Assembly: GCA_965202585.1 (NCBI GenBank)
Contig: OZ241827.1
Location: forward strand, 54,560,001-54,624,000
Length of the DNA: 64,000 bases
Direction: 5' to 3'
DNA from: Thalia democratica
Lineage: Eukaryota
Shown here: piece by piece, positions 1 to 64,000 of the stretch
Layout: every line of letters starts with the position of its first letter
Position numbering within the stretch: position 1 is the stretch's first letter
Position numbers and translations under genes: made by a program
The notes under the pieces: generated by a model
Seen by the model: only the letters and a program-made list of their open reading frames with translations
What the model was told of the DNA's origin: nothing
The model's database searches: none

Positions 1-716
1 AGAGATTACTAATAATAAATCATTTCATCAGAACTTTAAATATTGAAATTTAAATTGTCAGTTATTAAATAGTTGTAAACCTTCGAAATAAAAATACTTG
101 AATTTTATTTATTTTAAAAGCAAGTTAAAAATAAAAATACCTAACTAAACTAAGGCCATTTAGATTTACATTTTGGCTATCATTGTTTTAATTTTGTTTT
201 ATTTTTTAAACTACAACAAATACAACAAACTTTTTACGTTTTATAGTGAAAAGTGTCTAAGCTTTATCTTACAACTTATTTTCTCTCAAAACAGGTAATT
301 GCAGTAAAGTTATCAATAAAACTAACCTAGTGGCTTTTGGAAGCGAACTCGTTCCATTTCCTTCCAATGGTGTGGAGGTAGTTCCGAACAAAAGGAAAAA
401 AGTTCTTGCTAGCACCAACATCAGTAAGTGGATTGAAAACAAAAATATTTTTAGCATTGTAAAGTTCGAAACAATTTTTTTACTCACAGGAAAGTATAGT
501 GCAGTTGAAAATACCTCTCAAGCATACATTTTGTCAACAAGTCCTTCGACCCAAGCCTCCAGCTCTGTTTTATCAAGTATTTTGTTTATTATGATTTTTT
601 TATAGTTTGTAAATAACAATGTGATTGTTATATACATAAAAAAGTGTCATTATTTCACGTATACTTATAAAGATATAATATTTTTCTTTTTATTATTTTC
701 ATTTACTTATTTTGTA

Positions 717-2784
717 CAGGGTTGCCACACACTCAGGAAATCTCAGGGAATTTTCAAACTGTAGAAAATCTCAGGGAAACTCAGGGAATCTCAGGGAATT
801 TTGGCATTTTTCTTTTAATTCAGGGAAGTTTTGATTTTTTCTCTAAATTTCAGGGAGGTTTTTGAAAATCTCAGGGAAATTTTTTTTCTAGATCTAGAAT
901 GAGGTTTAGTTAATCCAGTTTCAATATTTTGTTCAAAAGTAGTAATTTTTATTATTTAAGTGGTTATTTAGATTTTTTTTAGCCTTGCGGCTAGTTCTTT
1001 AATATTCTTAGTATTAACATTGTAGTTTTTTTAAGTTTTAAATTTATATTTACTTAAGTAAAATCAAACAGTTTAGAGAAATGAAAGTTGTTGTTAACTA
1101 TTCATTGAAAAGTTCTAATAAACTTTTTATTTTTAGTTACTTATGTAGTTTCTTCTGTATTGTGCTGCTTCTACTTTAATTCAAGATTTGCTAAATCAAG
1201 GTAAAGTTTCTAACACTTTGTTCAAGTCATTTCACAATGAATGTAAACTTTTTATATTTGCTATAATAAAAAAAATTAAAACAAGAATGACTGTTGGTTT
1301 GAACTTTTTAAGAAGGGCTGCTGTTTTAAATCTGGCATGTCTAATTGAAATGGGTAAAGACCGTTGTGTCAGAAACTTTTTAAGGTTGGTCCAACAACTT
1401 GTCAGCATGAAGATACTAAAAGCAAAAGAAGGTGATGACAGCATTAATCAATACATTGATTTGTTAAGTTCTTCTAACACTCAAATACTTTTTGAAAATT
1501 TTCTTGAAAGAAGTCACAGTTTAGACACCTTTTATTTTGACACACTCGATATCCAAAGCAAGTATAAAGATTTAACAAGAGTCCTTGAGGCTGTTTTTGT
1601 GCTTAACAATGGCCAGGCAAGTGTTGAACGGGACTTTAGCTTAAATAAGGAAGTAATATCAACTAATATGGGAGAGATGACAATAAGGTCCCGAAGAATG
1701 ATCAAAGATCATCTATATGCAAACAGTCTAGAACCAAGCACAGTTGAACTAAGTTCTGAATTGTTAAAACTTGTAAAATCTTCTAGGGCCTAATATTTGG
1801 CATATCTTGAGCAACAGCGCTTTGCTAAAAATGTTCTAAATAAAGGTGATGCTTTGAGCAAGTTAGGAGAACAAAAAAGTAAACTTACAAAGCAACTCAA
1901 ATGTTTGAATGAAGACTATGACAAATATACTGCAGATGCCAACAAACAGTCTGATTTAGAAGCAATGAAAGAATTATTAGCAAGAGGAATAGCTGCTAAG
2001 GACAACGCAAATAAACTTGAAAATAAAATTAAAACTATTGATTTAGAAATTGCATACTTAAAAAAACAGTATTAAGATTTTTTTATTAGGTAATGTGAAA
2101 TTGTTTTAAAATCAAAATTATGTTTTCAGTTATTTAAAATATATTGTGTATGAACATCTAAAAGACATAAAAAAAAATTTAATTTTAGATTATTTTGTAT
2201 CAGTTGTTAGGTATTAAGTTGTACTTTGATATGAGATATTTCTTTAGCTATTTCTTTAAACTTTCTTTTTGCAAGTTTTTTTACAATAATGTTAAGCTTT
2301 TAAGTTTTATTTACTGCATTCAGAACAGTTGCTAGGAAAGACATACAAGTCATAATGAAGTTATTATGTATGCATTTAAGTGAGTTCTTCATGTGAAATT
2401 ATTATTATAGTATAATTAAATTTTGTCAATTAAAATGTCAAACAAATTAAACTTTATTCTTTTATGTAGAAAGTTAACTAACAAGTTTACACAAAGTTGT
2501 GCAAAAATTTAGTTTTTAATTTTTAATTGGTTTAAACCTTTTAAGATTGAGTTTTTGAAAACAGTTTTTTTCATAAATTTAATGCAGAAGCATACACATA
2601 CAACCTTCCTTTTATTATTAAAGAAGAAAAATGAGAATGAGGTATTAATAATTTGTGTTAGAAGAGAAAAAATTGTTTTTAAGATTTGAAAAATACTCAG
2701 GGAAACTCAGGGAAATTTAAGGTTACTCAGGGAAATTTTTGGTCACTCAGGGAAGATTTTTTGGCTTGAAGAGTGGCAACCCTG
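717..2784 (+). mobile_element. Internally deleted hAT-like DNA transposon with 6-bp TSD
   Basis: TIR CAGGGTTGCCAC (717) / GTGGCAACCCTG (ends 2784). TSD TTTGTA at 711-716 and 2785-2790. Clustered CTCAGGGAA subterminal motifs at both ends. Contains a transposase C-terminal remnant. Confidence 0.9.
1188..2075 (+). pseudogene. hAT-like transposase C-terminal remnant (dimerisation region plus coiled coil), one in-frame stop at 1791-1793
   Basis: ORFs 1188-1793 and 1797-2075 are in the same frame. Motif VLNNGQASVERDFSLNK resembles the hAT C-terminal 'xHGxAxVERxFS' signature. The N-terminal and catalytic parts are absent. Confidence 0.75.
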
Positions 2785-3193
2785 TTTGTAGTAAAAATAT
2801 ACTTAGGAAATTGTTTTATGAAGTGAATTGTTAGAAAATTTAATTATTGTTATTTTTTCTAAAAAGCCGAAATTACAAACAAAAAATCTAAAGCTGCAAA
2901 ATTATTTTATTAAGTAATTAATAAATACAGGATGACCACAAAATCAATTAAAACAAAAATAAAGTTTTTAGTAACACTTATCAATTAACTTCTTTTTATT
3001 AAGCTTATTGTTGGAAAGTTCTATGACCTTACTAGAGTTGCTATTTCTCAAAATTAACATTGTACTTGGTATTTTTTCTTTGTCTGTTATTTACTGTTTT
3101 TAATAATAATTCTCCCTGCAAATATAATTATAAAAACTCAGTTTTTTATAAGATTAAGTCCTTGTTGAAATGCTATTAAAATTTGAATACATA

Positions 3194-3580
3194 CAGGGTT
3201 GCCAAAAAACCTTGACTCCTGGAAAAACCTGGAATTGGACAATTTAGGCTAAAAAAAACTGAAAAAACATGGAATTTTGAACAAAAATCACTAAAAAATT
3301 TTGAAAAATCAGGAACTTTAAATAATTTTTACATGTTAAGTAGAAACATTTTGATTTGACAGAAAAAAATTTATCATATAGATAAAAAAATTTGTGATCA
3401 TCAAATTTTTTAAATTAAAATGCACATTTAAAGAAGCTTAAAGATATCTTTTCAATGTCGTTATGATAGTGAACACAGTTCTTACCTTGAATTTAATTCT
3501 AAGCTGAAAATAGACTCTAAAACTAAAACGTGTAATCTTAAAAATCTGGAAAAAGTTTGCCAAAACATTTGGCAACCCTG
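3194..3580 (-). mobile_element. MITE of the CAGGGTTGCC-end family
   Basis: TIR CAGGGTTGCCA / TGGCAACCCTG. TSD TACATA at 3188-3193 and 3581-3586. Its left end matches the reverse complement of the right end of the 52332-52690 copy. Confidence 0.9.
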
Positions 3581-3649
3581 TACATATATAAAGAAAGTAA
3601 ATACTACTTTAGTTAATTTTTTTTATCGGATAATATTTTAAAAGTTTAC

Positions 3650-3954
3650 TTAAATAGATTTATGCAAATTATATATTTTATTCGCGACCGGTTTCTGTGG
3701 CAAAAAATTGCGACCTTTTCAAGCAAAAATAAAATATTAAACTGTACATAACAATGTTAGTTATTTATACTGTTATTTGGAAACTTATTCATGCGTAAAA
3801 AATATAAACAAAAAATAAAATGTTGCATATTCGAAAATTCAAGCATGTAAGAGTATAACTAGGTAAAACTGGTACTAGTTTTCAAAAAGGAATTGAATTA
3901 ATATTAATATAACCGGTCGCAAATCAAATATATAATTTGCATAAATCTATTTAA
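3650..3954. mobile_element. TTAA-bounded MITE with ~44-bp imperfect TIRs
   Basis: TTAAATAGATTTATGCAAATTATATATTT...CGCGACCGGTT versus AACCGGTCGC...ATATATAATTTGCATAAATCTATTTAA. An internally deleted inverted copy lies at ~36366-36523. Confidence 0.75.
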
Positions 3955-6835
3955 ATAAGCTCTTTACATCCCAGTAAATTGAGCATTCTTTTATAATTAA
4001 GGCAAATAACTATATAAAAGTTTACTTAAAAAACTTAAAGTTTATTAAACACCTTAACAGGACCTTAATATAAATGATAATGTTTTTGGCATATATACAG
4101 CAGGGTGCATCCTTTGAATTTTTATCTTAAATAATTTTGCACCTTGACCCCATTGAAATTGTTTAATATTGATGGTAGAAACATTATTTACTGAGTTAAA
4201 CCACTTTTATGTGTCTAGAAAATCTTGTTAAAAACTATTGAAAACAAAATTCGCCTAATTTATCTACACTTTGAAAAAAAGTTATTGAGCTTATTTTTGT
4301 GAAATACTCCATAATGTTGAGTTAAGAAAATAGAATGCATGCTTGTTGTTCAAAAATAATTGCAAACTTTGTTTGTAAATATTTTCATTAAACAAGCAGT
4401 TTTCATCAAGATCTATGCATATAGGTGATAACAAACCCTATACAGTTTATTTTTTGTTTTAATATTTACAGTCAGTAAAATTGAAAACTTAAAAACACTG
4501 TAAGAGCACAAGTAAAAAGTTTACTCCTACGCTTATTGCCTTGACTTAAGATTACACTGTGAAAAGAAATTAAAGTTTTGTATAAATGTATAAGTCGTTA
4601 ATTTTTCTTAAATAGTAATATAAAAAAAAAAGTTTCATGGAAAAAGCTTAATTACATTTATATGAACATTCAATGTGTTGACACTCATCTAGTAAGTATT
4701 AGGTTGGAAATCGGCAGAAATAAATATGCATAAAAATACCAAGAAAATAAAGAAAGTCTTATGTTTTACAAGAAAAAACATATATAAAATAAGACTGAAA
4801 TTTTTATCAATAATTTTGATATTTTCAAATATGTGTTTTTTTTAATATACTTTAACTCGTGCTTTTTGTACTTAAACCTAAACATAAACTCAATTTTTAG
4901 TTATACGGTTATTTTATTTTTAGTTTTGAAGTTTTTAAGGTAACACAATATAATCCGATAAAAATGACTAGATTTTAAACAATTCTTTGTAAAACATTAT
5001 TCTTAGTAACGCTATTAAGTTTAGCATATTTTTCGAATTTAATTATTTTAAAATACTTTTTTTACTGTGTCTTATTGAAATTAAAAATAACTCATAGCTA
5101 TTTGCTTTAAAATACAAGTTTGAAAAGTCAAGTTTTTAACTCTAATGATTATACAATTATAGGATAAATTAGTACATATAATAGCCAGGAATTAAAATTG
5201 TAAAAAAAAATCTCTAAAATTTTGATCATTGAATTAAATTTAGTTTTGTGTTCTGCTTTGTAAGCACAAATGCAAAAGAAAGATTTAATAAATACTTTGA
5301 GGAAATAAAAAAATAACCTACCATTGCAATGCTCAAGTAGTAGTTACATACAGGAAACAAGAAAAGAATTTCTATATTATTCTTTTTACACTAATTATTT
5401 TTGATATTAACTAAAGTTCCCTTTTGTAACAGATACACATTTTTCAATCAATCTTATCATGTTTCATAAGTCATCGCCTATAATTAAAAACTAAAATTAG
5501 TGTTAAACCTAAATAATTTAGGTAGGTTTATAACACATTTTTATTAAATTGTTCACTTAAAATAACATTACAAAAACCAAATAATAAGCATAAAAATTAG
5601 TAAGTAAAGCTAGTACAATTAAATGATAAATTTATTAACTACAAAACACAACAAAGCGAAAAATCTTAAAAAATAAAAGCTTATGAGAAAATCCAGTTTA
5701 TATAATGCTTTAAAAATAAAATAATTTTTTCACAACTTTAAAACTGTACTTAATTCTTTTTTTTTTGAAATTTATATTGTGGTCATAAATAGTTATTCCC
5801 TCTTTCCCAAACTCTTTATGTTTTTTCTACTTTTGGCCCTGATGTAAATCAAATAATTGTATTAGATGCTTTTATCCTGTAAGATTCAATATTTAGTCTG
5901 AGTCACTTAATATAATCTTATTGAAGCAATGTATGTCTATTAAAAATAGTATTAGAAACAAATATATCTTTTCCAGTATTTTTTTTAAATATTTATACCA
6001 AGTTTACCATACAATCAAGCTTTGTCAAAGTTTTGAAAATTTCAGGCTATTTTTCTAGAACTCAAACTAGATTGAGTCGATTAAGTTTTCAATGTTGTGT
6101 TAGTTAATAGGTAATATGTATTTTTCTGTTTAACTTTTATAATTGTGTAATGTTTTTTTTTCAATAACTTGCTAAAATTTCGTGTCTTGCGGTTTTATCT
6201 CCTTTTATAAAACATTTCAGTTTTTATTTGATTGATAAATTTGAAAATAATGATGATAATATTAGCAATTAATTTAAGTACATAGAAATAAATTGAATTT
6301 AATTTTAATTAGTAAATCAGAAGTAAAAGCGTATACTTACAGTCTTGGTGTTAATAGTTTAACATTTTATAAGTATATTATTCTATGATAAAGAGTGAAT
6401 GGCAACTTTTAAACAAGTTTTTTAGTAAAATTAGGCCATTTTATAGTGACTCAGGTGATTTTGCCTCATAAAGTAGAAGTCCTGTTATATGTTTAATAAA
6501 ATCTTCCGAGCTTTGTATTTTGAAAATAATTTTTTATCTGTAACTAAAAGTTTTTAACTAAAAAAGTGGGTTAGTTATTACTAGCTAGTAAATTAAGTAA
6601 GTTTTAATATGAAACTCTGGTTTTAAGTTTCAATACGATATTCAACTATTCAGTTAAAAGTAATAATATACTGTATTTCCTTAAAAAGTGAAATGAATAC
6701 GTTTGCTTCCATAATATAAACTTTTCTGTTTTGTTAATGTGATCTAAGCACAGCTCCCAAGATAAATTGAAAAATGTATCAAATATCAACTTTTTTTCTT
6801 TGTTATTATTAACCAGCACACAATTTAAAACAGCA

Positions 6836-9800
6836 ATGGCAACGAAGCAAACTAGCGGTGGAACAAACTATCCGATCTACATTGTACCCAAAACATCTTT
6901 TCCCAGCCAAGTTTCGAAGCCCGGTATAAGCAGTAAGTGTTTGTTAAAACGTTACAACTTAAAGCTTGAAATTCTGAGAGTACTACTCATTTATGTTTTT
7001 TGATAGCATGAGATGATTTATAAATACCAAATAGGAAATCTTATTGATTGTTCTGAGTTTTATAAAAGTTAAAAATTTATTACGCTAGTAGAGCTGTTAA
7101 TACAAAAATATAGTTCACAGTCAGTTTAAATTGGCAAAAAAAATAGTGAGAATTTTTTAATGAAGTTCTAATATCAAATGTGCTTTCTTAGTCTGTTTTT
7201 GTATATTGCATCATTGGTTTTTTGATGTTTTTTAGAATTGATTAAAAATAATGTTTCTAAATTTTTTCTCGTAAAATTAGCAGTATCTTGATTTTTTCTT
7301 AAACTTTAATGCAGAATTTAACATTATACGTACATATTTTTTTACAAAATCTTTTATCAAAGCATAACTGTTTGTACTGTATGTTTTTTTCAACAAACCG
7401 TGTTTAAATGTTTTAAAATATGTACCGTTTTAAGCAATGCATTGTTATAGTTTTGAGAAAAGAATTTTACACCAGTAAATAGCCGCAACAACAATGAGTT
7501 AAAAACTATAAGACAAGTATTGTCAAACTAAGTTTTTTAATATAGAAAAAATAAGTGTTTTTGAGTTTAATTTTTAATTGTGTTCGTAGTTTTATATATT
7601 TTATGACTTTTTAAAATCATGATGTCCTAAACAAATTGCTTAATAACTTATCTATTGAAGTCAAAGGCATAAAATTTCTAAAATTTTTTGATGGTTTTGC
7701 TAATACTTTTTGAAAACTTCTTCTTTTATTTTGTACATATTTTTTAATTACTTTTTAGATTCTATTAAGTTACCCATGTTTTTAGTACACTTAATAAGTT
7801 AGTGATGATTTTTAACTAGTTTTATGTTTAAGCGTAAACTTAAATATACATAAAAATGTAGTAAGATGCTTATGATACACCACCAGTTAAGTTTTATACG
7901 AATTTTCTAAAAAAGTCATTGTTAACTTTAATATGGTTATTTTAAATAGTTTAAAATTTGATGCAGGTCATCTTTCTTATTCTAAAGTTTGTTTGCTTCA
8001 GTGGCGAATTTTAACAGTTTTTTATAAAAAAAAAAAACAACAAAAACTATTCTTGTAAAATTTAAATCACCCACAAGATATGGTTCATTGTATATTTTCA
8101 ATTGTTTTCTTATCAGGTTGTTCCGCTGCAGCAAGCCAGTTCAACTTCAAGCTGAGCGAAACCACCGTGGTGCCGTTCGATTCGTTCACGGTGCCTCCCG
8201 CCACGCAAGCCACAGCTTCGAGCGTAAAAAGTTGGAACTTTTAGATAATGTTTATTTTATAGTTTTTGCTGTGAGAAATATTTTCAGTTGTCTTCATCTG
8301 ATATCAAACAGCTGGTTTTCGTTGTTATTTTCGTCATGTTTAAATTTTTATTGCGTTGTAAAATCTTTGGTTGAAGCAGTGTAGCGGTGGCGAGGCGTGG
8401 TATTTTTGTTTACAAGCGTTTAAAAAATCCCTAAAATTGATATTTTAAAAAAATAATTTAGAAAGATAAAAACACTGCATTTACAACATGTAGTTTGTAA
8501 GCAAAGTTTGTTGGAAAATGAAAACTTTAACAGTTTTATAATAAGTTTTTTAGGTGGAGTATTTGCTCCATCCTACGCGGCGCCCCTGCATGATAAGCTA
8601 TAAAAAATATTTGTTTTATAAACAATTTGTTATATGCTTTATGAGTACCATCTTTACAACAGGAGTTACCAGGGGTAAAACCAGCAATGTAGATAAACTT
8701 TCGATTGTCGGCCAACATCAGCCTGAAAAAAGCACCGGAAAAATTACTAGTTTTACAAGTGGTCATTTTAAATGTTATCTCATCAGAATAGTATTTTGTT
8801 ATTATAAAAAAAGCAATAGTTTAAATGCTTCTAAACGTCATCAAATAAGTGTTTCAGGATGTAATTTACAAATATTGATACAACAAAGTTACTTATTTTT
8901 CTTTATAAGTAAAACATGCATTTTAAGCTATATAAAAACAGCAGTGAAATCCACCAGTGTTTAATCTTAACAAGCTATTGATTATTTTACATTACATTCA
9001 CCTCAAAACGAAAAACAACCAAATTTAACATGCTCTTTCAAAGTTACCATAAAAAAAAAACAACATTTTTTTCGCAGAACTGCAGGAAACGCATCGGGAC
9101 AGGACCAAGTTCGAGTGCAAGATCTGTAAGAAGAAGTACATCCGATCGAAGCCTTTCAAAAAACACCTCAAGCAGCACGAGGAACAGGAAGGGGAAGAAG
9201 TCATTGGTGAATCGACCTGCTCCATATGCAAGAAGGTTTTGTAGAAACATACAACTGTAGCTCATTTCACTATGTATCGGTGTTTTTATTAATACTTGTT
9301 TTGATTCAGATTTTTGTTTGTTAAAAAATATTCAAACAAAAGGGGTTTTTCTTCAGGTCTTCCTGCCGGACGAACCGATAGAGGGCGAGAGGCCGTCGCT
9401 GTGCAAGACGTGCAGCAAAAAGTTCAAAAACATACCGCTCCTGAGCCAGCCGGGTCAAGGGGCGAGCGAAAAAACGCGGGAAAACATCGTTGAGAAGCTG
9501 AACAACATCAAGAAGGAGGCCGAGTCCCAGGAAGTGTTGACTAAGAAGAGCGATGTCGGCGGTAAGAAAGCGGCCGCTGGAGGCACCAGCAAGAGGGCAA
9601 AGAGGAAAATCACCCCTAAGAGGAGGGCCGGTGAAGACAGCAAAGGCGAGAAGTTTATGTGCGACATCTGCCCGGAGGACAGAAGGAGGGACTTCAAGAA
9701 CGTATACCGGCTGAACGCGCACAAGAAGCTGCACTACGAGCCGAGGTACAGTTGTGGCGAGTGCGGGAAGAAGTTTTACTCCAACGGCAACCTGAAGACC

Positions 9801-9842
9801 CACCAGAAGACCCACCAGCGGAAGAAGCGAAAGTTTCAGTAA
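6836..9842 (+). CDS. C2H2 zinc-finger protein, 281 aa; join(6836..6923,8117..8230,9078..9235,9357..9842)
   Basis: Three GT-AG introns with consistent phases (1,1,0) give one open frame from MATKQTSGG. Three C2H2 fingers: CKICKKKYIRSKPFKKHLKQH, CDICPEDRRRDFKNVYRLNAHKKLH and CGECGKKFYSNGNLKTHQKTH. GC3-rich codons. Confidence 0.85.
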
Positions 9843-12800
9843 GGGGGTTTTTTATGATACCTTTATGCAGTTTAGTTTGAAAATGAGGGTTAAGGTATAA
9901 TAATTTTTTTTGTGTCTCGTTTGACCGTAATGAATCAATGTTCTTGGTAGCTTTTTGAAGGAAATCATAGAGGTGATTATTAGTTTCAGTATATATATAC
10001 CGGCCCTTTTTAAATGTGTGGTAGTATACTTTAGGGGTGCATTTTTCATACAAAGTTTAGTTAAAACAAATAGACTCAAATCTTTTCTTCGTGAAAAAGC
10101 TGTTCAAATTTTATTATGAGGTTTTTTAAAAGTTACCACGACTCGCGTTTGGTTTAAGGAAAAGTTTATAGTATTAGCGCAAAAAAGAAATTTTACTCAT
10201 CTAAAAATAGAAAAATCAAGTCTAGCTTTTAATTTTTTTATAAAGTTTTTGTTTAGTAATCAAACGTTAAGATCTATAAAGAAATAAAATGTTAAATAAA
10301 TTTGTTTGATAACGTTAGTACTTTAGATAGTTATTTCAAATGTTAGTTTTAACCTGCACAAAACTTTATGTCACTTTTATTACTGTTGGTGAACAGCTTT
10401 ACTTATGTAATGTTTGAAGTATTTATCTTTACTCTTGGCTAAAAAGGTTTTTAACACCGTGCTACAGAGGTTTTAAAAGTAAGTGTTAGGATAATAAATA
10501 AAATGTTAAAAAAATTAAATGTTGCTAAATCAAACTTTTTTTAATCCAGAGACACTTAACAATCCTTAGTTTACAACTGGTATATACTAGTTATATAACA
10601 AAATAAATGTTTTTATAATTCTTTATTTTCTTTATCTGTGTATATATCATATTATTTTTCTTCTTCAATTGTGTTCTCATTTAATTAAAAAGCAAACTTT
10701 TTAAAATCACGTTTTCAAATCTATAGATTAAATTAAAATAAATTGTAGAGTATTCTTAACTTTAAAGTTTAATATTTTAATTTTGTTAACTATTATAACT
10801 ATCAAAGATAAAATGTTATGCTTTCAATTTAGTATATAAATGTTTTTAAACTTTTAACTAAACACAGGCTGGATTTTGAAAGGAATCTGTTTAAAGTTTT
10901 TCTTTTTAAATGTAGGAAGTTTCTTATTCGTTTGATGTTTTGTTAAAATTAAAGTTTGGTTCTAAACTTGTTTTATTTTATTTACTGGAAAATTAATTAC
11001 AAAAACATTTAAACAGTAGTCGATCAAATATAGGCTGTAATTTTTATTTATATCTTTTCGATTAGTTAGATAAAGCTTTCTACATATTTTATTTCAATCT
11101 ATTATCAAGTTTTTTTTATCTCCATGCTAATATTCAAACAAACAACTATCTCACTTTCTTTTTTTTGCAATTATACCTTAGTGTTCTATCTAAAAAGAAA
11201 TAAGGAAAAGACACTAACAATTTATATCATAAAATATTATTCTGAATCTTTTTCAATAAATGGGGTAAAGTACGGCTTGCTATATATCTTAGGCTTTGAT
11301 CAGTTTTGTAACTTTAAATATTAAGAAGGGGTTTTCAGCCTCTTCTAAGCTTTTATAACACTTAAAAAACTTTTTCTTAAACTATTTGTAATTTAGTTAT
11401 TTAAAATTTAAGGATAAGTTAGTAGTTGTTTTAACACTCAAGTTTGTCTGTAAATATAGAAAATTAATCCAAGAACTACAATTTTAATTTATTTTCCTAA
11501 AAAGATGTTATAGAATTTAATTTCTTTCTTTTTTCAAATACTAGGTGTATGAAAATTATTTAATACTAAATAAACTAATTTTTCTCGTAGCGGTATACTT
11601 TATCTCGTTATGCGCATTGTATTTCGAATATAAGGTAGAACATATTCTACTTTCTCAGACTTATACTCATTTTACTTTAGTTTAGTTTGTATTTCCATAC
11701 TCTTTATATTAAAAGTTACCCTAAAAAGTATAATTGATTTTTACGGTTTGTCTTTCACTCTGTATTCAAAACTTAATATTGTTCCGTATAAATCAAGTTT
11801 TTAATTACATTTTTTATTAAGCTTTTTTTTAACAAAAATATAACTCAAAAAAAAATATTCATATTAATTTACATTTTAAGATTTGTAGGGAACTTTTATT
11901 TTATAAATAAATCTTGGTCTACCATTAAAACTATAAACTTTTAAAAACTGAAGCTAACTACTTTCTTAGTTGTTAAATTTCCAAAATAGCAGTTTACTCA
12001 AATGGCATTTATAAAAAACATGTAAATCTATTTTCTTTGAAATTAACAAAATAATAGTTTTTAATGTACTAAAAGCTTTTTATCATCAGATAGTTTCAAC
12101 TATTATAAATACTTCGGTTGAGTCAAACAAAAGCTGCAATAAAGCGGCAAGCTTTCCACAAAAGTTTTATGGTTGTGTAAACATTACTAACACCTATTGC
12201 ACTCACATTTCCCGCAAAAAAATTCTTTTTTGCTGCATATTCGTCTTATAAGTTTGGCACTAAAATCTTTTATTCAAAATTGAAAAGAAAATAGTATAAA
12301 ACGTGTCAGTTGGTGTATATTCATAAATGCAGAACTTAGCTATTAAGATTTTTTACTAGTTTACCTCTTAAATACCTTATTTTATTTTTTTTGATTATCA
12401 TTTTTTGCATAAAGTCAGCCCCCTAGGAAAGTTTTGTTAACTTCTACAACATTTTTAATAAAAGTACAGCAACTGAATAAACTAAGATACTTTTTATCAT
12501 AGTTAATAAATGAAACTTCTAAGAGTGTTTATAGAACCTCAAAAAGCTTGAAGTAATTCTGAATTTAGGCACCACAAATTTTGTCATTTTCTCTAATTCA
12601 TTTAATGTTCGTTAAAGGATTAATGTGTTCAGCATTGTAAAAATAATTTAAAGTGAACATTTACCGCAAAATACTTAAACTTTATTATTGTAGTTTATAT
12701 GAATAAGGCTATCAATAACAATTGTTCTTGATTTTGCTTATTTTTGATAGAAAGTTGTTTAGCTTAAAAAAGATGCAATAAACTGTCATAAAATGAATAA

Positions 12801-13372
12801 GCGTTTATTTTTATTTTTTTACATAAATTGATATCTTCTTAGTAAAACTTAGCTGTAGTAATAAAAGATTCTATAAAAAAAATACAAGTTAATTTAATAA
12901 CATTTAGTAATTTTTTGTTAACTTTTACTATAACTATTATAAGTTTAACTTATCGTTATGAATAAAACTGACATATTGATTCATCGGACAAATATGTTAT
13001 GTAACACTAAAACGTTTAAGCCACGTTGGTAAAAGTAAATTACATTAAAAAAAGTTGTATAGAAAAAACTAATAAAGTTTGTTTCACTTACTTTGTATCG
13101 TTACAGTAAAGGAATATTCCAACTAAGCAGTTTTAAAAAAAAGTTTATGTATTTAATAACGCTTTTTAAACAATTTGAAAGTTCTAAACATTTTAAAAGG
13201 TCGTATTCTATTGTAAAAACCCTCAATATCAAAATTTGATAAGCAGCCTTATTCAAAATATATAAATAGGTTTTTAAGAGGATGCTGTACTATTTTTTTT
13301 CTTTTCTCTAAAACTTGTACAATAAAACTACAAGTAAACACTATTTTAGCTTTTTAAATATAGTATATAACG

Positions 13373-15365
13373 CACAGTGGGCTGGCAAGTGGCCATTGAC
13401 TATTTTCGCGACTAAGCAGTTAAAGCAAGATTTTTTTTAAATTGTTTAGAGCGGGGTTTCGTCTTTTAAAAACTGTTCTGTTTAAAGTATACTAAAAGTT
13501 ATGTAAGCTTAATTGTAGCCAAAGTTAGCTTTTTTTAAGTTTAAAAAAGCCTCGAAAAATGCTTAAACTTTTGTCAAAATTAAGGTCTACATCTACTGTT
13601 AAAAAACACATTAAAAGCTTTTATACAAACACTTTTTTTTTTTTTTTTTTCATTTCTTTGGTTTAGTGTTAATTGAAAAAAGTCAAAATTCTTTGAATAT
13701 TTAAATGTAAAAGTATATTATTTCTTTTTTAAAAAATCTTCTACTCTAGCGGAAAATTCATTGATGATTTTCTGGCAATTTAGGGTATTCTTCAGGGTTA
13801 ATTTTCTCAATTTACCACCTTAGAACCAACATAATATTTTTTTAAATAATTTAGTAAAAATGACAAGGAATCTATATACAAATTTACAGATAAATATATC
13901 ATGTGGAATATAACTATTTTTTTAGGTTTTTACAAGCGATATTTCTGTTTAAAAAATTGATATAATATCCTATCCCTGGTTTTTCACTATGACAAAAAAG
14001 ACCATTTTGTATGTTCTAGAAGGTTCTTAATGTGTATAGATTCACTTACTTTTGTTTACAGATCATTTAAGCTCCAAGAATGATGAGAACAGTTAGTATT
14101 GGTCAAAACATGGTAGCTTAGCATATGTTTTAATTATTGAAATAGTTTTTTTTACTATTTTAGCAAATTTAAGGTTTTGTAGTACTATTATTGAAGTTAT
14201 TATAGTAGTTTTTGTAAAAATAGTGTTTTTATTTATGATACAATATAGCCAGAGTATTGCATCTGATTAAGTAACATATTTTTTGTAGATTTATCACTAT
14301 AACTTATTCAAACCTAGCAGTAATATGGATAGTTTAACTAGCATCGAAATATACGAACTTTTCAAAAACCAAAAACTGTTCAAAAAAAAAGATTAATGTA
14401 GAGAAAAACTCAGTTTTATGTCAAAAAACAATGATGCTGGTCATGTCGGTTAAATGGATTCGCTTTACACCAACTGCGCATACTGTTCTTGCACATAGTG
14501 CTGAACTAATTGAGCAAAACAACGGTAGAGGTTTGCTAAACTACACCGAAAGTGGATTGGAAGCTAACAACAAGTTTCTAAGACAGTACAGAATGAGCTT
14601 TTTAAGGAAAACTTCTCAGTATGAAAATTTAACAGACTGTTTAAATCGATTATGGGACAAGAGTGACTACGATGTTAACAACACTTAAGACAGACTGAAT
14701 TGCACTTGTTGTAAAGAAGTTGGACATACTGTGCGAAGTTGTTTGCAGCTAAATGAAAAAATTTCATCATGTAGTTCAGAACGGGAAACGTTGTTACATA
14801 TGCTTTGTGCTACTGAATAGAGTGTTTTATTTATTTTAGAAACTTAATTTCAAAGAAGTTTTAAGAACTTACATATGACTTATATTTTCTAGTAAACTTA
14901 AAGTACTTTTTTTTAGTCACAGGCTAAATTATTTTGTTTTTTGCACTGTTTTGCAACGAATAAATGTTTTTATTGTTCAAAATGTTTAAGGTTTTTTTCT
15001 TTTGATAAACTAGTACAAATGTAACGTTATTAATAATACAAACTTTGATATACAAAGATCAGCCTTAAATTAGAAATAAACTGTATTTAGAGTATATTTT
15101 CACCCGGCTTGATATTGAAAATTCATTCATATTTAAACTAAAATGGGAGTAAATGTAACTATCTTGAGGGAGCCAATTATTATTTTCTTTTTTTTAAGTT
15201 TCTTTCTTTAAAGTTTCACTAGAAGTAAAAATTTTAACTATTTTTTAAATAAAAACAAACATTATTCTTATTGTAACACTAAGTGTAACTTTGAATTGTA
15301 TTATAATGATTTTTATGACAGTTTTATGTCAATGGCCGCTTGATCCCCGTTTTCAGCCCACTGTG
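13373..15365 (+). mobile_element. Internally deleted Transib (RAG1-core-like) DNA transposon
   Basis: Termini CACAGTGGGCTG / CAGCCCACTGTG plus a second conserved block CAAGYGGCCATTGAC at each end. Internal Transib-like transposase remnant. The 5-bp flanks match only partly (TAACG/TAATT). Confidence 0.85.
14392..14820 (+). pseudogene. Transib/RAG1-like transposase C-terminal remnant followed by a CCHC zinc knuckle
   Basis: INVEKNSVLCQKTMML...WIRFTPTAHTVLAH...TESGLEANNKFLRQYR...RKTSQYENLTDCLNRLWDKSD matches the Transib/RAG1 HxxxxH zinc ligands, the catalytic-Glu region and the RK motif. After a stop at 14686-14688 the frame continues with CTCCKEVGHTVRSC. Confidence 0.85.
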
Positions 15366-15475
15366 TAATTGATAAAAAATATAAATTCTATGTATTGTTT
15401 AACATTTTTTCAGTTACTGTTTACGCGGATGAAAGTAAACTTTACGTGAATTAAAAACCATGATATTAAACAGAA

Positions 15476-15791
15476 CAAAGGTCGGTAAACCGCTGGCTAA
15501 ATTTGACCTGCTAAGTAGAAGCTTTTGACCTGCGGCATGCTTTTTAGCTAAAATGCTTTTGTAGCACTAGAAATAAGTTCTTTTTATAAAAAAATAATAA
15601 ATTATAGCTTTTCATGCTTCTAACTGATGCTTACTTTAAATTATTTTTATCACACATTTGCATTTATATAACTTTTAAAGTATTCGTTTTAAATATTGTA
15701 GCTTCTGAAATTATTTTGTTTTTATTATGTCCCGTAAAAAACTTTTTTAAATAAATTTGGCCTGTTACTTACGAAAAGTTGCCGACCTCTA
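15476..15791. mobile_element. Degenerate hAT-type MITE
   Basis: Ends CAAAGGTCGGTAAAC / GTTGCCGACCTCTA are imperfect inverted repeats. No clear TSD. Confidence 0.4.
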
Positions 15792-16195
15792 ACAACAAAA
15801 ATTGTATTTTTTTTATTTCTTCTTAGTATGCAGTAACAGTGCACCTCAGTAGAGAGTTTTTATTTAATTGAGAGCCTAACTGTCAGCTTTTACTAAAACT
15901 TTTTTGTTGCTTTTAACTCAAAAATAGCTCATGGCCTGCAGAATTTTGACTTCGCTGACCGCAGTAATACAATTTTTGATAGCATACAAAACTGCATTTT
16001 TTTCAATTCTTACACCGAAATTTAAAAGCTCTAATTTCGTTTTTACGAAGAACTGTGACATCATTATATGCTTATAAATTTTCTGTTATCGAGTTTTTAA
16101 AAACCATTAATTTAGAAAAGCTATATTTGTATCTTAGTGTTTCTTCGTGAGTCCACATCACTTTAGTATCGTTAAAAGATAAAAGCACCGTTGAA

Positions 16196-18271
16196 ATGGA
16201 GAGGCAAAACAACGAAGCCGACGAGTCCGGAAGAGGGTTGTTTCAGGAGACGCAAACTTCCAAGGTCATCAGGAAGGAGCGCCGACGATCGTCGATCGGT
16301 GAACAGCTTATTTCTTTGTTCAAAGTTAAAAAGGTCAACCATGAAACTGAAGTTGTCACCAGCGGATCTGCCGATAAAGCAGAGAACAACAATGTTGACG
16401 TGATTACGGATGTTCCTTCTGCACATGCTGCTTCGGTTAAGCAAAAGACAACCAACGCAAATGGCAATAGGGCTGTCAGTGAACCACAAGGCAATGGTGT
16501 TGACAATCAGAAAACCAAAGCTACTGTAACTGCTGCAGGCCCAAAACCTTTGGCCACCAATCAACAAACCGATCAAAACATAGCCGGTGCAAACGGAAGC
16601 AGAGCTGCTGACAACAAAAACGGTAATGGGAATAAAAATATGGGAGGTAACATTCAAATTCAATTTAAGGAGCAGCAAAGCGTGGGTAACAATGAGCCTG
16701 AACGGCCAGGGGTCTCAAATAATTCAAACAATCTCATAAGTATTTGGTTTAACGTCAAAGAATTAGAATTAAATAACATCTACATAGAATTTAACCAGCA
16801 GCATTTAACATGCAAGCCGTCCCCGTCTCCGAGCCACTGCAGCGAGAAAGACTACAAAAATGAAACCCCCTACAAGGGCACCGATCGGCGCCACTCGCTT
16901 GACAGCGTTTTGAGGATGGAAAACATCGAGGTTAAAGAATTAGATGAAAAGATGATCCAGAATTGCGACGAAAAAGGTCTGACTGCAGAGGACCACAGGG
17001 AATTTTACAGGGAAGCTTTCGCCATGGAAGGCTTCGACCGGTGGTTCAAGCTCGCGCTGGGAGTTGAGGTTGTAACGGAATGGATCCGGCCGCTCGTAGA
17101 ACAACTGGTCAAAGATGAGTATGAGAATTTTGTGAAAAAAGTACAACCGGTAGATTTTAACGAAGAGGATAACAAATTTTTAGAAAAAACGCACGACAAC
17201 ATGAAAAATATGATGAAGGAGAGCAAGAATTTACCCTCCTACGAGAAACACACATCAAAATGCGCCGGTCTTTCGGCAAAGCTGGAGCCGTTTTTCGAGT
17301 ATTTGGAAAAGCGTTTTGGAGATGATAAAACAACTGAGAAAATGAGGATGCTGCCGCTGCTGCACACCAGGAACATCATGGACAAAGAAAGAGACCGGGA
17401 CGAAGAAAAAGATCAGTGGATCCTTGCGTGCATCTACATGACCACCGGCTGGATCATAACGTACGAAGGAGCCGGAGCGAGCTTCTATGACGTATCCAAC
17501 CTCGTTTCTTATCTGAGGAACATCAAAGGCGGCTCCGACCATTTCTGTATGACTGAAGGTAAACTGAACGATTTGACGGGCGTCAGGAACTACTTGCTGC
17601 ACGCCAAGTCGCAGACGGTGCCGGAGAACATTTTCCCCTTAAAGCTGAACGAGCTGGTGAGTTTTGTGAGCCATGTGTATAAGGAACAAAGACAAAAAGA
17701 ATGTGTTCATGAGAAGCTGATCGGCGTTAACGAAGATTCCATCAAAACGACGCTGCAAAAACTCAAGTACTTGAAGGAGGTGAATATAGATTTCGTGATT
17801 GACGGTAAAGAAAAGTGCGAGCCGACCCTCGGCGCCATTAAAAGCGTCAGTGGTTACAAAAAAATGGTGAAGCGCAGGGAAAAGCAGAAGTGCCAAGAGC
17901 TGAAAATTCCAAAAAAAAATGAATTAGCAAACATCGACGAAGAACTCAATGCCATTGTAGACAATGCAAGAAAGGCGCAAAAAGTGGTCGAAAAGGCAAA
18001 AAATGAGTTTGAAAATTATATAACATTTTTCGGAACTAAAAAAGAACGTAGAGATGATAGAAAGAAAGAGTTGGAGAGATTAAACCAAAAGGGTGATGTA
18101 AAGGACAACAATTATTTTTCATCAGGTGAATTAAAACAAGCAAGCGGCGCATTCCAAACGAAATTCAGAGCAAAAATGATGTTGAGTAAGTTTAGTGAAG
18201 CTTTTACGCAGGCATTTTCAAATCCAATCAATCCGGTAGTTGGACAAGAAGCTAATGAAGGACAATCGTAA
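16196..18271 (+). CDS. Intronless 691-aa protein: low-complexity N-terminus, CXorf38/DUF4559-like HEPN domain (~17033-17680), C-terminal coiled coil
   Basis: Long uninterrupted ORF in AT-rich DNA. Blocks FDRWFKLALG...PLVEQLV, WILACIYMTTG, DVSNLVSYL...DHF and LTGVRNYLLH parallel my recollection of CXorf38 (YKNWVKAG..., WEVAKAFMPRG, DAVALLSLI...DHF, VIKCRNEIMH). Confidence 0.85.
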   Translation: MERQNNEADESGRGLFQETQTSKVIRKERRRSSIGEQLISLFKVKKVNHETEVVTSGSADKAENNNVDVITDVPSAHAASVKQKTTNANGNRAVSEPQGNGVDNQKTKATVTAAGPKPLATNQQTDQNIAGANGSRAADNKNGNGNKNMGGNIQIQFKEQQSVGNNEPERPGVSNNSNNLISIWFNVKELELNNIYIEFNQQHLTCKPSPSPSHCSEKDYKNETPYKGTDRRHSLDSVLRMENIEVKELDEKMIQNCDEKGLTAEDHREFYREAFAMEGFDRWFKLALGVEVVTEWIRPLVEQLVKDEYENFVKKVQPVDFNEEDNKFLEKTHDNMKNMMKESKNLPSYEKHTSKCAGLSAKLEPFFEYLEKRFGDDKTTEKMRMLPLLHTRNIMDKERDRDEEKDQWILACIYMTTGWIITYEGAGASFYDVSNLVSYLRNIKGGSDHFCMTEGKLNDLTGVRNYLLHAKSQTVPENIFPLKLNELVSFVSHVYKEQRQKECVHEKLIGVNEDSIKTTLQKLKYLKEVNIDFVIDGKEKCEPTLGAIKSVSGYKKMVKRREKQKCQELKIPKKNELANIDEELNAIVDNARKAQKVVEKAKNEFENYITFFGTKKERRDDRKKELERLNQKGDVKDNNYFSSGELKQASGAFQTKFRAKMMLSKFSEAFTQAFSNPINPVVGQEANEGQS

Positions 18272-19064
18272 AGGAGAGCGAAGCCTATCTCAAATCAGCG
18301 TGAAACAAAGCTGAAAATGTTTAAAATTTTGAAATTAATTAAACAAAAGCTGTAAATTTTTATAAAATAAATCACATGTGTATTTAAAAGCGTGTTTATT
18401 TTTAGATAGTAGAATGTTTCAGTAAGTAAGTGATTCAGTATTTTAGATTTGAACTGTTTAAATTCAAGTTTTAAACTGTAGCACAATGTTTCTGACTTTT
18501 CCTAAACTTTAAAAATTAGTAAAATATTTATTTAAGTACAAAAATAGTATTCAAGTTAACAACATTTCAGACAAAGAGTAAACATTTGAAATCATATTAT
18601 AGATATAAAGCATAGCTATTTGATAATATAATAAGCATTGTTATAACTATAGTTGATAGATGAATTTTAATATGAAAAGTTTCAAACTAGCTTGACATAT
18701 TCAGAAGCATCATTTTATTTACAGTGAAAAAAAAAACATATATTAGATTATTTTTCTGATAAAAAATAGTTCAAATAATAAATAAAAACTTTGTTGAAAA
18801 CAATTAAATAACTTATACATGCACAAACATCGCAACTTAAAGCAACTTACAATAAACGAAAAAAAAACTCTAATAATAAAAAAATGTTTTAGTGATATGT
18901 CAGAGAAAAACTTAAAAAATAATTATTTCTTAGCGAAATGTATACTTTAATTAAAATTTTTATTCGATTAAACTTATATAAGCAAAAGTTATACTGAAAC
19001 ACTTAAAACCAAAGCTACCTTGAAGCATATACAAATTTAGTTTAAATTGAACATAAGCTTAGAT

Positions 19065-19308
19065 CAGGGTTACCGAAAGTGGGCCATCTTGGCAATTCAG
19101 GGGATAGGATGCTAAAAAGATGTCAGGGGGAGAACCGTGACTAGTGAAGGGGCGATAAGACTTACTGAGATACGTTTTACGGGAGATTTGAAACTTACAT
19201 TATTTTTGGAAATCATTAAAAAATTTTTTTTGGGTTAAAATAAAAGGGGTGGTCATTTTAAATTTTCTGAAAAAGGGACGTTTGTGAAAACAAGTTTGAA
19301 AAACCAAG
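19065..19308. mobile_element. Degenerate hAT MITE
   Basis: Starts CAGGGTTACCGAAAGT and ends AAGTTTGAAAAACCAAG. Near-identical 8-bp flanks GCTTAGAT / GTTTAGAT. Confidence 0.55.
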
Positions 19309-21097
19309 GTTTAGATCAATGCATTATACCGTAAGATAATAAAGAAAATACAAGTAAGGAAACTTGAAAAAGTGGTAGATTTTAACTAAAAAACACGTTT
19401 ATTTTAAATCTTTATAATGTTTTGGAAAAAATTGTTTTTTTATGGATATTTTTATTCATAGTCAAAAATATAACTATATCAAATTAAAACTGAAAAAGAG
19501 AGAAGCTATCTAAAATTGAAACAACTTACTTCATCTTGATACGCTATTAAATTACTTTTTTACTGATTATAAGCAATAGCTTTAATAACTAAAACCTACT
19601 ATATAAACAACAGTACTTTTTTTCATTACATGATAATGAAATGTAGTTTTATTTCGAAAATGTTTGTGTAAAACAAAACTGATAACAAAAAGAAATAATT
19701 AATTCAAATTTATACATTTCATAATGCAACTGGTTTCTTCTGAGTTTTATGTTTTTTTTTTCACTAACTACCATTTGTTCACTTTTTGCCGGAGTTTCCA
19801 TTCATGCCTTCTTTTTTACCAAAAAGATTTTCAAGATCCAAAACACTGTTAACTGCGAAAACCATACTGTTCTCATTTTCACTATGATAGTGGTTTCTAC
19901 CACGTTTCCAAAAAAACACTTACTTGGTTACTTGTCTTTTTTTTTTGCATGATCGAGAAGTTCTCTACCAATGGTGTGAGACATATCAAAATATTTACCA
20001 ATATCGCTGCATTATTTTACTGATTATTTTCTTTTCTTGCTTAGTTTCAACCTTTTGATTATTATAAAAATTTATCGAAATTTGGTTATAAACCTTTTTG
20101 GAAGTATTTCTATTTAGCTTCTTTCAACATAAGTCAACTAGTTTACCGCTTACATTACAATTTTTTTCAGTATCTTCAGCTTTCTAATTTTTTTAGGGGT
20201 ATACTATGTTTTTTTTTTAGATTTGACAATATTTGAAAGTTCTCCATTCCGTTAACTTTCAAAAACTTTTCCCTTTCGTTCTTTTGCAGTTTAACTAGCA
20301 TTGAATAACAATCAACTGTTTGCTTTCATCGCTGTTTTAAATTTTCTGCTGTCGTTTCTTCTGTTTTATTTTTGTCGCAGAAAGTCGATTTTATTTTATC
20401 AAGTTTCTTCGTTAAGTTTGGAGTTTCTTTCCATCGCTTACATTTCCTTAGTATTGATTTTTATATCTGAGTTCTGTTTAGAAATTATTTTATTCATTTG
20501 ACTCTTAGTTTTTTCTTTAATTCTTTCAAGGGGTTTGACATCAGTTGCATTTTTAGTTTATTTATATAAAACATTCTTCAACATTAGTAAAAGTGTAGAA
20601 TAGTAACAAATAATTGAAAACTGTATGCTAACCTTAAGTTCGAAAATTTATCGTTTAGTATCTTACATTGTTAGTGTTTTTATTATTAAGAAAAGTATTA
20701 AACTTTTGTGCATATAACATACTTCAATAACCGGTTAGAGTGAAATTACTACAAAATTCATTTTGACCAACATTTTCTTGTTTGTTTTCAGTAGCAAAAC
20801 TATTTCTTAAAATACTATTCATGTTTATTTTTTTATGGTATAAAATACTAGCCTTAAAGTTTACTGCTGTCTTTATTTAGTTAAAAAACGCCTAATGACT
20901 TGAGTTGACTAAACATTACTTTTCGTGAATTGAAAATTCATTCGATTTGCTAGTTTCGAAAACTGTTTTGTATAAAATATTGATCTATAAACGTATATTG
21001 TATAACCTACAAGCATAAATAAACTACAAAGAAGATTTGCTTTTTAAAGTTTTCTTCATCCTTAGAAAAAACAAAAAAATTAAGGTGTCACATAAGT

Positions 21098-24000
21098 GGG
21101 TGGTTGTCAGAATGACACAGCGACAAAATGACACGGTGCGTCACTTTGGCACGGTGCGTCACTTTGACACGGAGGGTCACTTTGGCACGGCGACAAAATG
21201 ACACGGTGCGTCACTTTGGCACAGCGACAAAATGACACGGTGGGTTACTCTGGCACGGTGCGTCACTTTGGCACGGAGGGTCACTTTGGCACGGCGACAA
21301 AATGACACGGTGCGTCACTTTGGCACAGCGACAAAACGACACGGTGCGTCACTTTGGCACAGAGGGTCATTTTGGCACAGCGACAAAACGACACGGTGCG
21401 TCACTTTGGCACGAAGGGTCACTTTGGCATAGCGACAAAATGACACGGTGCGTCACTAAAGCATGAATTAACAAACTTATAAGCAAAACTAAACTTCTTT
21501 AGTAATATACTATTGTAAAATTTTGATAGTAATTAGTTAAACAAAAGATATATTATATTTTTCCAAACTATAGTAGCTTGATACATTTCAAACTATATAT
21601 AATACAATGCTTTAAAATTTAAGTCATAGTATAAAAACAAAAATGTTCCTAAGTTTTACTTTTTACGTTTCACGACTTTTATTTTTATGTAATGAATAAA
21701 ATTTAGTACTTTTTGTCAAACGTTTAATTAATTATTATCAGAAATTGTTATAAAAAATAACTAAGATTTTATTTAATACAGAGTTATTTCGTTGTAAGAA
21801 TAATTCATGCGTGTTTTAACTCTAGTTTTAAAAATACAGAGTTAAGCTGCTTTTGTAGTAACTAGCCAGTTATATTAAATATGTTTAGTTATTTAACCTA
21901 GTAGTTCGTTTAAAAATAAAGTTTTTTATTACTGTTTTTTTAAACGACAAAAGGTTATCGCTCGAAAAGTTATACCAAAGAACATTTCAGTTATTGAGTC
22001 GTAAATCACATGCTTTAACAATCTATAACGAGCAGTTAAAAATTTTTTTTTTTAATGTTAAGTCCTAAATTTCCGAAAGCATACAAAAAAACATTCAACA
22101 AAATTTAATAAGTTAAGATGTTTACTTAAAACTGTGTATTGAAAATGTATAATAAACTTGTCTAAAAGCAAATAATTAAAATAAACGGTCCTGGAGCTTA
22201 AATTTAAAAAAACTATAAATAGTATTATTAACAGTTGAGAGAAAATTTAAAGTCTGATGCAACCATTCATGCGCATTTATATATTTATCACTTTTAAGAA
22301 AATTAAGCCTTAGAGGTTATACAACTTGAGTCCTAATAAATCAAAATTAGTTGTTCTTAAAAATAGTGTATTAAATGTTAAGTTTATCGTCAATTTAATT
22401 AATTCTATTAAAGTTAATACTCTTAAGTCTTTTTTATTTTTATCAAACTTTGTAGCCTGAAATATAAAGAATTAAACTTAGAGTATGACAGATATTATAG
22501 TACTTTATTGCATATAAGGAAATAAATAGCATTTATACCATTAGTTTTAGTATTATAATAGTAAGAAAAATTGTATTTTGTTAAAGCAAGTCTACAATTG
22601 TATTACAAGTGTGTAGTTGTGGTTTATTGAGATTTATTTAAAGAGATGCTTGATGTAGGGAATGTTTTGCTAAAAAAACTAATTTATTTGCGGTTATTTG
22701 TACTTATACTTTTATCTATGCATTTTTAGTGCTTAGGTGCACAATTTTATTTGCGAAAGAGCATTATATTTCTACTTCTAAGTGCACGATATATGTTGCA
22801 ACTAACATAAGTCGCATAGAGGCGCAAAATTTCGATCTTTTAAGTCAAGTGCATAATAATTTTTTGAAGATGTTGCTAGTAAATCGTCAGGGAACGCAGT
22901 ATCTTAGTTCAAAATTGCAACCTATTAAGTCGCCAAAAGAGCGCAAGTATTACTTTTTTTATGCATAAAAACGTAAAATAATAACCGCATTAGAATTACA
23001 ACAGCAGAAAAGTTGTGTTTGATAACGTCTGAGTTTTAGTTTATAAAACTAATTTTCCTCTGTGTTTACATCTACTAGTTTATTGTTTTGATGTGCTGAA
23101 TGATTGATCTAAAATGTAGATTGTATTTTTTAAATCAGAATGTTGCTGAAGTTTAAAAAATATGTTCATATTAGTTTTTATTTTCTAGTCGTAAAATGGC
23201 AAGTCATTTTCTAGTTTTTATCACTCGTTTCAAGTTCTAGTACAAAATTGTGTTTAAGTTTTTCCATTCGAAAGAAATCAAAAATAAATTCCCTTTAATT
23301 TTGGCAATCGTATTTTGTTAAAAAAGTTGCTGCTTTTGCATTTTTTCTGAACGTTGTTTGATACAAATAATTATTTGTCGTTTATTAAGCACACCTTACA
23401 CCTTGCTACAGCTTAAAAATGAGTATGCTGTTTATAAGTACGACGATGGACAATAGAAGGTATAAACCTTACGTGTTATTTATTTTATGAAGTCACAATC
23501 AAAAATTCCTGCGGTTTTTGTTTTTAAAGTTAGTCAATGTGATTGTTGCTGATTCTACAAAACCGGTTAGAAGACAGGAAACCGAAAAGTTTCCTAGAAA
23601 AATAAGATCGCTGTGCATACCAATGAAGATTGAAGTTTCACAACAAATTGTTCCCTCCCTTATTAACCACCGTGTCATTTTTTCGCTGTGCTAAAGTGAC
23701 CCCCGTGTCATTTTGTCGCTGCTGCAAAGTGACCCTCCGTGCTAAAGTGACGCACCGTGTCGTTTTGTCGTTGTGCCAAAATGACCCTCCGTGCCAAAGT
23801 GACGCACCGTGTCGTTTTGTCGCTGTGCCAAAGTGACGCACCGTGTCGTTTTGTCACTGTGCCAAAGTGACGCACCGTGTCGTTGTGCCAAAGTGACCCT
23901 CCGTGCCAAAGTGACGCACTGTGTCGTTTTGTCGTTGTGCCAAAGTAACCCTCCGTGTCAAAGTGACGCACCGTGCCAAGGTGACGCACCGTGTCATTTT

Positions 24001-24252
24001 GTCGGCGTGCCAAAGTGACCCTCTGTGCCAAAGTGACGCACCGTGCCAAAGTGACCCACCGTGTCATTTTGTCGCTGTGCCAAAGTGATGCACCGTGTCA
24101 TTTTGTCGCCGTGCCAAAGTGACCCTCCGTGTCAAAGTGACGCACCGTGCCAAAGTGACGGACCGTGTCATTTTGTCGCTGTGCCAAAGTGACGCACCGT
24201 GTCTACTTGACGACCGTGTCATTTTGTCGCTGTGTCATTCTGACGCGCTCCC
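21098..24252. mobile_element. Foldback/MULE-like element with long modular tandem-repeat inverted arms and 9-bp TSD
   Basis: Perfect 9-bp TSD CACATAAGT (21089-21097, 24253-24261). GGG termini followed by GTCAGAATGACACAGCGACAAAATGACACGG on both ends. Arms at ~21098-21457 and ~23668-24252 are built from 16-18-bp modules. The AT-rich centre has no transposase ORF. Confidence 0.9.
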
Positions 24253-24861
24253 CACATAAGTATATTAAACTTAATAAAACCACCTCAAAAATTCATGGTT
24301 CAAAACATGATATGTTTGTAGTGACAAAATTTCAGTACAAATAAAACAACCTCAACGTTTAAATAAATTAAAACACTGGTTCATGCTGATTTAACGCAAA
24401 GTTTCCAAAACTCATTTCATAAACACTCCCTTGGCAGAAACTTTTGTTTTGTATCGCCCCGTTACTAGTTAATTCCCTATCTGTTTTTCGCCGTCTTACT
24501 AACTAACGCACCATGAAGGCCAAAATTCTAAACTAAATAAGCGGTAGAGCCCTCTTTGGAAAACCCTAATGGTTGTCTGAATTGTATAGAAATTTTTCAA
24601 TCAACATTTTCTTACAGTTTTTTTTCGATCTTTCAGGTGTAGAAATAAACCTAGTAAAACTGTATGCTTCTTCAATAAATACTTAAAAGTACTATTCGAT
24701 CTTGCTTGATATGCTTAAAGCCATAACTGTTAATCAGTTTAGTTACTTGAACTTTAAAACCATGTTGTCATGCACTCGCAAAAGTTTTAAAACGTGTGGT
24801 TTGCACAGTTGAGTACCAAAAAAACGTTTAATGCACACTAGACATTTTGCTATATACACAC

Positions 24862-25508
24862 TGGGGTTCAACTGTTGCCCCGACCTTAGAATTTCGCAAA
24901 GTTAATTTTTTGTTGGTGGAAAATCACATAAATAGACAGCACAAAATAAAACTTTCTAGTTATAATCCTGTTAGAGCTAAACCCTTTTGAAAATTTTGCT
25001 TTATATTGGTATATTTAAAAAGCAAAAAAAAAAAATCACTAAAAATCTATTTTCTTCTACGTTTTTTGAGATAATTACCTCAAACTTTTAGGAAATGATT
25101 TTTGTCATATTTAGGAAATTCTGTAATAACAAATTCTAAAAAAAAAACTTAAACAAATTATAAATAAAACTGATTTTTTTTCTTTTTTTTTTTGCATAAA
25201 ACTTTAATTTTTTTGAATTTTATTGCCACAGAATTTTCTAAATATGGAACGAAACATTTCTTAAAAGTTTAAGGTAATTATCTCAAAATACTTAGCAGAA
25301 GATAGATTTTTAGTGAAATGGTCTTTTTTTGCCTTTTTAAATATACCAATATAAAGCAAAATTTTTAAAAGTGTTTAGCTCTAACAGGCTTATAGCTAGG
25401 AAGTAAATTTTTTTGTTCTGTATTTTTATGTGATTTACCACCAAAAAAAAAAGTTAACTTTGTGAAACTCCAAAATTTTCATTTTTCATGGGCAACATAT
25501 GCACCCTA
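24862..25508. mobile_element. Long-arm hairpin MITE, hAT-like (TAGGG end, 8-bp TSD)
   Basis: ~270-bp imperfect inverted arms around a short spacer. Flanks ATACACAC / ATACACAA (7 of 8 match). Right end CACCCTA. Confidence 0.8.
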
Positions 25509-26293
25509 ATACACAATTAATGCTAATACTAGGCTCATTATGGTTTAAACTAGGGTTCCCTAAAAAAGCTAGTTACAACATAAGTTAGCGGATTTTTGAA
25601 GATACTTTTAGTCTAGCGTGCACAGTACGTTGCTAGAAAACAAAATATGTGCACAAATTTTGAAAGGTTTGAAGTTCTAACTTTTAACAAAATTTATAGA
25701 TAGTTAAAAATTAATTCAGAACGACAGACAAATTGCTAACAATAAAACACAGTAATCAAGCAAAGGATTGTTAAATGTTGTGAAACAACAAAAATTTTAA
25801 ACTAAAAAATAAGGATTAAAAATGTGTGGTTGTGAAAATTTATCGTTCAAAAAATTAACACCATTTAAAAGTTTCAAACTTTAACAGCTTATGATAAAAT
25901 TTATGATTTTTTAAGTTAAAAATACAATTAAAGTAAAAATTTTGATAACTTGCGTTTAACTTATTAGCTACTTGAAATATACGACCAAATAACTAATTTA
26001 TAAAAATGTTGGCCGTTTTATTTTAAAAAGAGTGCTTAGATTATAACAAAACCTGGTAACATTTTTTAACAGCATATTTTTTAACATTTCTATTAAACAG
26101 AAATGACTAAAATTTGTATCGCTTTGAGAATATATATGAAACATCACAGTTTTCTTTGAAATCACAGTTAAATTTCTAAAAACAATCCGATTCTTAAAAC
26201 AGTTATACTAAAACGTATTTGCTTGTGAAATATAAACCTTTTTTTTTAATTTTAATGCAAAATACTTAATAAAAACTTAAAAACGACTCATCT

Positions 26294-29200
26294 TCAAGGG
26301 GAAATCCTCAACCGGCAGTTGTTCTTTTTTACCCAATCAGGAATGCCGCTGACTTTCTTCGACCAATCAGAGCTTTTTCTCGCTTTTTTCGACCAACCGG
26401 AGCCCTTGCTTGGAGATTTTTTACGCGGGAAGTCGGGCGATAAGCTCAGCTTTTTGTCCCACGGTTTTTTCGTCCGCTTGGTGACGGCGGGGAGGCCGAA
26501 CCTTTCGTTCTTTCCGATGTCGACGGCCGGCAGAAAGTTCCTGTCGAAACTGTGGCTGGTTTTTGTCTTGCCGAAGGTGGCGGGAACGATTTCGCCGTGT
26601 CCCGAGTAAAAGCCGCCGTCTGATTGGCTGCCTCCTTGGTTCAGTGGCGTGAACTTGGATCGCGTCGGAAAGCTGCGAATTATTCAAAAAATATTCTTTT
26701 GAGTTTTTAATTTGTTTTGGTAGCTTTAAATCATAGTTAGCTTTAAAATATCAAACTTTTTTCTAACAACATGTTTTTTGAAACTAAGAAATATTAAAAA
26801 TGTTCATAAAATGCTTATCAAAAATACTTTAACGCTGCAAAAGGCAGTCTGAAAAATAAGACTCTTTAAAGATCAAAAAAACGTAACCATCTGGTTTTAG
26901 TTGCGACGCAAAAATCAACTGTTTACCTCAAAACGAACTAAAAACTTTACCTGATCACCTTTTTTGAATAATAAAAGCAATTAAAGCATTCGTTAAACTT
27001 TCATCGGGTAATTTTCCATTCTAAACTTCACAATTTGCAACTAACTTGTTCTGTTGATTGTTGAACACTGATATCGGGTTGAAGTTGGTTTTGGTCGGCT
27101 GCAGCAGAAACCCCTTCCTCGCATTTCTCCCTTGTGACGTGACTTTAGCCAGGTTCTTGTTCCGCCTGACAAAGTCCTGCTTGCCGGTCGTCGGAGTGAA
27201 AACTATCGCGGAGATTTTTTTGGAGCTGCTTTGGGGATTTTTTTTGCTCCGCGTCGAATTGGAGCTGCCCGCCGAGGAGTCGTTCGCAGCGTCGCCATTG
27301 GCTGATTTTCTCGTCACGGGGCTTCTGCTGGGCGTTTTCCTGCTCGGCGGGCTGCGATTGGTTATTTTTCTAGTTACGGTTGGATGATTTTTGCTTTCAG
27401 CGTGGCTGGAGTACGACCACCTTCAAAATTTTTATAGACAACTTTATTAAGTTAATTGGAACCCTTACAAAAGCTTTAACGTTTTTAGACATGTTTGAGC
27501 TGTTCAAAATAAGGGCACAACTGTTTTAAATCAAGTTACTTAAATGACATATTTATCTTTAATGTTAGGTTTATTAAATAAACATGGTAACTTTTCTACG
27601 TGTTTTTAACTATATGTAAAATCTGAAAGAAAAACAAAGTATTGTTAAAAAAATAAATCTGTAGAAAGGACTTTTTTAATGTAAGGATATTAAAAGTACG
27701 CCGAACTTCTTAGTGTATGCAAAATGTAATGAGAAAAATCAAGTAAAATTTAGATAAATCACTAACAGTTTAAAGTAGCTTATAACATTGTCCAAAGTAG
27801 TTAAACTTATAAACTAATACTAAAAATTTAAGTTTTACCTACAAAATCACGATAAAACACAACTAGCGTAACTTTAGCGGTGGCTGAAATATTGTTTAAA
27901 CTAAAAAAAATGTTTTAAATAATTTTACATCCAAGAAAAAAAGCTTTCAAGAGTATAAGCTTAAATGTTTAAAACTAACAAAAATAAACTATATTTAGTG
28001 GCAAACCATTTGAAAAAATAAATAGTAAGATTTTAACATTGAAGCAAACAAACTTGGGTTTGTTATTTGCATCTACAGGTTCGCTTTTATCAATGCTTAT
28101 TTTCGACCATTTCCTACTCGTTGACTTTTTACCAAAAGACGTATTGCTTCGCGAGTTTTGTATTTGCCTGCAAGTCACTTTTTTTTTAAACATCTTAAAT
28201 ACCTGGAAACTTCTTTAAAATTGCAGTTAAATTAACAAAATATACTATTGAAATAAAAAAATATATTTCAATAAAATAAACAAAAATAACTTCAGCACAG
28301 AAAGCCTCAAGGTGTCCATGGTGTTAAATTCCGAATGTTGTACATTCGAGTTAGGGTTTTCCCCGGCCATATCCAGCGCTGCAACCGCCAGCGCCTTACC
28401 GACGCCCTGCCACGTGACGGGGGAGTACCTGGGGGGAAACTGGACAGGTTCGTGGTTGCCGGGCAACGAGTTTATGGTGATTCCCGTGTTGTAGTTGCAT
28501 TCCAATGTGTACGAATGCACTATACCGGTTGCCTGGGTGTTTATTTTGTTAACTTTAAGTTCACATAGATTTTAACAACTCATCAAACTAAAAATATTTT
28601 AGTACTTATTAATATTTTTTGTAAAAAAAAAATATAATGTGAAAATTGTTTTGTACATTAAATTGGAAATTATAATTAAAGGTCAGTCTGGTTTGCAAAC
28701 TTGCTGAGTCTGCAACTTTTTTCAAACCAATTTTTGAATATATTCTTATTTATACCCTTATCCCTAATTTATACACATTAAAAATTAATAAAAAACAACA
28801 ATTTAAAATAAAAGTATCATGAAATAAAACTATTTTTGCTGACTTAGCAAATGTGCAAATTCAAACAAAAAAAAACCTTGTAAATGGCGACCCTCCCACT
28901 GCCGTCTTTGCACATTCCGTCTCTCTTGTCGCGCATGTACATGTTCTTGGTGGTGAAGTTGCACGCGTTGTAGTCGAAATGAGCCGAGTTGAGCGACACC
29001 AGTTTCGCGTACAACTGGTTGTCTACCTACAAGTTATTAGTTGGTTGTCTACCTACAAGTTATTAGTTGGTTGTCTACCTACAAGTTATTAGTTGGTTGT
29101 CTACCTACAATTTATTAGTTGGTTGTCTACCTACAAGTTATTAGTTGGTTGTCTACTTACAAGTTATTAGTTGGTTGTCTACCTACAAGTTATTAGTTGG

Positions 29201-32200
29201 TTGTCTACCTACAAGTTATTAGTTGGTTGTCTACCTACAAGTTATTAGTTGGTTGTCTACCTACAAGTTATTAGTTGGTTGTCTACCTACAATTTATTAG
29301 TTGGTTGTCTACCTACAAGTTATTAGTTGGTTGTCTACCTACAAGTTATTAGTTGGTTGTCTACCTACAAGTTATTAGTTGGTTGTCTACTTACAAGTTA
29401 TTAGTTGGTTGTCTACCTGCAAGTTATTAGTTGGTTGTCTACTTACAAGTTATTAGTTGGTTGTCTACCTACAAGTTATTAGTTGGTTGTCTACCTACAA
29501 GTTATTAGTTGGTTGTCTACCTACAAGTTATTAGTTGGTTGTCTACCTACAAGTTATTAGTTGGTTGTCTACCTACAAGTTATTAGTTGGTTGTCTACCT
29601 ACAAGTTATTAGTTGGTTGTCTACCTACAAGTTATTAGTTGGTTGTCTACCTACAAGTTATTAGTTGGTTGTCTACCTGCAAGTTATTAGTTGGTTGTCT
29701 ACCTACAAGTTATTAGTTGGTTGTCTACCTACAAGTTATTAGTTGGTTGTCTACCTACAAGTTATTAGTTGGTTGTCTACCTACAAGTTGTTAGTTGGTT
29801 GTCTACCTACAATTTATTAGTTGGTTGTCTACCTACAAGTTGTTAGTTGGTTGTCTACCTACAAGTTATTAGTTGGTTGTCTACCTACAAGTTATTAGTT
29901 GGTTGTCTACCTACAAGTTATTAGTTGGTTGTCTACCTACAAGTTATTAGTTGGTTGTTTACCTACAAGTTATTAGTTGGTTGTCTACCTACAAGTTATT
30001 AGTTGGTTGTCTACCTACAAGTTATTAGTTGGTTGTCTACCTACAAGTTATTAGTTGGTTGTCTACCTACAAGTTATTAGTTGGTTGTCTACCTACAAGT
30101 TGTTAGTTGGTTGTCTACCTACAAGTTATTAGTTAGTTGTCTACCTACAAGTTATTAGTTGGTTGTCTACCTACAAGTTATTAGTTGGTTGTTTACCTAC
30201 AAGTTATTAGTTGGTTGTTTACCTACAAGTTATTAGTTGGTTGTCTACCTACAAGTTATTAGTTGGTTGTCTACCTACAAGTTATTAGTTGGTTGTCTAC
30301 CTACAAGTTATTAGTTGGTTGTCTACCTACAAGTTATTAGTTGGTTGTCTACCTACAAGTTATTAGTTGGTTGTCTACCTACAAGTTATTAGTTGGTTGT
30401 CTACCTACAAGTTATTAGTTGGTTGTCTACTTACAAGTTATTAGTTGGTTGTCTACCTGCAAGTTATTAGTTGGTTGTCTACTTACAAGTTATTAGTTGG
30501 TTGTCTACCTACAAGTTGTTAGTTGGTTGTCTACCTACAAGTTATTAGTTGGTTGTCTACCTACAAGTTATTAGTTGGTTGTCTACCTACAAGTTATTAG
30601 TTGGTTGTCTACCTACAAGTTATTAGTTGGTTGTCTACCTACAAGTTATTAGTTGGTTGTCTACCTACAAGTTATTAGTTGGTTGTCTACCTACAAGTTA
30701 TTAGTTGGTTGTCTACCTACAAGTTATTAGTTGGTTGTCTACCTACAAGTTATTAGTTGGTTGTCTACCTGCAAGTTATTAGTTGGTTGTCTACCTACAA
30801 GTTATTAGTTGGTTGTCTACCTACAAGTTATTAGTTGGTTGTCTACCTACAAGTTATTAGTTGGTTGTCTACCTACAAGTTGTTAGTTGGTTGTCTACCT
30901 ACAATTTATTAGTTGGTTGTCTACCTACAAGTTGTTAGTTGGTTGTCTACCTACAAGTTATTAGTTGGTTGTTTACCTACAAGTTATTAGTTGGTTGTCT
31001 ACCTACAAGTTATTAGTTGGTTGTCTACCTACAAGTTATTAGTTGGTTGTCTACCTACAAGTTATTAGTTGGTTGTCTACCTACAAGTTATTAGTTGGTT
31101 GTCTACCTACAAGTTGTTAGTTGGTTGTCTACCTACAAGTTATTAGTTGGTTGTCTACCTACAAGTTATTAGTTGGTTGTCTACCTACAAGTTATTAGTT
31201 GGTTGTTTACCTACAAGTTATTAGTTGGTTGTTTACCTACAAGTTATTAGTTGGTTGTCTACCTACAAGTTATTAGTTGGTTGTCTACCTACAAGTTATT
31301 AGTTGGTTGTCTACCTACAAGTTATTAGTTGGTTGTCTACCTACAAGTTATTAGTTGGTTGTCTACCTACAAGTTATTAGTTGGTTGTCTACCTACAAGT
31401 TATTAGTTGGTTGTCTACCTACAAGTTATTAAATGGTTGTCTACCTACAAGTTATTAGTTGGTTGTCTACCTACAAGTTATTAGTTGGTTGTCTACCTAC
31501 AAGTTATTAGTTGGTTGTCTACCTACAAGTTGTTAGTTGGTTGTCTACCTACAAGTTATTAGTTGGTTGTCTACCTACAATTTATTAGTTGGTTGTCTAC
31601 CTACAAGTTATTAGTTGGTTGTCTACCTACAATTTATTAGTTGGTTGTCTACCTACAAGTTATTAGTTGGTTGTCTACCTACAAGTTATTAGTTGGTTGT
31701 CTACCTACAAGTTATTAGTTGGTTGTCTACCTACAAGTTATTAGTTGGTTGTCTACCTACAAGTTATTAGTTGGTTGTCTACCTACAAGTTATTAGTTGG
31801 TTGTCTACCTACAAGTTATTAGTTGGTTGTCTACCTACAAGTTATTAGTTGGTTGTCTACCTACAAGTTATTAGTTGGTTGTCTACCTACAAGTTATTAG
31901 TTGGTTGTCTACCTACAAGTTATTAGTTGGTTGTCTACCTACAAGTTATTAGTTGGTTGTCTACCTACAAGTTATTAGTTGGTTGTCTGCCTACAAGTTA
32001 TTAGTTGGTTGTCTACCTACAAGTTATTAGTTGGTTGTCTACCTACAAGTTATTAGTTGGTTGTCTACCTACAAGTTATTAGTTGGTTGTCTACCTACAA
32101 GTTATTAGTTGGTTGTCTACCTACAAGTTGTTAGTTGGTTGTCTACCTACAAGTTATTAGTTGGTTGTCTACCTACAATTTATTAGTTGGTTGTCTACCT

Positions 32201-35200
32201 ACAAGTTATTAGTTGGTTGTTTACCTACAATTTATTAGTTGGTTGTCTACCTACAAGTTATTAGTTGGTTGTTTACCTACAAGTTATTAGTTGGTTGTCT
32301 ACCTACAAGTTATTAGTTGGTTGTCTACCTACAAGTTATTAGTTGGTTGTCTACCTACAAGTTATTAGTTGGTTGTCTACCTACAAGTTGTTAGTTGGTT
32401 GTCTACCTACAAGTTATTAGTTGGTTGTCTACCTACAAGTTGTTAGTTGGTTGTCTACCTACAAGTTATTAGTTGGTTGTCTACCTACAAGTTATTAGTT
32501 GGTTGTCTACCTACAAGTTATTAGTTGGTTGTTTACCTACAAGTTATTAGTTGGTTGTTTACCTACAAGTTATTAGTTGGTTGTCTACCTACAAGTTATT
32601 AGTTGGTTGTCTACCTACAAGTTATTAGTTGGTTGTCTACCTACAAGTTATTAGTTGGTTGTCTACCTACAAGTTATTAGTTGGTTGTCTACCTACAAGT
32701 TATTAGTTGGTTGTCTACCTACAAGTTATTAGTTGGTTGTCTACCTACAAGTTATTAGTTGGTTGTCTACCTACAAGTTATTAGTTGGTTGTTTACCTAC
32801 AAGTTATTAGTTGGTTGTCTACCTACAAGTTATTAGTTGGTTGTTTACCTACAAGTTATTAGTTGGTTGTCTACCTACAAGTTATTAGTTGGTTGTTTAC
32901 CTACAAGTTATTAGTTGGTTGTCTACCTACAAGTTATTAGTTGGTTGTCTACCTACAAGTTATTAGTTGGTTGTCTACCTACAAGTTATTAGTTGGTTGT
33001 CTACCTACAAGTTATTAGTTGGTTGTCTACCTACAAGTTATTAGTTGGTTGTCTACCTACAAGTTATTAGTTGGTTGTCTACCTACAAGTTATTAGTTGG
33101 TTGTCTACCTACAAGTTATTAGTTGGTTGTCTACCTACAAGTTATTAGTTGGTTGTCTACCTACAAGTTATTAGTTGGTTGTCTACCTACAAGTTATTAG
33201 TTGGTTGTTTACCTACAAGTTATTAGTTGGTTGTCTACCTACAAGTTATTAGTTGGTTGTCTACCTACAAGTTATTAGTTGGTTGTCTACCTACAAGTTA
33301 TTAGTTGGTTGTCTACCTACAAGTTATTAGTTGGTTGTCTACCTACAAGTTATTAGTTGGTTGTCTACCTACAAGTTATTAGTTGGTTGTCTACCTACAA
33401 GTTATTAGTTGGTTGTCTACCTACAAGTTATTAGTTGGTTGTCTACCTACAAGTTATTAGTTGGTTGTTTACCTACAAGTTATTAGTTGGTTGTCTACCT
33501 ACAAGTTATTAGTTGGTTGTCTACCTACAAGTTATTAGTTGGTTGTCTACCTACAAGTTATTAGTTGGTTGTCTACATACAAGTTATTAGTTGGTTGTCT
33601 ACCTACAAGTTATTAGTTGGTTGTCTACCTACAAGTTATTAGTTGGTTGTCTACCCCTGAGTTATGCTGGATTATAAATACTTATTGTTGAAGGTGAAAT
33701 TAAACAAGAATTATGCTGTGGTTACCTCGTTTTATCAAAGCCAACTATAGGTAAAAATTAAAGTTCTGAAATAATGATTAAACTGTCTAGTATTACACAA
33801 TAGTAAAATGGAGTAGGTAATATTCCTTTCAATACAAAAAATAACAAAATAAATCCGGGTCAAAACTCAACATCATCGAAAAAAACTAAAAATCACACAG
33901 TCGTACATTACTTTAAAAAAAACCAAGATTTTAAAACCTGGTCTTCAGTTTTATCGAGGTGGTTTCCGTATATGACCACGTAAATCTGCGGGTACCTTAT
34001 TTTACCGAAGTTGATTATACGTAAACAAAATTAAGTTCGCTACAAAGATTAAATCATCCAGTACAACAGAGGAAAAATAATAGTAAAAGGAAAAGGTAAA
34101 TGTGGTACTAATATAAAAGATTAACTCAAATCAAAACTCAACCTGATCGAAAACAAATTAAAAACCAAATGAATCTAGTTTACAAATGACCCCACAACAT
34201 CAAACCTGATCGTCGATTTTATCCAAGTGGTTGCCGTATATGAAGCAGCCCCTCTTGCTCGCGTGACCGTGCAAGTCTATGTAGTAGCTGACACCGCTGT
34301 CCCTGGACGGCAGCAGAGAGTACTCCATGTTGTACCAGCTCGTCCGGCTCGCCTCTCTCGTTGAAGGGGGAGTTACCTAATGCAGGAAGATAAGTTGATT
34401 GGGTAGTTTATTTTTTTAATTTGAATGTTTTATCAAAAAAAAGTTATACTAAAGTCTTTTGAAAATAACTTTTAAATTGGCAACGCTTTTCAAAGTTTAA
34501 AACGTAATTTAAAGAAATAATTTTGTAAAGTACATGCATTTGGCAATATTTGTAACAACTAAAAGTAGCTCGTTTGGTGTTTACCGTTAGTTTTTTTTTG
34601 TAAATGACATTGAAACGGCGTTTTTAAAACAACAAAACAAACCTTGTCTTGTTTCTTCATGTAAATGATGACATCGGCCATCTGATTGGTCATGATTTCT
34701 TGTTCGGAAGACGTGATTGGAAGGTCGTCTTGTTTGGGATCGTGTTTGAACAACTTTATCCAATCTTTGCCACCGGTGATTTCGTGAACCTGTAGTTAGT
34801 AAGAACTTCAAAACTGTATTTTGTGTTAGCTTAAAATAAACTTGTGTTTTATTTCCGAGTCTTTGAATTGTTCGATTTTATGATAGCTGAAATAATATAC
34901 TCTAACGCGTTAGTGGATTTACCTGCCAAACAGTTTGTTCATAACTATGAAAAAAATACATATTACAGCCTCCGCATTTCAGAGGCAGCGAAACAAAATT
35001 GAGCGAATAAAGCACTTTCGTACAAAAGCAGTCGTTACGCTTTAACAATCATCCACTACAAAACTTCAAACCACTCTTACATGCTAGTATAAACGACTGT
35101 CGAGTGCTTGAACTCAACGCATTTCCACTAAAGACCAACCTGATCAGCGTTGCTCGCGTAGTAGAGGTGGTAGAAGAGCATGAGGGCTTTCGAGGCGAAT

Positions 35201-38200
35201 ATGGTCGGGTGGTTTCGTTTGTGGGGGTTCTTGTACACCCTGTTCAGGTTGCAGCCCAGGTTGTCGGTCCTGTAGTGGCCCCGGGACACGCCGTCCGGAT
35301 TAAGCATCGGGATCAGCTTGAACACGTATCTGGTTTGAATAAACAAGGGTTTATAAATAATAAAAAAATCTTTGAAAAAAAAATTGTCAATGAAACATAA
35401 AAAGAAAGTGGTAATTGCCGTTCATAAGTAAATAAGCTAACAACAAAACGTGTTTATTTATCATTGAGTTCCGCTTAAAAATACTAAAACCTATTTTTGA
35501 ATCAAACTTTAGTTGCAAACAAATCTGAGTTATATCATTTATTTAAAATCTTTTGTGTTTTATCAATTAAAGTGTTGGTAACAAAACAAAAAACAAGTGA
35601 TAATTGCTTTTAATAAGTAAATAAGCTGAATGTGTTAGATTTTTTTTACAGTGTACAAAAATTGGATTCAGTCCGTTGTGGAAGGGAAATGGAAATAATG
35701 ACTTTTGGTGCAAAGTCAATGTTTCTAATGTTTACAAAAATTAAATTCTATTGTAGCCCAAAATTATACCTGTTGATTTTAAAAAATTAAATAGTAACTA
35801 ATATATTTTAAATATATAAATAGTAGATTAGTTTAATAGAAAAAAAATCTAAATCAGGAATAATGACATGCAGATTGTGCTTAAAAGATGCTTTATAAAT
35901 ACTTGAATCTGGTACAAGTCGCATCAACAAAAGAACGGAATTAATGAACTCATGCAGACACAGAAACAAATGTTAATTAATAAACTGGAAAGCAGACAAA
36001 ACTTTAACCAGATTATAATAATAGTACAAAATAGTTTTTTTTTGACTTTTTCATTCAGTTTTTGTTGATATTTGGTTTAAGTTAAAACTTTTTAGATAGT
36101 TCTTAATTCAACTAAGATAAGTTTTTAGAATTTTTCTTAGATAGCTCTTAAATCCTTTTAATTTTGACTGTTACAATTTAACACATATAAGACTTTGAAA
36201 TTTTCAGCAAATTTGAGTTTTATTAATGTTTTGTTGACTCTTGGCTTAAAATCACAATTTTAGATAGTTTTTAATTCCATTTAGATAAATTTCAAGTTAT
36301 AAATGTCTTTAAACTTTAAACTTAAAAAAAGCTCTTAATTCAGTTTTTTTTTTGTTTGATTCATTATATTATATTAATTAAATTCAATTCGTTTTAAAAA
36401 CTAGTACCATTTTTATCTAATTATTCTCTGACATGCTTGAATTTTCGAATATGTAAAGGTCGTAATTTTTTGCCACCGAAACCGGTCGTGAATAAAGTAT
36501 TTAATTTGCACACCTCTATTTAAAATTAAGTAGTAAAAAAATCAGAACAAGAGCTTACAGACTTAAAGTAGTAGCTTTAAAACATGTAATTACTTACACG
36601 TTTTTTATAAAAATAGTTTTATTTAAACTTAAAATAGGCAAGTAAAACTCACATTTTAATTATTTTTTGATGTAACAGCTCTGGCTGTTTAGTAAATTAT
36701 GTTCATAAAGTAAATTATGTCAGTGTCTAAAAAAACATGATAACTAATTTTAAGATTAAATTAACTAAAAGGTTTAAATTCCGTCACATTGGATAAAACT
36801 GTATATAAAAAATAAAGTCTTGTTAAAAACAAAATAATGCTTAATAGGGATTACTTTATAGCAATAAAATAATAATGTACAAAATTAAGATAAGGTGATT
36901 TGATATATAAACACAAAAGTGTACTTTAAATGCTCAACATTGGTAAATTTTTCGAAAAATGCAACAACAGAAAAAGTTGTTTTAATTGTGAAAAAAAATA
37001 TTCATTCAACTATTACTCGAACTCATTAAAGAATACTTTAAAATATATTTATGAAACTAAGAAAAGACAAACTAAATATATTTTAATTTAAATTAATATC
37101 TAAATAGATTTATCTTCAGCGTTGATTATTTAATTCTAAAAAACCACAATAAAACATTCAAAAAAAACTTATCAACGCGCCAAATTGGAGCAAACCGGCA
37201 TATCTTTAGTTGTAGAAGGTTTTTGAATTATTTTTAGAGCTCTAAACGACTTAGAACCTTAGCTTTTGGCTGGTGATTAAAAAAATCAAAATAGTTCTTA
37301 TTTCTATTTGCGGATCCACATGCCAAATAAACTCAAACAATTTTAAAGTGTTTAACTACACAAGACGTCATACAGAACAAATTCACAAGTGAACAAACTT
37401 GCTTCTTAGCAGTTTCGCCCTCTCATCTTCATCATCAAGTATGAACTGAATGAAGCCGTTAAACACGTGACTTGCAGGGGTTTCCCCGGGATGAACACGT
37501 GACGAGAGGAAAAACACTTTCTTGTTGTTGAACCTGTTGAAAAATTAACAACAGTTATAAAATCTATATTCTGTTAAAACTAATAAAGCATTTGTTTAAG
37601 AATGAACTATTTAACATTGCTGTATGATATTACAAAGATTAAGTAAAGTACCTTTTTACAGCTGAAAAATTATCCATTAAATCGCACATGTTATGGTTTT
37701 ACAGAACTTTTACATATAATTTTTAACTTTTTCAAAAAAATTATCTATAAAAAACTGTTTAAAGTAAATACTTGTTTGTTTTTATTTATAGCCATATATT
37801 TTTTTACTTGTAAGTTAAATTAAAAAAAAACTAATTACCTATGAAGGTATTGCCATGTATTTTTTTCAAACATTTTTGAACTGCTTTATAAAATTCAAGT
37901 AAATCTGATTTGTTTGAATAATATGAGTTAAACTTATACAAAGTCATTTAAAGTAATCTGATTTTTTTTTCTAAAAAAAATTATTTAAACCATCTATTTA
38001 ATAAAAATTTATAAAAAACAAAATTTAATTTAACAAAAAATTTAAGCTTTGTGAGAAAAACCATACATGAAAAGTAAGAACACCTAATACTAAGGCATAG
38101 TTTTGAATCTTACTTTTAAGCTATTTACGAAACCTTCTATAAACACTTAAAGACTACATCATAAACAATTTTTTTTTTGATAACTTTGAGCAAAAGAAAT

Positions 38201-41200
38201 AACAATAGTTATAATAATAAAGCAAAATTAAACCTACCTTTAGCAAAAGTTTTTATTTAAAAAATCATGTTAAACAATACTTAATTTACTTATTAAAGGG
38301 TTACAACTGTATTTTAAAATATGTCTGAGTTAAAAAAAAAATACTAAGTATTTTTAAAGTAAAGTTGAGCAAAGAGGTTTAAGTAACTGCTAAACTTTTT
38401 TCCAGCTGATTAAATTTAAAAGTTGCAGTCACTTTGTTAGTAAAATCTGGTTTCCTAAACTACTGGATATTACTTATAACTCATTGAAACCTGAAAGATA
38501 GTTCCGAAGCTAAATTTTAAAATACTTCTAAATTCTGATCAGTTTTAAGTTCTATACCAGTCTAACGTGCTAACAGATTGTACAACGAAAATTATACGTT
38601 GCTAAACAACTTTTAGGTTTTAAAACCTAAAAACTTTTTTTTCAACCTGAATACTAATGTTAAACTATAATTTAAAATTTCAGATTTTTTTACACTTTTT
38701 AAAAGTATCAAAGTTAGCTTAGCAACAAATTTTCATATAAGAAGTTTAATGTAAGATTAGATGCTACAAAATACCAGAATGAAGACCCAGTACAATACTA
38801 CCCTAGACAATACTTCACAAAACTCTATAAGATCCCAGTAAAGTTTCAGCCTGTCGTTCTAACATATTAGTTATTAGATTATTAGTGTTGGTAACTTCTT
38901 AAACGATAAAAACAGCTAAGTTATAACTAAACTTTTAAAATTATTTTTTTTTTTAATTGAAATTTTATTATTTTAAAAAACACAATTACACTGTTTCACC
39001 GCAAAACGGATTTTCGAATTGAAAGAGTTTATACAAAAGACGAAACTGTAAAAGTGTGAACAACTTATTTACAACAGTACTAGATAGCTTATTTTAAATA
39101 TTTTCTCCTGTTGGACCAGAAATTAAACTAGCTTAACTCCAAAGAAAAAATTCTTATGTGTTGGAGAATAAAGTTCTTGAGTATATTTTAGAGTTAAGTT
39201 TTAAAAAATGGCTAACAAATATTCAAAGAAAACGATAAAAACTTTCTATAAGTTGAAAAAAGAAAAAAATTGCTTATTGTTTAAAACCACTTATATATTA
39301 ACAGTGGGATTGATCAGTTTGTTCACTTAGTGCTGATTTCACAGTCACTTTGTCTTTAAAAAAGCTTGCATTTACTTAAATAGCTTACACTTTCATCTTT
39401 TAACAAAAGTTGTAAACATTAAACAAATACTTTGAAAATAAATCCTGCGTACATAAACATAAAAAAATCAAACCAAACGAACTTGAAACTTATTTTAAAA
39501 TTAAAAAACTAACACCTTTAGTTTATATTTTAACCTTTAAAATACTTTCAATCCTCAATAGTTTTTTAGTATACGGTTAAACACACCATCTGAAAAGTCC
39601 ACCAAAAACAAAGTTAATTTCTGTTTTTTTTTTCAAGTATTCCAAGGGTTTTTGTGGTGATGGAACAATGTTATTAGGAATGAAAAGAAATACAGTTTTA
39701 TAACTGTACCAATTTGTTTTATTAATAATTTATGTTTTATTAAATTTGTAATAAAAACATTCAAAACAACATACTTATGGGGTCTTGGCCTGCTTTCATC
39801 GGGGAACAACCCGCAAATTCTGGGCTCCCTCTCACCAGTCAAGCCGTTGTGGTCGGTGATGGTTATGACGTCACAATTCCTACCGTCTATCGTAAAGCAC
39901 GCCACCTCGCGGTAGTAATAAATGGAAGATTTGCGTGGCGTTTGCTGAACATTTGCTAAAAAATAACATTTTTAAGGAAAGTTTTTCTACAAAAATTAAT
40001 AAAGAAAATATTGTATTTGATTTGCTAATTAACCAAAAGTTAAACAAAACTATTTTTTATTTGAAATAAAAAAAACTTGTTGGCGGATCAATTTCAGTAG
40101 ATTCTTTCTGAATTTCAGTTGAGCTTTCATCTATATTGTTGGCATGCAAGTTATCAATACTAATACTTTGACTGTCACTAATTTGGTTTGACTCCGTTTC
40201 GTTTGTAATAGTTACATCAGGCTTTTTTATTTCCTCAATTACTTTTTTGAACCTCAAATCGAGGACCTAATAATTGAAAACAGCAAAATTAACCTAGTAG
40301 AAATTCAACATACAAAATTAATAAGAATCTAGACAAAACACTTATAAAAATAAACTTTAATCAGTTTTGTTTATTCAGTGACCGGCGTAAAACACTTGTC
40401 GATTGTTGCAAAAAGCTTTAAAAAAACTTTGCTTTGTGTGTGAAAGCTTTGCTAATTCAACTTTTTTTTATTGCGGTTTAACGACTTCATTAACAAAACT
40501 TTTTTTGTTTAAATCCTAAAATTTATTAATTGCTTCAAAATAAATCAAGTATGTGCATTTAAAGTGTGAGCTCATAAGCAGTTTATTTTTTTTTTAAACT
40601 ACAGCCGTAACATTGATGAGGTTTTATTCTGCCAAATGCTAAAGTACTTCTTAAATTTGATTGGCTAAAATTTGATTTCCGTTTATTTTAAGCTTATTTA
40701 ACTTTTTATTATTTAACTGAATGATCAAAAACATTTGTTATATGTATGTATAAGGTGGGCTACTGATATAGACTTACTTTTATGGGTAAAATAGGCTAGA
40801 AATAGAAGTTTAAATGTAGTATACTTTTGTATAAATTTAACAAACAAAAAGTTTGCAGCCTAAGCATATGCAGTTTTATTTTTGTAAAATTTAAAAAAAA
40901 ATTCTGATAAAAACCAACAGCGAGAGCGTTCTGCTGCTCAGTGTAGGAGTAAGGGTAGCAGAAGGCGAAGTAGGTTGACCGTCCCTCCGTGAACCGGTGG
41001 CAGAAGGACAGCCTGAACTGGCCGTCCACCGTCTCGCACTTCGGCCTGTCCCGCACCCTGGCCCACTTGGACCTGTGCGGCGGCTGGCGCACCATCGGCG
41101 CCATACCCTGGCTGTACAGCTTGCCCTGTGAACATATTGTGTGTAATTAACATAACAAGTTGAAAAACAGGTTGAGTTTATTTAAGTCTTGCTAATTAAA

Positions 41201-44200
41201 ATTATTCAGGTAAAAATTAAATTAAGGCCCATTCATCATTTGAACCTGGATATTAAAAATATAAATGTTTTTAAAACAGATAAGTTTATGATAAATAAAG
41301 TCTTGATCGCTACAATAACTAAGGTAAACTGTAAGCCGAAGTATTGATAAAAAATAGCAGAAGATTATTTAGTGAGTATAGCATTAAGTTTTTATCATAG
41401 TTAACAAAATATTAAAAACTTAAAAAAAATTAACAACAATTTAATTTGAAATTGAATAGTTCTGCGCAGCCAATAAAAAACAACAAATATACAAAACTAT
41501 AGAAGCAATTAAGTATTAGAGTAAATTTTTATACAGAATTTGTGTCTATAAGCCTGAACATATAAAAGTACAGACACTGTAATACGTTTTAATTCTCTAT
41601 TTTAAGATGAAGAAACACGTCATAAACAGAATCAAAACCAATAATTACAAATTAACAAGAAGGTTAAGTCTATCTTAAACTTTAAGTCAAGTTTATTGAG
41701 GTTATTAAGCAATGAGTAAGAGAAATAACAACACTTTTTTATACACACAAATTTTAAATTATTACTTTTTAAGTGTTTGTACGTAGCACACCTGTAAAGA
41801 CTCAAAAAAGAGTACCGGGTTCGAATAGTTTCACACAGAACAGTTTTGAATTAAAAACAAACAAATCAGTAGGAACCTGTCTGTTCATGTTGGTGATGTT
41901 TATCCTGATGAGCTTCCCGCTCTGATAGCCCCGGATTCCAAAGTAGAACCAGCTCCTGTTGCCGTTCTCGTGCTCGGTTCCCGCGCAATCCGGCTTCGTC
42001 TGCACGTTGAACTCGTAATCTGGCGGCACCTGGAAGCCCGCTCCCTCGTTCTCCTCATCTTCCGACTTCTCCACCTGCCAAACGGAAGTTTTGCATGAAA
42101 CGTTCGTGAGTATAAGAAACATATTAGCATGTTGAAAACAAAATTCCTGGCTCGTCTGTTTTTCTTTGATTTATGGGGAAACTAAGTAATTAAAGCTTAA
42201 AAGACTTATTTTGTAAAAATATTTTGCGGCTTGTTGAAAAAAAGTTGCACTTTAAAGCAGGGCTTCCCAAACTCCTGTTCAACAGAGGTTCGAGTTACAT
42301 GAAATGATCGTGAACAAAATTCACATGCAACATGCGTGTTTTTTCGGTCATGGAGAATTGAAAAGCCTGGTTATTTTTACTTGTACCTCTTATGGTAAAA
42401 GTGTTTTTTGTTTTAAAAAAAACCACGCTGTTGTCGAATTATCTTTAATTGCTTGTTTTTATGCTAATAGCTCGGGTATTGAATTTTTTTTTAAACTTTA
42501 AGAGGTGTTGTTTAATGAAAGAGTTTCAACTTTATAACTTTTTTTCAAATGTAAACAGTTTCTATTATATTTTTGTCTCTAAATGCCATTTTGTTTTAAA
42601 CACTTACTTACCAGTGGTGTATAATTCTGATTTTTGCTACTAAGTTTAAAAGTTCAAAGTTTTTTTTTAGCTTTACAAAGATTTTTAAAGTTATAGTAAA
42701 ATTTGAAATCTAACATTCATTTATTAACATGTAATTATAGAGATGAAAACATTTCCTTCCTTATAAAAAGTCAGTTTTCAAGTGTACAGGGTTGCCACTT
42801 GTTTTTTCAAAAATTTTTGCAGGTTTTCCAAATTTCTTCCAGGTTTTTAAAAGTACACATTTTGGGTTTATTTTTAGTTAAAAATTAAGTTTAAGGTAAG
42901 AAACTGTGTTAAATAGTAAAAAAACATCAAAAAGATACTGTAAAGGTACTTTAAATACGTTTTTTAATAAAAATAATTTTTGATGATGACTAAAATTTTT
43001 AATTATATGATAGATTTTTAGAGTCAAATCAAAACTTTTTGATTTTACATGTTGAAAATTCCAGATTTTTTTTACCTAAATTGCCAAATTCCAGATTTTT
43101 CAAGGTTTTTCCAGGTTTCCAGGTAAAGTGGCAACCCTGAGTGTATTATAACTATTTTTTCAACATTTTATGTGGAATAAAGCATTAGATAAAAGTTTAT
43201 TATTTGTCTAATAGCTAGCCAAAAATTTTTTTTTTACTTTAAAATCAGTGAATTTATCAAATTTATTGCTAGCTTATAATATTTAACAAATAATTGATTT
43301 TCAACATTTTTTCTAAATAAAATTTTTGATGAATTAAAATTTACTAAAACATTATAACATCTTAATCAATAATTTAACTTTTAATCATAAAGTTTCCGAG
43401 AAAATAATTAATAATAAAAATTCATCATAGTTAAATATGACTTTTCCGTTAAAAATTTATAAAAAATTTATGAAGAATATAATTATCTTAGACAAGTATC
43501 AATTTTATGGTAAATTATTTATAGTTTTTCACGTTTAATCAGGTGTTTTTAATCTACAGTACCATCAGCTAATTTAAGTTCATTTTTTACATACAAAAGG
43601 TAAATATGGTTTATAAAAAATTCATAAATTAAAACTTCCTATTAATTTCGGTGAACGTATTATAGTTGTATACAAAAGCAAAGCAATTTAAGGTTAGATG
43701 AATAGTTTTCAAAAAGTTCAAAACAAATTGCTTGCCAGTTTTTTATTTAGCAAAATGTTTAATAACAATTTTTTAAGTTTAACAAAAAAGAAAGCAAGGA
43801 AATGTTAATAAAAAAGCAAAACTGCAAAAAAACTGTAAACTTTTAAAGATAAACAATTTAATCATTCCACACAGACTAGAATAATTTTTGTATCTTTAAA
43901 CATTGAACTATAAGTTATAGTAAAAACAGTTTTAATTACTTAAATTTACTTAAACAAATTCACTTTTAAATGCTTTTAATTTTACTTTAAAGATTAGTTG
44001 TTAAAAGCATAGGGAAGGGAGATAGGAAAAATTTTTACATTTTGACATGTTTTTAGTGTTTAACTTAGCTAAAAGTTATTTTTTTACTGTTTATAAGAAA
44101 TTTAATAAGTTTATTAGATATAAGGGTACAAAGTAGGTTCAATAGATTCTTCATAGTGCCCAGTTTAAAAGAATATTTAATTAAAATTTTTATTTCATCT

Positions 44201-44568
44201 AAGTTTTTTAAGCAACCGGTCTCAAATTTTTTTACTCTACTCTTAACTTAATAACAAAAAGCTGTATGGTAGAAAACTTTTTTTTCGTTTTTAGTTATAA
44301 AATATTTATTTGTTTTTAAATAGAAATTTTATAGTGCAAGGAAGATTTCATGAAAAACTGAAATCAGTTGCTTAACAAATGATGAGGACAATACATTTTT
44401 ATTAAATCTTAATTTAAATATTTTCTACATGAAACAAATTATAACTTTATTCATTACATTTTTGCTTATACTTACTAAAGTTTAACACAGACTTACCTTT
44501 TCAACCGAACCTAAGTTTCCAGAGTCAAAATTTGAAAAGAAAAGGAGACCACCACACTTGATTTCCAT
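26294..44568 (-). CDS. AGBL5: Cytosolic carboxypeptidase-like protein 5 (CCP5), 13 coding exons: 44568-44497, 42074-41877, 41125-40919, 39944-39775, 37533-37399, 35329-35140, 34789-34643, 34376-34206, 29026-28877, 28532-28291, 28202-28054, 27420-27046, 26672-26294
   Basis: [90 protein letters not shown] and YTLECNYN all match CCP5/M14 motifs. All introns are GT-AG with consistent phases, except that exon 11 is 1 nt short (T9 run at 28179-28187). About 861 aa if corrected. Confidence 0.95.
28877..29026 (-). CDS. AGBL5: AGBL5 exon 9 ([50 protein letters not shown])
   Basis: 150 nt, phase 0-0. Matches the CCP5 segment [11 protein letters not shown]...[18 protein letters not shown]. Its acceptor is the last unit of the 26-bp array. 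Confidence 0.95.
29016..33655. repeat. 26-bp tandem array (TGGTTGTCTACCTACAAGTTATTAGT), 178 periods, in AGBL5 intron 8 and overlapping the start of exon 9
   Basis: The unit phase at 29016 recurs at 33644 (178 x 26), so there is no net indel. Only scattered single-base variants. Confidence 0.98.
33938..33985 (-). other. Duplicated end of AGBL5 exon 8; candidate 48-nt in-frame cassette exon ([16 protein letters not shown])
   Basis: cccgcag|ATT TAC GTG GTC ATA TAC GGA AAC CAC CTC GAT AAA ACT GAA GAC CAG|gtttta, compared with the exon-8 end [13 protein letters not shown]|gtttga. Downstream intron sequence is also similar (33860 vs 34131). Confidence 0.55.
35848..35975 (+). mobile_element. Penelope-like element 3' remnant (C-terminus of the GIY-YIG endonuclease region)
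   Basis: Translation [12 protein letters not shown]...[16 protein letters not shown] resembles the PLE C-terminal pattern CxLCLxEK...LNKRxEL..xCRHxNK. Confidence 0.6.
36366..36523 (-). repeat. Partial inverted copy of the 3650-3954 MITE
   Basis: Matches the reverse complement of both ends of the 3650-3954 element with the middle deleted. Confidence 0.7.
42787..43139 (+). mobile_element. MITE of the CAGGGTTGCC-end family in AGBL5 intron 1
   Basis: TIR CAGGGTTGCCACTT / AAGTGGCAACCCTG. Perfect 6-bp TSD AGTGTA (42781-42786, 43140-43145). Confidence 0.92.
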
Positions 44569-45419
44569 TATTACGTCACAATTCAATTACATTTTTGTAT
44601 AATTCTGGAATAGTTTTTAAATCATTTACTAGATTAAAACATAAAATTCTGCATACCAAATAAAAGAATGAAACAAACTCTGAACAACATGAAAACTATG
44701 TAATGAGATATATAATCACAAAAAAACTATGTATAGTAAAAAACTTATTTATAGGTTTTTTTTTGATATTTCTGTTAAGTACACAGCAATTTCTTTTTGA
44801 TTTTAATTCCATAACATTTATTTGTTTCTTAACCTGTTTAGTTTCTATTAACAAATTATAAAAACATTTAATTTTCGCGTGAACTAATAAAATCAAATGT
44901 TATAATAATTTTTAAATTATCCGAATAAATAAGAAGAAAAATGTAAAAAAAACAGCAAAAGCATACAAAGCAACAATATGTTTAGTCATGAAAAATTTAA
45001 ATAAAAACAATTAAAATACTGCATGTATCAACTTTTCTTAAAGCATTGTTAAACAACAAAAATTTAAAAATATAACTTTCTTCATAGTTTACTACCGAAA
45101 ATTAAGCGAATCATAGAAATAATTGTCAGGCAAAAAGTTTGTTATATTAATCAAAATATAATAATTTAATAAAAGTGAAAACTATAAAATGGTGTAGTGT
45201 AGGTAATACATAATAGGAATAAAACTAACTGTGTGGGTGTAAAAACTCATTATAACAAGAAACCGTTTGTTGTATAAAACATAAGAAACAGCTTTTATAC
45301 TTTTAAAGTCATAACTTTAAAAGGTTTTAAAAGTGATGATTGAGTCTTAGCTAAAAAAATCAAAAGTTAACTTCTAAAAGCATCTTAAAACATTAACCAA
45401 AGTAAAAAAACAAAAGAAA

Positions 45420-48400
45420 TTACTCAGTTTTTTTCTTACAACTTACGACATCGTCATCCAACAAAGACTTCGCCACAAAGTAGCAAAACAAGGTGAACAA
45501 GTACCAGTTGAGCCACTTTGCAACGAAACCCTTCATTTCACCGTTCAAAAAGCCATCCCTTTTCTCACCCTCCTCTTCAACCACTTCAGGTTCGTTTTCA
45601 GAAAGCCCATCCGAAGTTCCGTTGTGAGGCTCGACGTCGAAGTAAAAGTAGGAGTCGTCGGCGGAGAGGTCGATCCTCCGCACGCTGCCGAAGAAGTCGC
45701 TGATGGGGGTCTTGCTTGGATCCCGTTTGAACAAGCGGGTGGAGTGGCCGGGAGTGGAAATGCAGACTTCCTTGGGGCAGATCTTGAACATGTCGGACAG
45801 GTGGGAGCCCTTGTTGAGCGAAGTGGGTTTGGTGGGTTGCTTTTCCAAGAACTCAAGCAGGTGGAAGGTGAAACTGTTTGTTGAAAATCGAATTGAAAAT
45901 ATTTACAATATGATATGGCTAAAAATCATAAGTTAATTTTTTAATTGATACAATCTAGTATTAGTTTAGTATGTCAAACAAGTTGATTAGTAAGATTTGG
46001 TTTACTTGCCTCATCAAATAAATTTTTGTTTTACAAAAAAAGTGGATTTTTTAATGAATTTAAAGAACTATACACTATTGGTTTGCTTGTTTTAACAGTT
46101 TGACTGCAAAGTAAACTAGTAATTTTAACTTAATCCGTGTATATGATTTAGGCTTTTGATTTCATTTGTATACATATATGCATAAACTTTAACAGTTTTT
46201 AAATGTAGTCAGCTATCTATAGAAAAAATTACTATATAACCTATGAAAAAACTTTAAAAAAAGTAAATTTAAAAAAACATAAACCGGTCAATGATGAAAA
46301 CGCCAACTTCCTCATCCACGTGATGAGACAGAGAGTCTTCGTCGGCTTGGCTGCTCGCCATTGAAACGATGTTGGGCGAGTAAAACTTGGTGTACATGGA
46401 AACGGCGTGGCAAGTGTCAATGACAAACATGAGCTCGTTGTACCGCTTCTTCTCGTGCATTTGGGCGAAAGTGTCGGCTAGTTCGATGCTTGATATCTCT
46501 TTTGAGTCCTGAAAAACATTTCAATTGTAATGATTAGCATAAAGATTGAAGACAATAAAAAATATAATTTGCTTATTATTTATCATTACTACTTTGCTTT
46601 TAGTGAATTTGTTACTTTGCTCTACTTAAGTAAAATTTAAAAGAACTTTAACTTTTTAGTTTTAATGAATTTAAGTTTCTAAGAACTTTTAGAGCTATCT
46701 TTTTTAAATAATAAGCAAGGTTAAATTGAAAATAACAGTTCTAAAACCTCTCAGAATCTTAAGTCTTATAAACTTGTTACACTGATTTTCTAATTAGTAT
46801 TTTTACTATAAGTTACTGTAACATTATTTAACTTAATTAATTTCCGAGTTAAAATAATAAAAATATTACCGAACTTTTATACTTCGTAAAATTGAAAACA
46901 TACAAAGAAAATAGACTTTTGTTAAATCATAAAAAGTTAATTAATTAAAAAAAAAGATAAGATTAAGATAAAGATTTATAGCATACTAGTATAAACAATT
47001 AAATAGCTGTTCTAACCAAAAATTTAAGAAAGTCTTCACCACCATGGCCAGTCATATAAACGAGAACATTCGACCTGTCATCAGTCATCAATCTCTTGGA
47101 TCTGGGAGTGTCTTCACTCTGTCTTCCCGTCATCACTCTAATGAAGTTTTCGACTGTCACCTATGATTTTAAGCCATATTAATTTTTTTGATGATATTTG
47201 AAATAGTTAAACTACAGTTGCATAAACTTTATGAAATTAATAACTTTGACAATAAGACCAGCTATGTAAACATATAGCAAATATTTTAAGTTTATTTTAA
47301 AAGCTAGTATCAAGAACCATAAAAGTCAAAATATTTAATCCAAACAATACTGTCAAAGTTTATTTTAAATAAGCTGTTTTTTTTATTGATAAAGCAGTGA
47401 CAGAACGACAACGGCTTTGAAAATAATGTTTGGATTATTTCAAATGACCATAGTATTCTTTGAAGCTATGATAAGCATTTGTTACAATAAATTTATTTTT
47501 TAAACTACTTTATTATCAAAATTTACAAAACTTATTAGATTTATTTTTTAATAAACGAGTTTTTCAGCTTTTCGGTTATAATTAAAAATATAAACAAAAT
47601 ACTTTAAGGCTATAAAAAAATTATAAAAGCAATATAAATTAAATTAGCCACTGTTTATTATTATTATTACAGTAATATTGAATTTAATAAAATATAGTTA
47701 AAAGCTAGATGTATGTAACTTTTTTAATTTCATAAGCAAAAGTATACAACAGATTCAAAAATAGAGCTTTTTGTTTTATAAAAACTAAAAAAAGTAACAA
47801 CAATATTTTCTTTTGTACAATGAGTTCATATTTTATTTGTGCATAGAAAGTAAAATGTTTGAAAGTTAAATATACATGGTAAATATGAAGTCATTGGGAC
47901 AAACTTTTATCTTTTGAAATAAAGTAGCATTAAGTATTGAAATTTATAAAAACTAGCAAAAGAGAGATAATAATTTAATTTAATTTAGATATTGTTAAGC
48001 TATAAAGATGACTAAATCCACAGTATACAATGTTGTAAACAGATTAATTGAGCTTTGTACACCTGAAGACTGTCTAAGAAGTTCAAGACCACGCACATAC
48101 TGATTTTAGATGGTGATAAAGTTGTCTGATAAAATTAAGCAGGAGTCTACATATATCTACAAGACAAAAAGCTAAGGACATCAATTTAAGTGAAAATGTT
48201 AAAACATAAATGATAATTTTCTACAATGTCTTACACATAAAAATAGAGAGAGAGTACCTCACACCAAGATATTTGTAGAACAGCAAAGAAGCTGGAAAAA
48301 TCAAGGCTGCCACAAAATTGTTTTATTACTGATAAAGAACTCTTCAAATTTGAGGTAAGAAATCAGAACAGCTTTCTGCAAACAAAAATCTTGTTGTCTC

Positions 48401-51400
48401 ATATGTAGGCTACAGACTCAAAATAATTGAAAAATCACCTCTCATTTTTGTGGAGCAAGGGTTAAGATCAACACAGATTATTACATTAACAGTATTTTGG
48501 TTCCAGAATGTGAAGAGATGAATAACCACTTCAAAGATCAGCATTTTGCTTCCAAACAAGTAGAAAAACCATCACAAACCTCAAAAATAAAGACTTTTAA
48601 AAATATAATTCCAAAAATTATGTAAATTTGGCTTTATGCATGGCCTAGTTTGAACAAAATAATATTTTATTAAAAATAAGGTCTGTTATATAGCTCAGTG
48701 CTTCTGAAATGGGGTTCCGCGGAACCCTAGGGTTCCGCAAAGCCTTTAGAAATTTAAAAAAGAAATTTGAAAGAAAAAAAAAACATAAATCATAAACTTC
48801 AAAAAAAAAATGGAACACATAAAATGGAAAACATATATAATTATAGCATCCATTGATCTGCTTAGTGTGTATCTAGGGGTAGGACTTTTAATGGGTATTC
48901 AATGGGTATTTAATGGGTAATTAATGGATAAAACTTGGCAACAAAACATATTCCTTCTTGTTTACAAGAAATTCTCACAGCGTCGATTAAAACTTTTAAA
49001 CTTATAAAGAAAAGTGACACAAAGGCCAGATGTTTTAAAGACCTATGTTAAAGTTTAGATTCTGACCACCTGCGACTTCTTTAAATGAAGTTTGCTGGCT
49101 GTCGAAGGGGCGGACACTAGTTCGTCTTGATGAATTAAAGAAGATAAAGGCTCAGAATTAGTGAAGTTCTTTGAAGATGATGTTTTTTTGGCCAGGCTAG
49201 CTTATCTCACCGATATTTTCGAAGAATTGAACGCTTTGAACTTAAGCATGCAAGGGAAGCAAAATTCCATTTTTGTCATGACAAACAAGATTGAGGCGTT
49301 TAAAAATAGAATTACATTTTGGAAGGAAAAGGTTAGCAATGGTAATTTTGCGATGTTTCACCGGTTTTATGAGGCCCATGAAAAAAGCATAGAATTCAAA
49401 TTCTCTGACGAATTATACAACCACCTTGATCTTTTGTCTATAAAGTTTCAACATTATTTTCCTGAAGATGTTCGCATTGGAAGTTTATGGATTTTGAATC
49501 CTTTTATGTGTGATATTGCTTCAGAAGAAGTGAATCTTCCTACAGATACAGAAAACAAATTGCTGCAACTATCTGAAAATAGCAATTTAAAATTGATTTT
49601 CAAAGGGAAGGAGATTTTAGATTTTTGAATATGTGCAATTTCACAGTACCCCGTCTTAGCAAAGCGTGCAGTAAAGTTTCTTTCACCATTCACCACCACT
49701 TATCTTTGCGAGTCCGGCTTTTCGCATGTAACAAACATTAAAACGAAGTAAAGGAACTGTATGCTGACTCCAACCTTTTCTGCCTGTCTCCGTCTCAGTC
49801 TATCAAAAATCAAACCGCGCATTGACATGCATGTTGCTAAAAGACAAGTTCAAGTTTTGTACTACATGTTTTTTATTTATTTTTCGTTAGGCATTTTACC
49901 CGTTTATTACAGTAATCTGTGAATTCGATTAGGTTCATGCTCATTTCGTTATTGTTTGTAGCTCTCATTTTGTTTTTATTATGCAAGGAAAGATTTTTTT
50001 GACATTACAATCAATCATGTTTGTTTTCGTTTATTTATATATATAAAATACCTATTGCCTCTGGCGCACTTTGAGTTTGACTTGACTTAATACTATTACA
50101 ATTGGTATGATTTCTAACAATGATATAGTTTTGCTAAAAAATTTGTTTTTTACTGAAATTATTTTGTTTTTTGCAGGAAATATTATATTTAACATTTTAT
50201 GTAAAATTAAATTAGGGGTTCCGCAGAAAAGTTGAACTTTTGAAAAGGGTTCTGCCATTAGAAAAAGGTTCAGAAGCACTGATATAGCTCATTTAAGTAA
50301 TGATATTTTAAAAACAACCATTCTAAGTTAATGGGCTAAGAATCTCAGTAAAAGAATTAAAACTTCAATTTAAAGATGGGAAATTACATTAAAAAACATA
50401 ATTTAGATTTATTCTTGGCCTCTTAAATTATAATTTTTCTTCATATTCGTTAATTTTTTTTTGTTTTTTAATAATAAGCCACTTTTTAATTGGTAGAAAG
50501 ACTTTTATTTCACCCAAAATATTTTCTTTTTTTTTTTTGACTTAATCTCTATAATACTATTAGTCTCCGAAGTTCATATAATTTTTCACCAGAAATATAG
50601 TTAGTTTTTCTAAAATAGTTTTTGCTTAATTAAAAGCTTTTTAATCCAGTGTTTTAATAACCAACAGTGAACAGTTTTTATCTACAAGAGTTACTATTTT
50701 ATAAAAGTCATTTTATAATATGAAAAAGTTTAGTTTTTAAGTATAAAAGGTATAAAACCAACTTTTAATTTTATTAATTATAGTTTTGAGAAATTATATA
50801 TTACATTTTTACTAACAAACATAATTAAACTACACAAGTTATAGTTTTATTAAAACAAATACTCAATAGTTTAGTTTGTAAAAACATAGATCAGCAATCT
50901 GCAATGCATATTTTTAAAATCAAATAGCATTTTTTGTACAATAAAAATTCAACTATGAAAAACTACAAAAACAAACCTCATTACCCCTGTAGTCAACTTC
51001 AACATCCGATCCGTACACGTCAATGTCATGGTTCTTGTTGTTAAAAACCTGACCCGGCTTGGAGTTCCTTGGGTTGCAGGCCATGTCATCGCTCATCATC
51101 AGAATTATCTGGCTGTCAGGGATTCCCAGTCGCTTCACACTTCTGTACACTGACAGGACGTTTGACACATGGCGGTAATTGAACCAGAACCTTTTATGTG
51201 GGTACAGGTCATAAGTACAAGCAAAAATATTCTAATCTCATGTTTGTTACAGCTAAAAAAGTCTAACTAAAAATAACTTAAAAGAAAGAGTACGGTTTAA
51301 GCAATAGTTGGTTATTTTTGCCTTATTTTTATATTGTAAAAACATTTGAAAATATTTTTACACCAAACTTTATCAAGCAACTATTTAGAGCTTTTAGTTT

Positions 51401-52780
51401 TTATTTGAAGTTTTTAATTGCATACTTACTTTATGTTATCATTGTTTGTGATAACTTCTTCAAAGCAATTCATAACTTAAAAACATGTGTACTTAACCAC
51501 AAGTTATGTAAAAAAGTCAACAAATTATGTTTATTATTATATTAATATATCAACCTGTAAACTTAGAATACATGCATATGTAGAATTTACTTTTTTTATG
51601 AGACTAAGAAATTTTGAATACATTTCATTTTCTAAGTACAAAAATTTAAATTTTATAGAGTAAAAACTAAACAACAAAATATGAAATAAGTATCTTTTGT
51701 ATAAAAAAAATTAACATATAAATATATGAAGGGTTGTATAACAGCTTTTTCTCAAGTATAACTATTTTATATTGTTACTTTTTATTATCTTTGTTATACT
51801 AACTATATATAGTCTTAGTAAATATGGTTATGGCTTTAAAAACAAATTTAAGTTTCTAATCTATTAAAAAAATTAATAGTGACTTTTTTATGATTAGTTT
51901 TAAAATAATTTAATTTTCTTCCAAGAAATATTATTTTGTTAAGTGTGCTATAAGGAATAATAAAAAACTATAGACAACATATCATTGGGCAAAAAGCTGT
52001 TAATTGGAGCTATAATATTAATTAATATTTTTTGTTATAAAAAATGGTTAAATACTCATTTTAAATGTGCCATAATCAGCAAATTGGTCTTAATTTGCTG
52101 AGCCCTGCACTTGAGAAAAACATTGAGTGTATTTAGTTTTTCTTGCAACAAAATAGAAAAACACAAAAATCTTGCCCAAGCATGTCTTAAGCTAATAAAA
52201 ATATTAATGGAGGTAAACTTTATGTAACAGATTATTTAAACAAAAAGAAAAGTTATTTTTTGTAACTATAAGAAAAGCTTGGTAAAAAATTAAGTAGCCA
52301 ACTACAATTTGCTGCTACTTAATGTTTTATTCAGGGTGGCCACTTGTTTTTGATAAACTATTCTCCAGGTTTTCCAAATTTCTTTCAGGTTTTTTAAATA
52401 CACCCTTTTATAGTTTTAAATTTAAGTTTAAGGTAAAAATATTATAACATCATTAAAAAGATACTGTAAAGCTACTTTTAATGTGTTTTTTAACAAGAAA
52501 AAATTTTGATGAGGACAAAAAAAAATTTCTACATGATAGATTTATTGTTTCAAATCAAAATCTTACTACTTAACATGTAAAAATTGTTTAAAATTCTAGG
52601 ATTTTTCAAAATTTCCCAAGTTCCAGGTTCTTTTAGCTTAAATTGTCTAATTCCAGGTTTTCCTGAATTCAAGGTTTAGTGGCTACCCTGTTTAATATAA
52701 ATTATAAAACTGAAAAAATATGTTTCTACTTACTTTGAAGTGCAAACAAGAACTGCCCAGTTGTTTGAATGGGAGCTGCC
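45420..52780 (-). CDS. PIGK: GPI-anchor transamidase catalytic subunit (peptidase C13); located exons 52780-52734, 51190-50977, 47160-47017, 46508-46285, 45873-45420; 5' exon(s) not located
   Basis: [51 protein letters not shown] (catalytic His), IDTC (catalytic Cys), CISTPGH and DFFGSVR. C-terminal hydrophobic segment ending KKKTE (KKxx ER-retrieval type). Splice phases are consistent; 360 aa recovered. Confidence 0.95.
48008..48560 (+). pseudogene. Decayed Tc1/mariner-type transposase in a PIGK intron
   Basis: [13 protein letters not shown]...[11 protein letters not shown] (HTH-like) and, allowing frameshifts, [27 protein letters not shown]...HFKDQHF.FQQ. Multiple stops and frameshifts; no TIRs identified. 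Confidence 0.7.
48696..50281 (+). mobile_element. Internally deleted hAT (Buster/Charlie-type) transposon in a PIGK intron
   Basis: TIR CAGTGCTTCTGAA / TTCAGAAGCACTG. Perfect 8-bp TSD ATATAGCT. Remnant ORF 49161-49628 ([21 protein letters not shown]), continuing past a stop as [26 protein letters not shown]...IKTK. Confidence 0.95.
52332..52690 (+). mobile_element. MITE of the CAGGGTTGCC-end family in a PIGK intron
   Basis: CAGGGTGGCCAC / GTGGCTACCCTG. Flanks TTTATT / TTTAAT. Internally similar to 42787-43139. Confidence 0.85.
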
Positions 52781-55700
52781 CTGAAACGTTCTATCAATTT
52801 TTTCTCGTGTGGCAACATCTAAACTGGTACATTTTCCCACCAAAAACAAAAGAAAAAAACTTAAAATTATCTTTGATTGCTTTAAATACATTTCTGCAAA
52901 ACAGAAAAAAATAGCACAGAACTATAAATAACAAGAAGACAAAATATGTTAATTTTACATTTTATCTTATATACCATTTCATATCAATGAATAAAAACTG
53001 TTGTACAATTTATGTTTTTGTTTTTTAATGACGTATAACTATAAAAAATTATTTTGCTATAAAATATACAAAGACTTATATTCCAATTTTAAACAAATTA
53101 AAGTTAATAAAATAATAGTTAACCAGTGTGTTTCAAGAAAATTTATGTAAAAATTTTATATCAATTAATTAAATATCCTTTATAATGAATCATAGTACTT
53201 ATGTTAAATACAAATTATAATACAGATATATAATTTGTTAAGAAAATTTGATTTTAAAAATACCTGAACATATGTTTTATAAAAACAATAAAATTGTTAT
53301 TAATCATCAGCTGTAGGTTTGAAATAAATTGCACTTTGCTAAACAATAACAAAAAAGTTATAAAAAATAACAAAAAACACTAGGACGTAATTATTGAATA
53401 TTGTAGAGTACAAAAATCCAAGCAAAAATTAATCTTCCATCTGAACAAACAACTAAAGTTTACAAAACTACAAATAAGTGACTTTTTTATTAAATACTCT
53501 GCATTTGTTGGGATTTTAAGAGGAGCTTTTCATATGTTGACAGGACTATATGAATTTACTCGTCTTATTTAGACAACACTCTTTTTTAAACGTATACACA
53601 ACGGCTGTTGATTCTTTTAAGCACAGCCTACAAACAGGGTTGTTATCATCTGCTATAGGCTGTGCTCTTTTTATCATCTCCCAATTTTTTTGCGCTTTAG
53701 GTTGCAAACATGCTTTAAAAGCTCAGTCTCATTTTCATATACACCACCTTTAAAAGATTTTTTATGGTTAGCATTTCGGAATCTGAACTGAGTTAAGCAT
53801 AATCTGTGTAGAACTTCCACTTCTCATTATGAAAATAATACTGAGCTTTCAAAGTACGTTTAAAGCTCAAAAACATTGATTTTGTAATAACTTAAAAAGG
53901 TGATAAAAAGGTATTTTAGATACTTTACCTGCAAACTTGTTTTATCTTAGCCAGAAGAAACTTTAAAATTGTAATACTTTCTTCAAAAAAAATAATTTTT
54001 AAAATTTTATTATTATAAACGTTTAAATATCAGTAATGTACAAACTGTAAAAAACTACATAAGCTTTGTTTAAAAAGTAAAGAGAAGATATATTTCTAAT
54101 GAAATTGTTTTATTTTGACTTTCTGTTTTTTCCTTTTATTTAAACTTTGGAACCTAACAAACTTACAAACTTTTGATCCCTTATGTGATGTGTCAAAAGT
54201 TAAATAAACAATCAATATTTAAGCATAAAATATGAAAATAAAAAAAATACAATAAATCAATTTTATAAAAACATAATCAAAAAGAAAAAAACCATAATGC
54301 AGTGCTATTCGAATTTTCTCCTTTTTGAGAGTGCTAGGTTGTATATAAACTTAAACTACGCTTGAAACAGGCTTTCAGTTTTGGCTGCTTTGCAGTTAGC
54401 TTTTAGCCACTGGCTTTTAAGTTTTACTGTTTCAAGCTATTGCAGCTTTTTACTGCATTTAGTTGTGAATGGTTTCAATCTTGTTTAAGCAAATTTATTT
54501 CGCTTTTATATTGCTTTATGAGTTTAGTTTAAAAAAACACTCAGTTTTCAGCTTCTTTGATTCATGTATTTTAGCCTTCTAAAAGAATTGGTAATTTGAT
54601 CTATTGGTTTTATGCTGTACAGTATTTTATCATCTTTTTGTTTTGCAATTTTATTATAAATACCTTTGATCACCACAGACTCTAATTATGTTAAACAGTA
54701 GTACAAGTAATTTATTTATTAAACCTTTAGTAAATAGTAAGAAAGTCATATTAGTTTATTTATCAACTATAGTTTAATTGTTAGCTTGGGGACATCTATT
54801 ATATAAGTTAAAGCGCAGGTTGCATTTTAAACCAGGCCTCTAACTTTGTATATGTAGAACACCCTGTTAGCGACAATAAAAAATATAGACTTCTTATTAG
54901 AAGGTAGGTTTTTATAAATATAAATTGAATTGAATTTTTGATGCTGTAAATAAAAGGTTATCAATATATATATACATATATATAAGAATTTTTATAGCTG
55001 TAAGTGCAGTATTTTTAATTAAAGAAGTGTCTTTTGATCAGAACTCTACTTCAAATATGAAATAAACTTAAAAATAAGTATGAGATGTACAAAAACTATA
55101 AAAGACTACCCTAAAATTTTCAAAAATGATTGAATTAGCCTAAGGTGGCCTGAGTTTAAAAAAAACTATCTTGAGTTGATTTGAATTATGCTGAGTAGCC
55201 TGAGTGGCAATTTATATGTGTTGATCACTGGTTTTTGTTCTTGCAGCCTTTAACTCAGAGTTTTCAATGCTGACATTAGGAAATATCAGTTATTTAAAGA
55301 TAAAAATAGTTGGTGAATAGTAATCAAAAAACAATAACAATAAAATCACAAAATTACAATAACTTTTAAATAATTTTGTAAAATAACTGTAATTTAGATA
55401 GTTTTTTTATCTTATTTATATTAAAGTGTGGCAGGGGTCCAAAATTCTCTGAGCTTAGGTTGCAATAACTAAATCAAGTACTACAATAGCAATGTATTTA
55501 AAAATAAAATCTTTTACTTATAATATACACTGGTTAATTTTTTTAAATAAAAAATAAAGTATATAAAGGTTTTTCTTTTTGTTAATGCGTCTACCATTGG
55601 GTTTGATTATTTAACTCAAAAGTTTTCAAAGCTTTCTTTAGGACATCTACTTACAAAACTAGGCCACACTAAAACTTAACATATACTTTAAAATATCTAA

Positions 55701-58700
55701 AATACTTAATTATAAATACTTTTTAGTGAAAAACATCAGTACTTACTGTCCCCTCTTTAACAATAAATGAAAACTAGAAATTGAAAATGAATTGAAACTA
55801 GAATAAATTAATTAAAATGTAACAGAATTAATAGCAAAATTTGTTTAATTATTTTGATAACTAACAGAACTTTTCTTACTTGAGTCACTTTGTTTGAAAT
55901 GAAAAAATATCAGAAAGAAAAATGTGAACGCTCACAACTATATTCAATGGATTGGTGTGGAGAAAGACCTTTTGGTTGTTGAGCCTTACACCAGAACTTA
56001 AACTCTTTCACTTTAATAATATATAGTATTTTTTAAATTTAAATTAAAAAGGAATATGACTACCACAACCATTACATAACTGTAAACTCAATTTGAAAAA
56101 CCAAAGTAAAACAGAGTAACAAATTATTTTTTGCTTAATTTAAAATTAACTTTTTGCAACATCTGACAAAATAATTTCATTGTGCATTAGTATTGATATT
56201 CTGTTACCAAGTTTCAAAAGGAGTTTGTTTATAATTTTAAGAATTCCCCTTATACGGAAACAACTTAACCAGAGTAAAGTTATACATCTGAAATATATTT
56301 ATAAATATTTACTCAATGAATACCTATCTCTTAAAAATTAAACAAAAAACTAATATTAAGATAATTAAAGTTATTCTACTATATTTTCCTTTATTTTAAC
56401 GGCACTTAAATAAACTGTTTAGAAATTTTACATATTTATAAAAAAGAACATAACTGTCTATATTTACCATTTTTAACTAAGTTTTTATGTTTAGATAACT
56501 CTTTTTTTTCACAAACGTTTTAAAAATTACACAAGAGTTTTTTTGTTATGGAAGATTTTATTTGAATCTGAAGTTTGTTTAGTACGTAGATAGTTTAAAA
56601 AATAAGTTTAACCGAAATGTTTTTTGTGCACCAGATCATGGACTAAATGTTTTGAGCATCTTTTTTTTATCGTTCAATAAACTGTAATGTATTTTGACGA
56701 ATTAATAACGATTAAGAAAAATATAAATCTCAACATGAAGCAAAACTTAAGTAAGTATATGTTTATTAATAAACTGTAAATAGTTTTGCTTGTCCACCTT
56801 TTTTTTATGCGTCTTTAACTTAAGCCTTTCTTTTTTAAGTGATATTTATTCCAAGCTGTAAGTTCGCTTAACTTAAATCGTTTCTAAACTTTAAAGTTTT
56901 GTACGATGTCACAGTTTTAACAGTGTTTGAAAGTAAATATTTGATCGAATATTGCGCTGTTTTTGTTTGTTTCACAGTAGTCTGCAATCCGTTGAAAAGC
57001 TTGCCTTTTTAATAAAGGATTTTACAGTTCAGAAATTTAACATCCTTTCTGTAAACTTCCAAAAAAAAATTATAAAATTTAATTTGTTGTATAATAAGAG
57101 TTATACTTATTTCTAGGTGTCTTTCAAATTTATTGTCAAGTTTGCCATATTTAAGTAAGACCTAAAGCCATCAAAATTTAATAAATATATACTACATTAT
57201 ACCCTAAATAGCTATTTCATAAAATACAAAGAAATTTTTTCTCAGTTAAAACTACTTTTCCGCTTTTACTCGCCTCTTCATTGTGTATTTAAAAGTCATC
57301 GAGATAGCTATTGCTAAAAAGAAATTATATGCATTATTTGACAACTCGCATGGTTTGGATTTGGAGTTTTTAACAATATTTTTGCAAAACTAACAAAGCT
57401 TGTTGTTTTCCAGCATTCCAGCACTCTTGAGTTGGGCTCTTTAATTTTTTTTTAAATTTGACTCGACTGAGTTTAAATAGTGGTGCACCCACATTGTGGG
57501 TTGGGTTCCACAATATTCAGTACAGCGTTCTTGTTTTCGAGCAAATACCGGTTTTATTTTGTAGAACTACTTGATTATCTATGTCAAACAGATTTTACCT
57601 GATTTTTTAACTTTTCAAATTACAAAAAATATTTAAAAACTAGTAAATATTATAGTAATAGAAAAATTTAATAAACTTTGTAAAGAACAAAAAACAACGT
57701 AAATGTTAATTTGTAGTAACAAAACAAAATAAGAGTTTCTGCTTAAGTACAAAAAAAAAATTAAATTTTCTATAAAAAAATTGCAAGTATTTTAAAGTCA
57801 CATAAAGAGAATATGACAATGTTTTAAAAGCTTGTGTTATTTTAAAGATCTTTAGCTAGCTATTGTCTTATACAATTTTTTAAAATTGAATTAGTTTTTA
57901 AGATGTAATGCTAAACGGCTAGAGATTTCAGTATGCTGCTTATGAAAGAATAAAATTTAAATGGGAAATAATGTTTTATAAAAATTCAATATTCATTTTA
58001 TTTTTACTGAGTCTACAGGTAGTCATTCTCAGAAATTCTTAGTCTAATCTAAACTTCTTAATAAACATGCAAAAATCATTTAAAAAAGGGGAAACTTGAG
58101 TCATATTTCTTGACTTAAAAACTTCAAAACACAACTATTTCTTTGTTCTTAAAGAATATTTCTCTACATAATTAAACAATTAAATGGAAAAATTAACTGT
58201 TTATTATTTTTTAAGTTTAGGTTTATTGGATTGTTGCGAGAGCCTACAAAAAAGTGGAATATTTTGGAATTTTTCAATCCTCGCAGCATATCTAAAAAAA
58301 TATGTTTTTTTTTTAATAGTTTTTTCTAACATTCTTTAGTGAATTAACCTTATTAAAAAGAGTAAATATGTTTTTTGTATAAACATAATACTTTTTCACA
58401 TGTAGGAGATTTTTAGTTTTCCAGCTTTAGTCTTTAGTTACGGTCTTCTTGCTTATTCTATAAAAAAAGTTGAAAAATCTAAACTTACTTCGAAAATAAG
58501 ATATTCTTTTAATTAGAAAAAAAATAAGTGCACTTTTTTTTTTTAATGGTACAATAACTAATAAAAGTTTGTAAATCCGTTTGTGGTTTTTAATTTGTCG
58601 CTCCCTATTTTTGCTCTAACTTTTTATACTAAAATAAGCATTTAAAAATCTTTAAATGTTTAACAAAAGTATCTTATATATAGAACAAACTTAGAACTTT

Positions 58701-60907
58701 TTAAAAAACTTTTTTTTGACTTGGCAAGAAGACTAATATTAAATGTTAAAAATATTTTAATAAACTCTGTGATGCAAGTTATTATGATAAAGCTGTCAAC
58801 TGTTTCTGTTCTATGCGAAAAAAAACTTACAATAATAAAAAAAAACTAGATGTTTATTAAATGTTAATTTAAATTTTTGTTTTAGAAGTTTTATCTTTTT
58901 TTAGAAATTAAAAGTATTCAGCACTAATAGTAACACACATTGCTATTCTGATAATTTTCCTATATATTTGGAACTAAAGAAACTAAAGGTAAACTTTGTA
59001 TCTTATTTTAATTAATTTCTTTAAACATAACAATTTAAAGAAATTATATCTATAAACTGAAAAAGAAGTTTATAAAAATATACTTTTCATAAAAGCAATT
59101 TAGGTTTTTGGCATTATAAAACTAACTTAAGATAAATTAACAAACTAAACAAGTCTAAACTGAATAAAATTTTGTTAACATTAATTATTAATTTAATTAA
59201 ACTATAATTTTTTTCATCTTTTATAAATAATATGTGATTACTACTCATTTAAAATCCGTTTGCTACTATTTATGCTATTTTATGTCTACATTTAGATACT
59301 TCTGTGTTATGTATTTCAATCAGTTAAGTTTACTTAGAATTTTATTTTAAAAAATTATTTTAAGTAAAAATAATCAGAGCAAGCTAACTGCTGAAACAAA
59401 ATTATTAGTTTTACTCTTTTTTTTTAATTAAGCATCAACAATTATAAATCAATATATACCATCATTAATAAAACAAAGGTGTAAAATTTTTATACTTCTT
59501 TATTTGTAAAAAAAACACCATTACAATAAAACATAACTAATTTAAACTACAAAGCTCAAAAAAAAACTTTGTGTTTAGTTAATTTTATTTAAAGGATACA
59601 CATCCTCAGATTAAAGACTCTAAAACACCGATAATTACACGGACAAATCTCATATGAAAAGTGTTTTTGCCAATGTTTTTGTTGATTGTAATAAATATAG
59701 GCTTTTTTTTAACTTATTTTGTTACAAAATGGTACTTAGTTTATTTTCTTCTAGTTAGTAATGTAATAAGATAAAAAGATATATTTGTAATAAAATAAAT
59801 CTGATTAACAAAAACTGTTAACTTCACTGTTTTTTCTTATGAAAACAGAACTTTTGAAAAATTTTCTTCTTCAATAAATCTTTTCATATTAATAAAAAAA
59901 ATACACCTGTTTTAGTAACAATATCCTTATTGATCTTATTTACGCTCAATTAATCAATGATAAATTTATAAAAAAAATTTGTTGTTGATATTTTAATACT
60001 TCTTGTTTAAATGTTTTATTATCAATGTTAAATGCATTCTTTTGTACTTTTATAAAGTCATTAAACTTTAAGCGAAAACTTTTACAAGTTTAAACCTTTT
60101 ATTAGGAATATTTAATGTATACTTTTTTATGTAGTGTAAAAATTATCATTTTTGGCTTCATATTTATTTCAATTTAAAAATAAGCTTCTTTCAAAAAATA
60201 CTAATTATTTTCAAGAAAAACTGTTTTAATATATTAACTAAATAAAACTTTATTATATGTACAATGTACCTGTTCAGAGTTAACATTAAAACAATTAAAT
60301 TGAAAAAGTTTGTTACTGGATAATAACTTTAGCTTTAGATTAAATTTATTGACTTTAAAAAACAATTTTTGATTCACAAATTTATTCATCAAATAATGTT
60401 TTACTCAATTAGTAAGATTAATGAGATCCTCGAAAAAAATAAATGTCTGAAGGTCAAAAAAATATTCATGGAGACAATAAGGCTAGCTTAAGTTTACAAA
60501 CTTTGTTAATACCATAACAAAAAACTTTAAAAAAAAATATATTATTAAATTTGTAACTTTCTCCTTGGATACAAATTGAGAATTATGATTGTTACTCTTG
60601 AGATAAACTAAAAGTATACATCTTTCAAAAACTATAAATAAGTTGGAAATAGCATTTACTAACGCACATTATAAGTTTATGTTGTAAAAACTACATACTT
60701 AAAGCAAAGTAGAGTAAATTGAAACTTTATGTAAAAGCTACCTATCATTTAAAATTTGAACCTCTAACTTATTACTGTAAAAGTATTTACCTAGTTTTAG
60801 TATGATTTGTATTACAGACTTTATCATTCTTGTAATTAGTTTGTGAATAAACTCAACAAAGAAAGATATATTTATTTATGATAAAGTCAAGCTGATTTGA
60901 ATCAACA

Positions 60908-62011
60908 ATGCCTGTGATTAAATGCCCTCTTGAGAGTTGGACATACGAAACACCAGACGTCGATGTTTCTGTAGTTGCCTCTTTGCTTATCATTCACAAC
61001 AATGTACATTAATGCAAATTCTTCAAAACCAAAGCTTCCAAAGATGGACCGTACTCGAATAGGGACAGACTGCAATGAGGAGGGTTGGAACATATTTGTC
61101 CAAAAGTGGACTATTTTTAAAAATAGCATGGAGATGACAGATGTAGAAAAACGCCGTCAACTGTACCAGTACTGTGAGGAAGATTTAGGCGATGCTATTC
61201 TGAAGGGACATGAGATGTAGTAAATTTTAGTGAGCAAGAGCTTTTAAGTATGATCAAGCAGCTTGCAGTTATTCCTGTTTCAGTTCTTGTACGACGATCA
61301 GACTTTCTTAGTGCAAGACAGGATTTGACTAAAAACACTAGACTATTTGCTGCCCGTTTAAAGGGAAAAGCCAGTACATGCTCGTACACATGTAAATGCT
61401 CAAAGCATGGCTGTAATCAAATGATAGATTTTACAGACATAATCCTAAAAGATGTCATGGTAACAGGTTTAGCCGAGGAGGATATCCGTAAAGAGGTGCT
61501 AGGATGGGAAAATCTAGATGAGAAAAATATCAATGAGACAATCGGTTTTTTTGAAGGAAAAGAGATGGCACGTGATGCAATGTCAAAACCCGCTGTTACA
61601 GCATCAGTTTTCTCATACAAATCATCAAAGAAAACCACTCAAAAACCAAGTAGTAAAATAACTTGTGGCATATGTAATAAATTAACTGATAAATTTGTTT
61701 GGAGCAGTGAAGATATGAGTTATATTGAGTGTTCTGCCTGTAAAAAATGCTGGATAAAGTCCTGTAAAAAAGTTTATCAAAATCACCAAAACTATGCTGA
61801 TGAGTCAAATGCACCTCTAGTTGGTGGATTGTATACACCAAATGTATACAAATCCTTAAAGAAAACCACACAAAAACCAAGTGGTAAAACAACTTGTAGC
61901 ATATGTAATAAATCAACTGATAAATTTGTTTGGAGCAGTAAAAATATGAGGTATATTGAGTGTTTTGCGTGTAAACATTGCTGGATAAAGTCCCGTAGAA
62001 AAATTTATTAA
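60908..62011 (+). pseudogene. Frameshifted gag of the Gypsy-like element
   Basis: MPVIKCP...YETPDVD, EEGWNIFVQKW...QLYQYCEEDLG, IKQLAVIP...RR...RQD...FAARLKGKASTC and DVMVTGLAEEDIRKEVLG, spread over three reading segments. Confidence 0.75.
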
Positions 62012-62350
62012 AGTCATCAAAATTATGCTGATGAGTGAAATACACTTCTAGTTGGTGGATTGTATACACAAAAGTTTGTTGGCTTTTGCAGCCGAGGTCG
62101 TATAAAAAATATGTTCGAGCGGAAAAAAGCGAAGAAGAAAAAGGAGGTACAGGGACAGAAAAACGTACTTTTACACACTGGTTCGCGACGAAATTTAAAG
62201 AAGTCATTACCTTACGTCAGAAAGAGTGTTATGACTTACAATAACCCGCAGATCTCAAATATGTGAAGTGACGTTTGGAATAAAAAGGAAGAATCTCTCA
62301 ATATTAGTTTTGTTAAGTCTCTGGAAAGTATAAGTGAGAACACAAAATCG

Positions 62351-62593
62351 TTGCCACCACTGAATTGCGGTGATCATGTCGTGATACTAAATCAAACAGG
62401 TAACTTTCCTAGCAAGTGGGGGAATAGTGGAGTGGTGGTGGAAGTGAAGGACTGCCATCAATGTGTTGTCAAGGTTGATGGATCAGGTCGCTTAACTGTT
62501 CAAAATCGTAAGTTTCTAAGAAGATTTACCCCTCCTGTTTGCAAATCTCTAAGTAGTATCCCTTATCTGAGAAAAGTAGACATACCACTGTAA
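62351..62593 (+). pseudogene. Integrase C-terminal remnant of the Gypsy-like element
   Basis: LPPLNCGDHVVILNQTGNFPSKWGNSGVVVEV...VKVDGSGRLTVQNRKFLR is typical of Gypsy integrase C-termini. Confidence 0.75.
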
Positions 62594-64000
62594 AAGTCTG
62601 TCTTTTCTGTTAGGTTGGGAAAAGGTGTCAAGAAAAGTTTTAATGTTCTGTGTTTTTATAGAAGGAAGATTCTTTTTGAATAAGCATTGTGTAATTTCCC
62701 TCTGTACTAATGTTTTTCTTCAAAATTGATATTGAACTGGAATGGCTCGGATTTGCTTTGATCTATATTTTCTTGACTTATATTTTCTTCAGAAAAGCAA
62801 ACAGACCGCCAAAGTTTACTGCGAGCAACAATGTGTCCAGGATGAGTGTTTGAAATTATCGGATTATTTGCAGCGTTTCCGTGTAAGACTTTACGATGCT
62901 TTTCAAAAGCTTTGTGACACCGATGTTGCTTATATTCATTTATTGTCAAGTTGGAATGTTCACTAAATTAGTGTTTTATGGTCTAATGAATGAGTTTCAG
63001 TCCAATGGTGACGTCCTAAAGTTTGTAGTTGACTTTACAGCATACTAGTCTAACAGCCATCTGTTCAAAGTGATCTTGGATGAGGACGCAGAGATTGACT
63101 TTCAAAAACTCGAACTGTTGGTTGGTATCGAGTATTTGGAAAATAAGTGTAGCAGTATTTCGTCAGTGTTTAATGCTATCAGTAATGCACCTTCTACTTT
63201 GTTTAAAGTCAAAAATATGATAAAGATGTTTATCAGAAAATTAAGTGAAGTTTCAAGGTGGTTAGATGAATGACGTGTGGTTTCGTTCTTCAAAGCTGAA
63301 AAGTTCAAATCGGTGAAGCAATTAAGTTTTTAAATGCTTGTATTCAGCAACTGAGTGAAGAAAAGTAAAGATTAAGTCTCAAATTTTTTGTTACAGTTTG
63401 TTTGTTTAAGTTGTAGTTTGTTTTAACAATTCATTTATAAGTGAACTAAGTTAATCGTAATTTTTGAAATGTTTTTGTCTTTTTGAGTTTAATTTCGTTG
63501 AATTTTAGACCTGAAAATGTGTTAAAGTTGTAACAAATTGTTTTTAAAATTTTTTTGTTTTGTTAGGTAAATTTATCGTTTTATCTCCTTAGTAGATAAA
63601 ATCTGGGGGGAGATGTAGAAGTATTTACCTAGTTATAGTTATGTTTTGTATTACAGACTTTATCATTCTTGTAATCAGTTTGTGAATAAACTCAACAAAG
63701 AAAGATATATTTATTTAATTACCTTTAAAAATATTTGACAAAGTAAAAATAAATTGTTTATAAACTTAACTTGAACAATCTTAAAGAAAAAATTGAAATG
63801 TTTACGTTTAGCTTTTTTACAACTAGTTACTTACATTATGGGTACTAATACTTATTAATCTTTAGAAAAACTAAGATTTTAACAAGCAGAACCTCTAACA
63901 ACAATTTTTAAGTTTAAAAAATTGGTAAGAACGTCCTTAATGAACTTATGTCCTGGACAAGGCTTAAAAGGTATTCAAGTGGTGTGCGACTAGATAACCG

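Follow-up and report, generated by a model that had tools for sequence, protein, structure and literature searches.

Kapitonov and Jurka (2005; PMC1131882, Fig. 4C) reported Transib families with 5′ and 3′ ends resembling RSS12 and RSS23 and that the 12/23 rule is derivable from Transib ends. The "Transib seed" hypothesis of Yakovenko et al. (2021) was built on this result, and the origin of the 12/23 rule of antibody genes is debated between this hypothesis and an origin from RAGL-A elements. Tao et al. (2022; PMC9435367) described asymmetric ends, a CTT1 or CCGHC tail, and an equivalent of the NBD for all Subgroup I Transibs, of which they named examples from Mnemiopsis, Pleurobrachia, and Hydra. 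The CCGHC motif was defined for invertebrate RAG1L (PMC10462144) and for Subgroup I Transibs (PMC9435367), and in the case of BbRAG1L, CTT* binds TR2 (PMC10462144). Martin et al. (2023) reported a 10-bp asymmetry in the ends of RAGL-A and listed asymmetric ends, CCGHC, and NBD-GRPR/K each as seen in Transibs.

In this study we analyzed a 1,993-bp Transib element at positions 13373 to 15365 of a 64,000-nucleotide stretch of Thalia democratica DNA (the window), which has a G+C content of 29% and is part of an 802-Mb assembly. The element is designated here as the window copy, and all its genomic copies as the Thalia Transib family. The family shares with the Subgroup I Transibs the absence of a RAG2-like gene, asymmetric bipartite ends, the CTT1/CCGHC tail, and a putatively NBD-equivalent N-terminal region; the candidate placement in this subgroup is based on two of these features, the asymmetric ends and the CTT1 tail, as read from the sequence. 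Neither the end sequences of the Thalia Transib nor its marine-animal host is named in the Transib literature cited here.

The insect elements Transib5, Transib2_AG, and TransibN1-3_AG (PMC1131882) likewise have a CAC-type heptamer, a 5-bp target duplication, and a spacer of ~12 bp at the 5′ end versus ~23 bp at the 3′ end, but their second block is A-rich and nonamer-like, whereas the Thalia Transib has the GC-containing sequence CAAGYGGCCATTGAC and a long spacer of 22 bp. With the V(D)J RSS and RAG1/RAG2 it has in common the heptamer CACAGTG, the spacing of 12 versus 22 to 23 bp, the 5-bp duplication on transposition, and the RAG1 fold. Unlike the V(D)J system, it lacks the nonamer ACAAAAACC, GRPR/K, and RAG2, its spacer is partly conserved beside the heptamer, and it is mobile DNA rather than a recombination system of the host. 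The RAGL-A element of Ptychodera flava (PflRAGL-A) and amphioxus ProtoRAG (RAGL-B) show a comparable heptamer, TR2-like stretch, spacer, inner block, and CCGHC tail, and in the case of PflRAGL-A also the 10-bp length asymmetry of the ends. However, both carry a RAG2-like gene, the spacing of ProtoRAG is 27/31, and PflRAGL-A has an AT-rich inner block and an NBD with GRPR/K. HzTransib of Helicoverpa zea (6pqn, 6pqx) matches the catalytic core best in both sequence and fold, but its ends are symmetric as described (PMC8289069) and its tail is of the CTT2 type (PMC9435367).

The window copy and its genomic family

The left end of the window copy begins with the heptamer CACAGTG (positions 13373 to 13379, plus strand), which is kept in all sister families and is followed by the 12-bp spacer GGCTGGCAAGTG and the 9-mer GCCATTGAC (13392 to 13400). 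The pentamer GGCTG adjoining the heptamer (13380 to 13384, plus strand) occupies a TR2-like position, and its G8, G9, and C10 are invariant among 12 ends of six families. The 9-mer is included in the second conserved block, CAAGTGGCCATTGAC (13386 to 13400, plus strand). At the right end, read as the reverse complement, the heptamer CACAGTG (15359 to 15365) is separated by a 22-bp spacer from the same 9-mer (15328 to 15336). The 3′ arm consists of the terminal 12 bp CACAGTGGGCTG, that is, the heptamer plus GGCTG (15354 to 15365, minus strand), a G-rich extra segment present in this arm only (AAAACGGGGAT; 15343 to 15353, minus strand), and the second conserved block (CAAGCGGCCATTGAC; 15328 to 15342, minus strand). 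The two arms thus have the terminal 12 bp and the 15-bp block CAAG[T/C]GGCCATTGAC in common, and the extra segment is the source of the 10-bp difference in length. A repeat search found the displaced 15-nt blocks to be 93% complementary, and they are the only copies of this motif within the window copy. Between the common blocks the right arm carries ~10 extra bases, with a register that is ambiguous by one base. The heptamer at both ends is CAC-type and identical to the V(D)J consensus, and the second block GCCATTGAC sits within the longer conserved sequence introduced above and differs from the A-rich RSS nonamer. This end layout is far beyond chance. An earlier note on this DNA had claimed RSS-like ends with spacers of 12 bp on the left and 22 bp on the right, a 15-bp block displaced by 10 bp or about one helical turn, and a 9-mer distinct from the RSS nonamer; coordinates and layout were confirmed, and the displacement and the distinctness of the 9-mer from the A-rich nonamer were borne out as well.

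As determined by BLAST, the 5′ part of the window copy (13373 to 14376, plus strand) corresponds with 91.5% identity to positions 1 to 1010 of the reference copy L034 described below and comprises an untranslated leader and the first codons. A remnant of the transposase start (MDSLTSIEIYELFKNQK...; 14325 to 14397, plus strand) is cut by the deletion junction at ~14376/14379. The last ~146 transposase codons form a second remnant (14380 to 14820, plus strand), which contains the third catalytic-residue motif, ESGLEANNK, an in-frame stop codon at 14686 to 14688, and the zinc-knuckle tail CX2CX3GHX4C (CTCCKEVGHTVRSC; 14701 to 14742, plus strand), which is of the CCGHC/CTT1 type according to the motif given in PMC10462144 and PMC9435367. 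As the window copy matches L034 in two parts, positions 1 to 1010 and 2646 to 3632, with reference positions 1011 to 2645 (1,635 bp) missing, it is a dead, non-autonomous internal-deletion derivative of a 3.6-kb high-copy Transib. The 5′ leader contains a run of ~20 T at 13633 to 13652, at which read-derived contigs are cut. A marine metatranscriptome contig of 996 nt (X14) covers positions 14428 to 15365 with 31 differences and stops exactly at the element boundary; it could reflect read-through or family transcription or, alternatively, carry-over of DNA into the library.

In read-derived contigs from two organisms, the breaks lie precisely at 13373 and 15365 and the flanks beyond them are diverse, and the summed read depth within the element is higher than in the flanks by a factor of a few hundred. 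An empty site in the second organism would give a contig that runs across the insertion point, but none was present among the read-derived contigs. The left flank TAACG (13368 to 13372), one half of the 5-bp duplication in degraded form, and the right flank TAATT (15366 to 15370, by direct reading) agree at three of five positions. This mismatch is larger than the decay predicted from a divergence of 6 to 8% and could be due to recombination between two copies or simply to mutation.

Dozens of full or split matches to the window copy were found elsewhere in the assembly. When up to two mismatches are allowed, the genome contains at least 222 matches to the 28-nt short-type end and at least 165 to the 38-nt long-type end, whereas the reversed control patterns of both ends gave none. 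The earlier note had proposed that the 12/22 asymmetry together with the target-site duplications of 5 bp be checked for invariance across copies. The asymmetry held throughout, since all 26 two-ended copies retrieved, representing 24 distinct insertions, had a short left and a long right arm with 12/22 spacing. The duplication was perfect in 16 of the 24 distinct complete copies but, as described above, is degraded in the window copy. The family thus moves by cut-and-paste transposition with 5-bp target duplications.

The longest coherent copy, L034 (G000:C5:55346816-55350447), spans 3,632 bp, shares its ends with the window copy, and is flanked by the duplication CGATA. It contains a single transposase frame, in which at least two frameshifts leave open pieces with lengths of 237 and 455 amino acids. 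The family copies are 91 to 96% identical to L034, and none of the scored copies has an intact autonomous gene; apart from L034, they are all shorter or contain stop codons. Judged from these sequences, the Thalia Transib family appears to be old and is probably no longer active in this assembly. Many independent breakpoints were observed among its deletion derivatives. A deletion from reference position 816-820 to 2456-2458 is common to the copies L004, L008, L011, L012, L026, and L028, whose target duplications differ; these copies form an amplified non-autonomous subfamily of ~1.97 kb. The recurrence of the breakpoint pair 816/2456 in five or more copies that differ in their target duplications shows that 12/22-ended derivatives were mobilized.

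Among the end matches listed (up to 100 of each type), the one candidate 12/12 element, with two facing short-type ends 1.3 kb apart on C9, was rejected after BLAST analysis, which identified one of these ends as a nested, inverted 5′-end fragment of 113 bp. The host of this fragment is a normal 12/22 copy with the duplication TAGGG. The fragment (L036:1321-1433; G000:C9:22852110-22852222) is embedded at reference position 2877/2884 of this other copy, an unrelated 3.2-kb insertion lies just downstream of it, and it may have been left behind by a nested insertion or by an event that was aborted. At L031:1636-4622 (G000:C1:73422860-73425846), another family copy is split by an insertion whose long open frames reach 317 amino acids and which looks like a retroelement. 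A search for a second Transib family in the same genome with the distant query P0038 (34 to 37% identity) recovered copies of the Thalia Transib only.

The transposase

The family gene encodes a RAG1-fold DDE enzyme of ~700 amino acids with a CX2CX3GHX4C tail. The 455-residue piece of L034 matched HzTransib (6pqn) with an E value of 6e-16 and amphioxus RAG1L (BbRAG1L, 6b40) with an E value of 2e-4, whereas the match to RAG1 was marginal. Full-length homologs of 704 to 715 amino acids with 53 to 60% identity were found in marine metagenomes and one other assembly, and a protein of Mnemiopsis leidyi (P0032, 37% identity) was among the homologs. The homologs carry a precomputed Pfam match to PF26100 (RAG1_RNase_H), and PF12940 was passed by the distant homolog P0038 only. 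For the window family, no Pfam RAG1 match was obtained at E values up to 0.1, and the only hits were weak zinc-knuckle matches. A genome search with PF12940 gave no match, and its control was silent too. An alignment of the transposases (A2) shows conservation of the catalytic motifs HDGLDGSG, MSMvDGK, and LEANNK and of the CCGHC/CTT1 tail, which reads CTYCKEVGHTARSC in L034.

The structure comparisons were performed with an AlphaFold model of the homolog P0007 (711 amino acids, mean pLDDT of 80). Residues 157 to 711 of the model were superimposed on HzTransib with a Z score of 30.9 (2.8 Å, 465 residues). The comparison with mouse RAG1 (residues 459 to 1008) gave a Z score of 29.8 (3.0 Å, 487 residues) and that with BbRAG1L a Z score of 26.8; fewer model residues were left unaligned versus RAG1 than versus HzTransib, which is at most an indirect hint of the alpha11-alpha12 region of the zinc-binding domain, a further Subgroup I feature (PMC9435367). 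The assignment to Transib made in the earlier note thus agrees with the sequence and fold matches to HzTransib and with the 5-bp duplications of the sister copies.

Since the alignment with HzTransib starts at model residue 157, HzTransib has no counterpart of the N-terminal region of ~156 residues, in which three helices are predicted between residues 99 and 150. A basic motif, (D/P)R(Q/T)QRRRL, precedes these helices, and the GRPR/K motif of the RAG1 NBD is absent. In the structure comparison, three of 50 alignment rows reached model residue 91, which was placed on RAG1 residues 393 to 412 (of the region 393 to 458) with an rmsd of ~10.5 Å. Based on this model, the N-terminal region may be NBD-like, although the assignment is weak.

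No RAG2-like gene is present in the element, as the 3,632-bp copy L034 holds only the transposase frame and thus a single gene in place of the convergent RAG1L and RAG2L pair of RAGL elements. The earlier note's suggestion that the element lacks a RAG2-like partner therefore stands. A genome-wide search with the RAG2 Pfam family PF03089 also gave no match, a weak negative given that the control was silent.

Ends of related families

Related ends were sought on contigs encoding transposase homologs, for which the identities given here refer to the Thalia Transib transposase. Both ends were found for three sister families from other marine assemblies, all with 12/22 spacing: L053 (P0007, 55%), which is flanked by the duplication CCCTA/CCCTA, L054 (P0005, 707 amino acids, 54%), and L063/L064 (P0016, 56%). 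In the case of L051 (P0003, 55%) and L058 (P0004, 54%), only the 5′ end with its 12-bp spacer was found, the 3′ end being off the contig; the contigs L049 to L052 and L055 to L058 are too short for both ends. Two further elements with both ends are located on L061. The outer one is short, encodes no transposase, and has 12/21 spacing. The inner one, whose homolog P0036 is 38% identical and whose encoded frame is 32% identical to P0007, has the duplication TGCAA/TGCAA and 15/5 spacing. Of the five related families for which both ends were available, four therefore showed the 10-bp offset, and the fifth (L061 outer) had an offset of 9 bp. Neither the surroundings of the Mnemiopsis gene (L059) nor L060 and L062 yielded convincing ends.

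In an alignment of the ends (A1), every 5′ end required a 10-column gap versus the four 3′ ends of the 12/22 type, and the 3′ arm of L061 outer was one base shorter than these. The heptamer, the GGC following it, and the core AAG...CAT of the inner block were conserved, whereas the sequence beyond the inner block was not conserved across families. A run of G within the extra 3′ segment was kept in all four 12/22 families, the segments of the three sister families being AGAGGGGGGGT, AGACAGGGGGT, and AAATGGGGTGT. In L061 inner, a member of a different family, the arms show perfect identity over 12 bp and 17 bp, split by a clean 10-bp insert, CTGGTACAGG, in the 5′ arm. As this element is a single copy, its insert may be a private indel. 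The two elements of L061 are nested Transibs in the marine assembly ERZ25066843: the 6,008-bp 15/5 element with TGCAA (L061:3061-9068) lies within the short element (L061:2238-9146), which has a length of ~900 bp and belongs to the same clade as the Thalia Transib family.

Possible working and meaning of the asymmetric ends

The Thalia Transib, with its single RAG1-fold gene, 5-bp duplications, and bipartite ends offset by one turn, very probably represents the published Subgroup I type. By analogy with the structures of RAG1, BbRAG1L, and HzTransib, the catalytic core and the CCGHC zinc-knuckle tail would hold on to the heptamer together with the GGCT(G/C) beside it, and a dimer of the NBD-like N-terminal regions would contact the inner block of both ends. 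Because the offset corresponds to one full turn, the inner blocks of the two ends would lie on one and the same helical face, and a tilted dimer, like the bridging NBD of RAG1, would favor a pair of one short and one long end. That this RAG2-less Transib clade enforces 12/22 pairing through an NBD-like N-terminal dimer on a non-A-rich inner block is a tentative proposal drawn from these analogies, and we consider it possible rather than probable.

Alternatively, the asymmetry could be a frozen accident: one arm would have acquired an indel in an ancestor, all families would have inherited it, and the transposase would tolerate it and have no pairing preference. The ends of the 12/22 families are homologous in alignment A1, which points to common ancestry, so that simple inheritance could account for part of the conservation. 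Moreover, most Transib families, including HzTransib, are described with symmetric ends (PMC8289069), and mouse RAG1 alone shows no preference for 12/23 over 12/12 pairs (PMC8355894). However, four families with transposases ~45% diverged keep the offset at exactly 10 bp, and a fifth element has 9 bp, although bases lying beyond the inner block vary freely across that span. The distant element L061 inner also has a clean 10-bp offset, with other spacings and with the long arm at the opposite end relative to the gene, and ProtoRAG, a relative, measurably prefers an asymmetric pair (PMC8289069). On this evidence we regard a frozen accident as rather unlikely.

The extra 3′ segment might instead be a separate G-rich recognition or regulatory element that marks the 3′ end, its length of one helical turn being incidental. 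The G-run that all four 12/22 families retain is in line with this idea, but L061 outer has no G-run at this place, L061 inner carries a different 10-bp insert on the other end, and the length of the segment is more strictly conserved than its sequence, all of which makes such a function improbable. It is highly improbable that the element is a RAG-like transposon with RAG1L and RAG2L instead of a Transib: the CCGHC tail and the asymmetric ends do occur in RAGL elements, but the 3.6-kb element has a single transposase frame, its best sequence match is HzTransib, and the genomic Pfam search for RAG2, weak as this negative is with its silent control, found none. The idea that the 10-bp difference is an indel private to the window copy, which the earlier note had named as a possible refutation, or a chance resemblance in this copy has practically no probability left, as after checking nothing but the mismatched flanks speaks for it, whereas the offset is fixed in the family (26/26 two-ended copies, 24 of them distinct, and at least 387 genomic ends) and conserved in the sister families of other assemblies.

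With regard to the proposed 12/22 pairing, the novelty implied by the earlier note was overstated, since ends resembling RSS12 and RSS23 (PMC1131882) and the asymmetric ends of Subgroup I (PMC9435367) had been reported before. The Thalia Transib fits the published description of Subgroup I and is therefore a new example and not a new principle. What it adds to the literature is modest and comprises the non-A-rich inner block, the exact 22-bp long spacer, the conservation over several marine families, and the 15/5 variant.

The published picture is thus unchanged by the Thalia Transib family. The clade provides an abundant multi-family example of a 10-bp asymmetry combined with a non-A-rich inner block, a putatively NBD-like region, and a CCGHC tail, and it constitutes a convenient natural set of substrates for asking whether a RAG2-less enzyme prefers asymmetric pairs. 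If a 12/22 rule operates here, the geometry at the heart of the 12/23 rule would be older than RAG2 and the A-rich nonamer, and the intact transposases of the sister families, such as the 711-residue P0007, would together with their natural ends represent a ready test system.

Follow-up and report, generated by a model that had tools for sequence, protein, structure and literature searches.

The window, a 64,000-nucleotide stretch of DNA from the pelagic tunicate Thalia democratica, carries on its minus strand a CCP5/AGBL5 gene whose ninth intron consists largely of a 26-nt tandem repeat. Single exons match CCP5 in the PDB with E values of 2.6e-20 and 6.4e-19, and all named full-length matches are "cytosolic carboxypeptidase-like protein 5", with ascidian proteins closest. 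PF18027 and PF00246, for the N-terminal and M14 domains, match the mRNA contig L001 of a related lineage. A protein homologue search with an open-reading-frame fragment of exon 11 (P0001) returned only P0001 itself. The mRNA of the gene bears a spliced leader.

The exon downstream of the array (28877..29026, minus strand) aligns residue for residue with positions 456-505 of the solved CCP5, V-D-N-Q facing V-E-N-M; the assignment is supported by RNA contigs, and mRNA mapping makes it the 10th exon of the gene rather than the 9th, as originally numbered. The upstream exon (34206..34376, minus strand) ends in ..IDDQ, its last residue being equivalent to residue 455; CCP5 alignment, mRNA mapping and an RNA contig agree on this end. 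The donor that follows at 34205, CAG|GTTTGATG, is placed by the RNA contig and by mRNA mapping. A similar ..TEDQ|GT sequence at 33973-33938 is not its end and proves to be a decayed duplicate within the intron. Intron 9 itself spans 29027..34205 on the minus strand, 5179 nt in phase 0 by mRNA mapping, and the mapping places the next exon, which contains the catalytic Glu motif HSYTLECNY, at 28291..28532 (minus strand).

TRF detects one array, at 29016-33655, with a period of 26, 178.5 copies, 98% matches and no indels; the number 178, first put forward as the period, is the copy number. A register walk resolves 178 full units at 29027..33654 (minus strand), each composed of GTAGACAACCA + ACTAATAACTTGTAG, that is, the last 15 bases of the intron and the first 11 bases of the CCP5/AGBL5 exon. 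Alignment of both flanking exons to CCP5 establishes this 15 + 11 division, and the RNA contigs agree with it. The idea that the unit joins an acceptor end to an exon start is thus borne out by alignment and RNA alike. Of the 5179 bases of the intron, 4628 (89%) belong to the array. AG|GT recurs at every unit junction, and each unit has a branch-like ACTAAT 10-11 nt before the AG, replaced by ACTAAC in 11 units. The register walk thus confirms the branch-point-like motif, AG, 11 exon bases and AG|GT junctions described earlier. Unit ends are AG in 172 of 178 cases, AA in five and AT in one, leaving 171 intact decoys besides the real site, against some 170 predicted. GTAAAC stands in place of GTAGAC in 15 units. 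The array contains 167 instances of TAGG, exon 10 none. As had been noted, the last unit runs directly into the real exon, GTAGACAACCAG TTG TAC GCG, and at the opposite, 5' edge of the array lies a partial, degenerate unit (33655..33670, minus strand; CCAGCATAACTCAGGG compared by eye with CCAACTAATAACTTGTAG).

The register walk also separates 131 consensus-identical units from 47 variants; the terminal units are consensus. The order of the variants has a period-2 pattern that only the top of 2000 shuffles reached, and such a pattern is typical of minisatellite turnover. The rest of the window contains no copy of the unit, nor did a match turn up in any of 100 shuffles. The AG is struck by 6 of 49 unit changes, for 2 of 26 positions, which is neither avoidance nor preference; selection is in any case not inferable from variant positions, because most variants are copied from one another. 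A fold of four units and the exon start, which might have masked the decoys, is no better than that of shuffled sequences (z -0.24). The exon start can form a small hairpin, which visual comparison with L005 and L006 shows not to be conserved in relatives.

With the upstream exon closing in phase 0, a transcript spliced to a decoy would be read as GTA GAC AAC CAA CTA ATA ACT TGT AGG TAG, or V D N Q L I T C R stop. Termination after nine codons, upstream of the YTLECNY exon, therefore stands as predicted. An exon-to-decoy junction would read ..GATCAG followed by GTAGACAACCAAC.

Three read runs, two of DNA (X1 and X3) and X4, were queried with the exon side plus two array units. X4 comes from the same organism and is taken as RNA-like because it shows no intron depth. 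Its 3233-nt contig, at depth 54, has no differing letter over 28876-29028 and beyond 29028 passes into the closing bases of the true upstream exon, so that the junction joins 34206|34205 to 29027|29026. The acceptor in use is thus the AG of the terminal unit (29027..29028, minus strand), as the spliced mapping of L001 also indicates. The mRNA contigs of three related lineages, L001, L005 and L006, read ..CAG|GT[AG]GACAACCAG without any inserted sequence; L002-L004 match L001 at 99-100% identity. Neither the X4 contig nor these three mRNA contigs, all steady-state assembled RNA, contain a decoy junction. An in-frame acceptor 12 nt into the exon, CAG|TTG, was ruled out, since the RNA contigs contain GTAGACAACCAG. 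No part of the array thus falls outside the intron as spliced, and the array is removed with it in steady-state mRNA, in keeping with the earlier proposal that the spliceosome passes over the decoys. The only other X4 record, at depth 31.4, is a 56-nt cycle of pure array sequence; array RNA therefore stands at about 0.25x for each copy, or about 0.5% of the 54x of the mRNA. Splicing to the decoys closest to the exon would lengthen the RNA by just 26-52 nt and so contribute little array mass. Low or even moderate use of decoys may still occur, because contigs drop rare isoforms and nonsense-mediated decay (NMD) would remove decoy-spliced RNA.

The DNA runs bear on whether the array is real. In X1, array contigs have a k-mer depth of 6583-6625 and the flanks 74-80; in X3 the values are 5125 and 55.5. 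Array k-mers are therefore 82-92x as deep as single-copy flanks. X1 may be the sample from which the assembly was made. A Tara metagenome contig of a sister lineage, L003 (about 93% identical), starts with three full units and a partial one, leading into the exon, and its unit variants differ from those of the present assembly; the array is common to two lineages. It is hardly credible, then, that one or a few true units were inflated by the assembler from a short repeat. What favours inflation is that short-read contigs all break within the array and that depth suggests only about 120-130 units: given an assembly multiplicity of about 124 for each consensus 31-mer, the depths correspond to means of about 123 units in X1 and 132 in X3, as opposed to 178 assembled. 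Against it stand the 82-92x excess in two DNA runs, the structured, non-random order of the 47 variant units, and the independent sister-lineage contig, with at least four acceptor copies before its end. The array is real and not an artefact of assembly. Alleles of different length, biased coverage or a degree of over-extension by the assembler might account for the deficit in depth.

The intron that houses the array is old. At the identical Q|V position, again in phase 0, the gene of the ascidian Clavelina is interrupted by an intron of 60 nt; the AG|GT junction is also present there, and the exon begins GTGGACAACC. GT[AG]GACAACC opens the exon both in Clavelina and in relatives whose proteins are 88% and 75% identical. 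Since this start is common to the relatives and to Clavelina at the same intron position, the exon part of the unit is the ancestral sequence, from which the repeat descends; the intron shared with Clavelina likewise indicates that the array grew inside an existing intron. The gain of an intron by tandem duplication, a model mentioned earlier in connection with AG|GT junctions, is rejected, given the 60-nt ascidian intron found at the orthologous position. When metagenome contigs were scanned for the start of the exon (GACAACCAGTTGTACGC), each of the 68 loci proved to be a chance match, with at most 52/100 bases alike, and no genomic introns of relatives were recovered.

The array is best explained, with a probability of about 0.78, as a minisatellite of the type called mirages in amphioxus, which arose from the 3' junction of the old CCP5/AGBL5 intron and is silent. 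A 26-bp segment across that junction would have been duplicated in tandem within the conserved-position intron, and slippage or unequal exchange may then have produced on the order of 100-180 copies. Because nothing from far upstream through +11 tells the decoys from the real site, the choice among them must presumably rest on downstream sequence. The terminal copy alone precedes the real, GC-rich exon, whose donor lies 150 nt away, and exon definition might therefore select it. An exon defined by a decoy would comprise 11 exon bases and then AT-rich units, each with a UAGG, which in vertebrates is an exonic silencer motif (described in PMC1079783). Both arguments, exon definition and UAGG, are carried over from vertebrates to a tunicate. 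In duplicated beta-globin 3' sites, where the upstream copy is followed by a short exon piece, only the distal site is spliced (PMC5389562). Most probably the array is a side effect of exon-border duplication, neutral or of slight cost, and not a regulatory device; a second, decayed border copy in the same intron also favours this reading.

A regulatory role has nonetheless some points in its favour. The array might act as a splicing rheostat, in which a substantial share of transcripts is spliced to decoys, meets the stop after nine codons and is lost to NMD, so that array length sets CCP5 output. From upstream through +11 the 171 decoys, each with its branch-like motif, are the same as the real site, the sequence bears out the stop, the array has been kept in two lineages, and the difference between depth-based and assembled copy number hints at length variation. 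Yet no RNA contig has a decoy junction, total array RNA in X4 is low (the 0.25x per copy cited above), and mirages and the F7 VNTR are reported to be silent (PMC3087553, PMC1557585); such a rheostat is unlikely. The more specific version is unlikely as well, that is, a length-variable rheostat or timer in which copy number determines the fraction of transcripts caught by decoys, or by spliced-leader trans-splicing, and degraded. If it were true, a hypermutable minisatellite would adjust how much of a tubulin deglutamylase is present from one individual or lineage to the next. The sharing of the array and the consensus state of its terminal units are compatible with some function and are no evidence for one.

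Recursive splicing, in which the array would be removed stepwise as each AG|GT regenerates a GTAGAC donor, is highly improbable. The AG|GT at every junction is in its favour, as is the upstream exon's CAG, which would rebuild CAG|GTAGAC. The regenerated donor is poor by the gene's own standard, however: GTAGAC shares only the GT with the GTTKGT-type donors of the gene, of which (n=13) 11 have T at +3, nine have G and none A at +5, and 12 have T and none C at +6. In fifteen units even this donor is changed to GTAAAC, and no intermediate is present among the assembled contigs. Re-splicing from a regenerated donor, one of the original proposals, is disfavoured by this poor fit. Ratchet points are known from Drosophila Ubx and long vertebrate introns, where they occupy very long introns and have strong regenerated donors. 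They resemble the CCP5 array in having AG|GT inside the intron, and differ from it in the quality of the donor and in intron size, since intron 9 is just 5.2 kb.

The amphioxus mirages provide the closest parallel to a silent boundary minisatellite. Intron/exon-boundary minisatellites of this kind are described in Adh3, TnC, the globins BflGb6/BflGb9 and PGBD5 (Canestro et al. 2002 via PMC3087553; PMC3902484), and they leave splicing undisturbed (PMC3087553, PMC3902484). As in CCP5, the unit spans a boundary and carries a splice signal, the authentic site belongs to the exon-adjacent unit, the mRNA is regular, and there are signs of turnover and decayed edge units. BflGb6 also duplicates the 3' end of an intron together with the 5' part of an exon, in 3-6 reported copies as opposed to the 178 nearly perfect copies seen here. 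The CCP5 array differs further in its host, a tunicate rather than a cephalochordate, in its very short 26-nt unit and in taking up 89% of the intron. It is an extreme example of this known class and not a new mechanism.

On the donor side, the 37-bp VNTR of human F7 intron 7 has a first unit that spans the exon 7 donor, and its pseudo-sites are silent (PMC1557585). Studies with 50 constructs demonstrated 5'-to-3' scanning in which the first donor is picked (PMC1557585). Both repeats are junction-born minisatellites with pseudo-sites identical to the authentic one, and in both the site that abuts the exon wins. F7, however, has several copies of a donor, the first of which is used, whereas CCP5 has acceptors, the last of which is used; the F7 case is known from constructs, the CCP5 case from sequence and contigs. 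Expanded CAG repeats likewise offer many AG acceptors to upstream donors. They create acceptors that are used, with aberrant RNAs as the result (PMC10614865), in contrast to the acceptors of the CCP5 repeat, which appear unused. A literature search found no acceptor-side model of such size.

The array is probably the cleanest natural substrate for studying how the spliceosome chooses among identical 3' splice sites, since its 171 intact decoys differ from the used site only beyond base +11; the F7 VNTR has served the same purpose for donors. It adds tunicates to cephalochordates as hosts of mirage-type boundary minisatellites, and illustrates how an ancestral intron of 60 nt can reach 5.2 kb through nothing but copies of its own borders. 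It also carries a warning for gene predictors, for which any decoy scores exactly as the real site.

The other border of intron 9 has been copied as well. A decayed second copy, from a tandem duplication of about 265 nt, lies at 33750..33985 (minus strand) and includes the last ~38 bases of the upstream exon, the donor and the start of the intron. Its pseudo-exon part, at 33938-33975 (minus strand), ends in ..TEDQ followed by GTTTTA. Among all 13 introns of the gene, border copies (E below 0.01) are found in intron 9 only.

Within intron 9 of the CCP5/AGBL5 gene, on the minus strand, Tandem Repeats Finder reports a single array at 29016-33655 with a period of 26, 178.5 copies, 98% matches and 0 indels. 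Counted in the register GTAGACAACCA + ACTAATAACTTGTAG, it comprises 178 complete units (33654-29027, minus strand) and occupies 4628 nt of the 5179-nt intron. The upstream exon (34376-34206, minus strand) ends at CCP5 residue 455, and the exon after the array, exon 10 (29026-28877, minus strand), aligns without gaps to residues 456-505; by this alignment of both flanking exons, the original prediction that the unit joins the last 15 intron bases to the first 11 exon bases is exact. The units end in AG in 172 cases, AA in five and AT in one, and 171 intact acceptors are non-terminal (the decoys). The 26-nt unit has no occurrence outside the array within the 64-kb window, and sequence shuffles gave 0 matches to it.

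The host gene was mapped as 14 exons, 44606 to 25978 on the minus strand, with L001, a 3128-nt metatranscriptome contig of a related lineage that encodes a 913-aa protein. Single exons match solved CCP5 structures (E 6.4e-19 and 2.6e-20). All named full-length relatives are called cytosolic carboxypeptidase-like protein 5, the closest being from the ascidians Styela, Ciona, Clavelina and Phallusia, which makes the host a tunicate. Marine metagenomes and metatranscriptomes also contain the locus, which points to a pelagic animal. Exon 4 (40077-40266, minus strand) is AT-rich (34% GC) and by eye holds a low-complexity insert not seen in vertebrate CCP5 alignments. Acceptors throughout the gene (25978-44606, minus strand) have weak pyrimidine tracts.

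Contigs placed on 28040-29078, the exon side plus two array units, reveal which acceptor is used. The run X4 from organism A, with zero depth across the flanking introns, behaves like RNA. At depth 54 and with 0 differing letters, its 3233-nt contig covers 28052-28166, 28290-28531 and 28876-29028, and beyond 29028 runs on into letters that, once reverse-complemented, give the end of the true upstream exon, ..CTTGGATAAAATCGACGATC; thus the mRNA joins 34206 directly to 29026 via the AG of the last array unit. X4 has just one further record on this segment, a 56-nt cycle of pure array sequence with a depth of 31.4, or ~0.25x per copy and ~0.5% of mRNA depth, which fits pre-mRNA or lariat traces. 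The mRNA contigs L001, L005 and L006, each from a different related lineage (protein identity 88% for L005 and 75% for L006), all read ..CAG|GT[AG]GACAACCAG, without an insert. Since L001 matches the genomic contigs L002-L004 at 99-100% identity, the array-carrying sister lineage also splices correctly. The array leaves with the intron, and steady-state RNA shows the terminal site only.

Could the array be removed piecemeal, by re-splicing from a regenerated GTAGAC donor as originally proposed? Such recursive splicing is unlikely, because GTAGAC shares just GT with the 13 donors of the host gene, which are GTTKGT-like rather than GTRAGT (T at +3 in 11/13, G at +5 in 9/13 and T at +6 in 12/13). 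Tuning of output by decoy use coupled to NMD is an improbable reading that no observation favours, although contigs lose rare forms and NMD destroys its products, so that some decoy use could be missed in the RNA that displays only the terminal junction.

An assembly artefact, with only one or a few units in the reads, was checked by word depth. In DNA of organism A (X1) depth is 74-80 in flank contigs versus 6583-6625 in pure array contigs; in DNA of organism B (X3), which has one differing letter in 1006, it is 55.5 versus ~5125. With ~124 occurrences of each consensus 31-mer in the assembly, the ratios of ~86 and ~92 correspond to means of ~123 and ~132 units. Allele length differences, coverage bias or over-extension could explain the shortfall from 178, but the estimates exceed one or a few units by two orders of magnitude. 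Word depth also argues against further copies of the unit being scattered through the genome as a dispersed satellite.

The pattern of variants speaks to the same question. While 131 of the units are identical to the consensus, the variants are non-random, with a period-2 alternation (10 coincidences, a number that just the top one of 2000 shuffles equalled) and with larger motifs that reappear ~40 units apart; such a pattern is typical of minisatellite turnover and not of an assembler loop. Independent evidence comes from the Tara metagenome contig L003, whose ~93% identity over 2.9 kb points to a sister lineage: it starts with a partial unit and three full ones and then runs straight into the exon. 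Within L003:1-100, three units carry TTGCAG, rare in the window, and the terminal unit carries CCGAC, so homogenisation of the arrays has proceeded separately in the two lineages.

As to how the terminal acceptor is chosen, we infer a role for the exon. The decoys are identical to the real site from far upstream as far as +11, and the discriminating information would therefore have to lie downstream. The terminal copy alone precedes a real exon, with 52% GC and a donor 150 nt away, and these features would set the real site apart. An "exon" defined by a decoy would consist of 11 exon bases followed by 34%-GC units, each with TAGG, a motif found 167 times in the array and 0 times in exon 10; UAGG is an exonic silencer motif documented in vertebrates (PMC1079783). 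In beta-globin constructs with duplicated 3' sites, the upstream copy carrying only a short exon piece, the distal site was spliced exclusively (PMC5389562). Folding gave no sign of RNA structure hiding the decoys (z -0.24).

The orthologous intron of Clavelina is 60 nt long and shares the phase-0 Q|V position, followed by an exon that begins GTGGACAACC. Both the intron and the AG|GT junction are thus ancestral, and the array expanded from the junction inside a pre-existing intron; the intron-gain model raised earlier is inapplicable. The 16 bases directly upstream of the first unit, as read from the sequence, resemble a decayed partial unit. Sequence comparison also finds a ~265-nt duplication in intron 9 (minus strand; decayed second copy at 33750-33985 versus 34020-34250) that spans the last ~38 bases of the upstream exon, its donor and the intron start, which means that copying has affected both of the intron's borders. 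The other 12 introns of the gene have no border copies at E below 0.01.

The array is a new and extreme case of an already described class, the mirages of amphioxus. In the globin gene BflGb6 such a minisatellite takes in the intron 3' end and the 5' part of the exon. Mirages are described as length-unstable and without interference with splicing (PMC3087553; PMC3902484, both citing Canestro et al. 2002). The Thalia array shares with them a tandem unit that spans a real exon-intron boundary and, in steady-state assembled RNA, regular splicing. It differs in its tunicate host, in its larger size (178 copies that fill 89% of the intron) and in the small content of each unit. A donor-side analogue is the human F7 intron 7 VNTR, whose pseudo-sites are functional yet silent (PMC1557585). 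The chief value of the array is as a natural model of 3' splice-site choice.

Directly before the first genomic exon, whose acceptor AG is at 44606-44605 (minus strand), L001:19-34 reads ATTCTATTTGAATAAG, joined to window position 44604 (minus strand). We take this to be the 16-nt ascidian spliced leader, in which case the host-gene mRNA would undergo SL trans-splicing, and the array, with its many unpaired-looking acceptors, would sit in a trans-splicing organism. Elsewhere in the window, GC-rich arrays of 18/34/52-nt units at 21116-21457 and 23666-24234 bracket ~2.2 kb and are mutual reverse complements (CACGGTGCGTCACTTTGG versus GTGCCAAAGTGACGCACC), perhaps a mobile element whose inverted ends are built of repeats. 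A tandem duplication at 61615-62073 consists of two copies of 231 bp that are 89% alike.
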